Origin: a virus | Lineage: Duplodnaviria; Heunggongvirae; Uroviricota; Caudoviricetes | DNA: 23,839 bases | Virus record (IMG/VR): IMGVR_UViG_2671180458_000011 | Strand: one strand, 5' to 3' | Shown here: positions 1 to 23,839 of the stretch, piece after piece | How positions within the stretch are numbered: the first letter of the stretch is position 1 | How the letters are laid out: each line of letters starts with the position of its first letter | Translations under genes and position numbers: made by a program | Notes under the pieces: generated by a model | The model's input: the letters and a program-made list of their open reading frames with translations, nothing else | Database searches by the model: none | Told to the model about the DNA's origin: nothing

Positions 1-2
1 AA

Positions 3-248
3 ATGAAAACCATCTTTATCAAACCCGCGCCGGGACGCCTGATTCGTGATCCCGACACAATGCGCCCGCTGGCACAGGAGGGGGAGGAAAAGCCCTTTAC
101 GCCGTTCTGGTGTCGGCGTCTTGATGACGGCGATGTTATTCAGGCTGAAAAAGCCGCTGAAGAGGCTCCTGCTGTATCTGCGGATGCAACGACTGCGACA
201 GAAAAACCGGTCGCCCAACCGGCATCCGATAAGGAGAAACCGCAATGA
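3..248 (+). CDS. small phage tail-module protein (Mu gp38/K-like position), function unknown
   Basis: 81-aa ORF immediately upstream of and overlapping (ATGA) the sheath gene start; acidic Ala/Glu-rich C-terminus. Assignment by position only. Confidence 0.4.
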   Translation: MKTIFIKPAPGRLIRDPDTMRPLAQEGEEKPFTPFWCRRLDDGDVIQAEKAAEEAPAVSADATTATEKPVAQPASDKEKPQ

Positions 249-1744
249 TTAATTTTGACGGGATCGGTAATGACCGCCGTATACCGCTGATTGAGGTTGA
301 GTTTAATAACTCCATGGCCGTCACCGGCACTCCGGCACAGCGTCAGTGTGTGCTGCTGTTTGGTCAGGCGAGAATGAAAGAGAATGCCGTGGACGGTGCC
401 GGTGTTCTGGATATTCCGGTCAGGATCACCCGTGCGTCTCAGGCAACAGAATTCTGGGGGCGCGGCTCCATGATTGCCCTGATGGTGGCGGAATTTATCG
501 CCATCAATCCTGATGCTGAACTGTATGCCATTGCTCAGGGGAGCGGCACCGGTCAGGCTCAGGCATGTCTCATGAATATAATTGGCACCGCCTCTCAGGA
601 TGGTGTTCTGCACATTTATATCGGCGGTCGGCGTTATCTGCTGGCTGTCACGAAAGGGCAGAAGGGTAAGGAGCTTATTGACGCTCTGGTCTCTGTTATT
701 AATGCCGATGCTGATGCGCCCTTCAGTGCTTATGCAGGTCAGGTAGCAGATAACGCCAGCGGACTCAAGGGAAGTATGGGAATTAATGCCCGTTTTACCG
801 GTGAATGTTCCGTACATGATATCCGTGTTAATTATCATGACGGAGAAACCACACCGGGTGGACTGACCATTGAACTTGGGTATCCCAAAACAAAAGCCAC
901 TAACCCGGATATCACCCGAAGCGTGGCGGGTATGGGCGATCGCCAGTACAACTATGTCGTCATGCCCTATAAGGATGATGCAAACCTGAAAATCATCAGT
1001 GATGAGCTTCTGAAACGCTGGGGACCGGCCAAAATGTCTGACGGTGTGCTGTGGATGGCGCATACCGGCACGTTTGGTGAGGTGCAGGCATTCGGGGCAA
1101 AACGCAATGATTTTCTGGCGACCTGCACATTCATTCCCAAAGCCCCTGAACCGGATTACCTCTGGGCAGCGGCGGTCTGCGCCACCTGTGCGCCGTCTCT
1201 GGGGGCAGATCCTGCGCGTCCGCTTCAGACGCTGGCGCTTCCGTCACGCATGGCCCCGGCCCCGGCCGATCGTCTGACGCGTGAAGAGCGTAACAGTCTG
1301 CTGTGGGGAGGGATTGCCACGGTCAGTGTGGCTGCCGGTGATGTGGTTCAGATCGAACGTCAGGTGACCATGTATCGCCAGAACGTGTACGGCGAAAGTG
1401 ATCCCAGCTATCTGGATGTGGAAACCATCTACACCCTCTCCTGGCTGCGTTATTCCCTGCGTACTTTTATCACACAACGTTTTCCGCGCCATAAACTGGC
1501 TGATGACGGGACGCCCGTTCGTGCCGGTCAGAATATCGTGACGCCGGAGATCATGAAGCTTCAGTTAATTTCGCTGGGTGAAGAGTGGGTGGAACTCGGG
1601 CTGGTCGAAAATCTGGACACCTTTAAAAAGAATCTGCTTGTGGAGCGTAATGCGTCAGATCGAAACCGTCTTGACGTGTTATGCACGCCGGATCTGGTTA
1701 ACCAGTTCCGCTTCCTGGCAGCACAGATCCGTTTCATTTTGTGA
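245..1744 (+). CDS. phage tail sheath protein (Mu gpL-like)
   Basis: 499-aa ORF with AAGGAG Shine-Dalgarno before ATG at 245; size and position directly upstream of a tail tube gene typical of contractile-tail sheath. Confidence 0.8.
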   Translation: MINFDGIGNDRRIPLIEVEFNNSMAVTGTPAQRQCVLLFGQARMKENAVDGAGVLDIPVRITRASQATEFWGRGSMIALMVAEFIAINPDAELYAIAQGSGTGQAQACLMNIIGTASQDGVLHIYIGGRRYLLAVTKGQKGKELIDALVSVINADADAPFSAYAGQVADNASGLKGSMGINARFTGECSVHDIRVNYHDGETTPGGLTIELGYPKTKATNPDITRSVAGMGDRQYNYVVMPYKDDANLKIISDELLKRWGPAKMSDGVLWMAHTGTFGEVQAFGAKRNDFLATCTFIPKAPEPDYLWAAAVCATCAPSLGADPARPLQTLALPSRMAPAPADRLTREERNSLLWGGIATVSVAAGDVVQIERQVTMYRQNVYGESDPSYLDVETIYTLSWLRYSLRTFITQRFPRHKLADDGTPVRAGQNIVTPEIMKLQLISLGEEWVELGLVENLDTFKKNLLVERNASDRNRLDVLCTPDLVNQFRFLAAQIRFIL

Positions 1745-1752
1745 GGTAAGGC

Positions 1753-2118
1753 ATGAGCGGAAAACAGTATCAGGGCACGGCCACTATCCGTGTGAACGGT
1801 CAGGAATACGAGACGCTTGAGGGGGCTACATTTTCTCCGTCAGGTTTTGAACGTGAAGTGGTGAAAGGCGCGAAAGTCTATGGTTACCGCCAGAAACCAC
1901 GTGAAGCGACGCTGGACTGCAAATTTCCGGCAGGCGGAGAAGGTTCACCAGCCGCCGATGAAATCAACAACTGGACTGCTGTCACTATCGAGTTTGTGGC
2001 GGATACCGGCGAAGTCCACATGATGACGAAGGCCTGGAGCAGTGAACCGGCCTCGCTTGACGGTGGCGGGGAGATCTCCGTGAAGTTCGCCAGCGCCACC
2101 AGTACCCGTGTTCAGTGA
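1753..2118 (+). CDS. phage tail tube protein (Mu gpM-like)
   Basis: 121-aa ORF directly after sheath; size and sequence character of Mu-type tail tube proteins. Confidence 0.75.
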   Translation: MSGKQYQGTATIRVNGQEYETLEGATFSPSGFEREVVKGAKVYGYRQKPREATLDCKFPAGGEGSPAADEINNWTAVTIEFVADTGEVHMMTKAWSSEPASLDGGGEISVKFASATSTRVQ

Positions 2119-2132
2119 TCAGGAAAAATAAA

Positions 2133-2609
2133 ATGACCACACGTAAGAAAAAAACGGCAGTTTCCGAGGCAGCCGTGATGGGGGCAATCCGGGAAGCACT
2201 TGAGGGGGCTGATCCACGCACTGCCGGGCTGACAGAGCAACTGGCAAAGGGATATGTGGATCTGCTTGATGGTCTGCCGTTTGGTGAGACCCGTGAATAT
2301 CGTGTCACGTTCCGGGAACTGACAGCGAAAGACAGTATTGACGCAGAAGCAGAAGCCGAGCGCGTGGTGGAGACAAACAATGGCCCGATGCTGATAGCGT
2401 CTCCGTCGTTACGCGGTGTTGCACTGCTGCGCCGTCAGATTGCCGCAGTGGGAGACATTGAAGGTCCGTTGTCACCCCGTCAGATTGGACAGTTAAGCGA
2501 GCGCGATCTCTCCCGCCTGATGGCAGCGGTCAGCCTGCTGGATACCGCGCTTGCCGGAAAGCTGGCAGCTGATCGGGGGCGATCAGGCGCAGTGTCGGGA
2601 TCAGATTGA
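2133..2609 (+). CDS. tail assembly chaperone (upstream ORF of the chaperone pair)
   Basis: ORF between tube and tape measure; ATG at 2133 (ORF track starts at GTG 2115, overlapping the tube stop). Position is the conserved tail chaperone slot. Confidence 0.6.
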   Translation: MTTRKKKTAVSEAAVMGAIREALEGADPRTAGLTEQLAKGYVDLLDGLPFGETREYRVTFRELTAKDSIDAEAEAERVVETNNGPMLIASPSLRGVALLRRQIAAVGDIEGPLSPRQIGQLSERDLSRLMAAVSLLDTALAGKLAADRGRSGAVSGSD

Positions 2610-2733
2610 AGAAGCGGCAATTATCCTGGGGATGGTGACAAAAAGTGGCCCGGAATGGGCGCTTAACCTCCCCCTGTCGCAACTTTACCGGCACTGCCGA
2701 CAGACAGAAAAAATCATCAGAACGAAGCAGTAA
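2551..2733 (+). CDS. candidate frameshift-extension ORF of the tail assembly chaperone
   Basis: Open +1 frame overlapping the last 59 nt of the chaperone ORF and ending 2 nt before the tape measure start; conserved G/GT-like arrangement in tailed phages. Confidence 0.35.
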   Translation: MPESWQLIGGDQAQCRDQIEEAAIILGMVTKSGPEWALNLPLSQLYRHCRQTEKIIRTKQ

Positions 2734-2735
2734 GT

Positions 2736-4811
2736 ATGGCCCGAAATCTCAGAGCATCTCTGATAGTTGATTTGCTCGGCAATATCTCAGCCAAATCCCG
2801 CCAGTGGTCTCAGGAGCTGGGGGCATTCTCACGCTCCGGCCAGGCGGGGCTGGGTGGTCTGGGAAATGCGGCCCGCCGTGCCGGGCAGGAAACAGATGTA
2901 CTCGGAAGCAGGATGCAGCGCACGCTGGCCGGGGTGCGGGGCAGTATCCGCCATGTCACTTCTGATTTTGACCGTCTTCAGGGCAGTATTACCGGCACCA
3001 TCGGGCGGATCAGCAATCTTTACGGAATGCTGGCCGGTGGTGCTGCTGTATATGGCTTTAACCGGGGATTTATTCGCCCGGCAGCGGAGATGGAAACCTA
3101 TATGATTCGCCTGAACTCCCTTTACAAAGGGGATCGGGCGAAAACTGATGATGTCCGCAGGTGGGCAATACAGAATGCGAAGGAAACCACCTGGGGGCTG
3201 GCTGGCGTCATGCAGGAATATACGTCCAGTCTGGGCTTTGGTATGAGTGACAGGGAGGCCCGAAATTTTGTCACCATGCTTCAGGATCAGGGTGCCGTGG
3301 GCGGCTGGTCACTGTCCGATGCACAGGGGGCATCCCTGCAACTGAAACAGATGTATGCAAGAGGCAGTATTCAGGCAGCGGATGCAAATATTCTTGCCAC
3401 CTACGGCATTAATGCCTACCGCGTGCTGGCTGATCGTCTGGGTGTGGACCAGAAAGTGGTCAGAAAACTTGGTGAAAAAGGGCTGCTTGGGCCGGACAGT
3501 ATTCGCCTGTTATTTCAGACGCTGGCGGAACAGGCCAGGGGAGCACAAAAGGACGCAATGAATTCCTGGAGTGGCCTGACGGCCATGATGGGTGACGTCT
3601 GGGATCAGTTTGCCCGGGATGTGATGGACAGTGGGCCATTTGAAAAACTGAAGGGTAATCTCAGGGGATTTCTTTCATGGGTTGACAGTGCCAAATCTGA
3701 TGGCAGTTACCATTCCCTGGCGGAAAGCACGGCATCAGCCATGAACCAGGGCTTTGAGTATGCCCGTGATGCAGTGACAGGGTTTTATCAGGCGATCAGA
3801 AAGGTACGCGACACGCTTCAGGCTCTGCGGGATGCGGGCTATGGTGATGCGCTGGATCGCATTGGTCAGGGGGCACAGACCGCCGCGAAATACCTGCTGT
3901 ACATGTATCTCGCCACCCGTGCCCTGAAAATGGCGCGGGCTGTCGGAACGGGGATTATACGTCCGGGTGCTGCATTGCTGGGATACGGATTATCAGCGGC
4001 GGCCTTCCTGACCTCACCTTTCCGGCGCTCTCCTCCGGCCGGAACACCACCAGGCACATCTCAGGGACGAGGGCAACGTTTTATAAACTTTCTTACCGGG
4101 GTAAATCCGGCAGCCGTTCAGCCAGTACTTGTAACAAACTGGCCCACAGGAGGACTGTCCGGCACCGGCGCGACCGATACATCCTCAGGCGGACGTCAGG
4201 GGCGGGGCCGCAGGAAACGCGGACCGGGGCGCGGAAGACCGGTCACGCCTCCCCTGCCACCGTCCCCAGTGCCACCGTCTCCCTCTTCTGGTGGGGCAGG
4301 GTTCTGGGGGCGCATGATGGGGCGCGCCGGTGGGTTACTTTCGTCTGTCGGTAGCCGCATGGGGCTGGGGCGTTTCTCCGGCTTTTTCCGCAGTGCCGGT
4401 GGACTGGCCGGCCGGCTGGGTGGAGGTGCCCTGTGGGCTGGCGCGATGGCAGCCCCGGTTCTGCTGGATGGCAGCGCCAGTGCCACAGACAAGGGAGAAG
4501 CGGTCGGCTCTCTTGCAGGCAGTATTGCCGGTGGTGCGCTGGGGGCGGCAGCCGGACCTGTGGGGATTGCCATTGGTTCTACGGTGGGCAGCTATCTCGG
4601 TAACTATCTGGGGGGATGGCTGACTGAAGCCTGGCAGAAATTACGGGGCAGTGATGATGAAAGCAGTGGACAGGCGGTACAAAAAGCCTCTGCCCGTGTG
4701 GAGCTGGTTGCCCCGGAAGGGTGGCAGGCTCGCAGTATTGATATTGATGACACGTCCGGTCACGGACTGGATGTGAATGTCTGGAACGGAGGGAATTATG
4801 GCCTCTGGTGA
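2736..4811 (+). CDS. tail tape measure protein
   Basis: 691-aa ORF immediately after the chaperone pair; Gly/Ala-rich C-terminal low-complexity region (about 4020-4620) typical of tape measure proteins. Confidence 0.8.
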   Translation: MARNLRASLIVDLLGNISAKSRQWSQELGAFSRSGQAGLGGLGNAARRAGQETDVLGSRMQRTLAGVRGSIRHVTSDFDRLQGSITGTIGRISNLYGMLAGGAAVYGFNRGFIRPAAEMETYMIRLNSLYKGDRAKTDDVRRWAIQNAKETTWGLAGVMQEYTSSLGFGMSDREARNFVTMLQDQGAVGGWSLSDAQGASLQLKQMYARGSIQAADANILATYGINAYRVLADRLGVDQKVVRKLGEKGLLGPDSIRLLFQTLAEQARGAQKDAMNSWSGLTAMMGDVWDQFARDVMDSGPFEKLKGNLRGFLSWVDSAKSDGSYHSLAESTASAMNQGFEYARDAVTGFYQAIRKVRDTLQALRDAGYGDALDRIGQGAQTAAKYLLYMYLATRALKMARAVGTGIIRPGAALLGYGLSAAAFLTSPFRRSPPAGTPPGTSQGRGQRFINFLTGVNPAAVQPVLVTNWPTGGLSGTGATDTSSGGRQGRGRRKRGPGRGRPVTPPLPPSPVPPSPSSGGAGFWGRMMGRAGGLLSSVGSRMGLGRFSGFFRSAGGLAGRLGGGALWAGAMAAPVLLDGSASATDKGEAVGSLAGSIAGGALGAAAGPVGIAIGSTVGSYLGNYLGGWLTEAWQKLRGSDDESSGQAVQKASARVELVAPEGWQARSIDIDDTSGHGLDVNVWNGGNYGLW

Positions 4812-6147
4812 CGGTCGTGGTGCGTTCCGTGGTGTGCCGTTCCTCGTCTGGCGTGAGCAGCGCGAACGTGGTGGGCGAAACATTGTCCGTCGGGAATATC
4901 CGTTACGGGAAACCGGTGGTGCAGACGATCTGGGACCTAAACTGGCTGAATTTACGTTCAGTGTACTTGTGATGGGGGATGATGTTCAGACACAGCGAAA
5001 TCGTCTGCGTGATGCCCTTCGTGCTCCCGGTGCCGGGGAGCTGCTTCACCCGGATTACGGCACGTTAAATGTGCTGATAAACAGCTTTGAAAGTCGTTAT
5101 AACGCCGCTGAACAGGGCGTGGTTGAGTTCACCATTAATGTCACGCCGGTAAGTGATGATACCGCACCTGCTGTCACACAGGACACGGCCGCCATTCTGG
5201 AGCAGAAGAGTACCACCGCGCTCGGGCAGGTTTTTGAAACCCTGGAAGCGGGCTGGACGGTGATCTCTGACGGAATGCACGATGTCCAGGCAATGACCGA
5301 AACCATCAGTGATAAGGTGTCCGCCCTGGAAAATGCCGTTTCCGGCATGGGGATTGTACAGGATATCAGTGCCTTTACTGCCACGTTCACGGCGCTGAAA
5401 GGGAATGCCACGGCATTACTGACAGCACCTTCCCGCATGGCCTCATCTTTTGCGGGGCTTTTCAGTGCCCTGATCACCCTGCCATCGCTGCCGTCACTGT
5501 CTTCAGGAGGCCTGAATACCCGGCCCGGTGGCAGTATCGGCCGGACGACATCCGCCGTCTCTCAGGGAATGCCGCAACTGTACAGGACATTATCTTCCCT
5601 GCGTTACGTGCTGGATGAGCAAGATAATCCGCAGACTCTCATCGGTCTGACACCGGCAGCACAAAAGAATATTCGTCTGATACGGGCGGTAATGCAGAGT
5701 GCTGCCGTGGTGGCCCAGGCACAGACCGTGGGAAAACTGCTGGATCAGGTTCTCAGTCAGGAAACCCTGCCGGACAGTGACGCAGCCCACCGTACCTGGC
5801 CTGTCTGGCTGGAAAGTTCAGTTGATCTTCAGCGCATTAACCGTGACTTAAGCGAAGCGCTCGAACGGCAGGTGATGACACTGTCCGGGCAGGGGTATAC
5901 CGCCACGGCGCTGACGCTTCGTGATGCCAGACTGGCACTGACAGAGGATCTGAATACACGGGGAGTTCAGCTACCCGGTGCAACAGTAGTGACTGTACGT
6001 ACCACCGAGCCTGCACTGGTGACCCTGTACCGTGCCACCGGGAACAGTACCGGCTGGCAACGTTTTGTGCGCCGTAACGGTATTGTTGATCCGCTGTTCA
6101 TTCCCGGAGGCCATTCAGTGGAGGTGATTAGTGAGCAGCAGGGTTGA
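4777..6147 (+). CDS. DNA circularization protein N-like tail protein (Mu gpN-like)
   Basis: 456-aa ORF overlapping the tape measure end; position and N-terminal sequence consistent with the Mu N family. True start may be the internal ATG at 4798. Confidence 0.7.
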   Translation: MSGTEGIMASGDGRGAFRGVPFLVWREQRERGGRNIVRREYPLRETGGADDLGPKLAEFTFSVLVMGDDVQTQRNRLRDALRAPGAGELLHPDYGTLNVLINSFESRYNAAEQGVVEFTINVTPVSDDTAPAVTQDTAAILEQKSTTALGQVFETLEAGWTVISDGMHDVQAMTETISDKVSALENAVSGMGIVQDISAFTATFTALKGNATALLTAPSRMASSFAGLFSALITLPSLPSLSSGGLNTRPGGSIGRTTSAVSQGMPQLYRTLSSLRYVLDEQDNPQTLIGLTPAAQKNIRLIRAVMQSAAVVAQAQTVGKLLDQVLSQETLPDSDAAHRTWPVWLESSVDLQRINRDLSEALERQVMTLSGQGYTATALTLRDARLALTEDLNTRGVQLPGATVVTVRTTEPALVTLYRATGNSTGWQRFVRRNGIVDPLFIPGGHSVEVISEQQG

Positions 6148-7255
6148 ACTGTATCTGGGCGGTGAGATTTTTTCCGGCTGGCTGACGGTGAGTGTTCGTC
6201 GCTCTCTTGAACATCTGGCGGGCTCCTTTGAACTGGGGGTAATGATGCCCGGTGTACGCCTTCCGTCATCCGTCCGTGCCGGTCAGTCTCTGGAATTGCG
6301 CATTGACGGTCAGCCTGTGATCACTGGCTGGCTGGATCAGGTCCGGCAGCGCATCAGCGCCACGCGTTTTCAGATCACGCTCAGCGGACGGGATAAAACC
6401 GGTGACCTGGTGGACTGTTCAGCCATTCATCCGGGCAGCCAGTGGAGGAACCGCACGCTGGAGCACATTGCTTCAGATTTGTGTGCTCCGTTCGGGGTCA
6501 CGGTGCGCTGGCAGGTAAATGATGCAACGGCAGCCCGGCCCTTTTCCACCTTCACACTGGAAAACTCAGAAACCGTGGCAGATGCGCTGACACGGGCCGC
6601 GAGACACAGAGGCGTCCTGGTAACCAGTAATGCCGCCGGTGAACTGGTTTTCACTCAGGCCGGCAGTCAGCGTGGCGACACGCTGACGCTGGGCGAAAAT
6701 CTGCTGGATTTGGATCACAACGTGGATCACCGTCTGCGCCACAGTGAATACCGTGTACGGGGGCACGGGCGTGGTGGTGGTCATGCCGGGGATGCACTGA
6801 CAGCCGGAACGCTGGCCGCACCCGTTGGTACGGTGACAGACAGTGCCATCCACCGTTACAGACCGAAAATTGTGCTGGCGGATCATGCTGTTGATGCAGA
6901 CGGTGCACGCCAGAGGGCTGTCCGGGAAATGCGCCGGGCGGTTGCCCGCTCTGTGCGCCTGACAGCCACCGTGCGGCACTGGTTTCGGGAGAACGGCCAG
7001 TTGTGGGATATCAACCTGCTGACGGCTGTCACGGCTCCCTGCACCGGAGTGGAAGAGCGTGATCTTCTTGTCTGTCAGGTGGAGTTTTCGCTGGATGCAA
7101 ATCACGGCGAAACCACCCGTCTGATTCTGGCACCCCGTGACGGCTTTATTGTTCCGGCAGAGCCGGGAAACAGCGGAAGCGGAAATGCGGGTGACGTGGA
7201 CGCCTTCGTGCGGGCACAGATGAAAAAACAGGGGATTAAATTCAATGATGAATGA
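6131..7255 (+). CDS. baseplate/tail protein (Mu gpP-like)
   Basis: 374-aa ORF with GTG start overlapping the preceding gene; conserved position in the Mu-type baseplate cluster. Confidence 0.7.
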   Translation: MSSRVELYLGGEIFSGWLTVSVRRSLEHLAGSFELGVMMPGVRLPSSVRAGQSLELRIDGQPVITGWLDQVRQRISATRFQITLSGRDKTGDLVDCSAIHPGSQWRNRTLEHIASDLCAPFGVTVRWQVNDATAARPFSTFTLENSETVADALTRAARHRGVLVTSNAAGELVFTQAGSQRGDTLTLGENLLDLDHNVDHRLRHSEYRVRGHGRGGGHAGDALTAGTLAAPVGTVTDSAIHRYRPKIVLADHAVDADGARQRAVREMRRAVARSVRLTATVRHWFRENGQLWDINLLTAVTAPCTGVEERDLLVCQVEFSLDANHGETTRLILAPRDGFIVPAEPGNSGSGNAGDVDAFVRAQMKKQGIKFNDE

Positions 7256-7859
7256 CGAAGTCATCAGCCGCCTTCTGGCCCCCGTAATGCGGGGTGTTCG
7301 TCTGCTGTTCGGGCGTGGTGTACTGACCGGCACAATGGACACGCTGAAAATCCAGAATGTGCAAATCACCGGTATGGATGGTGAAACCTTTGATGACGTT
7401 GAACGCCCCCAGCAGTACGGGCAAATCAGCGTCCCCCTGCCTGGTGCGGAAGTTTTTCTGGCCTGTGCTGGCGGACAACGGGATCAGGCCGTGGTGCTTG
7501 TGGTGGAAGACCGCCGCAGTCGCCCGACCGGACTTACCGCCGGAGATACCGGCGTGTATCACCATGAGGGGCACCGTATACGTCTGACAAAGAACGGCCG
7601 GATCATTGTGACCTGTAAGACGCTGGAGATTTACGCCGATGAAGGTGTTCAGGTGGATACACCGGAGGCTCACTTTACCGGTAATGTCACAGTGGATAAG
7701 AACCTGCATGTCAAAGGCAATGTGTCCATTGACGGCACCGGAAGATCACAGGGGACGTTCACGATGTCCGAAGCGGTTATTGCCGGGATCACCTATTCAG
7801 GTCATGTGCATCACGATAACGGTGAAGGCAGCAAAACGGGAGGACCAGAGAATGGCTGA
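7245..7859 (+). CDS. baseplate assembly protein V-like (Mu gp45-like spike)
   Basis: 204-aa ORF; stop overlaps the next start (ATGGCTGA at 7852-7859), a translational-coupling arrangement. Confidence 0.7.
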   Translation: MMNDEVISRLLAPVMRGVRLLFGRGVLTGTMDTLKIQNVQITGMDGETFDDVERPQQYGQISVPLPGAEVFLACAGGQRDQAVVLVVEDRRSRPTGLTAGDTGVYHHEGHRIRLTKNGRIIVTCKTLEIYADEGVQVDTPEAHFTGNVTVDKNLHVKGNVSIDGTGRSQGTFTMSEAVIAGITYSGHVHHDNGEGSKTGGPENG

Positions 7860-8289
7860 TATTGCTGTCGTCTGGGATCAGGGTTGCGGTTCCCTGCAAC
7901 TGAACGGCGCAGATCTTCTGACGGATAACAGCCTGCTGACTGCGGTCATTATTTCACTGTTTACGGACAGGCGGGCGCTGGATTCCGATGAAATCCCTGA
8001 CGGCACCCGTGACCGTCGGGGATGGTGGGGAGACAGTTTCCGGGAGCGCCCCGTTGGCTCCCGTCTCTGGCTGTTAAGCCGTGAAAAGACGCTGTCCTCC
8101 GTGGTCAGCCGTGCACAGGCCTATGCTGATGAAGCGCTGGCGTGGCTGCATAAAAGCGGTGCTGCCACATCCGTGGTATGTCATGCCATGCGTGTGGGGC
8201 ATGCTCGCCTTTCGCTTTCCGTGAAAATCACCCTGCCGGACGGAAGCAGACATCCGATGATTTTTTATGCTGATATGAAGGGGGAATGA
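7852..8289 (+). CDS. baseplate protein gp46-like
   Basis: 145-aa ORF from ATG 7852 (the ORF track's 7639 start is an upstream in-frame extension overlapping gp45); position between V-like and J-like genes. Confidence 0.7.
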   Translation: MADIAVVWDQGCGSLQLNGADLLTDNSLLTAVIISLFTDRRALDSDEIPDGTRDRRGWWGDSFRERPVGSRLWLLSREKTLSSVVSRAQAYADEALAWLHKSGAATSVVCHAMRVGHARLSLSVKITLPDGSRHPMIFYADMKGE

Positions 8290-9371
8290 TGCCTTATCAG
8301 CCCTTACCACTGGCGCAACTGATCACACAGACACAACAGGATATCAGCCAGCGCCTGCCCGGTTCGCAGCCGGGCGTGAATGAAACCACCCTGAATGCCA
8401 TTGCGTATGCACTCGCGGGTCTGTCAGCACAGGAGCATGAACATCTGGCCTGGATCTCCCGGCAGATAATTCCGACAGAAGCTGATGAAGCCGAACTCCT
8501 GAAACACTGCGCATTCTGGGGTGTCATCCGTAAACCGGCTTCCCGCGCTGACGGACCGGTACAACTGATGCTGACCACGGATGCAGGGATCACGGAAGGC
8601 GTACTCCTTCAGCGAAGCGATGGTGTTGTGTACCGCATCACCGGCTCTGCGACCGGAAAAGCCGGAACACTGAATGTTAATGTGGAGGCGGAAAGTGCGG
8701 GGCGCGCTGGAAATACCCCGACCGGAACCCGCCTGTCCTTTATCACGCCACAGGCGGGCATCAACCAGACAGCCACGGTCACCGGCACGGGACTCACCGG
8801 TGGTGCGGATGTGGAAACGGTGCCGGAGTTGCTGTCCAGGCTGGTATTCCGGGTACAGAACCCGCCATCAGGGGGAACACAGTATGATTTTGAACGCTGG
8901 GCACGGGAAGTACCGGGCGTGACGCGGGCATGGTGTAAGCCTGAATGGCCTGAGGCGGGTAGTGTTGGTGTGACTTTTGTTCAGGATAATAACCCTGACA
9001 TTTTCCCCGGAGAAGGTGATGTGAAGCGGGTGGCGGATTATATCCGCAGTCATGATGATCCGGCGACGGGCCAGCCCGTTGGTCAGCCACTTGGGCCGAC
9101 AATCAGCGTGTTTAAGCTGACCAATAAGCCGGTGGCGTTTGAGATCAGGATTGTACCCAAAACGCCGGAAAATCAGGCTGCCGTAAAACAGGCATTAACG
9201 GACCTGCTTTATAACGAATCGCGGCCGGGTGGACTTGTATTGCCTTCATCATTCTGGCGGGCTGTTGCAGGGGTGAAAGGACTGGAGGATTTTGAAGTTC
9301 GCAGCCCGCTGAAGTCCGTGATGGCCGGAGATACAGAGTTGCTGACCGTGGGGGAAATCACATGGCTGTAA
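8286..9371 (+). CDS. baseplate J-like protein (Mu gp47-like)
   Basis: 361-aa ORF overlapping both neighbours; size and position of baseplate J family. Confidence 0.8.
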   Translation: MMPYQPLPLAQLITQTQQDISQRLPGSQPGVNETTLNAIAYALAGLSAQEHEHLAWISRQIIPTEADEAELLKHCAFWGVIRKPASRADGPVQLMLTTDAGITEGVLLQRSDGVVYRITGSATGKAGTLNVNVEAESAGRAGNTPTGTRLSFITPQAGINQTATVTGTGLTGGADVETVPELLSRLVFRVQNPPSGGTQYDFERWAREVPGVTRAWCKPEWPEAGSVGVTFVQDNNPDIFPGEGDVKRVADYIRSHDDPATGQPVGQPLGPTISVFKLTNKPVAFEIRIVPKTPENQAAVKQALTDLLYNESRPGGLVLPSSFWRAVAGVKGLEDFEVRSPLKSVMAGDTELLTVGEITWL

Positions 9372-9922
9372 CCCTGACCCCGCATCAGCGTGCCCTGTTG
9401 CAGTTGCTGCCTGACGGGCTGGCATGGGATAAGCGGCCGTCATCCGTTCTTGCGGCTTTGTGCCTGGGCCTCAGTCATTCCACGGAGCGTGTTTCCTGGA
9501 CCGGTAACCAGATGCTGGCAGAACGTTTTCCTGATTCATCCCGTCTGCTGCTGGAAGACTGGGAGCGTTATCTGGGGTTACCGGAATGTGATATGACCGG
9601 CGCAACCATTCAGGAGCGTCAGCGTTATGCCGGGAATAAATACCGGATGAAACCCTCTCTTAACCGTGAATTTTATATCCGGTTTGCGGCAGAGTTTGGT
9701 TATGAAATAGATATTCAGCCATCACCGGATTCACAGTGGGTCAGTATTGTCACGATTAACAGTGAAACCGGCTACCGGAATATGAATGTGCTGGATGATA
9801 TTCTCACCCCGCTGCGTATTTATGAGGGTGGTGCGCTGGAATGTATTCTGAACCGTTATAAGCCTGCATGGCAGACGTTTATTTACGTGTATGCAAACAG
9901 CCATGAAGAGGAGACTATTTAA
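9362..9922 (+). CDS. tail protein gp48-like (DUF2313/YmfQ-like)
   Basis: 186-aa ORF directly upstream of the tail fiber gene; its stop overlaps the tail fiber ATG (TAATG at 9920-9924). Confidence 0.7.
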   Translation: MAVTLTPHQRALLQLLPDGLAWDKRPSSVLAALCLGLSHSTERVSWTGNQMLAERFPDSSRLLLEDWERYLGLPECDMTGATIQERQRYAGNKYRMKPSLNREFYIRFAAEFGYEIDIQPSPDSQWVSIVTINSETGYRNMNVLDDILTPLRIYEGGALECILNRYKPAWQTFIYVYANSHEEETI

Positions 9923-10833
9923 TGTTTCATGTTGATAATAATTCCGGCGTGGCGAATATGCCTGCGCTGGCACCGGCGCAGAGTAATACCACCACCTGGT
10001 TTACCGAAGGTGACGGACAAAAAGGTATCAGCTGGATTGGTCAGGACTGGCTGAATATTCTCCAGGCCGAACTGCTGAATATTCTGGCTGAAGCCAGTAT
10101 TCAGCCGGATAAGGCGCAGTTAAACCAGCTTACGCTGTCCATTAAAGCCATTATCGCTGCGAATGCCTTTTCCCGGAAAAACAACCTGAAAGAAATTGCT
10201 GATGCCGGTGCGGAAGCCCAGCGTCTTGCCCGTAGTTATCTTGGTCTTGGGGCGCTTGCCACAAAAAACAGTCTTGGTCCCGGTGACGTTAATGCTCTGG
10301 CGAAGGATCAGAACCTTGCCGACCTGGAGAATGCGGGAACCGCCCGTAATAATCTGGATGTTTACAGCAAAAGCGAAGGTGATAACCGTTACCTGCGCAG
10401 GGAGCAGAACGGCGCAGACATTCCGGATAAAGGCGCTTTTATCGATAACGTCGGTTTACGGGAAACGGTAAATAAGGCTGCTGATGCCCTGCCATCGGGT
10501 GGAACCGCCGTGGCAGCAAACAGACTCGCCACCCCAAGAAATATTAATGGCGTTCCTTTTGACGGAACGCAGGATATCAACATCACGTCAGGAATGACGC
10601 AGTCAACCGCAGATGGCCGGTATGTACAGAATGTTCAGCTTGGAGCACAGAGCTATCATTCACCCGGAGGCAATGAAATATCATGGAATTACAGCGCACC
10701 TTCCGGTTGTATGCTTTCCGGTATTAACGTGCAGGAAACCGGCTCCCGGTCTGCGGACAATATCGGTGGGGTCTATTATCGCCCGGTTCAGATTTATATT
10801 AATAATGCCTGGAGAACGGTAAGTTCAGTGTAA
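9922..10833 (+). CDS. tail fiber protein: constant part (9922 to about 10451) fused to the currently in-frame variable part Sv (about 10465-10833)
   Basis: 303-aa ORF; a gix-like crossover site lies inside it at 10439-10464; its C-terminal tail resembles that of the inverted cassette on the opposite strand. Confidence 0.8.
   Translation: MFHVDNNSGVANMPALAPAQSNTTTWFTEGDGQKGISWIGQDWLNILQAELLNILAEASIQPDKAQLNQLTLSIKAIIAANAFSRKNNLKEIADAGAEAQRLARSYLGLGALATKNSLGPGDVNALAKDQNLADLENAGTARNNLDVYSKSEGDNRYLRREQNGADIPDKGAFIDNVGLRETVNKAADALPSGGTAVAANRLATPRNINGVPFDGTQDINITSGMTQSTADGRYVQNVQLGAQSYHSPGGNEISWNYSAPSGCMLSGINVQETGSRSADNIGGVYYRPVQIYINNAWRTVSSV
10439..10464 (+). other. gix-like recombination site, left (inside tail fiber gene)
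   Basis: TTATCGATAACGTCGGTTTACGGGAA: 26-bp site with two imperfectly symmetric 12-bp halves around a 2-bp core, closely resembling the Mu gix / Hin hix architecture. Confidence 0.7.
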
Positions 10834-10843
10834 ACCACAGAAA

Positions 10844-10862
10844 AGGGTGCTGAATGCACCCT
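10844..10862. terminator. stem-loop between convergent tail fiber and tfa genes
   Basis: 7-bp stem AGGGTGC/GCACCCT with 5-nt loop, between tail fiber stop (10833) and tfa stop (10868); T-rich stretch follows on the + strand. Confidence 0.35.
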
Positions 10863-10867
10863 CTGAA

Positions 10868-11440
10868 TTATTCCGGTTTTTCCGGCCAGGGAATCGCCTG
10901 GTAATGCCCCTCACTGGCAATATCATTAAAGTGCATTTCTTTAAGCTGTCGGATATACGCCATCCAGCGCGTCAGCTGTAATTTATTTTCATCGCTAATC
11001 ATGTCCAGTTTTAATTCTGTTTTCCAGTCATCCACGGTTTCGTTGGCTTCCTGGAGCAGCGATGAGCGACGCTTTTCAGCAACCGTCTTCCAGTTTACCG
11101 GCACCTTTGATATCAGGCCATCAGAAAACTGCCAGTTACCGTCAATATTCACACCTTCCGGCAGTTCGTCCACTTCAACAACAGTAAAACCTGCCGGATA
11201 TAAAGCAGAGACATCTTCAGCAACAGAGCAGATAATACCCGTTACAGGCGAAATACAGAGTTTGTATTTCTTTGTGAAAAGCGGGATAGATTCATAAAAA
11301 TCCCTTCCGTCCTCACTCTGGAAATACTGAACATCCTCACCATAGGGTTTGTCTTTCGGGTAATATCGTTTGACATTAATCAGTTGCATAAACATCACCA
11401 TGTAAATCAATGATAAAAACAGGAATAATACTATCGCCAT
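10868..11440 (-). CDS. tail fiber assembly protein (Tfa/U'-like), paired with the inverted Sv' cassette
   Basis: C-terminus ends in the Tfa-type motif (IPWPEKPE). The first 17 codons are strongly hydrophobic, so the real start may be the internal ATG at 11389. Confidence 0.65.
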   Translation of the reverse strand: MAIVLFLFLSLIYMVMFMQLINVKRYYPKDKPYGEDVQYFQSEDGRDFYESIPLFTKKYKLCISPVTGIICSVAEDVSALYPAGFTVVEVDELPEGVNIDGNWQFSDGLISKVPVNWKTVAEKRRSSLLQEANETVDDWKTELKLDMISDENKLQLTRWMAYIRQLKEMHFNDIASEGHYQAIPWPEKPE

Positions 11441-11510
11441 ATACAGGCAATGCTTGTCTGAAATAACGCATATTTCAGATGCTGGCTGCTGTGTGCTATG
11501 CCCCCGTTAA

Positions 11511-11877
11511 TTAAATACTTGCAGCGGATACCCAATGCCCATTAATACAATATTGTATCTGTCTGTAATAAACACGGTCATCACCACCACGCATTTCCCA
11601 GTCTCCGTTAGTCTTAAAACCGGTAATCACATTTCCTGATGACAGGGAGTAATTATATTCCAGTCCGCCGCTTAATGCCTGCGCTCCCAGTCTTACCCCT
11701 GTAACATAACGCTGATTGGCCGTTGATTCCGGCATTCCTGACGTAATGTTTATATCCTGCGTGCCGTCAAAGGCGACACCATTGATTCTGCGGGCATTTG
11801 CCAGCCTGCTTGCTGCAACAGCCGTACCGTTTGATGGCAGGGCATTCGCGGCCCTGTTTACAGTATCCCGTAAACCG
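11511..11877 (-). CDS. alternative tail fiber C-terminal cassette (Sv'), promoterless in the current orientation
   Basis: Minus-strand frame open from the right gix-like site to the stop at 11511; C-terminus resembles that of the + strand fiber. Confidence 0.6.
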
Positions 11878-11890
11878 AGGTTTCAGGGAT
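11865..11890 (-). other. gix-like recombination site, right (inverted relative to left site)
   Basis: ATCCCGTAAACCGAGGTTTCAGGGAT; the 12-mer CCCGTAAACCGA is the exact reverse complement of TCGGTTTACGGG in the left site; sits just upstream of gin as in Mu. Confidence 0.7.
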
Positions 11891-11944
11891 GCCGTATATC
11901 TGCTTTAAAAGGCCTTTCCACCTCTTTTTAAGGAAGGTAAATAC

Positions 11945-12505
11945 ATGCTGATTGGCTATATACGCGTATCAACAAATGACCAGAACACAGGTTTACAAAG
12001 AAATGCGCTGGAATGTGCAGGATGTGAGCAGATTTTTGAAGACAAAATGAGTGGTAAAACGACACAGCGGCCGGGACTGAAGCGGGCACTGAAGAAACTA
12101 AAACCCGGTGACACGCTGATGGTCTGGAAACTGGACAGGCTGGGGCGCAGTATGCGCCACCTTGTTGCGCTGACAGATGAATTACAGCAACAGGGGATAA
12201 ATTTTCGTAGTCTTACTGACAACATTGATACGTCAACCCCCATGGGGCGCTTCTTTTTTCACATAATGGGTGCGCTGGCAGAAATGGAGCGTGAATTAAT
12301 TGTCGAACGGACACGGGCTGGTCTTGCAGCTGCCCGTGAAAGGGGACGAACCGGCGGCAGACCCCGCCGTCTCACGCAGGAACAATACGAGCAGGTCGGG
12401 CGTTTACTGGCCGGGGGTGTCAGTCGAAGACAGGTGGCACTTATTTTTGATATCGGTCTTTCAACCCTTTATCGTTATTATCCTGCGAGCGTTTCGGAAA
12501 AATAA
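11945..12505 (+). CDS. gin: serine DNA invertase (Gin/Pin/Hin family)
   Basis: 186-aa protein beginning MLIGYIRVSTNDQNTGLQRNALECAGCEQIFEDK, near-identical in pattern to Mu Gin including the catalytic-serine N-terminal domain and C-terminal HTH; AAGGAAGG Shine-Dalgarno upstream. Confidence 0.9.
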   Translation: MLIGYIRVSTNDQNTGLQRNALECAGCEQIFEDKMSGKTTQRPGLKRALKKLKPGDTLMVWKLDRLGRSMRHLVALTDELQQQGINFRSLTDNIDTSTPMGRFFFHIMGALAEMERELIVERTRAGLAAARERGRTGGRPRRLTQEQYEQVGRLLAGGVSRRQVALIFDIGLSTLYRYYPASVSEK

Positions 12506-12604
12506 GACGCTCTCTTTGTTGGGCCTTTACTGAATTAACGCAAAATGGCGTTTATCGGTCTGTGGATATGATAATTCAGTTTATTCAGGAACAGGCTGAT
12601 TATT

Positions 12605-14644
12605 ATGACGTCCAAATGGGTTCAACTATCATCAATGCCCGGAAACTTTACTGTTAAAGTTTCCGGTGGTACAGCGGCATTTCTTGAGGCTCCCTTTCCT
12701 CCGGCCGAAACAAAAGGAGGAATGACATTTGCTGACTGTCTCATCAGTTTTAATACACGGGATTGCCTGTGGGTAAGGCCAGTATCCGGTGATCCGAGTG
12801 TGGAAATTACCGGAGCGGGTATTGGTGCGGTCATTCCGTTAAGTGCTGATGTTGCCGGTACTGCTGAACCGTCAGACTGGGATAATGCTGAAACACATAC
12901 CCGTCCGTCAGGAAATGAAACTGCTTCCAGCTCCCCTTCCTGGTATTACGTGGTGGTTCTTGCTGGTCAGTCAAACGGTATGGCTTACGGTGAAGGTCTG
13001 CCACTGCCGGAGACATATGACCGCCCCGAACCGCGTATTATGCAGTTAGCCCGTCGCAGTACAGTCACGCCGGGAGGTAAAGCCTGTCAGTATAACGACA
13101 TCATTCTGGCCGACCACTGTCTGCATGATGTGCAGGATATGAGTGGAAAAAATCACCCGAAAGCGGATGTGGCTAAAGGGCAATATGGCACCGTGGGTCA
13201 GGGGCTTCACATTGCCAAAAAACTGCTGCCGTTTATTCCGGCAGATGCGGGGATTCTGCTGGTTCCCTGCTGCCGTGGTGGTTCTGCATTCACGGCGGGT
13301 GCTGACGGCACGTACAGTGACAGCACGGGTGCTTCAGAGGACTCAGCCCGCTGGGGTGTGGATAAGCCGCTGTATAAGGACTTAATCAGCCGGACAAAAG
13401 CGGCACTGGCGAAGAACCCGAAAAACCGCCTGCTTGCTGTGGTGTGGATGCAGGGCGAGTTTGATATTGATGCGAAGCCGACGGAGCATTCTGCGCTGTT
13501 TCTGGCGATGGTGGAAAAATTCCGCGCAGACCTGGCTGAACAGGCGGAACAGTGTACCGGTGGCAGTGCTGCTGGCGTTCCGTGGATTTGTGGTGATACC
13601 ACGTATTTCTGGAAACAGAAAAACGAACAGGCATACCAGGCAATCTATGACGGCTACAAAAATAAAACAGATAAAAACATTCATTTCGTCCCATTAATGA
13701 CAGATGAAAATGGCGCGAATGTACCCACCAACAATCCGGCAGAAGACCCGGATATTGAATCCATTGGTTATTACGGCTCAACGTGGCGTAACAGTGCCGC
13801 CACCTGGACATCTGCGGACCGGGCCAGCCATTTCAGTTCATGGGCACGTCGTGGGATTATTTCCGACCGTCTGGCCACGGCAGTTCTGACTCATGCGGGG
13901 CGAACCACAGTAAAAGCCGATGTTCCATCTTCTGAAACTGAAGCACCAGTGCCGTCACCTTCAGAAACTGAAGCAGTAACCACAACACTGCTGTCTTACC
14001 GTGTCAGTGAGTCAGAAGGAAATCTGAAAGCCCAGGGCTGGGAGCCGGCTGGCGGTAAAGCTGAAATTATCAGTGATGCAGGAGGCACAGGTGGTAAGGC
14101 AATGAAACTGACCAAGGAAACAGGTAAATCATCCTGGTATCTGGATCATGATGCCGGTACTGGTGCTGAACTGCTGAAAAATGGTGGTTTAATCAGTTGT
14201 CGTTTTAAAGTACCGGGCGACCTGGTGGCAAACCAGTATGTCATGGCGCTTTACTGGCCGGTTTCCTCTCTGCCGCAGGGTGTCACCCTGACAGGGGATG
14301 CAGGGAATAATCTGCTGGCATCGTTCTACATCCAGACAGACGCAAAAGACCTGAATGTGATGTACCACAATGCAAAAGTGGCAACAAATAACCAGAAACT
14401 GGGAACCTTTGGTGCATTTGATAATGAATGGCATACGCTGGCCTTCCGTTTTGCAGGAAATAACAGCCTTCAGGTTATTCCGGTTATTGATGGTCAGGAT
14501 GGTGCCGCGTTTACCCTGACGCAGTCACCAGTAGGAACTTTCCCGGTGGACAAACTCCGCGTAACGGATATCACAAAAAATGCAACTTACCCGGTGCTGA
14601 TTGACAGCATTGTGGTGGAAGTGAAAAAAGCGGTAACAGAATAA
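12605..14644 (+). CDS. SGNH/SASA-type esterase with C-terminal lectin-like domain (NanS-p-like sialate O-acetylesterase candidate)
   Basis: 679 aa; GQSNG block at about residue 120, WMQGEFD block and a D-x-x-x-H block consistent with SASA/DUF303 esterases; Pro/Ser/Thr/Glu-rich linker then about 230-aa beta-rich domain. Family call from motif recognition only. Confidence 0.5.
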   Translation: MTSKWVQLSSMPGNFTVKVSGGTAAFLEAPFPPAETKGGMTFADCLISFNTRDCLWVRPVSGDPSVEITGAGIGAVIPLSADVAGTAEPSDWDNAETHTRPSGNETASSSPSWYYVVVLAGQSNGMAYGEGLPLPETYDRPEPRIMQLARRSTVTPGGKACQYNDIILADHCLHDVQDMSGKNHPKADVAKGQYGTVGQGLHIAKKLLPFIPADAGILLVPCCRGGSAFTAGADGTYSDSTGASEDSARWGVDKPLYKDLISRTKAALAKNPKNRLLAVVWMQGEFDIDAKPTEHSALFLAMVEKFRADLAEQAEQCTGGSAAGVPWICGDTTYFWKQKNEQAYQAIYDGYKNKTDKNIHFVPLMTDENGANVPTNNPAEDPDIESIGYYGSTWRNSAATWTSADRASHFSSWARRGIISDRLATAVLTHAGRTTVKADVPSSETEAPVPSPSETEAVTTTLLSYRVSESEGNLKAQGWEPAGGKAEIISDAGGTGGKAMKLTKETGKSSWYLDHDAGTGAELLKNGGLISCRFKVPGDLVANQYVMALYWPVSSLPQGVTLTGDAGNNLLASFYIQTDAKDLNVMYHNAKVATNNQKLGTFGAFDNEWHTLAFRFAGNNSLQVIPVIDGQDGAAFTLTQSPVGTFPVDKLRVTDITKNATYPVLIDSIVVEVKKAVTE

Positions 14645-14649
14645 AAAAA

Positions 14650-14678
14650 TCCCGCCGGTCATGATATGGCTGGCGGGA
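14650..14678. terminator. stem-loop after the esterase gene; canonical intrinsic terminator only when read on the minus strand
   Basis: Stem TCCCGCC/GGCGGGA (extendable with wobble pairs) with A7 run immediately 5' on the + strand, which is a U-tract 3' of the hairpin on the minus strand. Confidence 0.4.
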
Positions 14679-14790
14679 GCTACCTAACCCATAAAGGAAA
14701 ATAAAAATACTCCCGAAGGAGTGGTTATCAGTCGCTTCGATGTTTTTACCCGATAACGAATTATGTAGTCAATATCAAAGGTAAGGTTAT

Positions 14791-14973
14791 ATGACATTCG
14801 TTCATACAATGCTGCTTTATTTCTGCGCAGTGGTCAGTGCGTTATATCTGGTGAGCGGCGGTTATAAGGTCATCAGAAATTATATTCGCCGTAAAATTGA
14901 TGATGCGGCAGCTGAAAAACTCAGTAAAACAGCACAGGCACCGTCATCCCCAAACGACCCGACCCCGCTCTGA
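14791..14973 (+). CDS. small predicted membrane protein (60 aa), unknown function
   Basis: Single N-terminal hydrophobic helix then charged tail; AAAGGTAAGG Shine-Dalgarno-like sequence upstream; AT-rich foreign-looking DNA. Confidence 0.4.
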   Translation: MTFVHTMLLYFCAVVSALYLVSGGYKVIRNYIRRKIDDAAAEKLSKTAQAPSSPNDPTPL

Positions 14974-15008
14974 TAACGGGGCAATATACCTGCAAAAGGA
15001 GAATATTC

Positions 15009-15254
15009 ATGCCAGAGATTAAAGGCACGGTTACTGAAGAGCTTGTCAAACAGGCACTTTATTCTGAAGAAGTGAACCGCGTGCTGAAGGCGCAGGTTCG
15101 CAAGGATTTTGAGGCACAAATCGACGCATATGTTGATGAAGTGCTGGCCCGAATGGTTGGCCATTCTCCGGCTGAAAACAGCACGGAGAATGAGCCTCAA
15201 GCCGTAGAGCAACCAGAGCCGGTTCAGCCCGGAACTGACGGTACTATGATGTAA
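15009..15254 (+). CDS. small acidic protein (81 aa), unknown function
   Basis: AAAGGAGA Shine-Dalgarno 7 nt upstream of ATG; helical-looking N-terminal half and acidic Pro/Glu-rich tail; followed by a hairpin. Confidence 0.45.
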   Translation: MPEIKGTVTEELVKQALYSEEVNRVLKAQVRKDFEAQIDAYVDEVLARMVGHSPAENSTENEPQAVEQPEPVQPGTDGTMM

Positions 15255-15263
15255 CAATACCGA

Positions 15264-15283
15264 CCGGCAGGTTTCCCTGCCGG
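15264..15283. terminator. hairpin between convergent small genes
   Basis: CCGGCAGG-TTTC-CCTGCCGG, 8-bp stem with 4-nt loop, between the + gene ending 15254 and the minus gene ending 15293. Confidence 0.4.
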
Positions 15284-15292
15284 GTGAATTTG

Positions 15293-15463
15293 TTAATGCA
15301 CGTTTTGTGTACTTTCCCTCCGGGGAGAACAGGCAGGACATATCAGCATCCTGAAACAGGACGCATTTTGGGGTTTGTATGTCTTGCCATTTTGAGATCG
15401 AGAACGGCGATAGATGAGCTGTAAGGGAGTCTTACAGGCAGGGCAAACAGGCTCTTTATCCAT
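15293..15463 (-). CDS. small zinc-ribbon protein (56 aa, two CPAC motifs), unknown function
   Basis: Minus-strand ATG at 15463 preceded by AGGAGA with 8-nt spacing; Cys-Pro-Ala-Cys at residues 7-10 and 41-44. The ORF track's longer version (to 15487) starts upstream of the Shine-Dalgarno sequence. Confidence 0.4.
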   Translation of the reverse strand: MDKEPVCPACKTPLQLIYRRSRSQNGKTYKPQNASCFRMLICPACSPRRESTQNVH

Positions 15464-15565
15464 GATAAAGATCTCCTTTTTATGCATCTCTGCTTTACAG
15501 GAGACCGGGGAATATCATAGGATACGCCACGAGCTCGAAGTAAAGCATTGATGCGAATTTGTTCC

Positions 15566-15595
15566 AGGTCCAGATAGCTGTAACTATCTGGACCT
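15566..15595. promoter_or_regulatory. perfect 12-bp inverted repeat with 6-bp spacer (candidate operator or hairpin)
   Basis: AGGTCCAGATAG ctgtaa CTATCTGGACCT in the divergent intergenic region between the zinc-ribbon gene and com. Confidence 0.4.
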
Positions 15596-15643
15596 CCCTT
15601 TATGTAGTATCCTGTTGATTTGAAACATACTACATATACGCGC

Positions 15644-15821
15644 GATCCTACCTTCACTGTATAAAAAGTCAATAAAATGATCATTTTATGATCGTTTTCA
15701 CCACCTAAGTCTTCGTTTTCTTTAAGTAAATAATCACCGCCCTGAATCATTGTTGATGACTTTTCAATCTATTTGTTGTATCAATTAAACAAATCGAATC
15801 GATCGTTTTTGTCGATCGATT
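15644..15821 (+). promoter_or_regulatory. GATC-dense mom-operon control region (candidate Dam-methylation-sensitive promoter region)
   Basis: Five GATC sites in about 175 bp (15644, 15679, 15690, 15801, 15814), including a 9-bp inverted repeat AATCGATCG n7 CGATCGATT at 15797-15821 just upstream of com. Confidence 0.45.
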
Positions 15822-15864
15822 GCATGAGAAAGGCATCAACAACAAAGCAGGAGGTTATGCGGCC

Positions 15865-16065
15865 ATGTATCGAAACATACGGTGCCGACACTGCAATAAG
15901 CTACTGGCACGGGCCAGTTTCAGTTATCTGGAAGTAAAATGTCCGCGCTGTAAAACCCTCAATCAAATCACATCTCCGAGCGCCACAGAGCACCCCACAT
16001 ACACAAGGAAATCCTGTCGTGGGGAACAGAAAGCAAGCCACATCCCGTATCATCAGCACGCCTGA
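15865..16065 (+). CDS. com: Com-like zinc-finger translational activator of mom
   Basis: [14 protein letters not shown]...VKCPRCKTL...EHPT matches the Mu Com four-cysteine pattern; AGGAGG Shine-Dalgarno 10 nt upstream of ATG 15865 (ORF track starts at TTG 15820); 3' end overlaps the next gene as in Mu. Confidence 0.7.
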
Positions 16066-16756
16066 ACTTATTCGCTATAACGACAATATCGTTGGTTATG
16101 GCTCCCGTGAGTTGCGGGTTGAGACAATAAGTTGCTGGCTGGCCAGACTGGTCATCGTCAATAAACATTACAGCCACCGTTTCGTAAATAACTCCTACCT
16201 TCATCTGGGCATATTTTCAGAACGGGAGCTGGTTGGCGTAATGCAATGGGGCTATGCCCTTAATCCAAACAGTGGTGCACGCGTCGTAACGGGCACGCGG
16301 AACCGTGAATATATGGAGCTTAACCGGTTATGGCTGCATGACTGTATGCCGAGAAACTCCGAATCAAGGGCAATCAGTTACGCGCTCAAGCTAATCAGGC
16401 AGCTTTATCCGCAGGTACAGTGGGTTCAGTCGTTTGCAGATGAGCGTTGTGGCTGTCTTGGTGTCGTGTATCAGGCAAGCAATTTTGATTATGTAGGCAG
16501 CCACGAATCAACATTCTATGAACTTGATGGCGAGTGGTATCACGAGATTTGCAGGAATGCCATTAAACGAGGCGGACAGCGAGGTGAACATCTGAGGGCT
16601 AATATCGACAGAGCCAGTGTTCATAAATTCCGTCAGTTTCGTTACATCCGGTTTCTGAACAAGAGGGCCAGAAAACGCCTCAACACAAAGCTATTCAAAG
16701 TCCAGCCTTACCCAAAACCACAAACAGTTAAAACTGGTTTAAAAGAGAGTGAGTGA
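16019..16756 (+). CDS. mom: Mom-like DNA modification protein
   Basis: 245-aa ORF (GTG start) beginning inside the 3' end of com, the characteristic com-mom overlap; last gene before the prophage right end as in Mu. Called from context, not from remembered sequence. Confidence 0.6.
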
Positions 16757-18044
16757 ACGCTTAAAAACTCATTCTAAAACCCAAAAGAAAAGCGCCGATT
16801 TAGTATCAAATAAGTTGCGTATCGGCGTTTTTCAGCGGTATCAAATGAAATGCAAATCGGTATCAAAAAAATCGCCGCGCTATAATAAGCAGCTCAGAGC
16901 TGCCAATAAAGTCACTAACGTGCTGGATACAGAACTCACATCAGCCCGTGCCGCGGAACGTAAGGCCCAGCAAACTGCACAACAAGGTATGAAGGAAGAA
17001 GAGCGAGAGTTGTGCGCGTCACATTTTCCAGTGGTGACTTTGGAGCAATTGCCTGACATTCGCGATTTAGAACGTCAACATGAGCGGGGAATTCAGCATG
17101 AAATTGAAAGAGTTAAAGCTGAACTACATCGACTGAACATTGAGTTGACCAAACGTATGTCTGAAGCCAAACGTGTGGATACCGGGGCGCTCGTTGAGGC
17201 AGGGGCTGATTTGGACGATATTACTGTTTATTTACAGCGTTTGCAGGAACTGACCGAAGAAGCCCTGCCGGAAAAGCTCAATCGCTTCCTTGATTATCTT
17301 AACCGTTCATCCGATGACGGCGTAACACAACTGCTTAGCCATATTGAGCATGAGGTGCTGGTGATTGAGGAGCGCCTCAATGAACTCAATGAAACTATGT
17401 TCAGGGTTGATTTTCAGCCGTATCGCTACCTGCGTCTGGATACCAAAAAAGTTGTCCATGAAAGCCTGCGCACGCTTGAAAAAGCACAGCGTCAGCTAAA
17501 TGCCGCCCGATTTGTTGATGATAATGGCGAGAGCTATTATAAGGCTTTGCAGATACTGGTGGCGCAATTGCGGGATGCTTGTGAACGAAACCGTACCCTG
17601 GGAGCAAAAGCGCTACTGGATCCCCGTTTTCGACTGGAGTTCGCCGTATCGGTGATGGATCGTCAGAGCGGAAATGTGATTGAGTCTCGTACCGGCTCAC
17701 AGGGTGGTAGCGGTGGAGAAAAAGAGATTATCGCTTCTTACGTGTTAACAGCTTCACTTAGCTACGCACTTTGTCCTGCGGGGAGCCGTTATCCGCTTTT
17801 CGGTACCATTATCCTTGATGAAGCCTTCTCCCGCAGTTCTCATGCGGTGGCGGGTAGGATCATTGCCGCGCTTAGAGAATTTGGCTTACATGCAGTATTT
17901 ATCACCCCCAATAAGGAAATGCGCCTGCTGCGTGACCATACTCGTTCGGCGATTGTTGTCCACCGGCGCGGTCAGAATTCCAATATGGCTTCTCTGAGCT
18001 GGGAAGAGCTTGAACGACACTACCAGCGACGGGGGAACGCGTAG
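16749..18044 (+). pseudogene. jetC 3' fragment: C-terminal half of a Wadjet SMC-like ATPase, truncated by the prophage
   Basis: Contains signature-like GSGGEKE, Walker B IILDEAF and an H-loop His but no Walker A; the first 48 codons or so (16749-16896) are a Lys-rich read-through of phage-end sequence; coiled-coil-like sequence begins about 16897. Confidence 0.6.
16800..16896 (+). repeat. prophage right-end repeat array (candidate transposase-binding sites) ending in CA
   Basis: Three direct copies of GTATCAAA at 16803, 16838 and 16860 plus ATCGGCG/ATCGCCG motifs; GCGTTTTTC at 16825-16833 resembles part of the Mu R-end; terminal CA at 16895-16896. Confidence 0.4.
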
Positions 18045-18045
18045 G

Positions 18046-19194
18046 ATGTATTCCCCAGATGAATTGCGTGAAAAGCTTGCCCGGCAGTGGGATAGCGCAA
18101 AACTTCGGGCTGAACGCTTACTGTCCCCCGGTAACTGGCCGCTCTGCCTGCCTATTGGTAAACCTTCCACGAAAATATTTGCAGAGCAGACTCAGCGCGT
18201 TTTGCAGCACGTACAGCGATGGAGGCAAGTTGCGGTTGGGCACGTGGAATGGGAAGCGGTGAGTTATCGGGCAAGTGATACACCAGTATTAATGCCGTTG
18301 CGCTGGATTCTGAATAGCCCTTCTGAGTGGATCAACGCCGCTGCGGATCCGGTTGTGAGCCGGGAATTTCGCTTGCTGGAAGGAATTATTGAACAAGTTA
18401 ATCCCATTTTTCACCCGCTGTTGGTAAAGCATCGCTCTCTCTGGCGGCACAAAGATCCGCAGGGCGTCATCAGCGCCGCCACGCTGGCCTGCCGATTAGA
18501 GCCGGGCTGCGCAAAAGGGCTGCCGTTAAGATTGCTTTCCGGGCAAGGAGTGGATACCAAATTTATCGAGAATAATATTTCGTTATTAACCCGACTGTTA
18601 GACGTGCGGTTTTCAGGAGAAGCCAGCGAGCAGGGATTAACAACTTTTCTTGATGCTTTTGATGAGTCCAGTCACTGGGTTTTAGTTGTACCATTATCAC
18701 CCGGCTTACTTCCTTTTAAAAAATGCCGGGTAACAACGGCGGAACTGGCAGAAACAACATTACCTGCGTCGCAAGTACTGGTGGTTGAAAATGAGCAGTG
18801 TCTGCATCATCTTCCAGCATTATCTGACACTATCGCGATTTTAGGCTGTGGCCTGGACGTGCAATGGCTATCCAGTTCTGTTCTGGATGAAAAACGCGTT
18901 GCTTATTGGGGGGACATGGATAGCTGGGGATTACTGATGCTGGCGAGAGCCAGGCGCTGTCGTCCGACGCTTGATGCCCTGCTCATGAACCGTGAGTTGT
19001 TTGAGCAGTATGCCAGTCATAGCGCCGTTCCAGAACCGGTCATAGCGAAGGAAGCTGTACCTGATGGCTTGCTTAACGAAGAGGCCGATTTTTATCGCTA
19101 CTTAACCCGTTTACCGTGTGGTCGTCTGGAGCAGGAGTTTTTGCCAGTGGGGATTGCGGAAGAGGTGCTTCTCAGGTGGGGAAAAGAGAGTTAA
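18046..19194 (+). CDS. JetD-like Toprim-domain protein (Wadjet subunit D)
   Basis: ATG at 18046 two nt after the jetC stop (ORF track starts at TTG 18010); about 382 aa with VVENE and YWGDMD motifs typical of the DUF2220 Toprim-like domain. Confidence 0.65.
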   Translation: MYSPDELREKLARQWDSAKLRAERLLSPGNWPLCLPIGKPSTKIFAEQTQRVLQHVQRWRQVAVGHVEWEAVSYRASDTPVLMPLRWILNSPSEWINAAADPVVSREFRLLEGIIEQVNPIFHPLLVKHRSLWRHKDPQGVISAATLACRLEPGCAKGLPLRLLSGQGVDTKFIENNISLLTRLLDVRFSGEASEQGLTTFLDAFDESSHWVLVVPLSPGLLPFKKCRVTTAELAETTLPASQVLVVENEQCLHHLPALSDTIAILGCGLDVQWLSSSVLDEKRVAYWGDMDSWGLLMLARARRCRPTLDALLMNRELFEQYASHSAVPEPVIAKEAVPDGLLNEEADFYRYLTRLPCGRLEQEFLPVGIAEEVLLRWGKES

Positions 19195-19552
19195 AAAAGT
19201 CATGCTTGCTCTGGAAGGTTATTTACGCGGTATTTTGTAGTGGTTGTTGCGAAAGTCTGCGTTGATGGTCCTGATACCTTACCGGGTAGAGGGACTTTCC
19301 ATCAGTCAGTTTAGATACTGTGGCAACTGTCGCCTTTAGGTGGACAAATGCATAAATTATTAAACTATTAAATTTCTTGTTTTCAGGCAGCAGAGAGAAG
19401 GTATATCAGAGGGTACTGAGGTGTATAAACGTCACGAACATCCGTGAAAAGGCGAAAAAAACCAGCCAATAGATAATGCTTTGCAATGGCCAGAAATCTA
19501 CCGTAGCCAGAAAGTGAAAAAGCCCCGCTTTGCAGCGAGGCCTTATGAATAG

Positions 19553-19575
19553 TGGTGCCCGGACTCGGAATCGAA
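19553..19575 (-). repeat. 3'-terminal 23 nt of tRNA-Phe (att-type direct repeat); not a functional tRNA
   Basis: Minus strand reads TTCGATTCCGAGTCCGGGCACCA, matching the 3' end of E. coli tRNA-Phe (T-loop, acceptor strand, CCA); sequence further upstream does not form a tRNA body. Confidence 0.65.
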
Positions 19576-19747
19576 GATTTCATTTATCATATTGATATTA
19601 ATCTCGTTTATTTGGTTTGATGAAAAATGTACCCTCTCTTGTACCCTCGGTCCCTTCTGGTGGTTTTTATGAGAACAAGTAGATCAAGATTTTTGTCATC
19701 AGAACACGTGTATTTTTGTGGGTTTTATTCCTGAGTTTTATTCCTTT

Positions 19748-20590
19748 TTATATCGCTAACGCTCCGGGATAGTGCTTAGCAATAATATCATTAAGCCTGT
19801 CAACCAGCTCTGGTTTCCTGAACGTGATGTGCGCGGAGCCCTTCTTAAAGTATCTGATGCTGAACATCTCATCTTCATAGTCCTCTTTACCCTGAACAGA
19901 CTGGACGTGATCATCCAGATGAATAGTGATGTTTTCCCGGTTGTCGGGGATCGGTTTGCCGCTGAACAGGTGTAGCATTCTTTCCAGATCAGCAAGTCGA
20001 TCTGCCTGTTGCCCGGTGATAAGATGAAAGCCCCACCGGTCCCACCTCATCAGGTTGTTGACGATAATTTTACTGCCAAATTTGCAGGGGCAATTGGTTT
20101 TGTAATTCCAGCTCAACCCTCTGAAGACGTTGATCACCCCCCGCTCAAACACCTCATCCTTATTCTGGTGCAGTTGTTCAAATGTGCTCAGAATGTTCGC
20201 TTCACTGATTTCCGGAAAATTATCGTATTCCAGTGACCGGTACCATGTATCACGGGCCTGTGCATCCATTAAGGAAAGCATCCCGGAACGTTGCATCAGG
20301 TCACGCCAGATTTCGCGATCGAGATTGCGTGTGATGGCTTTCATTGCGGTTTCAGGTTTCTCCATCAGCCAGCAACCGCAGTGAAAATTCTGTTTCATGG
20401 CCCAGTCCAGTGCGGTTTTACCGCCAATGCTTTCTGTCATTGCTGAGATTTCAGCCAGTTGCCGGATAAGTGTGTCGATTTGCAGCAGTGTACTCTTTCG
20501 TACAGCCAGAATGTGGAGGATACTGGTTGAGCAGATAACGTCCGTATGCCAGTTGACAACTTCCGGACGGGAGACTGTGATATCAGACAT
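19748..20590 (-). CDS. conserved hypothetical protein (280 aa; possibly DUF4942 family)
   Basis: Long ORF at the extreme island end next to the att repeat; family name is a tentative recollection. Confidence 0.5.
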   Translation of the reverse strand: MSDITVSRPEVVNWHTDVICSTSILHILAVRKSTLLQIDTLIRQLAEISAMTESIGGKTALDWAMKQNFHCGCWLMEKPETAMKAITRNLDREIWRDLMQRSGMLSLMDAQARDTWYRSLEYDNFPEISEANILSTFEQLHQNKDEVFERGVINVFRGLSWNYKTNCPCKFGSKIIVNNLMRWDRWGFHLITGQQADRLADLERMLHLFSGKPIPDNRENITIHLDDHVQSVQGKEDYEDEMFSIRYFKKGSAHITFRKPELVDRLNDIIAKHYPGALAI

Positions 20591-20674
20591 AATCGATATT
20601 CCTTTTTGCAGATAAATGAAAACGCCAGCCCTGTTCAGGCTGGCGTCAGTGGAATGAAGTCTGGTGAGTGAGAG

Positions 20675-20872
20675 TCACCGGTTCTGGTGCAGAAGCTGCA
20701 ACTGGCGCAGTGTACGGATATCTTCCCTGGCCTGTTCAATGCAGGGCAGCAGTGCTGCCGAATCCGTTTTATCCTCATCGTTGTCAAAGATAATTCCCGA
20801 TTCGCAGTCGATATTGTCCTGCAGCCACGCAATCAGAATATCCAGCGCTGTTTCCGTGGTTAATGATTTCAT
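20675..20872 (-). CDS. small conserved protein (65 aa; YeeW-like, possibly DUF957)
   Basis: ATG at 20872, 11 nt after the stop of the upstream gene; the ORF track's longer version (to 20917) overlaps that gene. Confidence 0.45.
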   Translation of the reverse strand: MKSLTTETALDILIAWLQDNIDCESGIIFDNDEDKTDSAALLPCIEQAREDIRTLRQLQLLHQNR

Positions 20873-20883
20873 GTTGTTTCTGG

Positions 20884-21372
20884 TTACCAGTTGAAAGTGG
20901 GTAAACCCGGCAGGCATTCAGCGCTGGCATCCAGATGAATGAGACTGACGCCATAACGTCGGGTAAGTGTGACAACCAGACGGCGGAACGTTTTTGACAG
21001 CCCCAGGCGTTTAAGCCGCAGAACCGGGTATGACCACGCATCGGTACGTAACAGATATCCGCTACCTGTGAAATGAATCCATTCTGATTCGCCGGTGTCA
21101 TTCGTCTGATGTGACAGCGAGTACAGCCAGGCGTTGTCCTTTGCAGTGATATGCGCGGTACTGCAGCGTATGCCGGTCAGGGCAGCAAATGGTGGCGTGC
21201 AGTCTGTTGAGACCCGGTCAGATTCATCAACAACACGAAGGGAGTGGCCATTGTCGCAGACCACGTTAATCAGTTCAGCGAGATTAACACCATCGACGTC
21301 AACGACAATTCGTCCCATGTTCAGCGTCTGCACGTTAACGCTGTCTGCTTCCAGCGTCAGAGTCAGTTTCAT
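20884..21372 (-). CDS. conserved hypothetical protein (162 aa; possibly DUF5983), translationally coupled to cbtA
   Basis: Start overlaps the cbtA stop (ATGA-type overlap at 21369-21372). Confidence 0.5.
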
Positions 21373-21746
21373 TGTTTCGCCTCCGGATGCTTCCCCTGGG
21401 TAATGTTATTTACCGTTCTGTAATTGTCGCGGGTCATCAGGCCGGTCGCCCTGCGAGCCCGGAGGATATCGATGCTGTTTATTAACTGAGAACGGGTACA
21501 GGCATTGAATTCCGGCTGGTCGGTACGCACCAGTGCGTATTTTTCAACAAGAAAGTTCACTGCATCGCACAGTGAAATGCCAGCTTCAATATGCTGCTCA
21601 ATCACACGTTCATCGGCAAACGGTGTGTCATTCAGTGTGAGGCCATAATGCTGGTCCAGCAGTCGGATGAGCAGTGTCTGCCAGATGGTGACGGGAGACG
21701 GGCAGCGAGATACCTCCCGTACATGTGTGTCGGATAATGTTTTCAT
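21369..21746 (-). CDS. cbtA: CbtA/YeeV-family toxin (type IV TA, cytoskeleton-targeting)
   Basis: [14 protein letters not shown]...[48 protein letters not shown] matches the CbtA/YeeV/YkfI/YpjF family; start taken at the internal ATG 21746 (ORF track 21848 extends into the antitoxin gene). Confidence 0.85.
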
Positions 21747-21792
21747 CTTAAGTTCTCTGTAACTGGTAGTGCTAAAGGTGAGAGCTTCGGGG

Positions 21793-22167
21793 TTATGAGG
21801 TGGTTGCGGGTGCCTGTGCCGGATAAACAGCCAGATAAACGTAACCACAGGAGCCGAGGGTGTCGGCTTCGCAGGTCAGCCCTTTTGCATACAGCGTGAC
21901 GGTATGCTGATTTCGGGGATTCAGTTCACCGCTGGTGAGCATGAGTTCCAGTTGTTTCATCAGCAGCGGAAAGGCCTGGTCCAGATGGTATGCATCTGCG
22001 TCGCTGAAGCGGCCGCTGATACCGGCGCGGTCGGCAAGGTAATGCAACCGGTTACCCTCCTGCACCAGACGGGCGCCAAAACAGGGTTTCACTGTGCAGG
22101 GAAGCCCCCACCAGGGGCGGTCGTGATTGTCGTCGGGATGAGTTATCCCGGAGAGTTTGTCTGACAC
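21793..22167 (-). CDS. cbeA: CbeA/YeeU-family antitoxin (type IV TA)
   Basis: 124 aa with [16 protein letters not shown]...[19 protein letters not shown], the YeeU/YfjZ/YafW family pattern; directly upstream of the toxin. Confidence 0.85.
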
Positions 22168-22329
22168 GATAAAATCCTCTCTGAAAAGTGGTTAAGAATG
22201 GTTTAACGATGACAGGTCAGCCGGGGCACTGACCGGTTTCGGTGAAGATGTATGCATTGATGAGAATGGCCTCATCCACAGCGGCGTCTGAGGTCATCTG
22301 GTCGTACTCGTTTCCCGGGTGACGGAACA

Positions 22330-22551
22330 TCAGTTCAGGGTGACGCTCATCAGCCGGACATACGGGCCAAAACTGTCCTTATGGCGTTCAGCAAACACGG
22401 CCAGCACACCGGGAATATCCTGCACTTCACGACCGGTATACGCTTCAGTGCTGCCGTGCCAGCGGTATTTGCCGGTACAGAAAGGAAAAAGACGGGATGC
22501 CGGATGTTGTTGGTGAATACGCATGGCTTCACCACGGGTGATGATTTTCAT
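22330..22551 (-). CDS. YeeT/YpjJ-like protein (DUF987)
   Basis: 73 aa, MKIITRGEAMRIHQQHPASRLFPFCTGKYRWHG pattern of the YeeT family; conserved position between RadC-like and antitoxin genes. Confidence 0.8.
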   Translation of the reverse strand: MKIITRGEAMRIHQQHPASRLFPFCTGKYRWHGSTEAYTGREVQDIPGVLAVFAERHKDSFGPYVRLMSVTLN

Positions 22552-22613
22552 AGTGTGATACCTCTGAAGACAGAAGATAAAAGTGAAAACAAGCGTGATG
22601 TGGTTGTGACGGG

Positions 22614-23105
22614 TTAAAGCAGACCATGTTCGGCAAAGGAGAAAACCTGGTTGCCACCGACTATCAGATGGTCCGGCACCCGGATATCCACCAGGCCCAG
22701 TGCCTGTACCAGACGTTCCGTGATAAGGCGGTCTGCCTTGCTGGGTGTGACTTCACCGGACGGGTGATTGTGCGCCAGCACCACGGCAGCGGCATTGTGG
22801 TACAGGGCGCGTTTAATCACTTCCCGGGGATGGACTTCCGTGCGGTTGATGGTGCCGGTGAAGAGGGTTTCACCGGCAATCAACTGATTCTGGTTATTCA
22901 GATACAGCACCCGGAATTCTTCACGCTCCAGTCCCGCCATGTTCAGAATCAGCCATTCCCGTGCCGCACGGGTGGAGGTGAAGGCCACGCCGGGTTCATG
23001 AAGATGGCGGTCCAGGGTTTTCAGGGCCCGCAGAATGAGACTGCGCTCACCGGGCGTCATCTCTCCGGGCAGAAAGGAAAGTTGTTGCATTGTGCTTCTC
23101 TCCAT
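22614..23105 (-). CDS. RadC-like JAB-domain protein (YeeS/YfjY/YkfG family)
   Basis: 163 aa with the HNHPSG JAMM-type motif; likely start at the internal ATG (MQQLSFLPGE). Confidence 0.85.
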   Translation of the reverse strand: MERSTMQQLSFLPGEMTPGERSLILRALKTLDRHLHEPGVAFTSTRAAREWLILNMAGLEREEFRVLYLNNQNQLIAGETLFTGTINRTEVHPREVIKRALYHNAAAVVLAHNHPSGEVTPSKADRLITERLVQALGLVDIRVPDHLIVGGNQVFSFAEHGLL

Positions 23106-23591
23106 TCAGTCGATGATGCGCATAATGGCGCTGCATTCCGGATGCTGCAGGGCGTAATCCCGCAACCGGTAATAATGGACCGTCATGGCATAACACTCCG
23201 TACGACAGGCATGATGACTGTACGTCATCAGACAGGCGGCAATGCCGGCGGCTTCCGGGCTCATTTCAGCGCGGTTACCGTTCATGGCATTGAACAGTAC
23301 CCAGTTTTCGCCATCATCGTCATCCGGTTCGGGGGCCATAAATGCGCCACCGTTGTTCAGTGTGTACAGATTCCAGATACCACCGCAGTAGTCTTCGCAA
23401 AGACGGTCCATCCAGCCGAAGATACGGGGCTCCAGGGTCACCCACTGTGGAATGAGGCCAAAATGCTGCGGCCAGAAGCTGATGCGCTGTTCATCAGGGA
23501 CTATGGTGGCAACCAGCTGAGACTGGTCATTCCCTGATGCAGCGGTTACGGAAACAGAAGATGTGGTGGAATTATGTGAAATGGTTTTCAT
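23106..23591 (-). CDS. antirestriction protein (YfjX/YafX/KlcA-ArdB-like)
   Basis: 161 aa; sequence pattern of the CP4-type antirestriction family; immediately upstream of the RadC-like gene as in CP4 islands. Confidence 0.75.
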   Translation of the reverse strand: MKTISHNSTTSSVSVTAASGNDQSQLVATIVPDEQRISFWPQHFGLIPQWVTLEPRIFGWMDRLCEDYCGGIWNLYTLNNGGAFMAPEPDDDDGENWVLFNAMNGNRAEMSPEAAGIAACLMTYSHHACRTECYAMTVHYYRLRDYALQHPECSAIMRIID

Positions 23592-23645
23592 GAAATGACT
23601 CCTTAAAGGACAAATAAATGCGTGGTTTTCAGGGTAATGGCTGAA

Positions 23646-23839
23646 TCAGCCCACGCCCCCCAGCCGCGTTTCCCCCCTCACCCACCATGCGCGGCTGAGC
23701 TTACTGTCAGTGTCAATGCCGTGAATCGCACGGGTATGGATACGTTTCCCTTTAGCCCTGCGCCCTGAAATTCCGCCTTTCAGCATCTTCTCCTGAATGG
23801 TCTGATAAGCACTCCACAGCTCCTTCCCGTACTCCTCCC
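23646..23839 (-). CDS. 3' end of an unidentified CDS running off the window edge (partial)
   Basis: Minus-strand frame open from the window edge to a TGA at 23646-23648, translating ...EEYGKELWSAYQTIQEKMLKGGISGRRAKGKRIHTRAIHGIDTDSKLSRAWWVRGETRLGGVG; not in the ORF track because its start is outside the window. Confidence 0.4.
   Translation of the reverse strand, partial: EEYGKELWSAYQTIQEKMLKGGISGRRAKGKRIHTRAIHGIDTDSKLSRAWWVRGETRLGGVG

Follow-up and report, generated by a model that had tools for sequence, protein, structure and literature searches.

A tail-fibre tip and its chaperone are usually taken to be an inseparable pair, an assumption that shapes host-range engineering, the retargeting of tailocins and genome annotation; how, then, is a fibre served when a switch exchanges two tips around a single tfa gene? 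The question is raised by a DNA stretch of 23,839 nucleotides (hereafter the window; IMG/VR record IMGVR_UViG_2671180458_000011), in which a Mu-like prophage of Escherichia coli, of the Sp18 type, carries a Gin/gix switch that swaps tail-fibre tips, i.e. a host-range switch. The switch itself is textbook biology: DNA invertases exchange fibre C-termini at 26-bp sites in the P1 C segment (Cin), the e14 P segment (Pin) and p15B (Min). P1 and e14 possess two tfa-type genes, whilst the 790-bp segment of carotovoricin Er is not known to have any. Inversion of the carotovoricin Er fibre by an invertase has been described (PMC13195805), and in Sp18, the Mu-like prophage of E. coli O157:H7 Sakai, an invertible region was noted in 2009 and the host-specificity function was scored as '(+), atypical' (PMC2669165). 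The window belongs to the same prophage family but is not the Sakai copy: its best matches are other Shiga-toxin-producing E. coli (STEC) genomes (99.8%), its right flank differs from the reported sorbose-operon site, and the published Sp18 note contains no description of a single tfa or of a spacer. The 2009 'atypical' remark aside, neither a single-tfa G segment nor Sp18 expression data were found in the literature; judged by its sequence, the switch is of a known kind, and for the single-chaperone layout no description was found. The comparisons below moderately favour a reading absent from the initial annotation of the window, namely one shared chaperone with expression signals of its own.

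The invertible segment and its crossover sites

The features of the switch, with coordinates in the window, are as follows.
9922-10833, plus strand: expressed tail-fibre gene (open reading frame of 303 aa), made up of Sc (9922-10449) and Sv (10450-10833).
10439-10464, plus strand: left crossover site (gix-like), TTATCGATAACGTCGGTTTACGGGAA, with core TC at 10451-10452.
10447-10625, plus strand: left arm of the extended imperfect inverted repeat, 179 nt, coding for the conserved cassette start.
10451-11878, no strand: invertible segment, 1,428 bp from core to core; flipped in silico, it gives an in-frame fibre of 298 aa.
11511-11879, minus strand: silent alternative tip Sv' (122 aa, allele T1, Mu S tip-like), with a frame open to the right core and no start codon or promoter of its own.
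11704-11882, minus strand: right arm of the inverted repeat, 179 nt, pairing with the left arm.
11865-11890, plus strand: right crossover site (gix-like), ATCCCGTAAACCGAGGTTTCAGGGAT, with core GA at 11877-11878.
11945-12505, plus strand: gin, serine DNA invertase (186 aa), Pfam Resolvase (1.4e-51) and HTH_7 (1.7e-14).

The initial annotation had described a Gin-invertible tail-fibre switch with two inverted 26-bp gix-like sites, extended imperfect inverted repeats and gin directly to the right, and each of these elements held up. The left site is identical to the left G boundary site of Mu at 22 of 26 positions and the right site to its right counterpart at 19 of 26; the central TC/GA dinucleotide is that of Mu, and the site lies at homologous codons of the fibre gene. 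A 17-mer common to both sites, AACSTCGGTTTACGGGA, has exactly two copies, on opposite strands (0.01 matches in shuffles), and both sites score 30-31 with a half-site matrix. A third or fourth gix site, which could have allowed tfa to flip alone, were considered and ruled out, because the runner-up position in the window scores only 6.6 and the best inside the segment 2.4. The repeat arms are 74% complementary over their 179 nt; what they encode is the homologous opening stretch, ~58 residues long, of each cassette. At both sites the core coincides with codon positions 2-3, and Sv' fuses in frame with Sc upon inversion in silico, giving an uninterrupted open reading frame; the frameshift at the inverted junction that had been named as a possible objection to the switch was not found.

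The invertase is a close homologue of Mu Gin, matching the structures 3UJ3 and 4M6F at E = 2e-91 (3UJ3: 2.3e-91), and its gene and Mu gin share 66% DNA identity, with a well-conserved 5' part. The surroundings are likewise of Mu type: the late genes in the window include Phage_sheath, Baseplate_J, Phage_Mu_Gp48 and Mom (Pfam families) and follow a Mu-type order (sheath, tube, tape measure, N, P, gp45-48, fibre, gin, com/mom), as they do in the annotated relative L066, and the fibre gene comes directly after homologues of Mu gp47 and gp48. Differing insertion sites have been reported for relatives of the prophage (PMC7430833); they were also seen here, bcsA being the site of one relative that lacks gin.

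Within the segment lie the 3' part of the expressed fibre gene (plus strand), one tfa and the start-less alternative tip (both minus strand), as the initial annotation had it and as open reading frames and Pfam bear out. Pfam families were found neither on the fibre nor on Sv', and homology was established through PDB sequences instead: fibre residues 1-198 match the Mu fibre protein S (PDB 5YVQ_A, E = 2e-43) and residues 228-302 match its C-terminal tip. Sc, of 176 aa, is homologous to the N-terminus of Mu S, whilst the tip domain of Sv' is 61% identical to the Mu S tip. Tips in the segment are 122-127 aa long; at the protein level the cassettes share 55% identity, which becomes nearly complete in the first ~50 residues, and Sv belongs to an allele class, T2, with the motif 'ADNIGGVYYRP'.

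The Mu G segment (with those of SfMu and D108) is the closest known likeness, of which the window has a pared-down form; it shares an orthologous invertase, the 26-bp sites with their TC/GA core at homologous fibre codons, a constant fibre part akin to Mu S 1-191, tips akin to the Mu S tip domain, a tfa akin to Mu U, gin directly to the right and com/mom further on. It differs in several respects. The segment is 1.43 kb here and ~3 kb in Mu, the fibre of 303 aa is without ~240 central residues of Mu S, and an esterase gene stands between gin and com/mom; a conserved start common to both cassettes extends the inverted repeats to 179 nt here. Above all, there is one tfa in place of the U and U' of Mu, preceded by a spacer of 121 nt where Mu has 2 nt.

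Both orientations in natural genomes

Complete E. coli genomes hold the segment in both states, as had been expected of an active switch, with 183 in the window orientation and 26 inverted (209 in total), counts that are not independent because many of the genomes are clonal O157:H7. Some genomes in either state are more than 99.5% identical to the window; NZ_AP042676, an inverted form, matches the in-silico inversion at 99.6% over 100% in a single piece, and H9 and H31 carry near-identical prophages in opposite states, both at 99.6%. Both states are also present among IMG/VR contigs, the window state accounting for about three quarters of the complete loci, and 9 of the 33 family contigs there have an end that falls in the interval from 23 nt before to 134 nt after the left core, breakage of the sort that mixed populations produce in short-read assemblies. 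Taken together, the Mu-like sites, the Gin homologue, the in-frame inverted junction and these genomes and contigs show a switch that is real and active.

No tfa is co-oriented with the expressed fibre, and tips of relatives usually have one, so it could be supposed, as the initial annotation did, that the window is caught in a less infective orientation. This would be a poorly infective or 'off' state in which a fibre made without its chaperone misfolds, and good particles would come from the inverted state only. If lysogens were founded by virions of the other state, the window state should stay at or below about half; it is instead the majority in both collections. A lineage without gin bears on the same point. 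In roughly 7-13 complete E. coli genomes, Sv' and gin have been deleted and the state in which tfa faces the fibre (tfa-convergent) is locked; its members share the same deletion junction and yet have three tip classes and two tfa alleles, tips having been exchanged since the deletion, and their late genes look intact. In the genome with the prophage in bcsA, no late gene from head to mom is flagged as a pseudogene, and the inspected prophage of this lineage has an IS5-like insertion in its early region. Sp18 DNA, moreover, has been reported to be efficiently packaged (PMC2669165). The 'off' reading is accordingly disfavoured and we rate it as improbable; by comparison of genomes, the tfa-convergent state is functional, since it is the majority state and is the one locked in the lineage that lacks gin.

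One tfa gene and its tips

Two further features lie between the convergent stops and beyond them.
10842-10864, no strand: G+C-rich hairpin between the convergent stops, a terminator-like match with 9 pairs that resembles a terminator on both strands.
10868-11389, minus strand: tfa, the sole tail-fibre assembly (chaperone) gene (173 aa, allele F1), Pfam Caudo_TAP at E = 2.4e-18.

The product matches Caudo_TAP (PF02413) with 67 bits against a cut-off of 22.1, and Mu U (5YVQ_B) at E = 1e-15. The gene itself had been called correctly, but its listed start, 11440, did not stand: 11389, the PGAP start in near-identical genomes, is likelier. The single tfa is convergent with the expressed fibre gene and co-oriented with the silent Sv', again in agreement with the initial annotation, and the 34 bp between the fibre stop (10833) and the tfa stop (10868) leave no space for a second or degraded tfa.

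The loss of one tfa had been offered earlier as an explanation of this layout. Mu, SfMu and a more distant relative (L044) do have two convergent tfa genes, and the locus might on that ground be read as a decaying Mu-type G segment from which the second was recently deleted. This is very improbable: all complete loci of the family have exactly one tfa between two tips, none has two, and the layout is shared by lineages that have only ~70% identity in Sc and extends over five tfa alleles and more than ten tip alleles, whilst the 34 bp where a second tfa would be hold a conserved hairpin, whose equivalent is kept in the gin-less relative L066. A relative in Citrobacter braakii has the one-tfa layout too. 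As every family member examined has one tfa, the single gene is not a lesion of this genome; judged across these sequences, the layout is a stable and recurrent design and not damage, and any loss of a tfa is ancient and has been maintained since. The two-tfa rule is a trait of the Mu prototype and not of the recombination system, and we thus file the locus as a variant.

The same economy recurs in unrelated, P2-like Gin switches (IMG/VR L090, L092, L093, L135 and L145; L122 and L133), which consist of a fibre gene, one chaperone gene, one or two silent tips and an invertase 72-77% identical to the Gin of the window, and which were seen in both states. Their chaperone is always downstream of one particular tip, behind a spacer of 72-95 nt. 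They differ from the window in having P2-like baseplate and sheath neighbours, and their chaperone and tip families are unrelated in sequence to those described here.

Does the expressed tip need the chaperone at all? That it does not was a further suggestion of the initial annotation, and it survives as a rival, albeit an unlikely one, in which Tfa is made only in the inverted state and the T2 tip works without it. Within the Sp18 family, the 'ADNIGG' class always holds the tfa-convergent position and the other classes are always co-oriented, which could mean that only co-oriented tips use Tfa, and the fact that the tfa-convergent state is both common and the locked state would fit a chaperone-independent tip. 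Everywhere else examined, however, tfa follows the same tip class. In the T2-class relatives of Rac-SA53, SfMu and a P2-like phage, a tfa lies 1-3 nt downstream of each tip, as it always does behind related tips in Mu, SfMu, Rac-SA53 and P2-like phages; in the Rac-SA53 pair, the tip is 70% identical to Sv and the N-terminal domain of Tfa 67% identical to that of the window Tfa. In Citrobacter (L008), a tip of the 'ADNIGG' class occupies the tfa-co-oriented position. Such linkage suggests that the expressed tip class probably needs a Tfa. On that rival, the switch would alternate between a bare tip and one that carries or needs Tfa. According to a published summary (PMC9608196), the Tfa of Mu stays on the fibre and aids host binding, so that presence or absence of Tfa could itself matter.

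If both tips use the one Tfa, it would have to accept different classes. Amongst family loci, no covariation was found between the tfa allele and either tip; each kind of allele is shuffled without regard to the other. The N-terminal domain of Tfa, the fibre-binding one according to the same summary (PMC9608196), is 69-93% conserved across alleles, and Mu U and SfMu gp51, whose two domains show 86% and 96% identity, serve tips of two differing classes. Given this shuffling, the conserved domain and the U/gp51 precedent, a generalist Tfa is plausible. Since near-identical Tfa proteins serve different tip classes, cross-complementation is also conceivable, and the T2 tip might use Tfa supplied in trans by other prophages, of which EHEC carry many; tfa homologues are abundant in E. 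coli prophages. Against this, the family is found in E. coli of many unrelated backgrounds, human and mouse commensals among them, and to rely on the co-induction of a foreign prophage is an unstable strategy; we consider supply in trans to be quite unlikely.

Proposed expression of tfa in either orientation

The region upstream of tfa contains two features.
11390-11510, minus strand: spacer of 121 nt from the Sv' stop to the tfa start, with the proposed tfa expression signals.
11457-11479: perfect palindrome TCTGAAATA-N5-TATTTCAGA, in the spacer and unique in the window.

Across lineages, identity is 88-97% in the spacer together with the opening ~60 nt of tfa, while the body of tfa is only 50-70% identical. 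The length of the spacer also sets these loci apart: across 18 loci with two chaperones, the chaperone ATG stands -4 to +14 nt from the stop of the tip (with one exception, the minus-strand junction of L141, listed at 167 nt), whereas every single-chaperone locus has a gap of 52-121 nt. Three spacer types occur in the family, each tied to its co-oriented tip, and spacer conservation could reflect recombination breakpoints and not function. Neither a chaperone-independent T2 tip nor supply of Tfa in trans would explain so long and conserved a spacer, and the P2-like analogues have a late-promoter box there.

The signals proposed for the spacer were sought in several ways. Upstream of tfa, in the window and in L066, the only σ70 promoter candidates were weak 9/12 matches at chance frequency. 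In Mu, Pmom has TTAT-N6-ATAA 24 nt upstream of its -10 hexamer; no such Mu C-type element was found at a workable distance in the spacer, where only TAT-N6-ATA occurs, in a position that would allow no leader. This lack of a convincing promoter upstream of tfa speaks for the reading in which Tfa is restricted to the inverted state. When the regions in front of P, com, I, the sheath gene and tfa were searched for dyads, nothing common emerged, and no motif was common to all late-promoter regions of the family. The pattern YTGTAT-N9-13-(-10) stands upstream of I, com and tfa and is absent upstream of lys; found post hoc, it counts as no more than a lead. As a candidate for promoter PP, the stretch between Mu gp41 and gp42 was considered and then dropped, since it proved to be conserved coding sequence.

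With moderate confidence, we read the locus as having one generalist Tfa that is self-expressed in either orientation. The inversion is seen directly in the sequence and in natural genomes of both states: Gin recombines the inverted gix-like sites at their TC/GA cores and flips 10451-11878, so that Sc is joined in frame to Sv, as in the window, or to Sv'. The single Tfa would act as a generalist chaperone for all tips of the family, and tfa would form its own expression unit, consisting of the 121-nt spacer with its conserved palindrome, a ribosome-binding site of its own and the hairpin, shared with the convergent fibre gene; as such a unit, it would yield Tfa in both orientations. In the window state, fibre and tfa would be transcribed towards each other, and after the flip tfa would also lie downstream of Sc-Sv'.

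The P2-like switches suggest what such a unit may look like. Their single-chaperone spacers contain a perfect TGT-N12-ACA, the consensus of Ogr-dependent P2 late promoters (PMC3931495), at -84 or -88 from the ATG and ~55 nt upstream of the start site that a -10-like hexamer predicts, and the same box is present in P2-like loci at the positions expected for promoters PF and PV; no recognisable equivalent was found in the Mu-like family. By analogy, a tentative rule, to which we would give slightly less than an even chance, is that where a single chaperone serves several tips it is uncoupled from the fibre operon and has its own late promoter within the segment. That this promoter would be the Ogr box in P2-like loci and, in the Sp18 type, an as yet unrecognised element, perhaps in the region of the 11457-11479 palindrome, is put forward just as guardedly. 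Invertible fibre modules with a single chaperone may then be a recurrent architecture in their own right, in which one generalist serves every tip whichever way the segment lies; a bolder version would have the chaperone made in one state only, with the switch also toggling a virion-bound Tfa 'cap' that contributes to host binding. Such a spacer-and-promoter rule, if true, could predict a shared chaperone from sequence. If a single tfa does serve both tips, the Sp18 family would represent a minimal natural cassette system, of ~125-aa tips and a 173-aa chaperone, and several hundred E. coli genomes, in which tip genes beside recombinases are annotated as 'hypothetical' or 'partial', could have these genes correctly interpreted. 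Shiga-toxin-producing E. coli commonly carry the element.

Anatomy and inversion of the fibre switch

The switch lies within the late operon of a Mu-like prophage whose family is that of Sp18, the Mu-like prophage of O157:H7 Sakai, and several Shiga-toxin-producing E. coli chromosomes match the surrounding 2.65 kb at 99.8% identity. The features of the region are as follows.

Features in and around the switch
245-1744, tail sheath gene, upstream of the switch
8286-9371, Baseplate_J/gp47, upstream of the switch
9362-9922, Mu gp48 homologue, upstream of the switch
10439-10464, gix-like site 1
10451-11878, invertible segment
10868-11389 (-), tfa, chaperone gene
11457-11479 (-), perfect palindrome in the tfa spacer
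11865-11890, gix-like site 2
11945-12505 (+), gin, serine DNA invertase gene
12605-14644 (+), esterase: SASA (sialate O-acetylesterase) and DUF6645 protein, 679 aa, between gin and com/mom
15780-15850, GATC cluster upstream of com
~15.9-16.8 kb, com/mom
16749-18044 (+), C-terminal part of SbcC/Rad50-like (JetC-type) gene
18010-19194 (+), JetD
19748-23591, DUF4942, DUF5983 and CbtA toxin genes

The two gix-like sites of the initial annotation agree in position and sequence with what was found here: site 1 is identical at 22/26 positions to the left G boundary site of the actual Mu sequence and site 2 at 19/26 to the right one, the central TC/GA is common to both sites and Mu, and both sites fall at homologous fibre codons (Mu ...FIQNLGLQETVN..., window ...FIDNVGLRETVN...). 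A 17-mer common to both has exactly two occurrences, on opposite strands (0.01 expected), and no third gix site was found with a half-site matrix. The extended imperfect inverted repeats reported inside the sites were also borne out, with arms that reach 179 nt (74% inverted repeat), because both cassettes open with a homologous stretch of ~58 residues. The invertase shows close homology to Mu Gin (E = 2e-91). The constant part of the fibre (Sc, residues 1-176) is homologous to residues 1-191 of Mu S, and the last ~75 residues of each cassette, the expressed tip Sv (+) and the silent tip Sv' (-), are homologous to the Mu S tip, which Mu's Tfa binds in structure 5YVQ; relative to Mu S, ~240 central residues are absent. 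The tfa product belongs to the Caudo_TAP family and is a relative of Mu U. Between the stop codons of Sv and tfa lie only 34 bp, occupied by a G+C-rich hairpin that is terminator-like on both strands; the locus thus has a single tfa, in the orientation of the silent Sv' as first annotated.

In-silico inversion of the segment preserved the reading frame, since at each site the core falls on codon positions 2-3, and the product is a fibre of 298 aa with no interruption. The predicted inverted sequence, matched over at least 80% of its length, was found in 26 complete E. coli genomes, the best match being NZ_AP042676 (99.6% identical, 100% covered, in a single piece), and the window orientation in 183; these genomes are phylogenetically non-independent, and the counts do not overlap because a genome in the opposite state covers <55% of the query at any one place. 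In the inverted genomes the PGAP annotation has an intact 298-aa fibre and the tfa, and on the opposite strand a partial 'phage tail protein'. Both orientations also occur among IMG/VR contigs, and 9 of 33 family contigs have their end in an interval running from 23 nt before the left core to 134 nt beyond it, a pattern that mixed cultures yield in short-read assemblies. By its sequence and the natural genomes in both states, the switch ranks as a genuine and active Gin/gix system.

One tfa across the prophage family

Tips and tfa were extracted from 35 related loci (E. coli genomes and IMG/VR). The same order, Sc, tip, tfa, tip, gin, esterase, was seen in each complete family locus, always with one tfa, over five tfa alleles (F1-F5) and >10 tip alleles, and also where Sc identity is as low as ~70%. 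The layout recurs in a Citrobacter braakii relative, with a tfa of another family, and a more distant relative (L044) carries the canonical two convergent tfa genes, its two tips being of different structural families. The suggestion that one tfa had been lost is therefore excluded as a recent event in this genome. The single-chaperone layout is a real, recurrent variant, and a search of the literature found no description of it. Decayed family copies were also seen: L004 (NZ_CP024056.1) has a disrupted constant fibre part and an esterase truncated beside dusA, and L025 has an expressed tip cut to 37 codons and an apparently frameshifted gin.

Chaperone use and fibre orientation

With the expressed fibre convergent with tfa, its tip might be chaperone-independent, as had been proposed. 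Outside the family, the class of the expressed tip (motif VQ[ED]TG..SADNI[GA]GVYY[RK]P) ends the Rac-SA53 fibre (70% identical), SfMu gp52 (60%) and a P2-like gpH (59%), and in each case tfa lies 1-3 nt downstream; in Citrobacter L008 the same class occupies the tfa-co-oriented position. Chaperone independence is unlikely. Rac-SA53 Tfa is also the closest outside relative of the window Tfa (51% overall, 67% in the N-terminal domain). These arrangements argue, short of proof, that the expressed tip would be a normal Tfa client. Supply of Tfa in trans by other prophages could also provide for such a client, and we regard it as improbable.

It was also proposed that the window holds the less infective orientation. 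In Mu, inversion is slow and lysogens begin in the orientation of the founding virion; by analogy, a state with a dead fibre would be expected at one half or less. The window state is instead the commoner one, in 183/209 complete genomes and some three quarters of the complete loci in IMG/VR, and it is fixed in a derived sub-lineage (L017-L019, L024, L027, L034, L042 and L066, NZ_CP145714.1 245215-287142) that lacks gin and most of Sv', with a few C-terminal tip codons left, and is frozen as tip(+)/tfa(-). The gin-less members share one deletion junction yet have three tip classes and two tfa alleles, and tips were therefore exchanged after the deletion. Roughly 7-13 complete genomes, of human and mouse origin, carry this lineage; one copy, inserted in bcsA, has no late gene, from the head genes to mom, flagged as a pseudogene, and carries an IS5-like insertion in the early region. 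A poorly infective state is thus improbable, and, as judged from these genomes, the orientation seen in the window is not a defective one.

A single Tfa might serve both tips. Across the family, alleles of tfa are found in free combination with those of the tip. According to PMC9608196, which summarises North et al. 2019, the N-terminal domain of Mu Tfa is fibre-binding; among the family alleles this domain has 69-93% identity, against 28-47% between tips of different classes. Mu U and SfMu gp51, with 86% and 96% identity in their two domains, serve a Mu-S-type and an 'ADNIGG'-type tip, respectively. Free combination, the conserved domain and this likeness make a generalist chaperone for both tips plausible. 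The most likely mechanism, to which we give somewhat better than even chances, would be one generalist Tfa, expressed on its own whichever the orientation.

Expression of tfa and neighbouring genes

Spacers were surveyed in 31 other loci with an invertase 72-77% identical to the window Gin and enough flanking DNA. In 18 two-chaperone loci the chaperone ATG lies -4 to +14 nt from the tip stop, a coupling as tight as that of Mu (2 nt); one minus-strand junction, in L141, is listed at 167 nt. The gap is long in all single-chaperone loci: five P2-like loci whose chaperone has 177 aa (L090, L092, L093, L135, L145) have 95 nt and two with a 218-aa Tfa (L122, L133) have 72 nt, Citrobacter has about 70 nt, and the Sp18 family, with three spacer types, has about 52, 80 and 121 nt. 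The P2-like single-chaperone switches, from prophage loci in IMG/VR, were seen in both orientations, and L090 and L092 have three tips and one chaperone.

Ogr-dependent P2 late promoters have their box at -55. A perfect TGT-N12-ACA (e.g. the palindrome TGTGTGATTACTCACACA) is present in the spacer of both P2-like groups at -84 or -88 from the ATG, ~55 nt upstream of a start site predicted from a -10-like hexamer, and the motif recurs in these loci where promoter PF, directly downstream of the invertase gene, and promoter PV are expected. The Ogr-dependent P2 late promoters have TGT-N12-ACA as their consensus (PMC3931495), so we infer that the lone P2-like chaperone would be driven by a late promoter of its own within the invertible segment.

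In the Sp18 family, the case for a promoter belonging to tfa is weaker than in the P2-like switches, and no recognisable sigma-70 or Mu C-type promoter was found for tfa. Its spacer contains the perfect palindrome TCTGAAATA-TGCGT-TATTTCAGA, unique in the window and kept both in lineages with a diverged tfa and in the gin-less lineage; lineages that share only 50-70% identity in the tfa body share 88-97% over the spacer and the start of tfa (first ~60 nt). With no U-tract behind it, the palindrome is not an obvious terminator, and it may serve as a protein-binding site.

The esterase is kept across the whole family (60-99% identity), lies ~300 bp from the tfa start in the gin-less lineage, and looks like a cargo gene of the type borne by EHEC prophages, the NanS-p esterases. 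The GATC cluster upstream of com lies inside a perfect palindrome with 8-bp arms, ATCGATCG-N7-CGATCGAT. Mu mom has upstream Dam-methylation sites and is under Dam/OxyR control; the cluster recalls these sites. Its distance to com is unlike that in Mu. Directly right of mom (~16.75-19.2 kb) lie the JetC-type C-terminal part and JetD, and the prophage may thus have transposed into a Wadjet defence operon, splitting jetC. The genes at the far right are typical of a CP4-44-like island and unrelated to the prophage.

Follow-up and report, generated by a model that had tools for sequence, protein, structure and literature searches.

The 3.4 kb interval between gin and com is a NanS-p sialate O-acetylesterase cassette, made of the esterase, DUF1378 and DUF826 genes, together with a lineage-specific region of minus-strand ORFans. 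The window, that is the whole stretch of 23,839 nucleotides analysed here, is the right end of a Mu-like E. coli prophage resembling Sp18 of O157 Sakai. NanS-p cassettes otherwise reside on Shiga-toxin and other lambdoid prophages and are thought to aid gut E. coli in feeding on mucus sugars.

From its invertible tail-fibre segment through gin, com and mom to a right end of Mu type at 16884, and in the variety of insertion sites among its relatives, the prophage has the features of the Sp18-type Mu-like prophages. Between the end of gin at 12505 and the start of com at 15865, the latter as annotated for Sakai and strain 2010C-3347, lie 3359 bp. The original prediction of an about 3.3 kb interval between gin and com-mom was exact in its coordinates, and the contents it listed, a 679-aa esterase ORF, two small + strand ORFs, a minus-strand zinc-ribbon ORF and hairpins, were all found (Table 1). 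The Sakai Sp18 (ECs_4992 to ECs_4998), predicted to be intact and Mu-like (PMC2669165), has the same gene order and 98.5% nucleotide identity from gin to mom. It differs by its insertion in sorM instead of jetC, one extra G and another hairpin inside ECs_4996.

Table 1. Features of the gin-to-mom stretch, in positions of the window.
Feature	Position	Strand	Basis
gin, serine DNA invertase, left neighbour of the cargo	11945-12505	+	Pfam Resolvase (E 1.4e-51) and HTH_7
gin to nanS-p spacer	12506-12604	+	sequence reading, promoter scan
nanS-p-type sialate O-acetylesterase, 679 aa, homologue of ECs_4993 of Sakai Sp18	12605-14644	+	Pfam SASA and DUF6645
Mu-lineage-specific N-terminal region, aa 1-103	12605-12913	+	predicted beta domain of ~78 aa and disordered Ser/Thr/Pro-rich linker
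SASA/SGNH catalytic domain, aa 104-428	12914-13888	+	3PT5 alignment
C-terminal lectin-like jelly-roll domain (DUF6645), aa 459-674	13979-14626	+	Pfam DUF6645 (E 4.1e-70), PDB 6YP6 match
GC-rich 13-bp hairpin abutting the esterase stop	14650-14678		fold of 14642-14745
second hairpin, then T5 run	14714-14748	+	terminator scan, fold
DUF1378 small protein, 60 aa, hydrophobic N-terminus	14791-14973	+	Pfam DUF1378 (E 1.2e-38); PHROG 494
DUF826 small acidic protein, 81 aa	15009-15254	+	Pfam DUF826 (E 2.1e-15); PHROG 311
8-bp GC hairpin where the DUF826 and zinc-ribbon ORFs converge	15264-15283		fold z -2.9
zinc-ribbon ORF (CPAC...CPAC), 56 aa	15293-15463 from its own ATG (15293-15487 as listed)	-	translation
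135-aa ORFan, 5' part of the ECs_4996 homologue, putative coding	15343-15750	-	PHROG 26524, unknown function
perfect 12-bp hairpin within the ORFan	15566-15595		fold z -4.5 on + strand, -5.7 on minus strand
com upstream region, conserved	15768-15864	+	identical in all Sp18-type alleles including M3/AST198
com and mom, right neighbours of the cargo	com 15865-16065, mom 16019-16756	+	Pfam Zn_ribbon_Com (E 3.3e-12), Mom (E 4.5e-77)

The right end of phage Mu has the same arrangement, with gin after the invertible tail-fibre segment and then com and mom. The window's Gin is 75% identical in amino acids to Mu Gin, its C-terminal tail diverging past STLY(K/R), and its Mom is 80% identical to Mu Mom. 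As predicted, gin and com are near neighbours in Mu, only 94 bp apart there and in the Mu prophage of E. coli W compared with 3359 bp here. Yersinia phage vB_YpM_3 has a spacing of 58 bp, and an Edwardsiella prophage one of ~186 bp. In Edwardsiella, and at three loci from metagenomes or genomes of other taxa, the gene immediately before com-mom is gin or the tail-fibre assembly gene. The cargo is found in none of Mu, the E. coli W Mu prophage, vB_YpM_3, Edwardsiella and the three other-taxon loci. Compared with Mu and all the other Mom-bearing Mu-like elements inspected, the reading of the interval as an accessory insertion is supported. The com upstream region has a palindrome AATCGATCG-N7-CGATCGATT at 15797-15821 with two GATC sites, and Mu has a three-GATC cluster at the matching place. 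Further right, a C5 cytosine methyltransferase stands in for mom in the Mu-in-Stx phages.

The esterase is 99.4% identical in amino acids to the Sakai gene product; a full-text literature search for ECs4993 gave no match. In the phmmer comparison with PDB, it matches the NanS structure 3PT5 over aa 104-428 (325 residues, E 1.4e-118) and the NanS-p C-terminal domain 6YP6 over aa 459-674 (E 2.9e-112). The catalytic motifs GQSN at aa 121-124 (Ser123) and RASH at aa 406-409 (His409) agree with the motif blocks described for the family (PMC10462455). In amino acids, its catalytic domain is ~81% identical to those of the Stx phages Stx2-1717 and ASU11, and its C-terminal domain is ~79% identical to that of lambdoid NanS-p. 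The chromosomal NanS (YjhS) of E. coli likewise has the catalytic domain with GQSN and (R)xSH kept, but it is a single-domain, chromosome-encoded enzyme without any extra N- or C-terminal domain.

The N-terminal region sits where DUF1737 is in the characterised NanS-p. Pfam gave no DUF1737 match in aa 1-110 even at E<=1, and the N-terminus could not be aligned to those of the Stx2-1717 and ASU11 alleles. This ~80-aa domain of the Mu lineage in DUF1737's place is the new element, and the protein is a modest variant of a known esterase. The domain is unrelated to DUF1737 and may be cupin-like; the AF2 model of the full-length esterase is poor, with a mean pLDDT of 51.

In Stx phages, the same two small genes, DUF1378 and DUF826, come after nanS-p. 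Stx2 phage ASU11 has a DUF1378 gene at the same place, and the window's DUF826 protein is 47% identical to the DUF826 part of Stx2-1717 gp45. On the minus strand, the predicted zinc-ribbon ORF exists with its own AAGGAG Shine-Dalgarno and ATG, but it is the 3' part of a frame-variable ORF pair. Its Pfam zinc-ribbon hints are weak only. The ORF is separate in the window, 2010C-3347, 2012C-4502 and L001, and in Sakai the extra G fuses it with the upstream ORF into the 154-aa ECs_4996. PGAP, the NCBI annotation pipeline, calls the gene a frameshifted pseudogene in the alleles identical to the window's. All 28 homologues of the 135-aa ORFan are from E. coli or unnamed, and none of the 28 has a Pfam domain.

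The cassette is also found in lambdoid phages. Bases 12939-14633 are 78-81% identical to nanS-p in ~300 Stx or lambdoid phage records. ASU11 carries nanS-p, DUF1378 and DUF826 arranged and oriented as here, immediately upstream of the holin gene, and in Stx2-1717 nanS-p is followed by the DUF826 protein. The nanS-p/DUF1378 spacer is alignable between the Mu-type and lambdoid types. The block homologous to the lambdoid cassettes runs from about esterase aa 105 to the DUF826 end (~12920-15254), and the N-terminal domain and the minus-strand ORFs are lineage-specific.

The nearest known systems are the lambdoid NanS-p of 933W (z1466/L0105) and phi24B (vb_24B_21, C-terminal domain PDB 6YP6). They are alike in the SASA/SGNH (~81%) and lectin-like (~79%) domains, the downstream DUF1378 and DUF826, the homologous spacer and being prophage-borne in STEC. 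They differ in that the window esterase has the ~80-aa beta domain and linker, not DUF1737, and its carrier is a transposable Mu-like phage with the site at gin/com-mom, not Q/stx-holin. Because of this site, the Q-dependent late transcription is inapplicable to the window esterase.

The alleles are mosaic. The 2012C-4502 allele is identical to the window's in Gin and the N-terminal domain (both 100%), but its identity is 69% in SASA, 40% in the C-terminal domain, 59% in DUF1378 and 97.5% in DUF826. [quoted passage not shown] In P0101, DUF1737 is joined to an esterase body 90% identical to the window's. The esterase and DUF1378 alleles vary through recombination with lambdoid nanS-p copies.

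The slot was predicted to vary in gene content among related prophages, but within its own phage lineage this is not supported. An artificial empty-slot query, with gin joined to com, matched 0 of the 233 complete E. coli genomes holding either junction half. Of the 4.9 kb from gin to mom, 80% or more is present in 168 genomes; the DUF1378/DUF826 block of the window type occurs in 210 and its com-mom in 226. All five Sp18-type chromosomal prophages inspected, each at a different site, share one gene order of DUF6645 esterase, DUF1378 and DUF826. Their insertion sites are sorM, flgL, gspM, melA and a gene for an Ig-like adhesin, making six different sites with jetC of the window prophage. The prediction named conserved carriage of the same genes at the same place in relatives as its refutation, and these five prophages come close to exactly that. 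The cassette is a lineage-wide passenger, not a changing slot, in every relative examined.

The predicted AT-richness holds only in comparison with the tail module (1-9921), as the GC content is 48.3% in the interval and 56.7% in the module. As a trait of the interval it fails, since the invertible segment (47.5%), gin (50.3%) and com-mom (47.9%) are similar, the host DNA is 50-51.5% and the GC3 values are similar. A GC check along the window was proposed, and by this measure the cargo is not distinct from gin or com-mom; the compositional outlier is the tail module. The sole truly AT-rich part of the interval is 15293-15864 with 41.1% GC.

A moron-type slot, as originally proposed, is borne out by the location between Mu-adjacent genes and the terminator-like hairpins at the bounds, but not by the neighbour-like composition and the fixation in the lineage. 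Compared with the lambdoid morons in the Juhala/Hendrix sense, the cassette is alike in adding genes between the relatives' adjacent genes, with terminator-like hairpins after them and a plausible host benefit. It differs in being multi-gene and lineage-fixed, with a composition like its neighbours and no promoter found by the scan. Likewise, of the host-benefit or defence cargo proposed, the benefit half has a published basis in this esterase family, but no cargo protein matched a PADLOC defence model.

For the gene identities, the distribution and the mosaicism observed in this analysis, we find the best explanation, and quite a probable one, in a lambdoid-derived NanS-p cassette acquired by an Sp18-like ancestor and serving to feed the host. 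An Sp18-like Mu phage ancestor in E. coli would have taken the cassette from the accessory slot in the late region of lambdoid prophages, which has Q, the antiterminator gene, or stx on one side and the holin gene on the other, and the cassette would have been retained since then between gin and the mom operon. Recombination of the homologous block with lambdoid nanS-p in the same genomes is probably ongoing.

By homology, the SGNH/SASA domain with Ser123 and His409 would take the 9-O-acetyl group off Neu5,9Ac2 and O-acetylated mucin glycans, and the lectin-like domain would hold the enzyme on the glycan. The Neu5Ac product would enter the host's sialic-acid catabolic (nan) pathway as a gut carbon source for the lysogen or its kin. 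The esterase has no signal peptide recognisable by eye and so is probably released by lysis of a subpopulation. NanS-p esterases support lysogen growth on 9-O-acetylated sialic acid (PMC8065619, PMC10462455). Recombinant NanS-p de-O-acetylates Neu5,9Ac2 and mucin glycans, with a growth advantage in EDL933 and O104:H4 (reviewed in PMC8065619; PMC10462455). The activity and lysogen benefit on record are those of the lambdoid alleles (PMC8065619); for the window esterase, activity, expression, route of release and fitness benefit are presumed. Against this reading, DUF1737 of the characterised NanS-p is replaced by an unrelated domain, and the regulatory context differs, the Q-dependent late promoter being absent upstream and the scan giving no convincing promoter there.

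The esterase may instead serve the phage, although we consider this rather unlikely. Virion-associated or lysis-released, it would de-O-acetylate surface glycans (O-antigen, capsule or colanic acid) or the mucus around the host and so aid adsorption or spread, with the N-terminal domain as an adaptor to the Mu-type tail and DUF1737 as the same on lambdoid virions. The gene directly follows the block of tail fibre, invertible segment and gin, and its predicted N-terminus is a small beta domain and then a flexible linker. Moreover, the domain pattern is that of tail fibres and tailspikes, with a phage-type-specific N-terminal module conserved at 100% and the catalytic and binding modules swapped in 2012C-4502 and P0101. 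A NanS-p role in phage attachment through LPS de-O-acetylation has been explicitly left open (PMC8065619). A broader proposal, which we hold improbable, is that all NanS-p are modular virion- or particle-associated enzymes. The N-terminal domain, DUF1737 in lambdoids and the cupin-like ~80 aa here, would be a phage-type docking module, and the esterase and lectin body an exchangeable, tailspike-like receptor-modifying head. Under this proposal, a single functional module, made up of the esterase, DUF1378, DUF826 and perhaps a Pas-like antisense sRNA from the spacer, would also pass as a unit between unrelated phage types.

That the interval is a truly variable moron or defence hotspot with the esterase cassette merely as its present occupant is very unlikely. 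For gene content, this reading is largely refuted in the complete E. coli genomes by the 0/233 empty slots and the same three genes in 5/5 divergent chromosomal alleles, and the PADLOC, Pfam and NCBIfam defence models matched neither the cargo proteins nor an 86-aa ORF of M3. What does vary is a sub-slot of ~480 bp (15290-15770), bordered on the left by the DUF826 terminator and on the right by the com upstream region. It has ECs_4996-type ORFs in the Sakai-like alleles and, in place of the 135-aa ORFan, unrelated sequence with the 86-aa ORF in M3 and AST198. The exchange of mom in the Mu-in-Stx phages also points to variability. The least probable reading, for which we see hardly any chance, is a decaying passenger without current function. 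It would fit the PGAP frameshift call on the minus-strand gene in three alleles seen, the further 1-bp deletion in a third allele and the lack of a convincing promoter upstream of the esterase in the scan. However, the window and all six compared alleles, with identities as low as 60%, have an uninterrupted 2-kb esterase ORF, and the catalytic motifs are retained. More than 1000 member sequences cluster with the esterase at >=90% identity, and DUF1378 and DUF826 are intact in every allele.

The gin to nanS-p spacer showed neither a convincing promoter nor a terminator; sequence reading and the promoter scan gave no convincing promoter in 12440-12604, and the scan had at best 9/12 matches, at 12447-12475 and 12605-12632. 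Two short blocks of this spacer are kept against the divergent M3/AST198 alleles.

Terminator-like sites in 11700-17000 number 10, compared with 5.5 ± 2.4 in shuffles. The fold z-scores are -3.5 for 14642-14745 (+ strand), -2.9 for 15255-15295 and, for 15555-15610, -4.5 on the + strand and -5.7 on the minus strand. The hairpin at 14714-14748, whose T-run is kept in the lambdoid cassettes, is probably the + strand terminator of nanS-p. The one at 15264-15283, its stem position conserved in the M3/AST198 alleles, is likely a bidirectional terminator and the right edge of the lambdoid-derived block.

The hairpin at 14650-14678 has an A7 on the + strand, which is a U7 tail when read on the minus strand. 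Its position is kept with different stems in the lambdoid cassettes and at the PasC 3′ end in E2348/69, whose PasC and PasA both lie in the corresponding spacer after the esterase (PMC8550237 Table S6). The minus strand 3′ of the esterase reads TTGACT-18-TAAAAA, then ~100 nt and the GC hairpin with U7 at the esterase stop, a candidate Pas-like antisense RNA. The candidate region has no Rfam match, its similarity to the Pas sRNAs is confined to the terminator and the hairpin folds better on the + strand. At the site of the ORFan hairpin (15566-15595), Sakai and 2012C-4502 have another perfect hairpin of different sequence.

Bases 1-16884 are the right-hand part of an Sp18-type Mu-like prophage by ORF map, Pfam and BLAST, and are 98.5% identical from gin to mom to Sp18 of E. 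coli O157:H7 Sakai. Tail and baseplate genes are followed by a short invertible tail-fibre segment, gin, the interval, com and mom. The original prediction of a cargo between gin and com proved exact in its limits, which run from the gin stop to the com start, and the genes and hairpins it listed were all found. Against 3359 bp here, the spacer measures only 94 bp both in Mu and in the E. coli W Mu prophage, while Yersinia phage vB_YpM_3 has 58 bp and an Edwardsiella prophage about 186 bp. At further Mom-bearing loci, from other genera, com-mom comes straight after gin or the tail-fibre assembly gene.

Features of the window and of compared loci, with coordinates where available
Feature	Coordinates	Strand	Remarks
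Tail/baseplate module	1-9921		
Invertible G-like segment	10446-11883		between inverted gix-like sites
gix-like site	10446-10459	-	
gix-like site	11870-11883	+	
gin	11945-12505		
gin-com interval	12506-15864		3359 bp
Putative lambdoid cassette	~12920-15254		
nanS-p-like DNA	12939-14633		
Candidate antisense sRNA	14645-14790	-	nanS-p to DUF1378 spacer
Hairpin with T-run	14714-14748		
DUF1378 gene		+	60 aa, hydrophobic N-terminus; Pfam
DUF826 gene		+	81 aa; Pfam
ORFan region	15293-15770	-	
Perfect 12-bp hairpin	15566-15595		inside upstream minus-strand ORF
Possible gin-end relic	15775-15821		
com	15865-16065		
mom	16019-16756		
JetC ORF	16749-18044		
jetC 3' part and jetD	16885-19194		type I Wadjet
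jetD	18010-19194		intact
CP4-type island segment	19748-23591	-	
Region of gin loss, M3 prophage (L005)	2366-2671		
C5 cytosine DNA methyltransferase gene, Mu-in-Stx copy (L001, Stx1a phage LC727895)	12131-13183		350 aa; TIGR00675
Mom homologue, Aeromonas phage pAEv1818 (L026)	4474-5196		71% identity

The 679-aa protein of the interval is a sialate O-acetylesterase of the NanS-p type. Its residues 104-428 match E. coli NanS (PDB 3PT5, E 1.4e-118) and residues 459-674 the lectin-like C-terminal domain known from a NanS-p crystal structure (6YP6, E 2.9e-112), and Pfam assigns SASA and DUF6645. It carries the motifs GQSN (Ser123) and RASH (His409), and a serine and a histidine reportedly form the catalytic pair of NanS in the 3PT5 paper. 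Both motifs correspond to the NanS and NanS-p blocks of PMC10462455. The DNA at 12939-14633 is 78-81% identical to nanS-p in about 300 Stx and lambdoid phage records.

By homology, the enzyme would take 9-O-acetyl groups off sialic acids and mucin glycans; the lambdoid alleles confer de-O-acetylation and a growth advantage on Neu5,9Ac2 (PMC8065619, PMC10462455). The annotation itself is unremarkable: enzyme family and prophage are both known. This case differs in the replaced N-terminal domain, the Mu-like carrier and the regulatory context. Our literature search found no published account of ECs4993, the Sakai homologue, or of NanS-p in Mu-like phages.

The likeness to lambdoid phages extends beyond the esterase. 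In Stx2 phage ASU11, nanS-p is followed by the DUF1378 and DUF826 families and then immediately by the holin, Stx2-1717 has DUF826 after nanS-p, and both families are also recorded between nanS-p and S (PMC10462455). Moreover, the spacer from nanS-p to DUF1378 is alignable between the Mu-type and lambdoid cassettes. Because esterase, small genes and spacer all share this likeness, the stretch from about esterase residue 105 to the DUF826 end is best read as a lambdoid late-region cassette in a Mu-like genome.

A Rosetta-stone argument from a DUF1378-DUF826 fusion in 933W-type phages was rejected, there being no fusion. The N-terminus of Stx2-1717 gp45 (148 aa) is unlike DUF1378 and its DUF826 part starts at Met59, so the GTG annotated as its start probably lies too far upstream.

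An accessory slot of the kind where host-benefit or defence genes gather had been proposed here, and whether its content varies was to be checked. We searched for the empty slot with a chimera of the last 315 bases of the gin region (12206-12520) and 15770-16100, which matches as one place only when gin and com lie within about 820 bp, and none of the 233 genomes holding either half has them so close. This com-mom occurs in 226 genomes and this DUF1378/DUF826 block in 210 (in full in 173), and 168 hold 80% or more of the 4.9-kb stretch. Esterase, DUF1378 and DUF826 keep the same order in all five chromosomal prophages compared, whose insertions lie in sorM, an Ig-like adhesin gene, flgL, gspM and melA, and likewise in a Mu-like phage lodged within an Stx1a phage.

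Gene content is thus fixed within the Sp18 lineage, and the variable slot is contradicted both by the missing close pairs of gin and com and by the same three genes in five prophages. The defence slot fares no better, as none of the cargo proteins, nor the 86-aa ORF of the M3 prophage, has a PADLOC, Pfam or NCBIfam match to a defence protein. What stands of the interpretation is an accessory and probably host-benefit cargo; the slot variability, the defence role and the compositional mark do not. More than 200 complete E. coli genomes have this family of transposable Mu-like phages, and the cassette is fixed in it.

As to composition, the interval is indeed more AT-rich than the tail module (48.3% versus 56.7% GC), but this is not diagnostic since its neighbours are similar. 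The invertible segment has 47.5% GC, gin 50.3%, com-mom 47.9% and host DNA 50-51.5%, and GC3 agrees. The compositional outlier is the GC-rich tail module, not the cargo, within which only 15293-15864 is clearly AT-rich (41.1% GC). GC was rejected as a sign of foreign origin because gin, the invertible segment and com-mom share the GC and GC3 of the cargo. GC is higher in the tail and baseplate module than elsewhere in the prophage or in the host DNA, peaking at 66% in the tape-measure gene, and the prophage is compositionally mosaic with a break near 9500.

Alleles vary within the fixed gene content. Between strain 2012C-4502 and the window, Gin, the N-terminal domain and Com are 100% identical and DUF826 97.5%, while SASA is at 69%, the C-terminal domain at 40% and DUF1378 at 59%. 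The Mu-in-Stx copy has 97.8% identity in SASA and 86% in the C-terminal domain, and in the database entry P0101 DUF1737 precedes a body that shares 90% identity with the window allele. These mosaics are the signature of repeated homologous exchange with lambdoid nanS-p sharing the genome. As the Mu-borne cassette swaps alleles with lambdoid copies, the number and diversity of nanS-p in a strain do not depend solely on Stx and lambdoid phages.

The N-terminal domain is lineage-specific. Lambdoid NanS-p begin with DUF1737, to our knowledge the N-terminal domain in all described NanS-p, whereas the first ~103 residues here differ, have no Pfam match and are not alignable with lambdoid N-termini. 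Every Mu-type allele compared carries this Mu-type domain. Exhaustive HMMER over 1.84 billion representatives gave five matches, of which one, a low-complexity repeat protein, was taken as spurious. The three informative ones are SASA-esterase fragments with the same N-terminus, the most distant at 29% identity, and two of them are frameshifted calls of the M3/AST198-type allele. A word-index search returned three fragments only, and of 50,697 phage records only two have the domain, both of them Stx phages with an inserted Mu-like phage.

Modelled separately with AF2, residues 1-78 are predicted as all-beta (pLDDT 71-85), followed by a disordered linker. The full-length AF2 model from a 16-sequence alignment was unusable (mean pLDDT 51, below 30 at the N-terminus). 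The clean N-terminal swap between phage types is a natural experiment on the role of this domain and of DUF1737.

In the main alternative to a host-benefit cargo, judged unlikely, the enzyme would serve the phage, and its N-terminal domain would be a phage-type-specific docking module. This fits the domain-swap pattern and the place of the gene next to the tail-fibre block, but the domain shows no paralogy with the tail proteins of the window. In a Mu lysogen, gin is transcribed. Between gin and the esterase we found neither a terminator nor a convincing promoter, so read-through from gin could possibly express the esterase. The hairpin with the T-run in the spacer behind it probably ends this transcript.

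The same spacer holds a candidate antisense sRNA, a lead by analogy. In EPEC E2348/69, the Hfq-bound sRNAs PasC and PasA lie antisense in the spacer just downstream of a prophage esterase gene, with 3' ends at, or close to, the stop codon of that gene (PMC8550237 Table S6; bioRxiv 10.64898/2026.05.13.724894). The minus strand of the window has the same layout at the same place: TTGACT-18-TAAAAA, about 100 nt and then, right at the esterase stop, a GC hairpin with U7. Sequence similarity is confined to the terminator; the likeness to PasA/PasC is positional only, and homology is not claimed. The hairpin folds better on the plus strand (z -3.5 versus -1.3), and Rfam gave no match at gathering score and only a chance-level one at E<=1.

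The ORFan family encoded in the minus-strand region has been seen only in E. coli. A one-base indel (window ~15457; ~9560 in the compared locus L002) sets the layout of the region. The extra G of Sakai joins the zinc-ribbon ORF to the upstream ORF as the 154-aa ECs_4996, and the window and three other alleles lacking it have two ORFs, of 135 aa and of 56 aa for the zinc ribbon. The latter has its own Shine-Dalgarno and ATG in the window, 2010C-3347, 2012C-4502 and the Mu-in-Stx phage. Fused and unfused forms are both common in databases, and PGAP annotates the unfused one as a frameshifted pseudogene.

At the place of the perfect 12-bp hairpin, Sakai and 2012C-4502 have a different perfect hairpin (L002 ~9640-9680), the structure kept and the sequence swapped. 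The M3 and AST198 prophages have unrelated sequence throughout the ~480-bp sub-slot, including an 86-aa ORF without family match. Just before com, the window reads 'ATCAATTAAA' and then a GATC-rich palindrome, AATCGATCG-N7-CGATCGATT. This mirrors the Mu gin 3' end ('GAATCAATTAA') with its GATC cluster and may be what is left of an ancestral gin end, in which case it would mark the right-hand limit of the insertion. From the last GATC to the com ATG there are only 48 nt, whereas Mu has about 95 nt, so the mom promoter must be laid out differently.

Two Stx phages carry inserted Mu-like phages in which com is followed by a C5 cytosine DNA methyltransferase in place of mom, and the upstream nanS-p cassette is still there. 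In the lambdoid-type phage pAEv1818, the Mom homologue lies between antiterminator Q and the lysis genes, a reciprocal case of Mu right-end cargo in the lambdoid Q-to-lysis slot.

The invertible segment also has inverted arms of 179 nt that are 74% complementary. Its content is a single tail-fibre assembly gene, which here lies on the minus strand, and an alternative C-terminus for the tail fibre whose ORF has only 74 aa; the segment has the opposite orientation in 2012C-4502. The Sp18-type M3 prophage has lost the alternative fibre end and gin except for a ~60-base 3' remnant. It retains the esterase cassette.

The prophage ends at base 16884 (...GCGCTATA), where four copies at differing insertion sites part company, and host matches of 16600-19300 start exactly at 16885. 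The insertion interrupts jetC, a gene of a type I Wadjet anti-plasmid system; the JetC ORF matches model positions 694-1097 of 1108 and is followed by jetD. Nine complete E. coli genomes match the jetC 3' part and jetD, starting at base 16885, eight at 99.9-100% identity, and this prophage junction is in none of the nine. Past jetD, the CP4-type segment encodes a DUF4942 protein, a YeeW-like DUF5983 protein, a CbtA/CbeA type IV toxin-antitoxin pair, RadC and an antirestriction protein.

Follow-up and report, generated by a model that had tools for sequence, protein, structure and literature searches.

A Mu-like prophage of Escherichia coli carries a probable NanS-p-family sialate O-acetylesterase with a distinct N-terminal domain

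A gene of a Mu-like prophage very probably (we put the chance at about 0.88) encodes a sialic-acid O-acetylesterase of the NanS-p family that carries a different N-terminal domain. [quoted passage not shown] The gene described here lies in a stretch of viral DNA of 23,839 nucleotides (IMG/VR record IMGVR_UViG_2671180458_000011), the whole of which is called the window below. From the N- to the C-terminus, its product comprises a domain predicted to be cupin-like, a linker predicted to be disordered, the SASA/SGNH esterase, a second linker rich in Pro/Ser/Thr/Glu and a lectin-like domain of the jelly-roll type. Neither the family, nor its activity, nor its C-terminal domain is new, and the protein already has a name in databases. 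Collectively, matches in Pfam, PDB and PHROG, conserved residues and dN/dS values argue for a functional-looking member of the NanS-p family. The features to which the text refers are the following.

11945..12505, + strand: Gin-type DNA invertase, directly upstream of the esterase gene; marks the conserved position at which the esterase module is inserted in Mu-like prophages
12605..14644, + strand: Mu-type NanS-p sialate O-acetylesterase, complete and intact ORF of 679 aa with an ATG start
12605..12838, + strand: N-terminal domain (N-domain), aa 1-78, predicted small all-beta cupin-like barrel
12839..12940, + strand: linker 1, aa 79-112, delimited on the sequence and predicted to be disordered (pLDDT 40-46)
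12941..13900, + strand: SASA/SGNH esterase domain, aa 113-432, placed by 3PT5 alignment, Pfam SASA and block positions
13901..13978, + strand: linker 2, aa 433-458, Pro/Ser/Thr/Glu-rich in sequence (…KADVPSSETEAPVPSPSETEAVTT)
13979..14641, + strand: C-terminal lectin-like jelly-roll domain (DUF6645), aa 459-679, placed by 6YP6, PF20350 and residue mapping
14791..14973, + strand: small DUF1378 gene, 60 aa, with 53% protein identity to the gene after nanS-p in Stx phages (PMC10462455)
15009..15254, + strand: small DUF826 gene, 81 aa, with 45-47% protein identity to the gene after nanS-p in Stx phages (PMC10462455)

At 98% identity, the window matches the right arm of Sp18, which is a Mu-like prophage in strain Sakai of E. 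coli O157:H7. Genes for the tail sheath, tube, tape measure and baseplate are followed by a tail-fibre gene with its invertible segment, by gin and then by the esterase gene. Downstream come the DUF1378 and DUF826 genes, a reverse-strand ORF, and com and mom (to 16756), with the end of the prophage at ~16888. The tail-fibre gene crosses the invertible segment, whose 179-nt inverted arms lie at 10447-10625 and 11704-11882. The reverse-strand gene is frameshifted in the window. Homology of the DUF1378 and DUF826 genes to their Stx-phage counterparts is seen at the protein level only. The Mu-like setting proposed by the initial annotation is thus confirmed, both by the presence of gin, Com and Mom and by the identity to Sp18. 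The accompanying statement that nanS-p genes lie next to tail-fibre genes does not hold as a rule, since canonical genes are found between stx and holin and only the Mu-type version abuts the tail-fibre inversion segment. Two GenBank records of Stx phages hold a 96%-identical copy of the esterase gene, which resides there within a Mu-like phage inserted into them.

In Sakai Sp18 the counterpart of the ORF is ECs_4993, annotated as 'hypothetical protein', and in strain FHI_NMBU_11 it is WP_073547372.1. The start at M1 is backed by residues upstream of M11 that are conserved in diverged homologues. An internal ATG at 12722 (M40) was rejected as the start because GGAGG stands only one base before it and residues upstream of it are conserved. 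When the stretch from gin to the ORF was scanned for promoters, nothing exceeded what shuffled sequence would give, and a signal peptide is absent from the 679-residue protein. There are 1556 homologues, many of them named sialate O-acetylesterase or "DUF6645 domain-containing protein". Among 5426 complete E. coli genomes, 167 contain at least 80% of the ORF region, with an identity of 99% or more in 153, and the strains listed with it are mostly O157:H7 and other STEC. Full-length intact homologues are known in two diverged alleles. Relative to a diverged allele, dN/dS was 0.12-0.13 for the SASA domain and 0.25 for the C-terminal domain, indicating purifying selection. The dS of the esterase body between the two Mu types was 0.84-1.6, and synonymous sites of the N-domain were saturated.

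Assignment of the catalytic domain to the SASA/SGNH family had been proposed from the motifs GQSNG, WMQGEFD and D-x-x-x-H. All three are present (aa 121-125, 281-287 and 405-409, respectively), and the Pfam and PDB scores rule out a chance occurrence. The Pfam search suggested at that stage was run and returned SASA (PF03629) at aa 116-312, above threshold (E=5.5e-12; 46.2 bits versus a cut-off of 24.8). E. coli NanS/YjhS (PDB 3PT5), which is a 9-O-acetyl-N-acetylneuraminate esterase, aligned nearly gap-free to aa 104-428 (E=1.4e-118; ~67% identity), and a match to PHROG 143 spans aa 62-677. The esterase blocks GQSNG, RGGSAF (aa 224-229; oxyanion), WMQGEFD and SHFS (aa 408-411) align with GQSNA (17-21), RGGSAF (120-125), MQGEFD (178-183) and SHFS (~303) of 3PT5, which are the SGNH/SASA blocks listed for that structure in PMC10792757. 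Ser123 in GQSNG is the candidate nucleophile (nt 12971-12973), and His409 in SHFS is encoded by nt 13829-13831. The expectation of a Ser-His-Asp triad did not survive comparison with E. coli NanS, where the block V Asp is missing and the acid role is taken by a main-chain oxygen (PMC9487903, PMC10792757). Thus, Ser123 and His409 with a backbone-oxygen acid, rather than a classical triad, are expected here. Asp405 in the segment Asp405-R-A-S-His409 ('DRASHFS') stands four residues ahead of the histidine, unlike the canonical D-x-x-H spacing. Because a full-length AF2 model made from the single sequence reached a pLDDT of 33, the juxtaposition of Ser and His is a prediction from the 67% alignment to 3PT5.

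The linkers and the C-terminal domain complete the resemblance to NanS-p. Linker 1 is rich in Ser/Thr/Pro/Asp; its last residues are ...TASSSPS, which include an SSP motif (aa 109-111). The Pro/Ser/Thr/Glu linker and the lectin-like, beta-rich domain that had been described after the esterase domain were both recovered, at aa 433-458 and aa 459-679 (~220 aa). The crystallised C-terminal domain of NanS-p (PDB 6YP6) matches aa 459-674 with 78-85% identity (E=2.9e-112), and DUF6645 (PF20350) matches aa 524-642 (E=4e-70). In the phi24B C-terminal domain, aromatic residues Y510, Y515, Y540 and F611 have been proposed to bind sugar (PMC10462455); they correspond to Y545, Y550, Y575 and F646 of the esterase and are all conserved. 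With a body 77-81% identical to Stx-phage NanS-p, and with structures of both NanS and NanS-p matched, the NanS-p-like identity first suggested as a candidate is upheld.

The N-terminal ~110 residues, which the initial annotation left unassigned, constitute a real, independent domain. No Pfam match was found in aa 1-112, an NCBIfam search gave no match, and the region differs from the N-terminus of Stx-phage NanS-p. Lambdoid relatives of the esterase carry DUF1737 (PF08410), which Pfam did not find in the esterase, and hhalign of the N-domain against DUF1737 returned a probability of 1%. Phmmer, run exhaustively over 1.84 billion representatives (5 matches), and a profile search (8 matches) yielded near-identical E. 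coli fragments, a type of E. coli and Shigella sonnei at ~60% and a Salmonella enterica type at 29%. The N-domain occurs in three diverged forms (100, 60 and 29% identity). One phmmer match, a 1445-aa repeat protein (P0005), was rejected as a relative because the similarity looks compositional. A word-indexed search with the N-domain returned near-identical fragments only, and tblastn against phage genomes returned Mu-like inserts only, plus one match in Synechococcus phage S-T4 that falls outside any annotated gene and was rejected as spurious. The Salmonella N-domain as query had no match among viral contigs, and no paralogue of the N-domain was found elsewhere in the Sp18-type prophage.

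AF2 modeling of the N-domain from an 11-sequence alignment predicted an all-beta structure with a block-mean pLDDT of 75-90 over aa 1-70, followed by disorder at aa 79-112. The N-domain family comprises three sequence clusters only, and both this model and the co-occurrence argument made below therefore rest on few data. Foldseek of the model gave nothing significant in the PDB, and the best matches in BFVD were to numerous phage proteins, 77-100 aa long and uncharacterised (E ~0.01-0.1; target-normalised TM 0.55-0.65). Two members of the N-domain family weakly matched phrog_4772, an uncharacterised family of 79-aa proteins (E=0.006 and 7.7e-6). These small phage proteins resemble the N-domain in weak sequence and fold matches but are stand-alone, a marginal relationship that is uninformative on role. 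The fold searches agree in predicting a minimal cupin-like barrel. No histidine occurs in aa 1-80 and the metal-binding His/Glu motifs of enzymatic cupins are absent; without histidine, the N-domain is not a metal-dependent cupin enzyme. No paper that we found links NanS-p to a Mu-like phage or mentions ECs4993, and within the literature searched a cupin-like domain in place of DUF1737 is undescribed.

All five loci whose upstream genes were inspected (the window, L006 from Salmonella, and L022, L031 and L032 of the second E. coli type) are Mu-like prophages with the gene downstream of gin, preceded by gin and a Mu-type baseplate/tail-fibre module. The second Mu-type allele, found in E. coli and Shigella sonnei (681-691 aa; e.g. 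P0092, at 8001..10052 of L022), shares the architecture and the post-gin position and has an N-domain 60% identical to that of the window allele. Its body, however, is only 74-76% identical to that of the window allele, below the values for lambdoid alleles, and its linker 2 is longer. The homologue from a Mu-like prophage of Salmonella enterica (P0008, L006) also lies downstream of gin, with two small ORFs between gin and the esterase gene. Identity at this locus is 29% for the N-domain, 24-38% for tail and baseplate proteins, 67% for gin and 67% for the first 33 esterase residues, the contig end having left only these 33 SASA residues for comparison.

By contrast with the second Mu-type body, lambdoid bodies of the DUF1737 type are close relatives of the window allele, whose esterase and C-terminal domains nest among them at up to 86% identity. 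That the body is nearer to lambdoid alleles than to the other Mu-type body while the N-domains are homologous shows recombination at the linker. Mosaicism of the body, together with N-domain divergence that tracks the tail and baseplate genes, indicates that the N-module follows phage type and that the enzyme cassette recombines across types. A DUF1737 protein with a body 96.5% identical to that of the window allele (P0075, from strain GCA_012426925.1) was considered as a recent N-domain swap and excluded. Its locus, L030, shifts from lambdoid to Mu-like sequence at ~nt 854, and since this junction is only 607 bp from the contig end the protein may be an assembly chimera.

A mechanism can be proposed by analogy with characterised homologues that de-O-acetylate Neu5,9Ac2 and mucin and target glycans (PMC8065619, PMC8319020). 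Ser123 would attack the ester bond of the 9-O-acetyl (also 7/8-O-acetyl) group in sialic acids, either those on mucin glycans or free Neu5,9Ac2, with His409 as base and an oxyanion hole formed by the GQSN, RGGSAF and QGE blocks, and the C-terminal domain would keep the enzyme on the glycan. Because the enzyme has no signal peptide, phage lysis of the cell would bring it to its substrate. The de-O-acetylated sialic acid would then become usable by sialidases and the E. coli Nan pathway. Sp18, a prophage predicted to be intact, has its DNA packaged efficiently but is not mitomycin-inducible (PMC2669165), and release of the esterase by lysis may therefore be rare.

The N-domain may represent a phage-type-specific module, the counterpart of DUF1737, that attaches the enzyme to the Mu-like virion or oligomerises it. 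DUF1737 of phi24B gp84 is reported in a preprint to form hexamers on capsid hexons, and gp84 to be self-processed at SSP-containing linkers (bioRxiv 10.64898/2026.04.10.717836). As the N-domain stands in the position of DUF1737 in a phage of another morphotype, and the last residues of linker 1 are ...SSSPS, we tentatively hold virion attachment or oligomerisation to be its most likely function in the Mu type, at odds well short of even. The more specific proposal, that the N-domain is a new virion-attachment module specific to Mu-like myoviruses, functionally equivalent but unrelated to DUF1737, is possible but rather unlikely.

The main rival to virion attachment is a soluble enzyme of lysogenic conversion, a 'moron' that the prophage might express by, for instance, read-through from gin, and whose occasional release by lysis would unlock O-acetylated sialic acids for lysogens. 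The N-domain would then have nothing to do with the virion and might serve in dimerisation, solubility or as a second sugar-binding module. This explanation has a little less than an even chance. NanS-p alleles of EDL933 and O104:H4 have esterase activity towards Neu5,9Ac2 and the O-acetylated sialic acids of mucin and enable lysogens to grow on Neu5,9Ac2 (PMC8065619), and the gene sits apart from the structural operons in the interval from gin to com/mom, a typical accessory slot. A soluble moron leaves unexplained, however, why the N-module is exchanged by phage type amid a freely recombining enzyme body, and the domain in the same position of phi24B gp84 is the one reported to bind the capsid (bioRxiv 10.64898/2026.04.10.717836).

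Tailspike SGNH esterases of other phages modify surface polysaccharide, and the esterase could likewise be virion-borne and act on acetylated O-antigen, capsule or ECA, helping the Mu-like phage to reach its LPS-core receptor. The gene does adjoin the tail-fibre inversion segment, aa 210-311 weakly match phrog_25867, which PHROG labels 'tail protein' (E=4.4e-5), and a role of this kind has been suggested for NanS-p enzymes generally (PMC8065619). We nevertheless consider receptor modification improbable, as the phrog_25867 match is limited to part of the SASA fold, the esterase has no trimeric beta-helix or fibre-like region, Pfam and PHROG revealed no homology to baseplate-attachment proteins, and the prophage holds no paralogue. 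Moreover, the catalytic and binding domains are ~80% identical to those of Stx-phage NanS-p alleles reported to be active on sialic-acid esters (Neu5,9Ac2 and mucin O-glycans) and the sugar-site aromatics are conserved, such that the O-antigen deacetylase or depolymerase offered as an alternative by the initial annotation found no specific support. Least likely, and already disfavoured, is that a lambdoid nanS-p gene recombined into a Mu-like prophage and survives there as a remnant that is decaying or has lost its function. Such a remnant would fit the mosaic body and the frameshift in the adjacent reverse-strand gene. It is at odds with the intact 679-aa ORF, conservation of every catalytic block, dN/dS of 0.12-0.25, the presence of at least 80% of the ORF region in 167 complete genomes and the full-length homologues in two diverged alleles.

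If the N-domain is indeed a virion anchor, Sp18-type particles would display a mucin-directed sialate O-acetylesterase together with a lectin, and swapping of N-terminal anchors would move one mucus-targeting cassette between unrelated phage morphotypes. Since the lambdoid N-module is reported as a capsid anchor, the swap, which is confined to the N-module, predicts that the esterase may be on virions of two unrelated phage types, held there by different anchors. If the anchor reading is wrong, the gene would be one more functional nanS-p allele to count for sialic-acid use by STEC.

Among known systems, Stx-phage NanS-p is the closest. Identity to the esterase is 78-81% in the SASA domain and 78-85% in the C-terminal domain, all SGNH blocks and sugar-site aromatic residues are conserved, and a signal peptide is absent from both. 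The gene order nanS-p, DUF1378, DUF826 is also common to Stx phages and the window. At the DNA level, the window is homologous to two Stx phages only over 12943-14633 (77-81% identity), a segment that opens with the first esterase-domain residue and closes shortly ahead of the stop codon. Canonical Stx-phage NanS-p has the architecture DUF1737-SASA-CTD (~645 aa, with DUF1737 at aa 3-53), whereas the esterase described here lacks DUF1737 and has in its place an unrelated cupin-like domain of ~78 aa and a longer linker. The host elements differ as well, a Mu-like transposable myovirus here and a lambdoid phage for canonical NanS-p, as do the locations, between gin and com/mom here and between stx and the holin/lysis genes in Stx phages (PMC10462455). 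Chromosomal E. coli NanS (YjhS; 3PT5) has the same catalytic fold and blocks (GQSN, RGGSAF, MQGEFD and SHFS; ~67% identity over aa 104-428), with Leu four residues before the catalytic His where the esterase has Asp405. NanS has a single domain and a signal peptide, is periplasmic and belongs to the nan regulon; the esterase differs in its additional N- and C-terminal domains and in being borne by a prophage.

The gene encoding the NanS-p-type esterase lies between gin and a set of small genes near the right end of the Mu-like prophage, which falls at about position 16888. The flanking features are as follows.

Features flanking the esterase gene (window positions)
9922..10833, tail-fibre ORF running across the left arm of the invertible segment
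10447-11882, tail-fibre inversion segment, bounded by 179-nt inverted arms at 10447-10625 and 11704-11882
10868..11440, reverse strand, tail-fibre assembly gene inside the invertible segment
11511..11735, short alternative fibre C-terminus inside the invertible segment
11945..12505, DNA invertase gene gin, accompanying the invertible segment
14791-15254, small DUF1378 and DUF826 genes, after the esterase gene
15288-15752, reverse strand, split homologue of Sakai ECs_4996 (15343..15750 coding for 135 aa and 15293..15487 for 64 aa)
15865-16756, com and mom, with ORFs overlapping at 16019-16065
16889 onward, in-frame continuation just past the prophage end, encoding the last ~385 residues of a JetC-like protein (with an SbcC/RAD50 Walker B match)
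18010..19194, intact JetD (DUF3322 and JetD_C), downstream of the JetC-like fragment

The inverted arms of the tail-fibre segment are 74% complementary. Within the esterase ORF, a strong AAGGAGG stands ahead of an internal ATG (M40) at 12714-12724, but the spacing is only 1 nt. M40 is unlikely to be the esterase start because diverged homologues conserve residues upstream of it. In a Salmonella Mu-like prophage (L006), two small ORFs separate gin from the esterase gene (9426-9910). The 58-aa product matches phrog_6330 and, weakly, PHROGs labelled "hemolysin"; the 87-aa product matches phrog_20491 and, weakly, transcription regulators. The E. coli versions lack both.

Toward the right end, the ECs_4996 homologue (a 154-aa hypothetical protein in Sakai) had no match in Pfam or NCBIfam. 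In FHI_NMBU_11, a near-identical strain, PGAP marks a frameshift in the same gene. The adjoining anti-restriction module differs among otherwise near-identical prophages. Comparison of window 15865-16756 with L003 16626-17678 and L031 11792-12844 revealed that Sakai, like the window, carries com and mom, while in FHI_NMBU_11 and the second Mu-type E. coli locus a DNA cytosine methyltransferase gene (PF00145) behind com replaces mom. In this genome, jetC of a Wadjet anti-plasmid system appears to be interrupted by insertion of the prophage. The JetC-like fragment and JetD together span 16889-19194. In other strains, the same prophage sits in sorM or ttdB.

In P0075 (643 aa), a DUF1737 N-terminus of lambdoid type is fused to an esterase body of the Mu type (L030 1-2539, from GCA_012426925.1, contig AASMET010000054.1). 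The lambdoid side of this locus has an upstream tRNA region and the other side a Mu right end, with the changeover at about nt 854; the P0075 gene begins 607 bp from a contig end. Either lambdoid and Mu-like sequences have genuinely recombined here, or assembly has merged paralogous copies of nanS-p into a chimera.

Stx phages likewise carry DUF1378 and DUF826 genes after nanS-p, upstream of holin. The DUF1378 product looks like a small membrane protein. Between the window and Stx phages these genes show no match at the DNA level, and protein identity is 53% for DUF1378 and 45-47% for DUF826. Because both genes follow the esterase in both phage types, the unit common to lambdoid and Mu-like phages is a three-gene module.

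Follow-up and report, generated by a model that had tools for sequence, protein, structure and literature searches.

Two small plus-strand genes in the cargo region of a Mu-like prophage, which encode the DUF1378 and DUF826 proteins, appear from gene order and sequence comparison to be the constant 3′ half of a mobile esterase cassette and no free-standing module. The window, by which we mean the whole 23,839-nt stretch of DNA analyzed here, is the right end of a Mu-like Escherichia coli prophage of the Sakai Sp18 type, and the genes under study occupy a slot with gin on one side and com-mom on the other. A sequence-only reading had placed them in a cargo region, which is what this accessory DNA is, and had described a cluster of three small proteins; this cluster dissolved, because the third ORF is a pseudogene fragment in a variable slot. 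The explanation that best accounts for the whole, and that we somewhat favor, combines cassette membership of the pair, a pseudogene third ORF and a model in which the pair is a membrane-tethered accessory of the esterase. The features are listed in Table 1.

Table 1. Features of the esterase cassette and of the adjoining slot, with coordinates in the window.
Feature	Coordinates	Strand	Remarks
NanS-p-type sialate O-acetylesterase, 679 aa, first cassette gene	12605-14644	+	Pfam SASA, DUF6645
Predicted sRNA, ~94 nt	14643-14736	-	EcOnc37 match, PasC-like build; predicted ends
Promoter-like motif of the sRNA	14743-14772	-	TTGACT (14772-14767), 18 nt, TAAAAA (14748-14743)
DUF1378 family protein, 60 aa	14791-14973	+	PF07125, phrog_494
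DUF826 protein, 81 aa	15009-15254	+	PF05696, phrog_311
Terminator-like hairpin closing the cassette	15264-15283	+	CCGGCAGG-TTTC-CCTGCCGG
Frameshifted remnant of the 154-aa orphan ORF ECs_4996	15293-15750	-	RefSeq: one frameshifted pseudogene
Perfect 12-bp hairpin inside the minus-strand pseudogene, terminator-like on the plus strand	15566-15595	+	Top terminator-like site

Profile searches against Pfam and PHROG identified the first ORF as DUF1378 and the second as DUF826. The DUF1378 protein scored 131.5 bits against its Pfam model (cut-off 25, E 1e-38), with residues 1-59 of the 59-position model covered, and DUF826 scored 57.1 bits (cut-off 25, E 2e-15) over residues 1-54, with a PHROG match at E 3e-30. 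Both are nearly identical to RefSeq proteins that already bear these names. On these sequence matches, the identity of the two proteins and their membership in the cassette are very likely. The proteins had been called uncharacterised, which holds for their function but not for the databases, where Pfam and RefSeq both name them. As a finding they are ordinary, being members of catalogued families that call for no new category. In the literature, a single relevant paper mentions DUF1378 and DUF826, as mere entries in a list, and we found no dedicated study; searches for ECs4993-4996, ECs1208/1209, Z1467/8 and L0106/7 returned nothing relevant.

The two genes lie in tandem and each has the good Shine-Dalgarno sequence that had been noticed (TAAGG, 4 nt before the ATG of DUF1378; AAGGAG, 7 nt before that of DUF826). 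DUF1378 also fits its description as a single-helix membrane protein: residues 3-21 make up its one strongly hydrophobic segment (Kyte-Doolittle 2.02), the tail behind them is basic, and the whole protein, of pI 9.3, is predicted to span the inner membrane once, with a very short N-terminus outside and the basic C-terminus in the cytoplasm. An SGGY-(K/R) motif and a basic/IDxxAxEK cytoplasmic segment are conserved, and such strong and specific conservation of the cytoplasmic tail suggests that it has a partner protein and does not simply form pores.

DUF826 is acidic, as stated before (pI 4.36; D+E = 16 versus K+R = 7), and has three parts: residues 1-54 form a conserved helix-turn-long-helix core, the tail after it is Pro-rich, acidic and disordered, and the C-terminal tip is hydrophobic. 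In its AlphaFold2 model, residues 11-50 reach a mean pLDDT of 83-97 and the tail stays below 50. We take DUF826 to be cytoplasmic, with its core helical and its acidic tail disordered. This structure prediction led to no known fold: Foldseek returned nothing at E <5 from the PDB and BFVD, and a sequence search against solved structures gave no match. A HMMER scan of 1.84 billion representatives with the DUF826 profile found just 42 small clusters and no informative fusions. Only one protein runs on from DUF1378 into DUF826, and it has the look of a frameshift or of an incomplete contig; the "head completion protein" label given to DUF826 in some phage records is backed by no profile.

Both genes are under strong purifying selection, with dN/dS values, computed from unsaturated pairs, of 0.08 for DUF1378 and 0.13 for DUF826 (about 0.1). 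Residues are kept across lineages that are only 47-88% identical. The two families are confined to prophages of Escherichia, Shigella and Citrobacter (DUF1378 homologues occur in E. coli, Shigella and Citrobacter), and a scan of species-representative genomes with DUF1378 gave no confirmed relative, which fits a narrow, strain-variable distribution. Both ORFs are conserved in related prophages, and by these signatures they are genuine phage genes that look translated.

How constant is the association with the esterase? In all 92 DUF1378 loci that we surveyed, on lambdoid and Mu-like backbones alike, DUF826 directly follows DUF1378, and a NanS-p-type esterase directly precedes DUF1378 in 91 of the 92. 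Conversely, both DUF genes stand behind the esterase in 72/73 cases, counted over close esterases with enough downstream DNA. The cassette reads esterase, antisense sRNA gene, DUF1378, DUF826 and terminator-type hairpin. In lambdoid Stx phages it lies behind stx and ahead of the holin gene; in Mu-like prophages, its neighbors are the tail-fibre/gin region on one side and com-mom on the other.

A close counterpart is the NanS-p region of Stx phages (933W L0105/z1466; phi24B gp84/vb_24B_21), which shares the order esterase-DUF1378-DUF826 and the terminator with the window but has stx upstream and holin downstream, neither of which the window has. NanS-p homologues are active Neu5,9Ac2 esterases (PMC8065619), and the phi24B homologue decorates the capsid, to which DUF1737 anchors it (bioRxiv 10.64898/2026.04.10.717836). 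Whereas the lambdoid relatives carry this capsid-binding domain, the window esterase has a Mu-lineage-specific N-terminal domain of ~105 aa in its place, and DUF1737 (PF08410) matched neither the whole protein nor residues 1-112. In its catalytic and C-terminal, lectin-like domains it shares 80-81% identity with the esterase of a Stx2 phage. The DUF genes nevertheless are closest to the other Mu-like lineage, with only ~52% (DUF1378) and ~35% (DUF826) identity to the Stx-phage alleles. Thus, with Stx-phage-like esterase domains and Mu-lineage-like DUF genes side by side, adjacency survives recombination. The esterase also occurs without the pair, in the EPEC prophages PP2 and PP5 (where PasA or PasC accompanies it) and in loci of E. 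albertii and an Escherichia sp., and the pair is thus dispensable for the esterase.

The 3′ limit of the cassette is marked by a hairpin (stem 15264-15271/15276-15283), whose T-tail is weak in the window. Hairpins had been thought to separate all three ORFs; this one does stand between DUF826 and the minus-strand ORF, but there is no comparable hairpin between the two DUF genes. In each of the five lineages that we folded, a hairpin directly follows DUF826. It is a canonical terminator, with stem and T-run, ahead of the holin gene in two lambdoid E. coli loci (L002 and L003), and it lacks the canonical T-run in a Mu-like (L010) and a Citrobacter (L005) locus. By standing between DUF826 and the holin gene, where there is one, this hairpin groups the pair with the esterase and not with the lysis genes.

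The spacer between the esterase and DUF1378 yielded a new side finding, a predicted minus-strand sRNA gene whose product is putatively Hfq-bound. The predicted RNA contains two hairpins. The internal one occupies 14709-14722 and has a U-run; the other, a terminal GC hairpin at 14650-14678 with T7, stands right against the esterase stop codon. In the promoter-like motif of the sRNA, 18 nt separate the -35 box from the DUF1378 start codon, and the -10 box is weak, the usual final T being missing. A TTGAC[AT]-N17/18-T.A.AA pattern is conserved at this fixed position in divergent lineages. The sRNA architecture is the same in 107/115 loci, which comprise 40 distinct versions, and compensatory changes are seen in five of the eight terminator pairs. 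The spacer matches its Sakai counterpart, ECs4993-ECs4994, at 100% identity, and Hfq CRAC tables list both that spacer, as ECs4993...ECs4994, and EcOnc37 (minus strand of Sp18; sRNA sources PMC8550237, table S6, and PMC4104026, tables S1 and S2). The EcOnc37 coordinates refer to an older Sakai sequence version and have to be shifted by an assumed offset of ~140 nt to fall within the spacer; the entry that names the spacer is independent of this offset.

To which known sRNAs does this gene compare? PasA and PasC of EPEC and the EcOnc sRNAs of EHEC share with it a minus-strand gene directly after the esterase stop, a TTGAC-N17/18 promoter, a body of 75-105 nt and a GC hairpin with U-run. PasC has the same position and promoter spacing as the window sRNA, and in EPEC a TTGACA stands exactly 29 nt upstream of the mapped PasC 5′ end. 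The body of the window sRNA, however, has no significant similarity to PasA or PasC: in a comparison limited to alignment, just the terminator arms line up with PasC, and blastn-short found no match in the window for PasA or for the EPEC PP2 spacer that holds it. The next feature also differs, being a holin gene or an IS element in EPEC and the DUF pair in the window. Rfam gave no credible match in the whole window or in a relaxed scan of 14400-16100. AsxR, AgvB and STnc100 were considered and ruled out, since they sit upstream of the esterase gene.

What is the function of the pair? We found no homology that assigns an activity to DUF1378 or DUF826. Because the sRNA promoter stands so close to the start codon of DUF1378 that no further promoter would fit between them, the pair most likely relies for its translation on transcripts that continue out of the esterase gene, and such transcripts would be complementary to the sRNA. 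We propose that the basic tail of DUF1378 would bring the acidic DUF826 to the inner membrane, an interaction that we infer solely from charge, adjacency and co-inheritance. The resulting complex, itself dispensable, would be active at the membrane during phage development and may serve the esterase, which has no signal peptide, for example in its handling or release; it would not be a toxin-antitoxin system. A membrane protein is no obvious helper for a cytoplasmic or virion-bound enzyme, which counts against an accessory role, and we advance this specific mechanism tentatively, as a possible but doubtful one.

Alternatively, the pair could set the timing of lysis, with DUF1378 opposing the holin as an antiholin, or modulating it, from within the inner membrane and DUF826 as its cytoplasmic co-factor. 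T4 RI/RIII and P1 LydA/LydB are lysis modulators with a layout resembling that of the pair. Like T4 RI/RIII and P1 LydB, the pair combines one small membrane protein with one small cytoplasmic helical protein, is dispensable, as is usual for lysis modulators, and, in lambdoid phages, has the holin-endolysin genes directly downstream. Moreover, DUF1378 and DUF826 alleles group by phage backbone, as expected if the partner were backbone-specific. However, there is no sequence or fold similarity to these modulators and no Pfam holin or antiholin match for the pair. In all Mu-like loci the pair is unlinked to lysis genes, standing far from them in its cargo slot, and the window has none near it. 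Where a holin gene does follow, in lambdoid phages, a hairpin intervenes, which in two E. coli loci is a strong, canonical terminator and in Citrobacter is weaker, and the P21-type holin is the same with or without the pair. We thus consider a role in lysis timing unlikely.

The sequence-only reading had instead seen in a small membrane protein with an acidic partner the pattern of toxin-antitoxin, superinfection-exclusion and abortive-infection modules. DUF1378 would then damage membranes as a toxin, or act as an exclusion protein, and would be restrained by the antisense sRNA (type I-like), by DUF826 (type II-like) or by both, and the outcome would be addiction, abortive infection or superinfection exclusion. 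At 60 aa, with one helix and a charged tail, DUF1378 is physically built like type I toxins and small exclusion proteins, although with its one transmembrane segment it is at the upper end of the usual type I toxin size; DUF826 is suitably acidic. Type I loci such as tisB/istR-1 and zor/orz have a divergent or upstream antisense sRNA. Like them, the window has the gene of a small hydrophobic protein with an opposite-strand sRNA gene directly upstream, here conserved and complementary to transcripts that enter DUF1378 from upstream, and this gene weakly keeps the type I-like variant alive.

Several features speak against such a module. In contrast to tisB/istR-1 and zor/orz, the ribosome-binding site in the window is left uncovered (the predicted sRNA 5′ end is 55 nt upstream of the DUF1378 ATG), a second protein gene always follows, and the whole sits inside an esterase operon. 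The sRNA overlaps only transcripts that start upstream of it. This sRNA type, again unlike those of the two type I loci, also exists without the protein: the same family persists where the DUF pair is absent, as in EPEC, and has many trans targets (PasA/PasC type; PMC8550237). In lambdoid phages the pair belongs to late, induction-dependent transcription units, and the conserved cytoplasmic tail of DUF1378 points to a protein partner rather than a pore. PADLOC gave zero matches for either protein at E up to 1, and NCBIfam and Pfam, relaxed scans included, returned just the two DUF families and sub-threshold noise, with no toxin or antitoxin family above threshold. We therefore found no positive evidence for the suggested pattern in a pair that is tied to an upstream esterase, and there is no support here for a new toxin-antitoxin or defence module; the toxin reading is improbable. 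A bolder variant is a three-part switch, in which the sRNA would gate a membrane-active DUF1378 and the acidic DUF826 while all three travel with the esterase between unrelated backbones. Such a switch might be a hybrid type I/II-like toxin-antitoxin system or a lysis/release timer, possibly the exit route of NanS-p, and we regard it as a long shot.

The third ORF is no part of the DUF1378-DUF826 pair but the broken tail of a decaying gene. Its letters are as first described: 56 codons run from an ATG at 15463 down to 15293 on the minus strand, with two CPAC motifs and four cysteines. It is not, however, a gene in its own right. In Sakai Sp18, ECs_4996 is intact (154 aa); relative to it, one G is missing from the window between 15458 and 15457, and this 1-bp deletion leaves the CPAC ORF as the out-of-frame C-terminal part of the remnant. 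The ECs_4996 family comprises just 28 near-identical relatives among 5.8 billion proteins, with no distant homologues found among them. The frame differs in most relatives, in which versions of 154, 153, 137, 135, 106, 97, 93 and 56 aa occur, and the pN/pS of the ORF is 0.25-0.9. AlphaFold2 modelled the intact protein at a pLDDT of 38, so this model was left out of the fold search. The hairpin inside the pseudogene differs between the window and Sakai at six positions on both arms, and its stem is also preserved in a third variant. All in all, the ORF is in all likelihood a pseudogene fragment. That the frameshift created or preserved a zinc-ribbon protein with a function of its own is highly improbable: an AAGGAG 9 nt before the ATG, the four cysteines and weak zinc-ribbon matches (best Trm112p, 17.3 bits versus a cut-off of 22) would suit the zinc ribbon first assigned to it, but these matches are sub-threshold, the same codons form the C-terminus of the 154-aa ORF in Sakai, relatives come in eight lengths within a small family without distant members, one allele has lost the first CPAC by a double frameshift, and another Mu-like lineage has unrelated DNA in this slot, with an unrelated 97-aa ORF.

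DUF1378 and DUF826 occur in most Stx-converting phages, between the toxin and lysis genes. To this, our analysis adds three points: (i) the pair belongs with the NanS-p esterase; (ii) the cassette is also present on Mu-like prophages; and (iii) a putative Hfq-binding sRNA gene lies against the DUF1378 start. The value of these points is modest and is one of context, for esterase release, for the lysis physiology of Stx phages and for the function of prophage sRNAs in enterohaemorrhagic E. coli.

Annotation of the best-matching genomes and of Sakai identifies the window as the right-hand end of an Sp18-type Mu-like prophage (see table). Given the gene order, the sequence-only reading was fair in placing the small ORFs in a cargo region. 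The segment 14650-15560 had matches in 219 of 5,426 complete E. coli genomes, most of them O157:H7 or other Shiga-toxin-producing strains. Next to mom, just beyond the prophage end (~16880), the DNA encodes the C-terminal portion of a JetC-like SbcC/RAD50 protein together with a whole JetD, and the prophage appears to sit in jetC of an anti-plasmid Wadjet system. A CP4-type island segment follows the Wadjet genes.

Features of the prophage right end and its flank, in gene order
Feature	Position	Strand	Remarks
Tail sheath, tube, tape measure, baseplate and tail fibre genes			first in gene order, before gin; annotation
gin (invertase)	11945-12505		annotation
Esterase gene	12605-14644		679 aa; annotation
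Esterase N-terminal domain	12605-12920		residues 1-105
Predicted sRNA gene, promoter to terminator	14643-14772	-	RNA ~94 nt; terminator abuts esterase stop codon
ORF1 (DUF1378)	14791-14973	+	60 aa
ORF2 (DUF826)	15009-15254	+	81 aa
DUF826 tail	15170-15254	+	residues 55-81
Hairpin	15264-15283		between ORF2 and minus-strand ORF
Minus-strand ORF	15293-15750	-	one frameshifted pseudogene per RefSeq
CPAC frame	15293-15463	-	56 codons
Hairpin	15566-15595		perfect, 12 bp; mid-pseudogene
GATC-rich elements	15680-15700, 15797-15821		5' of com
com	15865-16065		annotation
mom	16019-16756		annotation
JetC-like (part) and JetD	16749-19194		past prophage end
CP4-type segment	19748-21848	-	CbtA toxin (type IV toxin-antitoxin), DUF5983 and DUF4942 genes

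Both tandem plus-strand ORFs are present exactly as first described, with TAAGG 4 nt 5' of the ORF1 ATG and AAGGAG 7 nt 5' of that of ORF2. Pfam assigns ORF1 to DUF1378 over its full length (131.5 bits) and ORF2 to DUF826 (57.1 bits). Near-identical proteins in the matching genomes already bear these names in RefSeq, and both fall into PHROG families of unknown function; "uncharacterised" thus holds for what the two proteins do but not for their families. The low dN/dS of allele pairs with unsaturated synonymous sites (0.08 for DUF1378, 0.12–0.13 for DUF826) shows that both are real genes. The sole strongly hydrophobic stretch of ORF1, residues 3-21, is followed by KVIRNYIRRK, for which the positive-inside rule predicts an outside N-terminus and a cytoplasmic C-terminus. 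The DUF1378 product is therefore predicted to be anchored in the membrane and to extend a basic tail into the cytoplasm, and the DUF826 product to be cytoplasmic and, as first noted, acidic (pI 4.36). Across DUF1378 alleles just 47–88% identical, an LYL(V/L)SGGY(K/R) motif and a basic/IDxxAxEK cytoplasmic segment are conserved. In DUF826, residues 1-54 are conserved among alleles, and an AlphaFold2 model shows a short and a long helix (mean pLDDT 83–97 at residues 11-50) and a disordered tail. Among relatives (including P0148-P0182) this tail is acidic, proline-rich and variable in length and sequence, and often closes with a hydrophobic tip (TMM, ATML, ATLL or LMQQ), resembling a docking peptide on a flexible linker. 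Searches of solved structures and predicted folds with DUF826 gave no match. Both families are tiny: a full HMMER scan found 42 DUF826 clusters among 1.84 billion cluster representatives, and DUF1378 homologues are limited to E. coli, Shigella and Citrobacter, with none in the species-representative genome set.

Loci were gathered through a phage collection, exact-protein look-ups and IMG/VR scans, and their ORFs were then profile-searched. Conservation of the neighbourhood across prophages was borne out for the two plus-strand genes: DUF826 lies directly 3' of DUF1378 in 92/92 DUF1378 loci, lambdoid and Mu-like alike, and a SASA/DUF6645 esterase gene directly 5' in 91 of the 92. About 57 loci are lambdoid (esterase-DUF1378-DUF826-holin-lysozyme, with stx upstream in some) and about 35 Mu-like ([gin]-esterase-DUF1378-DUF826-variable minus-strand ORF-com-mom). 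Close esterase homologues with sufficient downstream DNA were followed by both DUF genes in 72 of 73 cases. Hairpins had been said to separate all three ORFs; one does lie between ORF2 and the minus-strand ORF, but none lies between ORF1 and ORF2 of the window. At the corresponding site after DUF826, two E. coli lambdoid loci have a strong canonical intrinsic terminator before the holin gene; the hairpin is weaker in the window, in a lambdoid locus of Citrobacter and in the second Mu-like lineage. Because the order is constant and a hairpin follows DUF826, the esterase-DUF1378-DUF826 trio is a bounded unit, to be grouped with the esterase and apart from the lysis genes. A role of the pair in lysis timing, which would fit its lambdoid position, is unlikely: its Mu-like position does not fit, and a terminator intervenes before the holin gene.

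The trio is mosaic. The catalytic and C-terminal domains of the window esterase are 80–81% identical to those of Stx2 phage ArgO145, versus just 69–75% for the other Mu-like lineage, whereas its N-terminal domain and the DUF genes follow the Mu-like backbone; gene adjacency has outlasted recombination. After more distant esterases (E. albertii, Escherichia sp., EPEC prophages PP2 and PP5) the pair is absent, and a holin gene or sRNA genes follow directly. The dependence is one-way: the esterase can do without the pair, not the reverse. NanS-p enzymes are active Neu5,9Ac2 esterases (PMC8065619), and the phi24B homologue decorates the capsid through an N-terminal DUF1737 domain (bioRxiv 10.64898/2026.04.10.717836). 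DUF1737, the capsid-binding domain of phi24B gp84, was not found in the window esterase, which instead begins with a different domain common only to the other Mu-like lineage (60% identity). This domain may be a virion-attachment domain exchanged between phage morphotypes.

What does the 146-nt spacer separating the esterase gene from DUF1378 contain? Immediately 3' of the esterase stop codon it carries an A7 run and a GC hairpin, kept in 5/5 aligned lineages, that form a canonical terminator on the minus strand; 5 of 8 terminator pairs show compensatory changes. The promoter-like motif of the window is TTGACT-18-TAAAAA, and minus-strand TTGAC[AT]-N17/18-T.A.AA, followed after 73–104 nt by a GC hairpin with T6-8, recurs in 107 of 115 loci (40 distinct versions). 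The predicted gene is built like that of PasC of EPEC E2348/69, a 78-nt Hfq-dependent, Northern-validated sRNA (PMC8550237 table S6) whose 3' end directly follows the esterase stop codon and whose 5' end lies exactly 29 nt past TTGACA; PasA has the same build. Among the intergenic regions that bound Hfq strongly in a Sakai crosslinking study was the ECs4993...ECs4994 spacer, and the same study lists EcOnc37 as a minus-strand Sp18 RNA with a predicted terminator (PMC4104026 supplements). This Sakai spacer and that of the window are 100% identical, and by that identity the window very probably encodes EcOnc37 (~14736 down to 14643). An Rfam scan of the window returned no family for it; AsxR, AgvB and STnc100 were rejected as candidates, all being on the opposite side of the esterase gene. 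The pair thus has the esterase gene and an antisense sRNA gene on its 5' side and a terminator-type hairpin on its 3' side. Since 18 nt separate the sRNA -35 box from the DUF1378 ATG, this gap has no room for a separate DUF1378 promoter. Transcripts entering DUF1378 from upstream are complementary to the sRNA, which leaves the ribosome-binding site uncovered. A 2026 preprint describes esterase-PasA-holin synteny and nowhere mentions the DUF pair. The EPEC esterase-holin gaps (PP2, L171 2467-2913; PP5, L172 2532-2965) lack both DUF genes, and in PP2 the gap is 447 nt long and contains a tandem pair of PasC/PasA-type sRNA units plus a terminator on the plus strand; one and the same site may therefore take sRNA units and the DUF pair as alternatives or in succession.

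The minus-strand ORF with two CPAC motifs exists, but as a pseudogene fragment rather than a separate gene. It is overlapped by a 135-codon ORF in a different frame, and at the same site Sakai has the intact 154-aa ECs_4996, with both motifs in its C-terminus. Compared with Sakai, a single G is missing from the window between 15458 and 15457, a loss that puts the zinc-ribbon part out of frame and leaves an ATG by accident in frame with it. ECs_4996 has just 28 relatives among 5.8 billion proteins, all close kin from the same prophages; frames among relatives and independent loci run to 154, 153, 137, 135, 106, 97, 93 or 56 codons, and a double frameshift cost one allele the first CPAC. The pN/pS of the N-terminal 50 codons (0.25–0.9) is far more relaxed than in the DUF genes, and in the second Mu-like lineage this slot is filled by unrelated DNA carrying another ORF, of 97 aa. 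From frame decay, few relatives, relaxed pN/pS and a variable slot we conclude that the product is not a partner of the pair. An AlphaFold2 model of intact ECs_4996 was unusable (pLDDT 38).

Mu-like lineages thus carry mutually unrelated minus-strand ORFs in the slot that runs from the DUF826 terminator to the com control region: an ECs_4996-like ORF, as in the window, or a 97-aa or 86-aa ORF (L008-L011, 6641-6934, minus strand); both types occur in gin-bearing loci. The hairpin mid-pseudogene differs from that of Sakai at six positions on both arms in a compensatory manner, and a third variant folds too; what selection maintains there is the fold of the nucleic acid, not the encoded amino acids. 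Among plus-strand sites that look like terminators it ranks first in the region, and it may insulate com-mom from upstream transcription. The GATC-rich elements before com, including the palindrome AATCGATCG-N7-CGATCGATT, are shared by both Mu-like lineages and look like the region through which Dam and OxyR control mom in Mu.

What, then, might the pair do? We tentatively suggest that DUF1378 and DUF826 could form a membrane-tethered complex, produced from esterase read-through transcripts, that would serve as an esterase accessory during phage development; this is the best of the readings considered, though of low probability. A toxin-antitoxin or exclusion role of the pair, for which the pattern of the two proteins and the nearby sRNA speak, is improbable. 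The three-protein toxin-antitoxin or abortive-infection module once suspected is not supported, with no match for the pair in PADLOC, toxin, antitoxin or holin profile searches and a pseudogene fragment as third member. The original observation is therefore partly confirmed. Its significance is low to moderate, and what value it has comes from the sRNA and the conserved architecture of the cassette, each cheaply testable.

Follow-up and report, generated by a model that had tools for sequence, protein, structure and literature searches.

A hypervariable stem-loop maintained by compensatory change beside com-mom of Sp18-type prophages and its possible place in a leader RNA

Sequence analysis of a Mu-like E. 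coli O157:H7 prophage of the Sp18 type revealed, in its right-end region, a perfect inverted repeat upstream of com whose sequence is replaced from prophage to prophage while its ability to form a hairpin is kept by paired changes in both arms. We propose, as a plausible though far from assured reading, that this dyad (D1) is a stem-loop selected for its structure and not for its sequence, within the minus-strand RNA that leads into a leftward moron, an accessory cargo gene beside com-mom. As far as the searches made here show, the element has not been described before; it is of a familiar kind and is unusual in its evolutionary pattern.

Results

A non-chance dyad beside com in Sp18-type prophages

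The DNA analysed, referred to as the window, is a stretch of 23,839 nt (IMG/VR record IMGVR_UViG_2671180458_000011) that contains, from left to right, an invertible tail-fibre region with a Gin-type recombinase, genes for DUF6645, DUF1378 and DUF826 proteins, a small minus-strand gene, com, mom (Pfam Mom, E = 4.5e-77) and host DNA. The letters of the window confirmed the original prediction of a perfect 12+12 dyad with a 6-bp spacer at 15566-15595, which reads AGGTCCAGATAG ctgtaa CTATCTGGACCT on the plus strand (Table 1). The accompanying statement that such a dyad is not expected by chance in 24 kb was borne out by 2000 dinucleotide-preserving shuffles of the window, in which perfect 12-bp inverted repeats with a spacer of at most 20 nt occurred at a mean of 0.04 per window, with at least one in 3.1% of shuffles and an analytic expectation of 0.03. 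The real window holds two such repeats, the other lying at 12639-12666 within the DUF6645 coding sequence. The dyad at 15566-15595 is a genuine, non-chance feature. The distances originally given, about 100 bp to the zinc-ribbon gene and about 270 bp to com, also hold: from the end of the dyad it is 79 bp to the zinc-ribbon ORF if ATG 15487 is used, or 103 bp with the better-supported ATG 15463, and 271 bp to the com ATG.

Table 1. Positions of the features around the dyad in the window, and the alleles of the dyad (allele sequences on the plus strand)
Feature	Position or source	Strand	Sequence	Description
Small zinc-ribbon gene	15293..15463	-	MDKEPVCPACK...	About 56 aa from ATG 15463; SD AAGGAG at 15478-15473
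135-aa ORF	15343..15750	-		N-terminal part of the RefSeq 154-aa CDS; spans D0, D1, D2 and P(-); judged non-coding
D0	15484..15554	-	GCATC-TC-TGCTTTAC ... GTAAAGCA-TT-GATGC	Long imperfect hairpin immediately before the minus-strand gene's SD; covariation
Plus-strand promoter-like site	15494..15523	+	TTTACA-18-TAGGAT	Inside D0; bears on the antisense-RNA reading only
Hypervariable patch	15555..15600	.		Spacer and D1 hairpin, between near-invariant flanks AAGCATTGATGC (15543-15554) and TATGTAGTA (15601-15609)
D1 (the dyad)	15566..15595	-		Arms 15566-15577 and 15584-15595, 12 bp each; 6-nt loop
D2	15601..15636	-	TATGTAGTAT-N16-ATACTACATA	Predicted 5'-terminal stem-loop of the minus-strand transcript; arms conserved, loop varies
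P(-)	15645..15672	-	TTGACT (15672-15667), 16-nt spacer, TAGGAT (15650-15645)	Predicted sigma-70 promoter; predicted start about 15637-15639, at the foot of D2
com	ATG at 15866
mom	16019-16756
Allele A	Window		AGGTCCAGATAG - ctgtaa - CTATCTGGACCT	Perfect 12 bp
Allele B	Sakai and most others		GACCCAGCATAG - ttccag - CTATGCTGGGTT	One G.T at the stem base
Allele C	L007, L001, others		CGGCCCAGAATAG - ttcgcg - CTATCTGGGTCG (right arm aligned: CTAT-CTGGGTCG)	One bulge, one G.T
Allele D	L075		GACCCGGTAG - ttccac - CTACCGGGTC	Perfect 10 bp
Allele E	L130		GCCCGGCAG - gtcgca - CTGCCGGGC	Perfect 9 bp
Allele F	L172		CCCCCCATAG - ttcgcg - CTATGCGGGGG	One bulge
Allele G	L173/L174		GACCCAGTAG - gtagca - CTACTGGGTC	Perfect 10 bp

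The 616 bp around the dyad were present in 233 of 5426 complete E. coli genomes (about 4%), as well as in two Stx phages with an inserted Mu-like phage; Sp18-type prophages are common in O157 and other STEC, and the Sakai equivalent of the dyad lies at NC_002695.2 5078406-5078431. Among the same 5426 genomes, allele A was found in 7 (at one place each, all identical), allele C in 29 and allele B in 180, and all matches listed for these three alleles fell under the same annotated hypothetical-protein feature beside com. The many copies in varied contexts that mark a dispersed repeat of the REP or MITE kind were absent from this set. Phage Mu lacks the region, having just 94 bp from gin to com, and a search with the covariance model R1 turned up no copy at any of 24 Mom-encoding genome loci, at any Mu- or D108-like viral locus or at any distant Com locus. 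By these sequence searches, the element is confined to the Sp18-type group and a few relatives. A pattern scan of metagenomes returned 29 loci, of which nine were real and none carried a new allele, and the best scores in a permissive Rfam scan of 14600-16400 were at chance level (18-19 bits vs gathering thresholds of 50-60, E >= 0.3).

A hypervariable patch in which pairing is kept by compensation

The dyad occupies most of a short patch of strong local divergence: identity among alleles is 59-67% within the patch vs 97-100% over the 230 bp on either side, and patch length is 46 nt in the window, 52 or 54 nt in other alleles and 131 nt where the unit is duplicated in tandem. Each of at least seven alleles nevertheless keeps a stem of 8-13 bp with a 6-nt loop, by way of substitutions and indels that are compensated on both arms (Table 1). 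The compensated substitutions in D1 include T-A to C-G, A-T to G-C and G-C to A-T, and the compensated indels include an extra C-G pair in allele B and an A-T pair missing from alleles D and E. The hairpin, with its constant 6-nt loop, persists at the same position even in lineages with flanks just 60-75% identical. Absence of the dyad from homologous prophages with otherwise conserved flanks was to have counted against the original prediction; what we found is that the sequence is indeed replaced in such prophages, and that the dyad itself is retained. The exception is E. coli M18, in which D1 is degenerate and D2 halved; because M18 keeps the promoter and cargo gene described below, D1 would be dispensable for cargo expression in that lineage at least.

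In several lineages the unit is doubled in tandem, each copy spanning about 79 bp and arranged as AAGCATTGATGC, spacer, hairpin and TTTATGTAGT; such pairs occur in L004, L018, L022, L023 and L074 and, independently, in L076 and L173-L175. All four pairings of spacer type with hairpin type occur (s1+B, s1+C-like, s2+B and s2+C), so that part of the diversity can be put down to unequal exchange between units. Two unrelated cargo genes are found with allele B, and one and the same Com (WP_001443803.1) is encoded beside alleles A and B, the tandem form and the degenerate form. The arms differ in sequence and length even among prophages whose Com is identical and whose zinc-ribbon proteins are almost the same. 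From these sequence comparisons, the dyad allele is independent of Com and of the adjacent cargo protein.

Three hairpins between a predicted promoter and an exchangeable gene

RNAalifold placed D1 in the middle of three consecutive minus-strand hairpins, D2, D1 and D0, which fill the roughly 175 nt from the predicted minus-strand promoter to the ribosome-binding site of the zinc-ribbon gene. The 186-nt minus-strand leader folds at -64.2 kcal/mol (z = -6.3); the D1 hairpin itself reaches about -20 kcal/mol as RNA and -11.5 kcal/mol as DNA (z = -6.5). A MAFFT alignment of the short hairpins was structurally inconsistent, so model-based alignments were used. In these, the 11 pairs of the D1 helix showed two-sided change in five and one-sided change in none. 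Over the whole three-hairpin structure, 95% of cells were paired, compared with 31-50% when the partners were slid, and 10-15 pairs had changed on both sides vs about 4 in shuffles (0/500). These counts, like those for D1, were made on alignments that had been fitted to the model, and the independent alleles behind them are few. Compensated versions of D0 were seen in M18 and L076. Covariation of this kind is what a structured 5' leader RNA would show, and the predicted layout, with a promoter on the same strand upstream and an SD and ORF downstream, agrees with it. The other half of the original prediction, that the dyad is a structured RNA element, is thus supported by compensatory substitutions and compensated indels in at least seven alleles and by its position within a predicted transcribed leader.

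Four sequence versions of the predicted promoter P(-) preserve the hexamers and the 16 nt between them and differ in the letters of the spacer, with -10 variants TAAGAT in L075 and L130 and TACGAT in M18. In the different surroundings of L076, L172 and L175, a near-consensus TTGACG-16-TATAAT stands at the same place, and in every version the site lies 6 nt before TATGTAG. This conservation of position is the strongest argument for a leftward transcript that would start at the foot of D2 from the predicted promoter. A GATC (15644-15647) overlaps the -10 hexamer of P(-).

Downstream of the leader, the real gene is most likely that of a 56-aa zinc-ribbon protein, starting at ATG 15463 behind AAGGAG. 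Pfam searches with the small cargo protein gave sub-threshold zinc-ribbon matches only, and outside the CxxC motif the protein had no significant similarity to Com. A homologous zinc-ribbon ORF stands independently in L075 and is truncated in L130. Other prophages carry other cargo behind the same leader: in M18 it is a gene for a membrane-anchored zinc-ribbon protein of 175 aa, and in STEC1587 an ORF of 45-53 aa. The point at which homology with such prophages sets in, about 15484, coincides with the foot of D0 and lies just before the SD, suggesting that the conserved module consists of the promoter and the three-hairpin leader and that the cargo is exchangeable.

The annotated 154-aa coding sequence over the dyad

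RefSeq places the dyad within a 154-aa minus-strand CDS (ECs_4996 in Sakai; WP_115801860.1) and not in an intergenic region. This CDS is annotated as intact in Sakai and Wll001, which would favor reading the dyad as a mere piece of coding sequence (minus strand, ...GGPDSYSYLDLEQ...) with incidental symmetry; in a record 99.8% identical to the window, the same CDS is annotated as a frameshifted pseudogene. Several lines of evidence indicate that the ORF is spurious. No common reading frame can run through patches of 46, 52, 54 and 131 nt in different prophages, and the CDS was frameshifted, for differing reasons, in four of five full-length records examined. L075 and L130 have no equivalent of it and retain an independent zinc-ribbon ORF of 48-61 aa alone. 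No SD precedes the start at 15750, nothing in Pfam matches the first 100 residues, and the ORF encloses the conserved promoter P(-). Coding constraint, moreover, would not give rise to compensation from arm to arm. The RefSeq CDS or pseudogene is probably an annotation artefact, and we regard the coding reading of the dyad as extremely improbable. With the ORF judged spurious, the original description of a control region upstream of the zinc-ribbon gene is probably right.

Discussion

A proposed leader model for the dyad

We propose that leftward transcription from the sigma-70 promoter at 15672-15645 would produce an untranslated leader of about 175 nt, which would fold as D2, D1 and D0 and end at the ribosome-binding site of an exchangeable moron, here encoding the 56-aa zinc-ribbon protein. 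The module of promoter and leader would form part of the prophage backbone next to com-mom, with the cargo differing by prophage. The role of the hairpin could be generic, in that a long untranslated leader kept folded would be shielded from 5'-end-dependent decay and from Rho loading; the hairpin might also block opposing transcription that comes from the left in the direction of the toxic com-mom operon. The local divergence would then reflect weak sequence constraint together with reassortment between the tandem 79-bp units, each made up of spacer and hairpin. The sequences show the dyad, its retention by compensation, its two covarying neighbours, the conserved geometry of the promoter and the modular boundary at the cargo gene; that the promoter fires, that the minus strand is the relevant one and that the hairpin acts in these ways is what we infer. 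If the model holds, this stretch of Sp18-type prophages is to be re-read as a promoter and three-hairpin leader for exchangeable morons, and neither as a 154-aa gene nor as a late-activator operator. Such a regulatory RNA structure would be routine and of modest general interest. The patch, about 35% diverged amid near-identical flanks, is also a clean natural case of a hairpin that persists through compensation alone, and it could be used for testing leader-stability, insulation or antisense models beside the toxic com-mom operon.

Operator and palindrome readings

The original prediction also offered the dyad as a candidate operator for a dimeric regulator, for example a C-like late activator, and the perfect two-fold symmetry, the constant 6-bp spacer and the near-invariant inner (A)TAG-N6-CTA(T), replaced by CAG-N6-CTG in L130 only, are all features that a duplex-DNA site for a dimeric protein (a C/Mor-type activator, a repressor or the 12-6-12 core site of a recombinase) would have. 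Depending on the promoter assumed, the dyad also lies upstream of possible promoters on both strands. [quoted passage not shown] The present dyad differs in its 30-bp 12-6-12 geometry, its position, its variable arms and its uniqueness, and Mu is without the whole region. Searches for the same dyad elsewhere in the prophage, as the original prediction had suggested, found no second dyad in the 24-kb window and none with up to three mismatches in the complete 38.7-kb allele-A prophage (strain F7508, 40.5 kb including the prophage), and single half-site-like matches all fell in coding sequences or host DNA. On neither strand is there a -10-like hexamer about 33 bp from the dyad centre, and the dyad sits about 250 bp from the com-proximal GATC and promoter region. 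Among alleles, the arms differ in sequence and length, and compensated indels shift arm length such that 17 to 21 bp separate the outer CC(A/G)G motifs; no co-variation of the allele was seen with Com, which stays identical, or with the adjacent cargo protein. A protein that reads just the near-constant inner TAG-N6-CTA is conceivable. As for a recombinase, no tyrosine recombinase is annotated in the prophage. These findings speak against the late-activator operator, and we consider an operator or recognition site of any of these kinds very unlikely.

In E. coli, quasi-palindromes are corrected by template switching, and the dyad could be a self-maintaining palindrome of little or no function, in which template switching and slippage diversify the patch and copy changes from arm to arm, and unequal crossing-over of tandem units shuffles the pieces. 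Such a history would fit arms that are perfect or near-perfect in almost every allele, beyond the need of most functional hairpins, as well as the patch being a local hot spot of divergence, the 79-bp tandem duplications in at least two distant lineages with their reassorted spacer and hairpin types, and the decay of the element in M18 without loss of neighbouring genes. It accounts less well for a hairpin with a 6-nt loop that persists in place between diverged flanks, for the register of the dyad with two other covarying hairpins and a conserved promoter, and for alleles that pair through G.U wobble, which is not expected from template copying. We judge a self-maintaining palindrome of this kind to be improbable.

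Strand, terminator and antisense readings

Compensatory change in a palindrome looks alike for a minus-strand RNA, a plus-strand RNA, a DNA cruciform and a symmetric protein site. G.U pairs, in contrast, differ between strands, and their counts on the minus and plus strands were 18 vs 4 for D2 and 35 vs 9 for D0; D0 has one internal U.G in all sequences, and D2 of L172 has internal G.U pairing only on the minus strand. For D1 the signal was mixed. Alleles B and C each gain one G.T at or near the stem base on the plus strand only (9 vs 2 cells), whereas the D1-type hairpins of unit 1 in L004, L174 and L175 are fully paired only on the minus strand, through internal U.G pairs.

The plus strand raises the possibility that the dyad is an intrinsic terminator, either as a second barrier shielding the toxic com-mom operon from rightward transcription or as the 3' hairpin of an RNA of about 70-75 nt, transcribed from TTTACA-18-TAGGAT and antisense to the leader of the leftward gene. 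D1 has the GC-rich, stable stem-loop of a Rho-independent terminator, with six G-C pairs in 12 bp, and a consensus scan found it to be the sole terminator-like plus-strand site in 15200-15900. On the plus strand, a U-rich spacer precedes the hairpin, the G.T pairs of alleles B and C lengthen the stem (on this strand only), and a T-rich segment behind the stem is conserved in all alleles (CCCTTTATGT, TTTCACTTTTATGT, CTCTTTATGT). In the window the tail reads CCCUUUAUGU, with 5 T in 8, an interrupted tract that begins after CCC and passes a lenient scan only; the tail is somewhat better in alleles B and D, and a TransTermHP-style hand calculation gave tail scores of about -2.0 (A), -2.7 to -4.0 (B, C and D) and -2.35 (E). 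The plus-strand tails are thus weak or marginal as terminator tails, and on the minus strand no U run follows the D1 stem. Furthermore, the upstream plus-strand gene already has its own hairpin and tail at 15265-15284, the minus strand gives the better pairing for D0 and D2, and several D1-type hairpins show C.A mismatches on the plus strand. For the antisense form, the plus-strand hexamers are conserved with a variable spacer between them, and in M18 the -10-like hexamer is missing along with D1 and half of D2. The hexamers coincide, however, with an arm and the apical loop of D0, an overlap that could account for their conservation without a promoter. Hfq-CRAC reported a single Hfq-crosslinked sRNA candidate in Sp18, EcOnc37, and this maps (Sakai 5077340-5077410) about 1 kb to the left of the dyad (PMC4104026, Table S2). 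Taken as a whole, a terminator or antisense role on the plus strand appears unlikely to us, though it deserves some weight.

A more elaborate version would make the patch the specificity-determining part of a cis-antisense RNA switch, in which a plus-strand RNA of about 70 nt ending in the dyad pairs with the leader of the leftward cargo and the cassette is reshuffled between tandem 79-bp units, under diversifying selection or hairpin-templated mutation. We regard this as a distinctly speculative proposal with little chance of being correct; if true, it would represent a small, naturally hypervariable RNA module in Mu-like prophages. Cis-encoded antisense RNAs control mobile elements in IS10 RNA-OUT/RNA-IN, hok/sok and P22 sar/ant, and a hypervariable hairpin is typical of specificity determinants in such systems. 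The likeness here lies in the convergent promoter-like sites and in a putative RNA of about 70 nt with a stable end hairpin, complementary to the opposite leader. The resemblance to cis-antisense and type I toxin-antitoxin systems comes from the promoter-like hexamers and the hairpin; both RNAs are putative, the region has no evident toxin, and co-resident prophages often share an allele. A 17-codon ORF in D0 (MLYFELVAYPMIFPGLL) was considered as a small toxin and rejected, given that its changes are non-conservative (L to R, M to K and P to H or N) and that M18 has a frameshift in it. The idea that co-resident prophages are selected to differ in allele was likewise rejected, several genomes holding two or three copies of the same allele.

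Comparison with known systems

The leader model has a close parallel in ompA, whose transcript has a structured 5' leader with a 5'-terminal stabiliser hairpin. The common plan of leaders of the ompA type comprises a promoter, an immediate 5' stem-loop, more stem-loops and an exposed SD, with constraint on structure and not on sequence. The predicted leader of the leftward moron differs in that its three hairpins cover nearly the whole of it and in having a hypervariable middle hairpin that is duplicated in some lineages. Rho-independent terminators share with the dyad a GC-rich base, a 6-nt loop, a stem of about -20 kcal/mol and a T-rich segment on the plus strand, and their stems typically also evolve by compensation; in the dyad, however, the T tract is short, interrupted and absent from the minus strand, and no plus-strand gene lies directly before it. 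The Com target stem-loop is also an RNA hairpin in the same operon neighbourhood, near a small zinc-ribbon protein, but it lies within the com-mom mRNA, downstream of com in the translation-initiation region of mom, whereas the dyad lies upstream of com, would belong to a different transcript and varies while Com remains identical.

Candidate regulatory sites near the predicted leader promoter and com

Analysis of the region around the predicted minus-strand promoter (TTGACT-16-TAGGAT, 15672-15645) revealed a perfect 18-bp palindrome that adjoins the −35 hexamer. Its centre lies near −42.5, a placement typical of class II or C-type activator sites, although its sequence is different from the binding site of the phage Mu late activator C. 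Perfect symmetry at these positions is confined to the Sp18 group of E. coli. A GATC site overlaps the −10 hexamer of the same promoter, and two more GATC sites lie within a dyad upstream of com. In Mu, the three GATC sites at the mom promoter (Pmom) are much farther from com than this dyad is, so the architecture of the mom promoter must differ from that of Mu.

Features in the window and in related prophages
Feature	Position	Strand	Remarks
Perfect 18-bp palindrome ATAAAATGATCATTTTAT	15672-15689		Central GATC
GATC overlapping the −10 hexamer	15644-15647		TAGGATC
Dyad AATCGATCG-N7-CGATCGATT	15797-15821		Two GATC sites; 45-69 bp upstream of com ATG
Hypothetical protein, 154 aa (ECs_4996 / WP_115801860.1), or 'frameshifted' pseudogene	15343-15750 with 15293-15487	minus	RefSeq
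Hairpin CCGGCAGG-tttc-CCTGCCGG	15265-15284		Flanked by the DUF826 (plus) and zinc-ribbon (minus) genes, which converge on it
Second perfect 12-bp inverted repeat CCGGAAACTTTA-ctgt-TAAAGTTTCCGG	12639-12666		34 nt inside DUF6645 coding sequence
EcOnc37 equivalent	~14507-14577	minus	Assumes Sakai coordinates = NC_002695.2; version offset up to ~130 bp
Prophage right end, C-terminal part of Wadjet JetC-like ATPase, then intact JetD	16749-19194
Leader and com, then C5 cytosine DNA methyltransferase-like protein	L130 (IMGVR_UViG_2537561637_000002) 8408-9614		Judged from translation alone
Degenerate D1 hairpin, D2 right arm deleted	L003 (E. coli M18) 2995-3146

Genes and transcripts around the leader

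The annotated 154-aa coding sequence of the ECs_4996 type apparently joins, by accident, the non-coding promoter-leader region to the real zinc-ribbon ORF of ~56 aa. The hairpin between this ORF and the DUF826 gene is probably a bidirectional terminator. The inverted repeat within the DUF6645 gene is as unexpected by chance as D1, the 12-bp perfect dyad of the predicted leader. EcOnc37, an Hfq-crosslinked sRNA candidate reported for prophage Sp18 (2014 table; PMC4104026), would run antisense to the DUF6645 gene at its 3′ end if the table's coordinates are those of NC_002695.2.

Related prophages and the prophage right end

A related Mu-like phage (L130) shares the leader and com with the window, but there com is followed, in place of Mom, by a protein whose translation resembles a C5 cytosine DNA methyltransferase. 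E. coli M18 keeps the predicted minus-strand promoter and a compensated D0, the hairpin flanking D1 on the side opposite D2, together with a different cargo gene of 175 aa. This locus is a natural 'knock-out', usable for experimental comparison.

Finally, the ATPase fragment beyond the prophage right end contains the SbcC Walker B motif (E = 4e-18), and the JetD that follows is intact, with DUF3322 and JetD_C domains. In this strain, insertion of the Mu-like prophage has apparently disrupted an anti-plasmid defence gene.

Follow-up and report, generated by a model that had tools for sequence, protein, structure and literature searches.

Do the GATC sites that crowd the DNA upstream of com and mom in a Mu-like prophage of Escherichia coli place these genes under the control of Dam methylation, and which of the sites matter? 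The regulation of mom in bacteriophage Mu, with its many layers of control, is a textbook case. Mom protects phage DNA against many restriction enzymes, and its expression at the wrong time is toxic; Com is a translational activator of mom. The promoter of the Mu operon, Pmom, is governed by Dam and OxyR (PMC3378877).

The DNA analysed here, a stretch of 23,839 nucleotides that we call the window, contains five GATC sites in a short region just before com. The original prediction, made from the letters of this stretch, was that the logic of Mu is preserved at this locus, with Dam methylation of the GATC sites relieving OxyR binding. Our literature search found no methylome or expression data on the mom region of this prophage. 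Here we compare the region with known OxyR/Dam systems and with other com-mom loci. We conclude, with a probability of roughly two in three, that the two GATC sites nearest com form part of the 3' half-site of an OxyR operator with two half-sites (15780-15816), a rearranged member of the Dam/OxyR class that governs com-mom, and that the three distal sites are a separate matter.

Results

A com-mom module at the right end of a Mu-like prophage

The window covers the late region and the right end of a transposable Mu-like E. coli prophage. The right end lies near 16884: identity with other copies collapses just past ...CGCGCTATA. The prophage is closely similar to those of E. coli O157:H7 (99.9% identity to strain F7508 over 15300-16800), and we take it to be of the Sp18 type described in O157 Sakai. 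Related copies occur in 233 of the 5,426 complete E. coli genomes searched, many of them genomes of Shiga-toxin-producing strains such as O157:H7. Most copies are 95-99% identical and they occupy differing chromosomal sites; the same element has distinct insertion sites in F7508, FRIK2533 and M3. In the window, the right end adjoins an SbcC/JetC-like gene that is truncated at its 5' end and has a Walker B domain; behind it lies an intact JetD gene (DUF3322 and JetD_C; 16885-19194). This arrangement suggests that jetC of a Wadjet anti-plasmid defence system was the insertion site of the Mu-like prophage.

The two genes at issue had been named com and mom in the original prediction, and profile searches uphold both names. 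On the plus strand, com (15865-16065) encodes a 66-amino-acid zinc-ribbon protein that matches Pfam PF10122 (Zn_ribbon_Com, E = 2e-12) and the PHROG family 'gpCom' and is 46% identical to Mu Com. The mom gene (16019-16756, plus strand) encodes a DNA adenine modification enzyme (Pfam PF25680, Mom, E = 4.5e-77) and shares 71% DNA identity with Mu mom. [quoted passage not shown] A Shine-Dalgarno sequence read from the DNA, AGGAGG (15849-15854, plus strand), precedes com and is invariant in its relatives with the exception of locus L055. Unlike in Mu, where gin lies upstream, the upstream gene here is variable cargo.

In some E. coli prophages (L170, positions 3074-4280; Stx phages LC727881 and LC727895), a gene for a DNA cytosine methyltransferase takes the place of mom behind com and the operator described below, and homology to the window stops near 16032. 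Other Mu-like phages are also known to have methyltransferases in place of mom behind com (PMC3299994).

GATC density and the inverted repeat

The five GATC sites begin at 15644, 15679, 15690, 15801 and 15814, a span of 174 bp. Fewer than one had been expected by chance, and this figure is correct: either the window-wide rate or the local base composition predicts 0.55-0.56 GATC per 175 bp. No other 175 bp in the window is as dense. When the 75 GATC sites of the window are placed at random, at least five fall within some 175-bp stretch in 10.5% of simulations, so the density by itself is only weakly significant at the window level. Triples of GATC within 50 bp occur three times in the window, and the distal trio (15644, 15679 and 15690; 15644-15693) is therefore ordinary. 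GATC sites are unevenly spread along the window: a desert at 9147-15395, made up of tail-fibre and cargo DNA, has 3 GATC in 6.25 kb where base composition predicts 24, and the first 9.1 kb has 52 against 34 expected.

The 9-bp inverted repeat that had been reported around the last two sites is present, with arms AATCGATCG (15797-15805) and CGATCGATT (15813-15821) that are 100% complementary across a 7-nt gap. It ends 43 bp before the com ATG (15865). The repeat consists of two direct copies of CGATCG, and because CGATCG is palindromic, two direct copies automatically form an inverted repeat; only the outer AAT/ATT extends the dyad. Could the repeat act in RNA? We rejected this idea: neither 15790-15880 (z = -1.6) nor 15846-15960 (z = -1.4) folds better than shuffled sequences, and no gene lies upstream of the terminator-like sequence called on the minus strand.

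The proximal pair resembles known OxyR operators

The proximal pair (15801-15804 and 15814-15817) is spaced 13 bp from start to start and supplies the proposed Dam-methylated switch positions. The surrounding region reads ATCAATTAAACAAATCGAATCGATCGTTTTTGTCGATCGATT. In the Mu mom region the sequence is GATCGAATCAATTAAATCGATCGGTAATACAGATCGATTATGCCCCAATAACC, where the GATCs are 18 and 13 bp apart, and in E. coli K-12 agn43 (flu) it is GATCAATATCTATTTTATCGATCGTTTATATCGATCGAT, where they are 19 and 13 bp apart. MAFFT places 15780-15816 of the window, 1657-1693 of Mu (L001) and 416-452 of agn43 (L030) in the same columns without gaps, so that the 13-bp pairs coincide. An alignment made by eye, with a 9-bp insertion relative to Mu, was discarded because MAFFT favours the ungapped one. 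The window pair lies in ATCGATCG...GATCGATT, column for column with Mu GATC2 and GATC3. GATC1 of Mu has no counterpart: its column reads AATT in the window, with TATC 22 bp upstream, so that the operator has two GATCs where Mu has three. In agn43, too, there is a third GATC, 19 bp upstream, that the window lacks.

The 23-bp OxyR core of agn43, ATCGATCGTTTATATCGATCGAT, is matched by 15798-15820 at 21 of 23 positions (ATCGATCGTTT.T.TCGATCGAT); the runner-up in the window reaches 14 of 23. Window and agn43 share the 15-7-15 layout of half-sites, with the 13-bp GATC pair in the gene-proximal one, and the inverted repeat 15797-15821 is the dyad of one OxyR dimer half-site.

We scored the region against the OxyR consensus ATAGnTnnnAnCTAT-n7-ATAGnTnnnAnCTAT, which has 20 specified positions (quoted in PMC2909390). 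The 37 bp at 15780-15816, ATCAATTAAACAAAT-CGAATCG-ATCGTTTTTGTCGAT, agree at 13 of them, a moderate match of 6 of 10 in the half-site 15780-15794 and 7 of 10 in the half-site 15802-15816, whose ends are flanked by the two GATCs. The same consensus gives 13 of 20 for the Mu site and 14 of 20 for that of agn43, and half-sites that function in experiments match as few as 7-8 of 10 consensus positions (PMC4856963). Scores of at least 13 occur at only four positions in the 23.8-kb window, all within 15749-15780. This region is AT-rich; in dinucleotide shuffles of 15740-15830, the probability of a maximum of at least 13 was 0.021 and of at least 14 was 0.0022, and four such hits arose in 0 of 5000 shuffles.

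One of the four positions is a second consensus match at 15749-15785 (14 of 20), which contains no GATC, starts 31 bp upstream of the match at 15780 and overlaps it by 6 bp. It may be an alternative position for OxyR, and it is weaker in the M3 lineage, where a base-by-base reading of L004 gives 5 of 10 for the upstream half-site. In all, overlapping half-site matches lie upstream at 15749, 15767 and 15771.

The window pair also resembles two other switches. In P22 gtr, 13-bp GATC pairs each lie within one OxyR half-site, and methylation abolishes binding (PMC2909390). Like Salmonella/P22 gtr and opvAB, the window has a 13-bp GATC pair inside a single half-site and extra overlapping half-site matches upstream. 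The differences are in number: two GATC pairs are spread over three half-sites in gtr, and four GATCs over four half-sites in opvAB, layouts that give reciprocal methylation patterns, whereas the window has one pair and its upstream consensus match is free of GATC.

In IMG/VR, 59 viral contigs contain the exact half-site ATCGATCG-n7-CGATCGAT, several of them with a third GATC about 18-19 bp away. Among the contigs inspected (L130, L157, L135/L161, L122, L117 and L136), the half-site and third GATC lie directly upstream of a gene for a D12-class N6-adenine DNA methyltransferase, of a lambdoid side-tail-fibre gene (phage_tail_N domain) and of other ORFs. That the triad precedes mom, the com-linked cytosine methyltransferase, the D12 adenine methyltransferase and the side tail fibre gene suggests that it may be a portable OxyR/Dam operator, placed before phage genes for DNA modification and host range.

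GATC pairs are conserved upstream of com

The original prediction named, as a refutation, a GATC density that is not conserved in homologous mom regions; it proves to be conserved. From genomes and viral contigs we gathered 88 com-mom loci with 56 distinct upstream regions; these are related sequences rather than independent samples. In 50 of the 56, at least two GATC lie between -130 and -36 relative to the com ATG, as a pair or a triad, and the 13-bp pair is found in 34. The mean number of GATC per com-upstream region is 2.23, a 9-fold enrichment over the background of 0.24 in the rest of the same loci. OxyR consensus scores of at least 12 are reached in 82% of com-upstream regions and in 3.1% of control windows.

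The sites are arranged in several ways. The Mu type has GATC-18-GATC-13-GATC with the last site at -78 from the com ATG, and a two-site type has GATC-18-GATC at -98 and -80. In short types, GATC-31-GATC-13-GATC ends at -52 to -54. The window type has a pair 13 bp apart at -64 and -51. In the 29 loci of this type (11 distinct sequences), the pair, the repeat and the block ATTTGTTGTATCAATT...TCGATCGTTTTTGTCGATC are invariant; over the next 16 bp the sequence varies among the 11 variants and the length is constant. The operator is identical in a strain where the cytosine methyltransferase replaces mom.

This pattern bears on another explanation of the repeat, namely that it binds a regulator of the phage itself or is a non-functional relic of a decaying prophage, its GATCs having no regulatory meaning. 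Dyad symmetry would suit many dimeric regulators, and there are signs of decay nearby: the candidate -10 hexamer of the window has lost its -7 T, and the adjacent minus-strand ORF is frameshifted. Yet the repeat stays invariant while its flanks vary, and it is nearly identical to the OxyR core of the host gene agn43, a likeness that no phage factor needs. It is unlike this phage's own late-activator box, and the same GATC triad stands ahead of unrelated phage genes (among them the D12 methyltransferase and tail fibre genes). We regard this explanation as improbable.

Four com-upstream regions have no GATC at all, and the only one with a named source genome comes from a non-enteric bacterium, Candidatus Endobugula sertula. 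The GATC-poor modules L011, L014, L104 and L108 share another upstream element, at about -110 to -40, that reads ...CCACAGTGAG..CACTGTGAACCA..AAGGCT.CC.... The hosts of L011 and L014 are non-enteric (Neptunomonas japonica, Candidatus Endobugula sertula), and L104 and L108 are viral contigs. This element may serve as a different means of regulation where Dam/OxyR control is unused.

The distal trio appears to belong to neighbouring cargo

The distal trio is seen only in lineages with the same cargo, and in the lineage of M3 and L035 clear homology to the window begins only near 15770 (weaker back to about 15756), with other cargo upstream. On the minus strand, a promoter-like site, TTGACT-16-TAGGAT (15672 to 15645), coincides with the trio: GATC 15644 abuts the TAGGAT -10 hexamer, and 15679 and 15690 lie just upstream of the -35. 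The half-site formed around 15679/15690 scores 4 of 10 on the OxyR consensus by our own count. By these comparisons the trio appears to lie outside the com-mom operator, in a neighbouring, poorly conserved cargo segment with its own minus-strand promoter-like site.

Might all five sites nevertheless form one Dam-dependent control region for com-mom, the trio adding binding of OxyR, SeqA or another methylation-sensitive protein? They are packed into 174 bp beside a 6.2-kb GATC-poor stretch, and GATCGTTTT recurs at 15690 and 15801. The comparison with relatives speaks against it. The trio is missing in the M3/L035 lineage, where the operator and com-mom are identical, and GATC 15644 is lost in L032 and in L170, the latter retaining TAGGAT. 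The spacings within the trio are 35 and 11 bp, not 18 and 13, and its match to OxyR is poor; similar GATC triples occur elsewhere in the window by chance, and the trio coincides with the minus-strand site described above. A single five-site region is therefore very hard to defend. The original prediction of Mu-type Dam/OxyR logic holds for the proximal pair, given its alignment with Mu GATC2/3, the 21 of 23 matches to the agn43 core and the OxyR consensus score, and fails for the five sites as one unit. The cluster is best described as composite, and its 13-bp pair is the part that comparison with relatives marks as meaningful.

The surrounding cargo has several features of its own. A minus-strand ORF of 135/154 amino acids runs over the distal GATCs. 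We rejected it as a real gene: its length ranges from 56 to 154 amino acids through frameshifts among near-identical relatives, and it is frameshifted in the window. It has no Pfam match, its sole match being a PHROG family of unknown function, and it probably does not represent a stable coding sequence. On the same strand, a zinc-ribbon ORF of 56-64 amino acids (CPAC...CPAC), which ends at 15293 and has a good Shine-Dalgarno sequence, may be a real gene. A plus-strand promoter-like site (15494-15523) faces a strong hairpin with a T-run (15566-15605), and the two could give rise to a short antisense RNA, about 70 nt long. Another conserved hairpin lies at 15601-15636. In FRIK2533 the strong hairpin is swapped for a different sequence that still forms a hairpin.

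The late-activator box is absent upstream of com

In Mu, the 78 bp between the last GATC and the com ATG hold the C site TTATGCCCCAATAA, a T6 run and the -10 hexamer TAAGAT (PMC4461284; PMC3378877). The corresponding distance in the window is 51 bp, and from the repeat to the Shine-Dalgarno sequence there are just 27 bp. The original prediction noted that the spacing differs from that of Mu, which is right and understates the change: the operator lies nearer to com by 27 bp, and the C box is missing. The prophage does encode a late activator of the Mor family. Its box, TCCGCAAARCCYGCC, common to the Plys and PI promoters, lies 31 nt before a -10 of TAYGCT, and a scan allowing up to 3 mismatches found no such box upstream of com. 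Nor is there a C site or T6 run between the window operator and the -10. With 51 bp in place of 78 and no TCCGCAAARCCYGCC box, the Mu order of OxyR site, C site and promoter is not preserved.

We considered and rejected Mu-like control of com-mom by the late activator: its own box is absent, and a 10-nt partial match, CCGCCCTGAA (15737-15746), varies in close relatives and is absent in M3. In M3 (L004, 2360-2410), a late-activator half box, CCGCAAAGC, faces a divergent minus-strand cargo gene beside com, so this cargo gene, rather than com-mom, may be late-activated.

Where is the com-mom promoter?

Our favoured candidate promoter is TTGTCG (15809-15814), a 19-bp spacer and CATCAA (15834-15839) on the plus strand (15809-15839 overall). 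The candidate -35 overlaps GATC 15814, and the predicted start at about 15846 would put the two GATCs near -45 and -32, almost where gtr has GATC3 and GATC4 (-46 and -33; PMC2909390). In CATCAA the conserved -7 T is missing, and the score of the promoter is weak, at chance level. In L032 and L042 the hexamer at this position is TATCAT, and TTGTCG-19-TATCAT scores 8.2 bits. Window-type loci have [C/T]ATCA[A/T] 20 bp past the last GATC. Six short-architecture relatives (L005, L056-58, L112 and L163) have near-consensus hexamers, TAGATT, TATACT, TATAGT or TATCAT, 11-13 bp past the last GATC and about 41 nt before the com ATG.

Scoring of promoters by position weights was indecisive. It recovers the agn43 promoter (12 bits) but misses Mu Pmom and gives no clear site in the window, an outcome to be expected if these promoters are deliberately weak. 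Like Mu, the window would have a poor promoter with a 19-bp spacer. Unlike that of Mu, at about -90 to -54 (an estimate from the -10 hexamer), the window operator probably overlaps the -35 region of its weak promoter.

An arrangement like that of agn43 would keep the Dam/OxyR logic and change the geometry. The strong agn43 promoter, TTGTCC-17-TAGAAT (12 bits), has its operator downstream of the start site: the annotated 5' end of agn43 lies at the first GATC (isrC, L030 418, is the first base of GATC1), which puts the operator at +1 to +36. In the window, an alternative candidate, ATGACT-17-TATCAA (15756-15784, plus strand; ATGACA-17-TATCAA in M3), would start transcription near 15791, and an OxyR roadblock would then lie at about +11 to +28. 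All 11 variants and both cargo lineages keep ATGAC and TATCAA unchanged, while the 10 bp between them vary at constant length; in conservation this candidate equals the favoured one. Its score, however, is 3.7 bits, again at chance level, and the leader that it predicts has no significant RNA structure (z = -1.6). The distant short-architecture relatives, moreover, have their clear -10 hexamers downstream of the pair, not upstream. We think it unlikely, if worth keeping in mind, that the operator lies downstream of the promoter.

The sign of regulation has to be weighed as well. With a start near 15846, the centres of the half-sites fall at about -59 and -37, and at opvAB, whose expression requires OxyR, the half-site nearer the promoter has its centre at -43 (PMC4856963). 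OxyR bound at 15780-15816 might then activate the weak promoter, and Dam methylation would turn com-mom off, the opposite of Mu. A poor -35 and the missing C box would make an activator sensible. But the homologous sites of Mu and agn43 are repressive, and so is the gtr half-site with GATCs at -46 and -33 (PMC2909390). An activating role is, in our judgement, improbable.

Discussion

We infer that com-mom is most likely repressed by OxyR and that Dam methylation relieves this repression. In this model, an OxyR tetramer would bind when the GATC pair is unmethylated, and probably also when it is hemimethylated. The adenines open to methylation lie within two recognition elements, ATCG and CGAT, one at each end of the half-site. 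The OxyR site would overlap the -35 and upstream region of the weak sigma-70 promoter (TTGTCG-19-CATCAA), and bound OxyR would therefore block com-mom transcription. Full Dam methylation of 15801 and 15814 would exclude OxyR and permit transcription, and Com would then allow mom to be translated, as in Mu. The operator would thus have shifted onto the core promoter, with no late-activator box between the two.

Two points count against this model. Without a late-activator box, the model does not explain what silences a toxic gene in dam+ lysogens. In addition, a site at about -66 to -30 is also where activating OxyR sits, and the sign could be the opposite.

There is a more radical possibility: com-mom may have lost the promoter that in Mu depends on the late activator and be ruled only by an OxyR-Dam switch of the agn43/gtr kind on its core promoter, making Mom phase-variable in lysogens and not strictly late lytic. 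We put this forward as speculation with the odds well against it. If it is true, most lysogens would be OFF, with an unmethylated pair protected by OxyR, and a minority would be ON, with Mom-modified DNA. Heritable ON and OFF states are a property of agn43, a chromosomal adhesin gene in a cryptic prophage.

Control by Dam and OxyR was already known, and the result is incremental and not a new principle; what is new is the rearranged layout. An operator that appears to sit on the promoter, with no activator box, bears on what to predict for mom of the prophage in lysogens: that it is silent, confined to the lytic phase or phase-variable. Across dozens of enterobacterial com-mom modules, the Dam/OxyR layer is, at the level of sequence, the conserved core, and the activator layer and the position of the operator relative to the promoter are the parts that vary.

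Follow-up and report, generated by a model that had tools for sequence, protein, structure and literature searches.

A com-mom DNA-modification module of the Mu type in an Sp18-type prophage

The com and mom genes and their products

The window, i.e. the whole stretch of 23,839 nucleotides of viral DNA analysed here (IMG/VR record IMGVR_UViG_2671180458_000011), carries two overlapping genes on the plus strand, com and mom, in the same order as in phage Mu (Mup54/Mup55, NC_000929). The first, com (15865..16065), starts with ATG and encodes 66 aa, and by homology its product would be a CCCC zinc-finger RNA-binding translational activator. The second, mom (16019..16756), starts with GUG and encodes 245 aa, which homology likewise suggests to be a GNAT-fold, Gly-tRNA(Gly)-dependent adenine N6 aminoacyltransferase. 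A Shine-Dalgarno sequence, GGAGG (15850..15854, plus strand), is found 10 nt 5' of the com ATG, at the position occupied by AGGAGG in Mu com. A start at TTG 15820, which would give an ORF of 81 aa, was considered for com and discarded, since ATG 15865 has the GGAGG and fits both the N-terminus of Mu Com and the RefSeq call.

Concerning Com, the original prediction had recognized a Com-like four-cysteine protein, and profile searches bear this out, with a match to Pfam PF10122 Zn_ribbon_Com (E 2e-12, 46.8 bits, cut-off 22.9) and another to the PHROGs entry 'gpCom control of modification' (5e-13); the protein is also entered as a member of the Com family in RefSeq. The CxxC-N15-16-CxxC zinc finger is present, its cysteines C7, C10, C26 and C29 align with the zinc ligands of Mu Com, also a CCCC zinc finger, and a fifth cysteine, C51, is read from the sequence. 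Compared with Mu Com the protein is 46% identical and 4 aa longer, and the four zinc cysteines are invariant in the alignment. Com appears to have no solved relative detectable by sequence in the PDB, where the search returned only weak matches to eS27 zinc ribbons (E of at least 0.014). A search of NCBIfam (release 20) with Com, Mom, the product of the divergent gene and the JetC fragment (see below for both) yielded zero matches.

The assignment of the 245-aa ORF to Mom, originally made from its context, is confirmed by profile searches against Pfam (PF25680: E 4.5e-77, 258.7 bits, cut-off 27.1, with profile positions 1-202 of 202 covered) and PHROGs (PHROG 1384, 'Mom-like DNA modification protein', E 1e-83). 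The protein is 79% identical to Mu Mom, i.e. 21% of the residues differ, with the whole protein aligned and zero internal gaps. It also matches the Mu Mom crystal structure, PDB 8bv8, which is the sole solved Mom structure, with an E of 1e-124 and no gaps over residues 5-233. That structure displays a GNAT (acyltransferase) fold with an HTH-like insertion (PMC13219725, a 2026 paper), so that an unrelated family lacking an acyltransferase-like fold, the outcome named beforehand as fatal to the assignment, is not what the search returned. By homology to 8bv8 at ~80% identity, a GNAT fold is inferred for the 245-aa Mom. The Mom-specific HTH-like insertion (Mu residues ~175-209) is present and gapless, with 28 of its 35 positions identical and 7 differing. 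Relative to Mu Mom, the 245-aa Mom is extended by 12 aa at its C-terminus, and its N-terminal tail is less basic.

Mutational data are available for Mu Mom, in which R111, S124, D149 and R151 are essential and H58, Y59, Y159, W48 and W181 are important, the mutants losing activity or dropping strongly (PMC13219725). Subtracting 8 from the Mu number gives the numbering of the 245-aa Mom, and all nine residues are identical: W48, H58, Y59, R111, S124, D149, R151, Y159 and W181 of Mu correspond to W40, H50, Y51, R103, S116, D141, R143, Y151 and W173. Mom moves glycine from Gly-tRNA(Gly) to the N6 of adenine in double-stranded DNA, and the adduct rearranges on the base to N6-carbamoylmethyl-dA (PMC13219725). 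The donor is now known to be glycyl-tRNA(Gly) instead of acyl-CoA, which updates the wording of the original prediction.

The dN/dS ratio of mom, calculated on the part outside the overlap, is 0.024 against the closely related locus L005 (30 synonymous and 3 non-synonymous differences), and it is 0.064 against L019; these ratios hold within the clade only, dS being saturated against more distant relatives. They point to strong purifying selection on mom in its clade.

The reading frames of com and mom share 47 nt (16019-16065), as the original prediction had it and as found again from the ORF list and the sequence; in Mu the overlap is 50 nt, counted from the GUG. GTG 16019 is the sole in-frame start codon 5' of the conserved Mom body. 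Among 80 related viral loci, 74 have a com ORF with the CxxC...CxxC pattern that ends 44-62 nt past the proximal mom start. The overlap is 47 nt in all 25 loci of this clade and 50 nt in Mu-type loci. As judged from these sequences, the arrangement is not due to chance.

Prophage type, right end and neighbouring genes

Sequence comparison identifies the element as a Mu-like transposable prophage of the Sp18 type known from E. coli O157. Sheath, tape measure, baseplate, tail fibre and invertase genes precede com-mom in a late region collinear with that of Mu-like phages. At an identity of at least 95%, the 1.2 kb around com-mom occur in 233 of the 5426 complete E. coli genomes, at 295 places whose neighbouring genes vary widely, the mark of a transposable phage.

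The best-known copy is Sp18 of E. coli O157:H7 Sakai (ECs_4997 and ECs_4998, the latter named 'DNA modification protein'), a prophage of the same type whose 1.2-kb region is 97.9% identical and which shares the promoter region, the overlap and the right end. A single residue distinguishes the two Com proteins, and three distinguish the two Mom proteins. The two prophages differ in their insertion site, which is sorM in Sakai and jetC here, and in the divergent gene upstream of com, which is intact in Sakai (ECs_4996) and frameshifted here. Sakai Sp18 shows the full Mu-like gene order, including the late-transcription activator gene, and it has been judged intact, with its DNA packaged (PMC2669165). 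It was noted in 2011 that Sp18 and other phages of the Mu kind have genes for homologues of Mom and of its regulators at corresponding positions (PMC3299994). Taken together, the low dN/dS within the clade and the few differences from the Sakai proteins argue for a module that is functional in this lineage, and are silent on its expression in this particular lysogen.

As in Mu, com and mom close the series of genes at the right end. Three independent insertions have a common sequence through 16884 (...GCGCTATA) and diverge beyond it, most matches in E. coli genomes end at 16884, and the match to jetC opens at 16885. [quoted passage not shown] The right end itself (16803..16884, plus strand) contains three direct repeats starting GTATCAAA (at 16803, 16838 and 16860), which are probably transposase-binding sites. 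From the mom stop to the prophage end there are 128 bp, against 115 bp in Mu. The last positions, 16876-16884, read ...GCCGCGCTATA, so that the terminal dinucleotide is apparently TA where Mu has CA (...GCCGCTTCA), with an uncertainty of 1-2 nt given that three flanks were aligned. A 13-nt inverted repeat, GAAAAGCGCCGAT / ATCGGCGTTTTTC, followed by a T-run, lies after mom (16787..16833, plus strand) and may be a terminator; its loop is 21 nt long, and a simple terminator scan did not report it.

The region upstream of com departs from the Mu arrangement. In Mu the invertase gene directly precedes com, whereas here a 3.3-kb accessory block and a divergent gene intervene. The invertase gene (11945-12505) is followed by three accessory genes that are absent from this place in Mu: a gene for a 679-aa protein with a sialate O-acetylesterase (SASA) domain and DUF6645 (12605-14644), a DUF1378 gene (14791-14973) and a DUF826 gene (15009-15254). 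The SASA plus DUF6645 architecture resembles, by description, that of the NanS-p esterases of Stx prophages (PMC10462455). The divergent gene (15343-15750, minus strand; remnant 15286-15750) is the counterpart of Sakai ECs_4996, which encodes 154 aa, belongs to phrog_26524 and has a C-terminal CPAC...CPAC. Relative to ECs_4996 it is frameshifted by a 1-nt deletion near 15457 and carries other indels; in the nearly identical copy F7508 the gene is entered as a frameshifted pseudogene. Further upstream, inverted repeats of 179 nt (10447-10625 and 11704-11882, 74% complementary) lie 1078 nt apart, inside and after the tail-fibre gene and beside the invertase gene. The segment between them is the invertible host-range segment of this prophage type, and its content is unlike that of the Mu G segment.

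The prophage has inserted into jetC, a gene of a Wadjet (JetABCD) defence locus. From 16885 onward come the last ~385 codons of jetC, with the SbcC/MukB Walker B domain, and jetD (DUF3322 and JetD_C) follows at 18010-19194. In strain JNEC-KY202 the uninterrupted jetC ORF has 1095 aa, and the insertion point falls at about codon 709; the jetA of that strain is annotated with an internal stop. The junction between phage and jetC was found in none of the 5426 complete E. coli genomes. A 431-aa ORF (16749-18044), whose GTG start overlaps the mom stop codon, was also considered as a phage gene and rejected, since it runs in frame from the phage end (16884) into the 3' part of the host jetC and is thus a chimera. 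Downstream of the Wadjet remnant there is a segment of a CP4-type island (19748-23591) with a DUF4942 gene (19748-20590), where the collinear region of JNEC-KY202 suggests ParDE and CbtA/YeeU toxin-antitoxin as well as antirestriction genes.

Predicted translational switch and upstream control region

In Mu, Com binds a short hairpin that adjoins the translation-inhibition structure, whose stem holds the mom GUG (PMC6483171). Both elements have predicted counterparts here, in the same relative positions. The translation-inhibition hairpin (15993..16024, plus strand) is formed by CCCCAC 15993-15998 and GUGGGG 16019-16024, and the mom GUG start would lie in its 3' arm, as it does in the CCCAC/GUGGG hairpin of Mu; the start context GUG-GG(A/G) is homologous in both. 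The stem is of 6 bp, against 5 in Mu. The mom Shine-Dalgarno sequence, AGGA 16006-16009, lies in the hairpin loop and is partly paired by an inner helix, whose position over the Shine-Dalgarno sequence is a difference from Mu.

Folding of 15990-16030, suggested in the original prediction as a check, yields the anticipated hairpin with the GUG start in the 3' arm, at an MFE of -12.6 kcal/mol (z = -2.2; 3 of 200 shuffles equal or better). The six inhibitory pairs reach a probability of at least 0.98 in contexts of 71, 151 and 301 nt, with a probability of 0.00 for the GUG being unpaired, and the same was computed for Mu. Across relatives the counterpart of this helix is 92% paired with almost no variation. 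It should be noted that in such a nearly invariant helix covariation gives no proof, and that its conservation could reflect the two overlapping coding frames. Distant relatives hide their start signals with other sequences: L077 does so by GCCA/UGGC with an AUG start, and L033 by an 8-bp stem over the Shine-Dalgarno sequence. Rfam holds no family that matches anywhere in the window, and none for the mom inhibition structure.

The predicted Com target on the mRNA (15978..15994, plus strand), GAGCGCCACAGAGCACC, fits the SELEX-derived Com motif GAGNNCC(N)2-3GAGNNCC (PMC6483171) and aligns with GAAUGCCUGCGAGCAUCC of Mu at the same place; both loci share a predicted Com-site hairpin of the type GCC-N3-GAGCA directly 5' of the inhibitory hairpin. 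Here this hairpin would pair G15980-C15983 with G15990-C15993 around the hexaloop CACAGA, with a C15981·A15992 mismatch that distinguishes it from Mu. The second pair is C·A in this clade, and a near-identical relative, L024, has U-A. In this clade the hairpin is weakly predicted, with a pair probability of 0.02-0.28. When 15 diverse sequences are aligned, all four pairs of the hairpin (4 bp plus hexaloop) have changed on both sides, with stem variants such as AUGC/GCAU, GCAC/GUGC, GCGU/ACGC and GGGC/GCCC, 93% of the cells remain paired, and the covariation score is reached by zero shuffles.

A single base, C15993, belongs to both structures, as the outer pair of the Com hairpin and as the first base of the inhibitory stem. 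As it is common to both stems, we infer that a Com protein stabilizing the upstream hairpin would compete with the inhibitory stem. Inspection by eye of L033 (~1480-1530) showed a further possible arrangement, in which the loop of the presumed Com hairpin, GCGU-CUCCGA-ACGC, is complementary to the mom Shine-Dalgarno region (GUCUCCGA/UCGGAGAC, 8 bp), and given this complementarity the Com hairpin and the inhibitory helix would exclude each other in that locus.

Upstream of com, a perfect 9-bp inverted repeat, AATCGATCG-N7-CGATCGATT (15797..15821), contains two Dam sites (GATC 15801-15804 and 15814-15817) and presumably serves, by analogy with Mu, as a control region of the Dam/OxyR type for the com-mom promoter. 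Upstream Dam sites are shared with Mu, where there are three, and most relatives have 2-3 GATC sites clustered upstream of com. Between the last GATC and the com ATG there are 47 nt, compared with 74 nt in Mu, the Dam sites here being 27 nt closer to com. The palindrome is invariant in nearly all Sp18-type loci, and the next ~17 nt (15822-15838) vary among close relatives. A sigma-70 scan of the plus strand upstream of com gave no promoter consensus. This is expected by comparison with Pmom of Mu, a poor promoter which needs the activator C and is under Dam and OxyR control via three GATC sites (Mu literature). In control of the Mu type an operator for the C activator lies between the Dam sites and a weak -10 element; here neither operator nor -10 element could be placed by eye or by comparison of relatives, because 15822-15838 varies among close relatives. 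In the clades L029-L031 the same GATC pair is followed by a TATACT- or TATAGT-like hexamer. Dam-dependent control is plausible, and the promoter architecture may differ from that of Mu; transcriptional control is the least certain part of the com-mom picture.

Two side observations concern the same region. An imperfect inverted repeat of 23 nt (15741-15763 and 15829-15851, 78% complementary) flanks the Dam-site palindrome, one arm falling on the start of the divergent gene and the other on the com leader and Shine-Dalgarno sequence, so that the divergent leaders look like mirror images. In the related loci L069, L071 (about 1340-1500) and L083, Mom homologues of 69-76% identity have no com gene upstream; L069 and L071 have three GATC sites directly 5' of an ATG-started mom, which suggests a Dam-only control without the translational switch.

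Mode of action, alternatives and significance

In every feature that could be tested the locus belongs with Mu com-mom, and its differences from Mu are minor. Other phages have a comparable layout: in FluMu (hin1523), Pnme1 and phage B3 (ORF47/48) a Com homologue is encoded directly 5' of a gene for DNA modification, and Com sites are predicted at the 5' end of that gene (PMC3299994). These carry an adenine methyltransferase instead of Mom, whereas the gene found here is a true mom.

We consider it highly probable that the com-mom operon of this Sp18-type, Mu-like transposable prophage is functional and works as in Mu. The analysis itself showed which genes these are, that the catalytic residues are kept and the frames overlap, that the hairpins are predicted and conserved, that mom is under purifying selection and that the module lies at the end of the prophage; the course of events would follow Mu. 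Under Dam, OxyR and C control, com and mom would be transcribed on one transcript, late as in Mu. With the mom GUG 16019 locked in the 6-bp hairpin and the ribosome-binding site in its loop, mom would by default not be translated. Com, made from the same mRNA, would bind the small hairpin and the GAG..CC..GAG motif at 15978-15994, and once bound it would open or destabilize the inhibitory stem, allowing ribosomes to start at the GUG. Mom would then transfer glycine from Gly-tRNA(Gly) to the N6 of adenines in the double-stranded phage DNA, and the rearrangement of the adduct to N6-carbamoylmethyl-adenine would block many restriction enzymes. Counting against this reading are the C·A mismatch and low pair probability of the Com hairpin in this clade, the near-invariance and modest z-score of the inhibitory helix, the missing sigma-70 consensus, the shorter interval from the Dam sites to com and the frameshift in the divergent neighbour.

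Three other readings have to be weighed against this one. The module could be intact in sequence yet silent or cryptic in this lysogen, either in a defective prophage copy or with a clade promoter that is not activated as in Mu. The missing promoter consensus, the shorter interval from the Dam sites with only two GATC, the variation between close relatives in 15822-15838, where the -10 would lie, the frameshift in the divergent neighbour and the fact that the left 15 kb of the prophage, including the activator gene, fall outside the window all speak for it. Yet Pmom of Mu is itself poor and activator-dependent, mom shows the mark of strong purifying selection within the clade, and the promoter variant is that of Sakai Sp18, judged intact and packaged, so we regard silence as unlikely. 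A drift of Mom in specificity, concerning either the DNA context or the aminoacyl-tRNA donor, with a modification different from that of Mu, seems less likely still, and quite improbable overall. The amino-acid differences from Mu Mom (21%), those in the HTH-like insertion, which has been proposed as the DNA contact (7 of 35), the C-terminal extension and the less basic N-terminal tail could be read in this way, but all residues relevant to catalysis are identical, the full alignment has no internal gaps, and far more distant metagenomic homologues are reported to be active in the same assay.

Least credible of all, and in our opinion scarcely to be entertained, is that the overlap and the hairpin are by-products of overlapping frames with no regulatory role, mom being translated by simple coupling to com. 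An almost invariant inhibitory stem is what a two-frame constraint predicts, and the z-score is modest, but L077 and L033 sequester their start signals with different sequences, the upstream hairpin has compensatory changes in all four of its pairs, and experiments in Mu show com-dependent translation.

A further conjecture, which we hold to be rather improbable although less so than any of these alternatives, is that the Sp18-type operon is wired transcriptionally unlike Mu, the Dam palindrome lying inside the core promoter and not upstream of an activator site, and that Mom, through the changes in its insertion and its C-terminal tail, prefers a different sequence context. If true, neither the altered wiring nor the altered context would change the identity of the module.

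The module is already known, being annotated in RefSeq and mentioned in the literature, and it offers nothing new. Its naming is uneven, as a survey of RefSeq in the matching genomes H19-H43 shows. The Mom family goes by four names, 'hypothetical protein' (in the closest genome), 'protein mom', 'Mom family adenine methylcarbamoylation protein' and 'tRNA(Gly)-dependent adenine aminoacyltransferase Mom', and Com is called a 'DNA-binding transcriptional regulator', though it is an RNA-binding translational activator. The 'hypothetical protein' entry for Mom and the name given to Com could be corrected; apart from annotation the module is of little consequence. With a Com 46% and a Mom 79% identical to those of Mu, the locus offers a natural second example for comparing the recognition of RNA by Com and the specificity of Mom. 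Concerning the biology of the phage, the virions that this prophage yields probably contain hypermodified adenines and are able to pass from strain to strain across restriction barriers, which bears on how Mu-like phages spread in Shiga-toxin-producing E. coli.

Follow-up and report, generated by a model that had tools for sequence, protein, structure and literature searches.

The right end of a transposable prophage in Escherichia coli lies against two genes resembling parts of the anti-plasmid system Wadjet, which raises the question of whether the phage has broken a jetABCD operon and what is left of that operon. In an intact Wadjet system, loop extrusion is carried out by an SMC complex of JetA, JetB and JetC; on recognising small circular DNA, this complex licenses cleavage by the Toprim nuclease JetD. 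We analysed the whole 23,839-nucleotide stretch of IMG/VR record IMGVR_UViG_2671180458_000011 (the window), for which a preliminary description had proposed that the right end of a transposable phage interrupts jetC. The same reading emerged here, as positions 1–16884 were collinear with a Mu-like prophage and jetC was present from codon 710: a Mu-like prophage has very probably inserted in jetC of a type I Wadjet operon and inactivated the system by insertional disruption. The features of the window were as follows.

1–16884, plus strand: rightmost 16.9 kb of a Mu-like transposable prophage of the Sp18-like family (collinear with the F7508 prophage, 98.7% identity)
16019–16756, plus strand: mom, the last phage gene towards the phage right end (Pfam PF25680 Mom, E 4.5e-77; annotated as Mom in relatives)
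16749–18044, plus strand: chimeric ORF of 431 aa (45 phage codons, a hybrid codon AAT giving Asn for Asp710, then JetC 711–1095)
16803–16884, plus strand: phage right terminus, last 82 nt, with three GTATCAAA repeats (16803, 16838, 16860), ending ...GCGCTATA
16885–16888, plus strand: presumptive right-hand copy of the target duplication, ATAA, the first host bases (match to intact jetC from 16885)
16885–18044, plus strand: jetC 3' fragment, codons 710–1095 (phmmer against PDB 8as8_A residues 710–1095, E 3.7e-245)
18046–19194, plus strand: complete jetD, 382 aa (PADLOC JetD1 PDLC00532, positions 1–381 of 383, E 1.5e-193)
19553–19575, minus strand: 23-nt copy of the 3' end of the tRNA-Phe gene pheV (alignment with GF4-3 pheV, L003 11667–11742)
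19576–23839, minus strand: distal end of a CP4-type pheV island (Pfam match; gene tables of the same junction contigs)

The prophage and its terminus in jetC

The counterpart of the prophage portion was found at L005 28624–45510, in the 38.86-kb prophage of O157:H7 strain F7508, where MuA, MuB, Gam, Mor and gpT are encoded; the window does not reach the left 22 kb of its own prophage, and MuA and MuB are known from this collinear relative. Genes within the window included those for tail sheath, tail tube, tape measure, baseplate and tail fibre, an invertible segment and gin, as well as a SASA/DUF6645 cargo gene, com and mom (Mu-type Pfam families in the gene tables). Com and mom, both with Pfam matches, occupied the extreme right end, as in the Mu-type gene order. 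The tail-sheath protein was common to too many strains to be lineage-specific.

Members of the Sp18-like family were present at many sites in 233 of 5426 complete genomes, in up to four places per genome, and split sorM, comR, ureC and a YdcF-family gene. This agrees with reports that Sp18-like phages occupy many loci, often splitting genes (PMC7430833; PMC10132054), and that STEC genomes often carry one to three or more copies (PMC10132054). Sp18 of the O157:H7 strain Sakai, which has been predicted to be intact (PMC2669165), belongs to the same family and shares its gene order and termini (TGTAACC...GCGCTATA), with 97.4% identity over the right-end 2.2 kb; it too is intragenic, splitting sorM, whereas the insertion site here is jetC. 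Over the same 2.2 kb, the nearest sequenced relatives were the prophages of 2010C-3347 and of O157:H7 strains Z852 and Z1813 (99.9%), followed by that of F7508 (99.6%).

DNA alignment to intact jetC, together with comparison of phage termini, placed the boundary between phage and jetC at 16884|16885. Homology to the intact jetC of GF4-3, KY202 and CX12 began at 16885, the second base of codon 710, and the phage right terminus ...GCGCTATA was unchanged up to 16884 in six independent insertions, each at a different locus (this window, F7508, ERL06-2497, 23CRST047, FRIK944 and Sakai). The same terminal sequence at unrelated sites is a mark of transposition as opposed to site-specific integration. 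The preliminary description had correctly noted repeat-laden DNA at the phage end, which corresponds to the three GTATCAAA repeats; these are putative transposase end-binding sites, and an inverted counterpart, TTTGATAC, was present at the phage left end. Its placement of the phage end at 16896 has to be moved to 16884, since the terminus is invariant only to that base and jetC homology starts at the next. With the junction at this position, the proposed target duplication GAGCT is wrong and the duplicated target is probably ATAA (16885–16888). The flanks of the Sakai, F7508 and ERL06-2497 insertions, at which both junctions were read, share four bases (TAAA, ATAA and ATAG), while FRIK944 is irregular; the target-site duplication of Mu itself is 5 bp. 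A phage end at 16891, suggested by a 'CA' end (...AAGCA) and a 100% BLAST match to F7508, was ruled out because jetC and the flank upstream of garL in F7508 share the 7 nt ATAAGCA by chance.

The chimeric reading frame and jetD

Profile searches, proposed in the preliminary description for 16897–18044 and 18046–19194, returned JetC1 and JetD1 matches. The ORF following mom had been described as a jetC 3' fragment with a signature motif and Walker B but no Walker A, and the PADLOC, Pfam and PDB matches agreed on this. PADLOC JetC1 (PDLC00511) matched 16749–18044 with an E-value of 5.9e-171, covering only profile positions 694–1097 of 1108, and the sole Pfam match was SbcC_Walker_B. The PADLOC alignment started at ORF residue 26, inside the phage leader, which we took as a spurious extension given that the DNA and PDB alignments begin at codon 710. 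Of the ATPase head the fragment has the C-terminal half, preceded by the distal returning coiled-coil arm; the GSGGEKE signature motif is at 17706–17726 (JetC G984–E990) and the Walker B motif IILDEAF at 17808–17828 (E1022 at 17820–17822). Walker A, the hinge (residues 508–601; PMC12647877) and the N-terminal arm were absent from it in the PADLOC and PDB JetC alignments, so that it is not a full-length SMC protein. The predicted start of the ORF is the GTG recorded for the 431-aa protein in NCBI assemblies, and no protein using the alternative ATG (16845) was on record. The phage-derived leader, earlier estimated at about 48 codons, comprises 45 codons and the first base of codon 46.

The gene at 18046–19194, for which Toprim-like motifs had been noted, is a complete jetD1. 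It combines an N-terminal Pfam DUF3322 domain (E 7.9e-44) with a Toprim-type JetD_C nuclease domain (E 2.5e-41), matches residues 1–382 of PDB 8q72_M and is 100% identical to JetD of CX12. Catalytic E248 (VVENE, 18787–18789) and D290/D292 (YWGDMD, 18913–18921) are intact. Searches of the window by tblastn with JetA, JetB and JetC 1–709 gave no match, which bears out the earlier statement that only the 3' part of jetC and jetD remain here; of the four-gene order jetA-jetB-jetC-jetD, the window holds jetC 710–1095 and jetD.

Intact orthologues, carriers and competing explanations

The order glcA-jetABCD-pheV was found in 9 of 5426 complete E. coli genomes, with products of 498 (JetA), 249 (JetB), 1095 (JetC) and 382 aa (JetD). 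Comparison with such an uninterrupted locus, suggested in the preliminary description, showed jetC to be a continuous 1095-aa gene in GF4-3, CX12 and KY202, and from codon 710 onward the window was 98.5–99.96% identical to the intact operons. One of the nine is GF4-3, the source of the JetABCD complex (type I Wadjet; PDB 8AS8, 8BFN, 8Q72) that has been reconstituted and structurally solved; its operon occupies the corresponding glcA-pheV locus, and the DNA it shares with the window was 98.5% identical. Compared to GF4-3, 6 of 386 residues differed in JetC 710–1095 (one of them at the hybrid junction codon), as did 3 of 382 in JetD, besides the engineered E248A of the solved protein; the signature motif, Walker B E1022 and JetD E248 were conserved. 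Unlike in GF4-3, the prophage interrupts jetC at codon 710, and the operon promoter would be displaced by ~39 kb.

The exact chimeric protein was found on 80 contigs. The six listed were NCBI E. coli drafts from six different assemblies (GCA_047866365.1, GCA_053517735.1, GCA_043597505.1, GCA_043590735.1, GCA_017818375.1 and GCA_043590665.1), with flanks consistent on both sides of the junction. The junction occurred in none of the 5426 complete E. coli genomes, and searches of the viral, metagenome and species-representative genome collections did not find its right-hand sequence either. No carrier contig exceeded 50 kb; the longest, of 46.7 kb, begins 34.4 kb upstream of the ORF, ~4.3 kb short of the expected phage left end. 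Look-up of the four predicted JetC(1–709)-plus-tail left-junction proteins found no exact match on record, and a JetB homologue search gave only a 1-residue variant on a single 1.5-kb contig. When the left junction was sought with a flexible DNA pattern, the metagenome and genome collections gave no match, a result that is uninformative because the right-junction control was equally absent from them.

These observations bear on how the junction arose. That it is an assembly chimera would fit its absence from complete genomes, but the identical chimeric protein on 80 contigs, with consistent flanks in the six assemblies listed, leaves this idea with next to no probability; the junction is real and clonal. 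More serious is the possibility that there was no simple insertion, and that a Mu-associated deletion, or an inversion or translocation by recombination between two Mu-like copies in the genome, left jetA, jetB and the jetC 5' part lost or beside another prophage copy. Multiple Sp18-like copies in STEC genomes (often one to three or more, in up to four places; PMC10132054) would allow such events, the start of the 46.7-kb contig inside the prophage, with no carrier contig above 50 kb, fits a repeat there, and the left junction was found neither by protein look-up nor by pattern searches. On the other hand, the boundary between phage and jetC falls exactly at the conserved terminus, as transposition predicts, the prophage portion within the window (16.9 kb) is collinear and undeleted, and the database negatives carry little weight as the right junction is missing from those collections too. 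We therefore consider a deletion or rearrangement unlikely.

It is extremely unlikely that the 431-aa ORF represents a gene in its own right that works together with JetD. NCBI does annotate it as a protein ('SbcC/MukB-like Walker B domain-containing protein') rather than a pseudogene, and each of the eight complete genomes in which the jet locus was examined has a 448-aa protein annotated under this name. However, these 448-aa annotations sit within the continuous 1095-aa ORF that equals the purified and solved JetC, so the split is an annotation artefact, and the first 45 codons of the ORF here are phage terminal DNA. Half an ABC or SMC head that lacks Walker A does not bind ATP.

Under simple insertion, a ~39-kb Sp18-like prophage would have integrated at jetC codon 710 in an operon between glcA and pheV, separating the promoter, jetA, jetB and jetC 1–709 from jetC 710–1095 and jetD. 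The missing parts are thus expected at the other prophage end, where glcA-jetA-jetB-jetC(1–709) should be joined to TGTAACCAGGTGAATC with ATAA duplicated. The left junction would have jetC ...CTGAACTCGATAA abutting the prophage left end, and its predicted reading is ...GAATCTGAACTCGATAA followed by TGTAACCAGGTGAATCATTTGATACC.

Predicted loss of function and decay of the locus

The 431-aa ORF could neither form an ATPase head nor dimerise, as it is without Walker A, the hinge and the N-terminal arm, and because JetC is truncated we predict that plasmid restriction has been lost here. The GF4-3 orthologue restricts small circular plasmids in an ATP-dependent manner; none of the four subunits is dispensable, with no cleavage by JetABC alone or JetD alone, and both ATPase-dead JetC E1022Q and JetD E248A are inactive (bioRxiv 10.1101/2022.10.04.510915). 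Since the ORF would be non-functional as a motor and an intact JetD is inactive alone, we infer that the Wadjet system is dead in this lineage. No plus-strand promoter-like sites were detected in 15700–19700, and transcription of the jetC remnant and jetD would need read-through of the phage com-mom late operon. No terminator-like sites were detected between mom and 18348. As the jetC remnant is fused in frame to the phage terminus just after mom, with no terminator between, it and jetD could conceivably be co-transcribed with com-mom in lytic growth as effective phage cargo serving phage or lysogen. If so, the JetC head fragment might be dominant-negative against a Wadjet complex and the orphan JetD nuclease might act on competing circular DNA, but we regard this as very unlikely.

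Inactivation of the operon may even predate the phage, because jetA carries the nonsense mutation W206* in four of the nine operon-bearing complete genomes (KY202, KY174, CFIAFB20190167 and FHI_NMBU_11). These genomes are among the nearest relatives of the window, three at 1 SNP and one at 2, and CX12, with intact jetA, is at 2 SNPs; the only site that discriminates the W206* group, 17205, has the ancestral state in the window, which is therefore assignable neither to the group nor away from it. Another 18 complete genomes hold jetD-only or jetA-only stubs. Other decayed copies of the glcA-pheV locus reflect point mutations or deletions, whereas here a transposable phage was inserted. The rare operon has been damaged independently by Mu-like insertion (80 contigs), jetA nonsense mutation (4 complete genomes) and deletions (18), a pattern compatible with neutral decay as well as with an anti-plasmid system that is often lost. 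Overall, this is ordinary insertional disruption of a known anti-plasmid system by a known kind of element, not a new system. Defence-system finders would see an orphan JetD and a 'Walker B domain protein', which should be scored neither as active nor as novel.

Beyond jetD, the 23-nt pheV copy at 19553–19575, judged by its sequence, is the att repeat that ends a genomic island integrated at pheV; ARAGORN found no complete tRNA gene in the window. The island portion encodes DUF4942, DUF5983, CbtA/CbeA toxin-antitoxin, DUF987 and RadC proteins and an antirestriction gene, and is 94% identical to the KY202 island and 88% identical to that of CX12.

Wadjet genes at the prophage end

The window carries an already described defence system, disrupted by a transposable prophage of a familiar type. 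Its Wadjet locus is orthologous to the best-characterised Wadjet, JetABCD of strain GF4-3. The following features were located.

Features around the junction in the window
16019-16756: Mom ORF (Pfam Mom, E 4.5e-77)
16749-18044: ORF after mom, 431 aa (Pfam SbcC_Walker_B; PADLOC JetC1 PDLC00511)
16877-16888: Sp18-like phage end (ends also read at 6653 and 45510 of the F7508 prophage locus L005, 2585-2600 of locus L022 and 61-80 of locus L023)
17706-17726: signature motif GSGGEKE
17808-17828: Walker B motif IILDEAF, including E1022
18046-19194: jetD, 382 aa (PADLOC JetD1 PDLC00532; Pfam DUF3322 and JetD_C)
18787-18789: JetD E248
18913-18921: JetD D290/D292
19544-19519, minus strand: terminator-like hairpin after the att repeat, followed by a CP4-type island
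19553-19575: 23-nt copy of the pheV 3' end (att repeat)

The ORF after mom, whose sole Pfam match was SbcC_Walker_B, aligned with just positions 694-1097 of the 1108-position JetC1 profile (E 5.9e-171), while the jetD product was full-length (positions 1-381 of 383, E 1.5e-193). A PDB search aligned residues 710-1095 of GF4-3 JetC (8as8_A) end to end with 16884-18041 (E 3.7e-245), and residues 1-382 of 8q72_M with the JetD ORF; 8q72_M is JetD(E248A), unlike the window JetD, in which Glu 248 is intact. JetA, JetB and JetC 1-709 had no match within the window by tblastn. The preliminary description had assigned these two ORFs to JetC and JetD from SMC-head and Toprim-like motifs, all of which are real, and its reading of the locus is essentially correct except for the junction coordinate and the target duplication.

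Using 16700-19400 as a megablast query, we found that 9 of 5426 complete E. coli genomes matched from 16885 onward, all with the full Wadjet operon, and that none of the 5426 carried the phage-jetC junction. In GF4-3, CX12 and KY202 the gene order is glcB-glcA-jetA-jetB-jetC-jetD-(pheV) and jetC is one continuous 1095-aa ORF, which aligned with the window from 16885, the second base of codon 710. RefSeq annotates this ORF as two features, a 156-nt pseudo 'ATP-binding protein, partial' and a 'SbcC/MukB-like Walker B domain-containing protein' of 448 aa; the same split appears at all eight complete-genome loci retrieved (6873-10160 in L001, L004 and L003, the last from GF4-3; 2849-6136 in L017-L021), including that of the strain with the solved JetC structure. 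The split is an artefact of annotation and gives intact genes a truncated appearance.

In an intact Wadjet, JetABC extrudes loops as an SMC complex and JetD is a Toprim nuclease; none of the four subunits is dispensable, cleavage is absent with JetABC alone and with JetD alone, and restriction is abolished by JetC(E1022Q), which kills the ATPase, or JetD(E248A) (bioRxiv 10.1101/2022.10.04.510915). The JetC hinge comprises residues 508-601 (PMC12647877). Residue 710 lies past it, within the returning coiled coil, so that three parts are missing from the residual product: Walker A with the N-terminal head half, the outgoing coiled-coil arm and the dimerising hinge. Such a product would be unable to form an ATPase, and we infer that Wadjet is inactive in this lineage. 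The operon promoter would now lie ~39 kb from the jetC fragment and jetD. The plus strand of 15700-19700 had no promoter-like site, and the stretch from mom to 18348 had no terminator-like site; any expression of the pair would therefore probably depend on read-through out of the late com-mom operon.

Phage terminus and expected target duplication

Right ends were aligned for six independent insertions (window, F7508, ERL06-2497, 23CRST047, FRIK944 and Sakai). The phage end was invariant to ...CGCCGCGCTATA, with divergence directly after, and this terminus ends at 16884 in the window, where homology to intact jetC starts at 16885. The junction is thus 16884/16885, and neither the end at 16896 nor the GAGCT duplication proposed in the preliminary description holds. 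An end at 16891, to which the 100% match with F7508 extends, was also rejected, as the extra 7 nt (ATAAGCA) are shared by chance between jetC and the sequence upstream of garL in F7508.

Where both junctions could be read, the element was TGTAACC...GCGCTATA, and four bases were common to both flanks: TAAA in Sakai, ATAA in F7508 and ATAG in ERL06-2497. Since these insertions share four bases, the duplicated target of the window copy is expected to be ATAA (16885-16888), and its left junction is predicted to read ...CTGAACTCGATAA/TGTAACCAGGTG. The FRIK944 junction, in ureC, was irregular: it has an additional T, and phage end and target are identical over 8 nt (GCGCTATA). Sp18-like right ends finish in TA, vs CA in Mu, and their flanks share four bases (n = 3 insertions), vs five in Mu, with an invariant terminal A in the place of the fifth.

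Origin of the junction

Window positions 1-16884 are collinear with the right 16.9 kb of the 38,858-bp prophage of F7508 (O157:H7) at 98.7% identity. That prophage encodes a Mu transposase, MuB-type ATPase, Gam and Mor, as well as a Mu-type portal, gpT head protein, contractile tail, Gin, Com and Mom. In O157:H7 Sakai the family is represented by Sp18, a predicted-intact Mu-like phage whose relatives have strain-specific locations (PMC2669165, PMC7430833, PMC10132054). Members of the family were present in 233 of the 5426 complete genomes; their insertion sites were many and frequently intragenic, with sorM split in Sakai and, elsewhere, comR, ureC and a YdcF-family gene.

A protein identical to the 431-aa chimera is recorded on 80 contigs. 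Those displayed, six in number, are E. coli drafts from six different NCBI assemblies with consistent flanks (Mu baseplate to mom on one side; jetD and a DUF4942/CbtA/CbeA/RadC island on the other), which rules out misassembly; the junction is a clonally inherited insertion. No draft contig carrying it exceeds 50 kb, and the longest (ABXWUO010000033.1, 46.7 kb) starts 34.4 kb upstream of the chimeric ORF, at a point in the prophage close to where the MuB gene ends and ~4.3 kb away from the expected left end; the position of this break suggests repeated DNA, for example an IS element or a second Mu-like copy. Predicted left-junction proteins had no exact record. The left-junction pattern had no match in metagenome and genome collections; a right-junction control was equally absent there and in the viral collection, making this search uninformative. 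From the exact coincidence of the boundary with the phage terminus, and from the known behaviour of the Sp18-like family, we infer a simple insertion with jetA, jetB and jetC 1-709 at the phage left end, and regard a rearrangement involving Mu-like copies, or a deletion next to the junction, as improbable.

At 10447-11882 and 11945-12505, an invertible tail-fibre segment (flanked by 179-nt inverted repeats, 74% complementary) adjoins a Gin-type resolvase gene, and the tail-fibre assembly gene lies in opposite orientations in two same-lineage assemblies (L011, the longest contig, and L012). Between gin and com-mom, a 679-aa cargo gene with SASA (sialate O-acetylesterase-type) and DUF6645 domains (12605-14644) corresponds to ECs_4993 in Sp18.

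Lineage and decay of the Wadjet locus

The window JetD is identical to that of CX12, and a private C-to-T change at 17535 (JetC H927Y), seen in none of the eight complete-genome alleles compared, is the only lineage-specific substitution in 2.7 kb of host DNA; on these sequence comparisons, a recent event would fit. Across this 2.7 kb, KY202, KY174 and CFIAFB20190167 are nearest (one SNP each), and FHI_NMBU_11 and CX12 (jetA intact) each differ by two. Four of the nine operon genomes (KY202, KY174, CFIAFB20190167 and FHI_NMBU_11) carry a TGG-to-TAG stop at jetA codon 206 (W206*; 5240-5242 in L001 from KY202, also in L017, L018 and L019), an inactivation of the locus independent of phage insertion. 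The one site discriminating this group is ancestral in the window, and this lineage may carry either the stop or an intact jetA.

Few E. coli genomes keep the glcA-pheV Wadjet locus, which is in decay and being eroded by deletions: 18 other complete genomes have only jetD or jetA stubs. The jetD stubs cover the last 600-1100 nt of the gene (3' end) and the jetA stubs the first 322 nt (5' end), as in W444, MB53, PT62, 14EC033 and LHM10-1. A 513-aa JetC N-terminal product on record (P0030, in a cluster of 14 members) finishes in an unrelated C-terminal tail, its aligned part being 100% identical to the E. coli JetC allele, and may be another independent jetC disruption. Downstream of jetD, the pheV repeat marks the boundary of the CP4-type island, whose identity to its counterparts in the nearest relatives reaches only 88-94%.

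Follow-up and report, generated by a model that had tools for sequence, protein, structure and literature searches.

The prophage carried by the window, i.e., the whole stretch of 23,839 bases that was analysed, ends at position 16884, and host DNA follows from position 16885. We consider it highly probable that positions 16802-16884 form the attR of an Sp18-family, Mu-like prophage inserted in jetC, with three site cores (R1 to R3), a TA end and a 4-bp stagger.

The prophage, its right end and the interrupted jetC gene

By its sequence, the prophage in the window is of a known kind, a transposable, Mu-like element of the Sp18 family, and as an element it is ordinary. Sp18 of E. coli O157:H7 Sakai is a Mu-like, active prophage (PMC2669165), relatives of which are carried by STEC genomes (PMC7430833, PMC10132054); phages of this family are widespread and active in Shiga-toxin-producing E. 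coli. Roughly 284 Sp18-type copies are contained in the complete E. coli genomes. The window prophage exhibited approximately 98% nucleotide identity to Sakai Sp18 across 16.9 kb (98.3% over 11.4 kb and 97.9% over 5.2 kb), the same order of tail genes, invertase, DUF6645, com and mom, and an identical right-end sequence, such that identity, gene order and termini all place it in the E. coli Sp18 family. The two copies differ in their insertion sites, the window copy sitting in jetC, and in a 322-nt stretch adjoining the invertase (11381-11702) that did not align. This stretch, which lies between the reverse-strand tail-fibre-assembly/tail-fibre genes and the DNA invertase gene (11945-12505), may represent an invertible host-range segment in a variant form or in a different orientation. 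A gene encoding 679 amino acids (12605-14644), located between the invertase and com genes, has no Mu counterpart and contains a Pfam SASA (sialic-acid-specific acetylesterase-like) domain together with DUF6645. Downstream of it come DUF1378, DUF826 and, on the reverse strand, a 135-aa ORF without a family.

The last prophage genes, the prophage end and the adjoining host genes are as follows.

15865 to 16065, plus strand: com, zinc-ribbon translational activator of mom (Pfam Zn_ribbon_Com, E 2e-12; identical relatives are annotated "Com family")
16019 to 16756, plus strand: mom, DNA modification gene and final gene of the prophage (Pfam Mom, E 4.5e-77; relatives are annotated as Mom family protein)
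16881 to 16884, plus strand: terminal TATA, with 16884 as the last prophage nucleotide and the predicted 3' end for cleavage and strand transfer (Sp18 alignment, 25 flanks, empty allele)
16885 to 18044, plus strand: host jetC (Wadjet SMC-like ATPase), of which the truncating insertion leaves the 3' part here (Pfam SbcC_Walker_B; genome matches)
18046 to 19194, plus strand: host jetD, intact, context outside the phage end (Pfam DUF3322 and JetD_C)

The mom gene showed approximately 71% nucleotide identity to the mom genes of Mu and D108. In three relatives (L124, L107 and L288), the same right end is present with a DNA cytosine methyltransferase gene replacing mom directly before attR.

A 1-kb query spanning the junction (window 16400-17400) was compared by Megablast with 5,426 complete E. 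coli genomes. The matches split exactly at 16884|16885, with the phage side found in many loci and the host side found as uninterrupted jetC; both halves together were present in none of the 5,426 genomes. The window reads ...CGCCGCGCTATA|ATAAGCAGCTCAGAG across this point. An empty allele (L001) reads CTCGATAAGCAG within an annotated CDS and matches the window from 16885, its uninterrupted sequence being ...GAACTCGATAAGCAGCTCAGAG... Moreover, 25 distinct right flanks from complete genomes and IMG/VR contigs shared the phage sequence through ...GCGCTATA and diverged at the very next base, and 23 distinct left flanks were collected for Sp18-type insertions. As at a Mu-type attR, conserved phage DNA thus borders on host DNA that is specific to each insertion. 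Finally, the alignment of window positions 1-16884 with Sakai Sp18 stopped on the last Sp18 base, which is exactly 16884. Because the empty allele, the 25 diverging flanks and the Sp18 alignment all break at the same place, we set the prophage end at 16884.

Two other ends had been proposed in a first-pass annotation made from the letters of the window, and the empty-site comparison suggested there for checking them revealed a different junction, the one at 16884|16885 that recurs in the 25 independent insertions. The first proposal, canonical TG...CA termini ending at the CA of 16895-16896 with a 5-bp duplication beyond, is extremely unlikely. A CA does occur at that position, and two other insertions carry CA 6-7 nt past the TATA (ATAAGCA in L002 and CAACGCA in L003). 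However, positions 16885-16896 are identical to uninterrupted host jetC, the 25 insertions part at 16885 and not at 16897, and the Sp18 alignment halts at 16884. Nor are the "empty" jetC alleles remnants of a phage end, since their CDS is continuous across this point. The reading frame said to turn protein-like right after the CA is that of jetC, which has already resumed 12 nt earlier, at 16885. The second proposal, an end at the CA of 16842-16843, drew on the local likeness of GCGTTTTTC...CA to the Mu R end; we consider it next to impossible, as this CA falls within the R2 core GTATCAAA and identical phage sequence runs on for another 41 nt in all relatives.

The host sequence at 16885-18044 was 100% identical to genes annotated "SbcC/MukB-like Walker B domain" in four E. 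coli genomes and 98.6-99.8% identical in five more, and the uninterrupted jetC allele was found in nine listed E. coli genomes. In L001, the gene order is DUF3375, DUF4194, jetC and jetD, i.e., that of the Wadjet jetABCD locus. On this gene content and order, the prophage disrupts jetC of the Wadjet (JetABCD) anti-plasmid system of E. coli. The match to L001 spans 16885-19575 and ends 24 nt into the 3' end of a tRNA-Phe gene (window 19553-19575). No tRNA gene was reported by ARAGORN in 16800-23839, and the segment at 19553-19575 looks like a 3' fragment of tRNA-Phe marking the junction with a different genomic island.

The left end of the window's own insertion lies outside the 23.8-kb window, and the left-end data presented here come from relatives. 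The left junction predicted for this insertion, ...GAATCTGAACTCGATAA|TGTAACCAGGTGAATCATTTGATACC... (in short form, ...GAACTCGATAA|TGTAACC...), was absent from the metagenome and viral collections searched. The Sakai ends found here are 5040970 and 5079724. The RefSeq "prophage Sp18" feature (L297, NC_002695.2, 5040971..5079729) begins at GTAACC..., one base too far inward, and overruns the right end by five bases (...TATA+TAAAG). The exact boundary matters for annotation: the prophage in the window ends at 16884 and disrupts a Wadjet gene, and both boundaries of Sp18 in RefSeq are misplaced by a few bases. Prophage finders that rely on TG...CA and a 5-bp repeat would misplace the ends of Sp18-family elements, as happened in the first-pass annotation.

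Target-site duplication and terminal dinucleotides

Sixteen pairs of ends were compared, 13 from complete genomes of E. coli, among which is the Sakai Sp18 pair in sorM, and three from IMG/VR. An exact 4-bp repeat abutted the ends in 15 of these pairs, Sakai Sp18 included, and not the 5-bp duplication that had been expected beforehand; examples are TAAA (Sakai), ATCA, ATAA, TAAG, AGTA, AGAA, CCCC and CGAT. The host base preceding the repeat was A in four of the 16 pairs, which is the chance rate, and G, C or T in 11 pairs. Since a fifth repeated base would have to be A, these 11 of the 15 pairs rule out a perfect 5-bp repeat. When two empty sites were rebuilt by removing one 4-bp copy, they aligned without gaps to E. 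coli genes (296/296 bases), namely fdeC, in the case of the TA-TA copy L319/L147, and a lambdoid terminase gene, in the case of a copy of the ...CTTTA group. Four candidate pairs (L015/L003, L283/L121, L285/L148 and L318/L115) were rejected, their flanks coming from different loci or lacking a shared repeat, with several copies or rearranged genomes involved. Stop-free reading across rebuilt junctions was tried as a test of pairing, but a non-pair also gave 165 aa and this test was replaced by the empty-site alignment.

The corresponding feature in the window is the following.

16885 to 16888, plus strand: ATAA, right copy of the probable 4-bp duplication, the left copy lying beyond the window (host allele ...CTCG ATAA GCAG...)

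The empty allele has G before ATAA at the window's site, so the same 4-bp pattern is seen there. From this allele and the pattern in Sp18-family relatives, we infer that ATAA is the duplication made by the window insertion.

The one exception among the 16 pairs is L008/L009, an insertion in ureC of E. coli FRIK944, where the right end reads TATA-T-TGAA and the left flank GTGAA. This is either a 5-bp repeat with a mismatch at its first base or a 4-bp repeat with one extra T. A different reading of all pairs would place the phage end at 16883 (...GCGCTAT) and take the stagger to be 5 bp, with A invariably taking the place of the first base of the right repeat, e.g., if the 5' T of the non-transferred strand were ligated and mismatch repair were then biased. 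Mu makes 5-bp duplications (PMC8705779), the ureC pair can be read as five bases with a change in the first position, and a 5-bp repeat is readable in the four pairs with A as the host base. That base occurs at its chance rate, however, and the reading needs repair to be biased towards the phage strand in every case; none of the 11 informative pairs had TAT with the host base next to it. Furthermore, relatives ending in ...CTACA put their terminal A at exactly the position of 16884. We therefore regard a 5-bp stagger from 16883 as unlikely, and retain the end at 16884 with a 4-bp duplication.

Duplications of 5 bp are described for Mu and of 6 bp for B3 (PMC8705779). No report of a 4-bp duplication for any transposable phage, and no paper giving the exact termini or the duplication length of Sp18, was found in the literature searched.

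Among the 25 right flanks, the first duplicated base was A in 15, the fifth base (the first host base after the 4-bp repeat) was G or C in 20, and the sixth was C in 17. The target consensus of Mu is N-Y-G/C-R-N. The preference observed here (25 right and 23 left flanks) is only partly symmetric and does not fit that consensus; its symmetry gave the best correlation at the 4-bp register, at a weak r = 0.28.

The right end was ...TA-3' in all 25 E. coli-group insertions, and not CA-3' as in the TG...CA-type terminus first described for the window. The ...CTATA of E. coli corresponds to ...CTACA in relatives from Leminorella grimontii and in several IMG/VR contigs, the distance from R1 being unchanged. 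Among the CA-ended IMG/VR contigs are those behind L131, L135, L114 and L108. The TATA of E. coli is therefore a C-to-T variant of the canonical end and not the product of a mis-set boundary, and the CA-ended relatives display the same end geometry as the TA-ended Sp18 family. At the left, the Sp18 type has TG, the T being present in every independent site examined. Other left ends, in independent copies (L235, L313, L314, L318 and L319 from IMG/VR, as well as L327 and L329), start with TA: several begin TATAACCAGG... (TATAACC...), and those of the ...CTTTA group begin TATAGAGAGG... or TATGAAGAGG... (TATAGAG... or TATGAAG...). Left ends starting with TA, together with right ends in TA, imply that TA-TA transposable prophages exist in enterobacteria.

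Repeated sites at the prophage ends and the hairpin after mom

The 8-mer GTATCAAA occurs at 16803-16810, 16838-16845 and 16860-16867, in each case on the plus strand and within 65 bp. These three copies, already pointed out in the first-pass annotation, have no further counterpart on either strand of the 23,839-base window. Shuffled sequences gave an expectation of 0.76 copies, and 3 of 100 shuffles reached three copies anywhere; the clustering of the actual copies is far beyond chance. The sites and a hairpin that overlaps the innermost of them are listed below.

16802 to 16823, plus strand: R3, innermost putative transposase-binding site, with a nominal 22-bp extent (core 16803-16810, 82 nt from the end)
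16837 to 16858, plus strand: R2, putative transposase-binding site (core 16838-16845, 47 nt from the end; contains the CA of 16842-16843)
16859 to 16880, plus strand: R1, terminal putative transposase-binding site (core 16860-16867, 25 nt from the end)
16787 to 16833, plus strand: hairpin with arms 16787-16799 and 16821-16833 and R3 in its loop (RNA fold -21.7 kcal/mol, z = -5.64)

The core is GTATCAAA on the plus strand and TTTGATAC when read inward from the terminus. At the right end, the cores start 25, 47 and 82 nt from the end, TTTGATAC being met at 18, 40 and 75 nt in the inward direction, and R1 and R2 are spaced 22 bp apart. The left end of relatives carries inverted cores at 18, 113 and 165 nt, read inward, which adjoin the repressor and transposase genes. 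In Sakai Sp18 (38,755 bp), six of eight copies of the 8-mer lie at the two ends, in inverted orientation. We compared three diverged groups, i.e., the E. coli Sp18 type, a group ending ...GCGCGCTTTA ("CTTTA") and a Leminorella-type group ending ...GCGCGCTACA; the core starts at 25, 47 and 82 nt were exact in all three despite different spacers, and the end sat 17 nt after GGTATCAAA in every relative examined. As is typical of an attR, the last 100 bp or so of the prophage thus contain several repeats of a putative site, which recurs in inverted orientation at the opposite end of relatives, and these comparisons support the view that the GTATCAAA copies behave as cores of putative transposase sites. 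Six putative transposase binding sites in Sp18 are stated in a paper on phage KS10 (PMC2628397). Morgan et al. in 2002 probably described six sites in Sp18.

A scan of species genomes for the R2-R1 pattern returned 87 loci, nearly all of them chance matches or tandem iterons, and only those of Leminorella grimontii (L024 and L059) were relevant. A gapped left-end pattern searched in viral contigs gave mostly noise among the matches listed; a specific left-end pattern and a transposase-based search were superior.

The hairpin was missed by a simple promoter/terminator scan, its loop exceeding 8 nt, and was revealed by RNA folding. None of 200 shuffles folded as well, and the 3' arm, which ends in TTTTT, includes ATCGGCG (16821) and GCGTTTTTC (16825-16833). 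From the predicted fold, it is probably the transcription terminator of mom and happens to enclose R3. The repeats might have another function where the mom operon ends, e.g., to bind a regulator or host factor or to form part of the terminator only, given that a strong hairpin follows mom and has R3 in its loop and that binding by the transposase is argued by analogy. We regard such a role as very unlikely, since the same core is found three times, inverted, at the far left end beside the repressor and transposase genes, since the cores have kept their distances from the terminus but the hairpin has not kept its sequence, and since relatives with the cytosine methyltransferase instead of mom retain the sites. 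The reading of the repeats as putative transposase sites is preferred.

GCGTTTTTC had been taken for a part of the Mu R end. The 9-mer does occur in the right end of Mu, where it lies inside R1 at 13-21 nt from the end; here it belongs to a hairpin arm, 52-60 nt away from the prophage end, and relatives have not conserved it. By these comparisons, the likeness is coincidental. What endures of the first-pass annotation is a Mu-family right end just after mom with multiple putative transposase sites, now backed by conserved core positions and inverted left-end copies in relatives, as well as the motifs ATCGGCG and ATCGCCG (the latter, given without a coordinate, at 16871). Both proposed termini, the CA end, the 5-bp duplication and the resemblance to the Mu R end had to be given up.

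Proposed transposition mechanism and comparison with known systems

In relatives, the transposase combines the Pfam domains Mu-transpos_C and HTH_Tnp_Mu_1 in one protein, and a second protein with Phage-MuB_C and AAA domains is a MuB-like ATPase. A MuA-type transposase and a MuB-type ATPase were thus found in relatives, the left part of the window prophage being located outside the window. The relatives' transposase had no Pfam match for a DDE core at E <= 0.001, and phmmer searches against the PDB returned no MuA chain, with weak matches to retroviral integrase cores only. Because phmmer gave no MuA structure, the label "MuA-like" rests on the two flanking Pfam domains.

By analogy with Mu, we infer the following course of events. 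The transposase would be encoded at the left end, beyond the window, together with the MuB-like ATPase, and would bind R1-R3 and the three inverted left-end copies (L1-L3), thereby pairing both ends. A nick would be made after the terminal A at 16884, the resulting 3'-OH would be joined to target DNA, and the MuB-like protein would deliver that target. In the Sp18 family, the two joins would be staggered by 4 bp, which would leave ATAA on both sides of the window insertion.

The TA terminus and the 4-bp duplication of the Sp18 family appear to be an undescribed variant of end chemistry. It is fairly likely that the Sp18-family transpososome joins the ends 4 bp apart, not 5, and tolerates TA, rather than CA, as the transferred 3' dinucleotide (on the right side in Sp18, on both sides in sister lineages). 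If true, the family would constitute a natural series for studying what sets the target stagger and the need for a conserved CA in DDE transposases.

The closest comparison is with the attR of Mu. Both follow com and mom, contain three sites in approximately 80 bp, show a 22-bp spacing between R1 and R2, and have a first site that starts a few bases from the terminus, and in both the three left-end sites are spread over approximately 170 bp. The Mu terminal block GCGCCGCTTCA is similar to CGCCGCGCTATA at the end of the window prophage. The differences concern the sites and the chemistry. The MuA sites are CGAAA-containing 22-mers, whereas the core here is TTTGATAC, and comparison with Mu end sequences did not reveal the 22-bp MuA consensus at this prophage end. 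R3 has the same orientation as R1 and R2 here, whereas the third right-end CGAAA-type motif of Mu, which we take to be its R3 site, is on the opposite strand. Mu has a CA end and a 5-bp duplication, in contrast to the TA end and 4 bp of the Sp18 family, and the transposase of the Sp18 relatives is too diverged for a phmmer match to MuA structures.

The B3/D3112 group resembles the Sp18 family in being transposable, in having repeated end sites and, for B3, in a duplication other than 5 bp (6 bp; PMC8705779). According to published descriptions, it is set apart by that 6-bp rather than 4-bp duplication and by TG-CA ends. TG-CA was conserved in all Mu- and B3-like phages described until the TA-TA ends of Leptospira prophages were reported as new, with the question of whether they occur in other bacteria (PMC8705779). 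The Leptospira elements share with the Sp18 family their TA termini, found at both ends in some Sp18 relatives, and are evidently still transposing. They differ in having B3/Tn552-type transposases and 6-bp duplications (PMC8705779), as opposed to the 4 bp and the TG left end of the Sp18 type; a 6-bp duplication of the B3 or Leptospira TA-TA kind is not what is seen here. The E. coli Sp18 family answers the question raised for Leptospira in the affirmative, with TA ends in other bacteria, and adds to them a 4-bp duplication.

Follow-up and report, generated by a model that had tools for sequence, protein, structure and literature searches.

Islands inserted at the 3' end of the tRNA-Phe gene pheV have been described in Escherichia coli. 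In a survey of these elements, termed GI-pheV (PLoS Genet 2024, PMC11537424), the attR repeats are 23 or 19 bp long and the P4 integrase gene is conserved; no gene other than intP4 is conserved across all 41 islands, which range in size from 10 to 110 kb, and their flu/yee modules are shared with CP4-44 (PMC11537424). The Locus of Adhesion and Autoaggregation (LAA) of LEE-negative STEC is an 86,256-bp island at pheV (Sci Rep 2017, PMC5539235), with an imperfect 23-bp repeat of the 3' end of pheV on either side. Module IV, at the distal end of LAA, contains agn43 and yee-type genes and is, according to its authors, widespread and not diagnostic (PMC5539235). Because structures of this sort are described in both papers, the junction reported here is of a kind already known, and we are highly confident that it is an ordinary one: the attR of a pheV island with a distal end of the CP4-44/LAA module IV type.

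The DNA that we analyzed (hereafter the window) is a 23,839-nt stretch of IMG/VR virus record IMGVR_UViG_2671180458_000011. From left to right it comprises part of a Mu-like prophage, a disrupted jetC, jetD, the pheV terminator, an attR, and the distal end of a pheV island. The attR core lies on the minus strand at positions 19553-19575, where the island has its outer, distal junction. The plus strand reads TGGTGCCCGGACTCGGAATCGAA, and its reverse complement, TTCGATTCCGAGTCCGGGCACCA, matches positions 54-76 of the 76-nt K-12 pheV (L005 1867-1942) at 23 of 23 positions, CCA included, just as an earlier note on this DNA had read it. Chance origin of the 23-mer can be rejected, because it is unique in the window even when up to three mismatches are allowed, and none of 100 dinucleotide shuffles yielded any match. 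The three bases 5' of it are ..ATC in the window and ..TGG in the tRNA, and the fragment is therefore a direct repeat of exactly the last 23 nt of pheV.

The same note had claimed that no tRNA body lies upstream of the fragment, and had proposed a tRNA scan of the full contig; our scan covered the window. ARAGORN found no tRNA genes in the whole window, comparison of the window with Rfam gave no match at the gathering score, and a blastn-short search with the whole tRNA-Phe matched positions 54-76 alone. The complete cloverleaf of a functional tRNA gene was thus not found in the window by either ARAGORN or Rfam, which rejects an overlooked complete tRNA, and the 23-mer is not part of a complete gene that had been misread.

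The insertion breakpoint was located by comparing the flank of the repeat (window positions 16700-19600) with 5,426 complete E. coli genomes. Several of these match the window from position 16885 to exactly 19575 (query end 2876) at 99.9-100% identity, and a tRNA-Phe is annotated at that point. In MB53 the gene order is glcA, jetD, intact pheV (minus strand), yqgA, speC, and in FHI_NMBU_11 it is glcA, jetA, jetB, jetC, jetD, pheV (minus strand), yqgA. Alignment of MB53 with the window shows that the two are identical across the terminator and the 23-mer, after which MB53 continues into the tRNA body and the window continues into the island. Because identity breaks just past the 23-mer, sequence up to 19552 is the original downstream flank of pheV and sequence from 19576 onward is inserted DNA. 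The island-side gene content is missing from MB53 and FHI_NMBU_11, and these two genomes are empty attB sites at pheV. The earlier note's strand reasoning and its assignment of the island and chromosomal sides hold, in that island-free genomes match the window up to 19575 and no further.

The chromosomal side of the junction retains what follows pheV in island-free genomes. The native rho-independent terminator of pheV is present on the minus strand at 19510-19544, with its stem-loop at 19544-19519 followed by a T tract, and is identical to that beside intact pheV in MB53; it is situated directly 3' of the CCA, and the last island gene, which is encoded on the same strand, ends about 200 nt upstream of it. 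This terminator is part of the 358 chromosomal nt that separate jetD from the pheV site (19195-19552), a stretch whose sequence is the same as in island-free genomes.

On the island side of the repeat are accessory genes of the type carried by mobile elements (DUF4942, CbtA/CbeA, RadC, and antirestriction genes). A non-coding terminal stretch (19576-19747), which LAA-like and related pheV islands share at 99-100% identity, is followed by genes that all lie on the minus strand. The island's last gene encodes a DUF4942 protein (19748-20590), and to its right are genes for a 65-aa DUF957 protein (20675-20872; named from the annotation in relatives), a DUF5983 (YeeW-like) protein (20884-21372), a CbtA-family toxin (21369-21746), a CbeA/YeeU-family antitoxin (21793-22167), a DUF987 (YeeT-like) protein (22330-22551), a RadC/YeeS-like JAB-domain protein (22614-23090), and an antirestriction protein (23106-23591). 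The window ends within a DUF932 gene, of which it has the 3' part (23646-23839); in L013, a contig of the same clone, this gene is at 16898-17716 (offset 6748). L013 continues past the window with DUF905, IrmA, and YeeR (YeeR_C) genes and then an Ag43 autotransporter, and is collinear with the island end of strain STEC1587, with 98.3% identity over 8.5 kb. The description of the island as CP4-like in the earlier note is apt, since a CP4-44-like module is present; 84-97% nucleotide identity to K-12 CP4-44 yeeS-yeeT-cbeA-cbtA-yeeW makes the label a fair one for this module, and the Pfam domains of these collinear homologues agree.

Two complete genomes show what the far end of such an island looks like. 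In CX12, where the jetD flank is that of the window, the junction bears a repeat derived from pheV (L006 10726-10747) and a mosaic island of about 49 kb follows, at the far end of which are a 421-aa tyrosine recombinase (874531-875796) and an intact tRNA-Phe (875993-876068) on the strand of the repeat, followed by yqgA. In STEC1587, the island end is 99.7% identical to window positions 19542-20700, and about 86.5 kb later there is an integrase, then pheV (minus strand, the strand of the repeat), and then yqgA. The CX12 and STEC1587 integrases both have Arm-DNA-bind_3, Phage_int_M, and Phage_integrase domains, which is the P4-type architecture. The annotated products of the STEC1587 island include Ag43, ShlB/FhaC and hemagglutinin-repeat proteins, an S6 peptidase, Iha, and an Ail/Lom protein. 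We note that at the attL of CX12 and STEC1587 (L008 ~10900-10993 and L012 ~37790-37881, respectively), the CCA of intact pheV is followed by the island's own terminator, AATTCATATCAACGGACCTCCACGGAGGTCCGTTTTT; this hairpin (GGACCTCCACGGAGGTCC then TTTTT) replaces the native pheV terminator, which remains at attR.

The clone from which the window derives has been sampled many times, as a GTG-start open reading frame that spans the prophage/jetC junction (16749-18044) is present in 80 blocks of NCBI draft assemblies; no record was found for the two ATG-start versions of this open reading frame or for a TTG-start jetD open reading frame. Loci L013-L018 bear the identical 23-mer and context. All draft contigs of this clone that bear the junction end at or before Ag43, and the expectation that the island of this clone likewise ends in an integrase and an intact pheV therefore comes from the relatives. 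The earlier note had set a limit of about 50 kb for finding them, which is too tight, because the distances in the relatives are 49 kb (CX12) and 86.5 kb (STEC1587). For assembly and annotation of the clone, the practical consequence is that the contig runs into a pheV island whose end with the integrase and pheV is probably about 50-90 kb further right.

That these contigs stop short of the far end leaves some room for a fossil junction, in which the island is degenerate and IS-mediated deletion or inversion has removed or relocated the far-end integrase, the intact pheV, or both, so that the 23-mer would be an old boundary with no functional partner. Islands at pheV are mosaic and IS-rich, and one-third of the surveyed GI-pheV islands are without one of the repeats (PMC11537424). 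However, the losses in that survey affect attR and not the end with pheV and the integrase, with intP4 kept throughout the 41 islands (PMC11537424); both complete relatives, CX12 and STEC1587, have kept integrase and pheV; and the perfect repeat seen here does not suggest decay. We therefore regard decay of the far end as improbable.

A tandem arrangement, with the 23-mer as the internal junction of two pheV islands and the sequence to its left belonging to the second of them, appears less probable still. There is a precedent in STEC1585 (L019 18640-20120), in which a perfect 23-mer and the same island end form an internal junction, the left neighbor being the P4-type integrase of a second, subAB-carrying island. 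In the window, however, the left neighbors are the terminator, spacer, and jetD that adjoin intact pheV in island-free genomes, with glcA beyond, and there is no integrase to the left of the fragment within the window. Moreover, when the interval from glcA to the Wadjet genes of CX12, FHI_NMBU_11, and JNEC-KY202 was searched for another repeat derived from pheV, nothing above chance emerged, which argues against a tandem island and equally leads us to reject the Wadjet genes as part of an older island. Insertion at pheU, which encodes the same tRNA as pheV and which the 23-mer by itself cannot separate from it, is scarcely credible, since the left flank is that of intact pheV (the glcA-jet-pheV-yqgA-speC region of at least nine complete genomes) and K-12 pheV sits between yqgA and yghD; of the two genes offered in the earlier note, pheV stands and pheU falls on these same flanks.

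The interval between glcA and pheV is itself variable among E. coli strains (compared in L001, L002, L003, L006, L007, and L010). It is occupied by type II secretion system (T2SS) genes in K-12 and STEC1587, by jetABCD in CX12, and by jetD alone in MB53, and other variants have T6SS or Flp-pilus remnants with IS1 and a jetD fragment. The ~290 nt that adjoin pheV (window positions ~19285-19552) are common to the non-K-12 types.

The reading that accounts for the junction is that the 23-mer is, very probably, the attR of an island of the GI-pheV kind that a P4-type tyrosine integrase placed in chromosomal pheV, at its 3' end. The earlier note had called the fragment the footprint of integrase-mediated insertion into tRNA-Phe, and the empty sites together with the occupied relatives CX12 and STEC1587 favor this; that an integrase made the insertion, and was active in doing so, is what the relatives imply. 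An island attP carrying a copy of the tRNA 3' end would have recombined with pheV, acting as attB, to give two products. The proximal product (attL) would consist of the intact tRNA and then the integrase, to the right of the window. The distal product (attR) consists of a copy of the last 23 nt of the tRNA, still attached to the terminator and chromosomal neighbors of the original pheV, which in this lineage are a Wadjet jetABCD locus between glcA and pheV. The retained pheV terminator, lying as it does downstream of the minus-strand island genes, now probably ends their transcription.

The Wadjet locus is chromosomal and lies between glcA and pheV. The window contains jetD at full length (18046-19194, plus strand; DUF3322 and JetD_C domains), the same gene that stands beside intact pheV in MB53 and FHI_NMBU_11, preceded by a 3' fragment of jetC (16885-18044, plus strand) comprising the last ~386 of 1095 codons and including the SbcC Walker B motif. 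The window does not contain a complete jetABCD; jetD is intact, jetC is truncated by the prophage end, and jetA and jetB do not lie within it. The earlier note had put a Wadjet remnant on the chromosomal side, within 360 bp of the island junction; the position is right (jetD ends at 19194, 358 nt away), but the remnant has nothing to do with the island. Elsewhere, jetC is an intact open reading frame of 1095 aa in CX12 and FHI_NMBU_11, and all four Wadjet open reading frames are intact in CX12, in which the locus is apparently complete, whereas jetA has an internal stop in FHI_NMBU_11 and JNEC-KY202. RefSeq splits jetC (L006 5925-9212; L010 4873-8160) into two partial coding sequences with a gap between them, although the open reading frame is unbroken over 1095 aa, and the split is probably an annotation artefact.

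The truncation of jetC is the work of the Mu-like prophage. Positions 1-16884 (plus strand) are the right half of an O157 Sp18-like element, from the tail sheath to com/mom, and are 99.6% identical to a Mu-like prophage of O157:H7 strains (tail sheath, tape measure, baseplate, and com/mom). The right end of the prophage lies in jetC, with the junction at 16884|16885, at about codon 710 of 1095. Because it is the prophage that cuts jetC there, disruption of the Wadjet locus is independent of the island, and since the open reading frame across this junction recurs in the 80 draft-assembly blocks, the disrupted jetC is fixed in a widely sampled clone; the insertion may thereby have disabled the Wadjet anti-plasmid system in that clone.

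Among complete E. coli genomes, the whole window has a single match with coverage of at least 80%, and we reject this match as an artefact in which separate pieces have been joined. The pieces are an Sp18-like prophage near yeeZ (upstream of sbcB) and the CP4-44 locus nearby, an arrangement that differs from that of the window.

The prophage has further features of its own. An invertible tail-fiber segment (10447-11882) is bounded by 179-nt inverted repeats and adjoins a Gin-type serine recombinase gene (11945-12505), and the segment is in the opposite orientation in L013 and L018 of the same clone. Near the right end of the prophage (16803-16884) there are three spaced copies of a GTATCAAA(T/A) motif, which, by analogy with the ends of Mu, are probably transposase-binding sites.

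The repeat in the window is perfect, and this is uncommon among related junctions, most of which have lost 1 nt of the GGG run. In CX12, STEC1587, and strain 100416, an ungapped search allowing up to four mismatches had suggested that the repeat was absent, but we reject this, as alignment shows that attR is present with a 1-nt deletion, CC for CCC on the plus strand (L006 10726-10747, L001 8018-8039, and L002 20661-20682). The GI-pheV paper lists many strains with the same deletion (GG-CACCA; PMC11537424). Among 116 complete genomes with this island end, the 23-mer is undeleted in two: SCU-171, in which it lies beside yghD, and STEC1585, which is the only one to match the window perfectly over all 120 nt. 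The deletion is common to islands with different chromosomal flanks, which suggests that it may travel with the island arm, with a crossover 3' of the GGG run.

A perfect repeat might matter for stability of the island, since a single mismatch can cut excision by orders of magnitude (PMC11537424). More speculatively, and we regard the combination as rather unlikely, the perfect attR may confer unusual excision competence and may serve as a secondary attB for the stacking of further pheV islands, as the tandem array of STEC1585 suggests, in a background in which the Mu-like insertion may have disabled Wadjet. Otherwise this is a textbook tRNA-island junction that raises no new question, and its use is a mild one: the repeat is perfect, which bears on island stability, and the Wadjet locus at this site is chromosomal and owes its disruption to a prophage, not to the island.

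The locus resembles the GI-pheV islands in that attR copies the last 23 nt of pheV, that the P4-type integrase (intP4) of its relatives adjoins the intact tRNA, and that the content is modular with a flu/yee module at the distal end. It differs from them in two respects. First, the 23-bp-type attR sequences shown from Table 1 of the survey all depart from pheV by substitutions or by a 1-nt deletion (GG-CACCA), in contrast to the 23/23 match here. Second, the chromosomal neighbor is a Wadjet locus and not the K-12-type yghD/T2SS genes, and the term 'Wadjet' is absent from the paper (PMC11537424).

Insertion at pheV, the 23-bp repeats of the pheV 3' end, and a module-IV-like distal end are also shared with LAA. 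The 86.5-kb island of STEC1587 fits LAA in its size and annotated products, and it is to the distal 8.5 kb of this island that the clone is 98.3% identical; the window itself shows the module-IV-like end alone, and modules I-III (hes, iha, lesP, tpsA/B) would lie outside it. LAA has a yghD flank and imperfect repeats, in contrast to the jetD flank and perfect repeat described here. With K-12 CP4-44 (flu-yeeR-yeeS-yeeT-cbeA-cbtA-yeeW), the locus shares its gene order, and nucleotide identity is 84-97% across the yeeS/yeeT, cbeA, cbtA, and yeeW region, with YeeR and Ag43 following beyond the window in L013. Beyond what CP4-44 contains, there are DUF4942 and DUF957 genes in the window, which also has a clean tRNA-derived attR, whereas the annotation of the K-12 CP4-44 region shows neither a tRNA gene nor an integrase.
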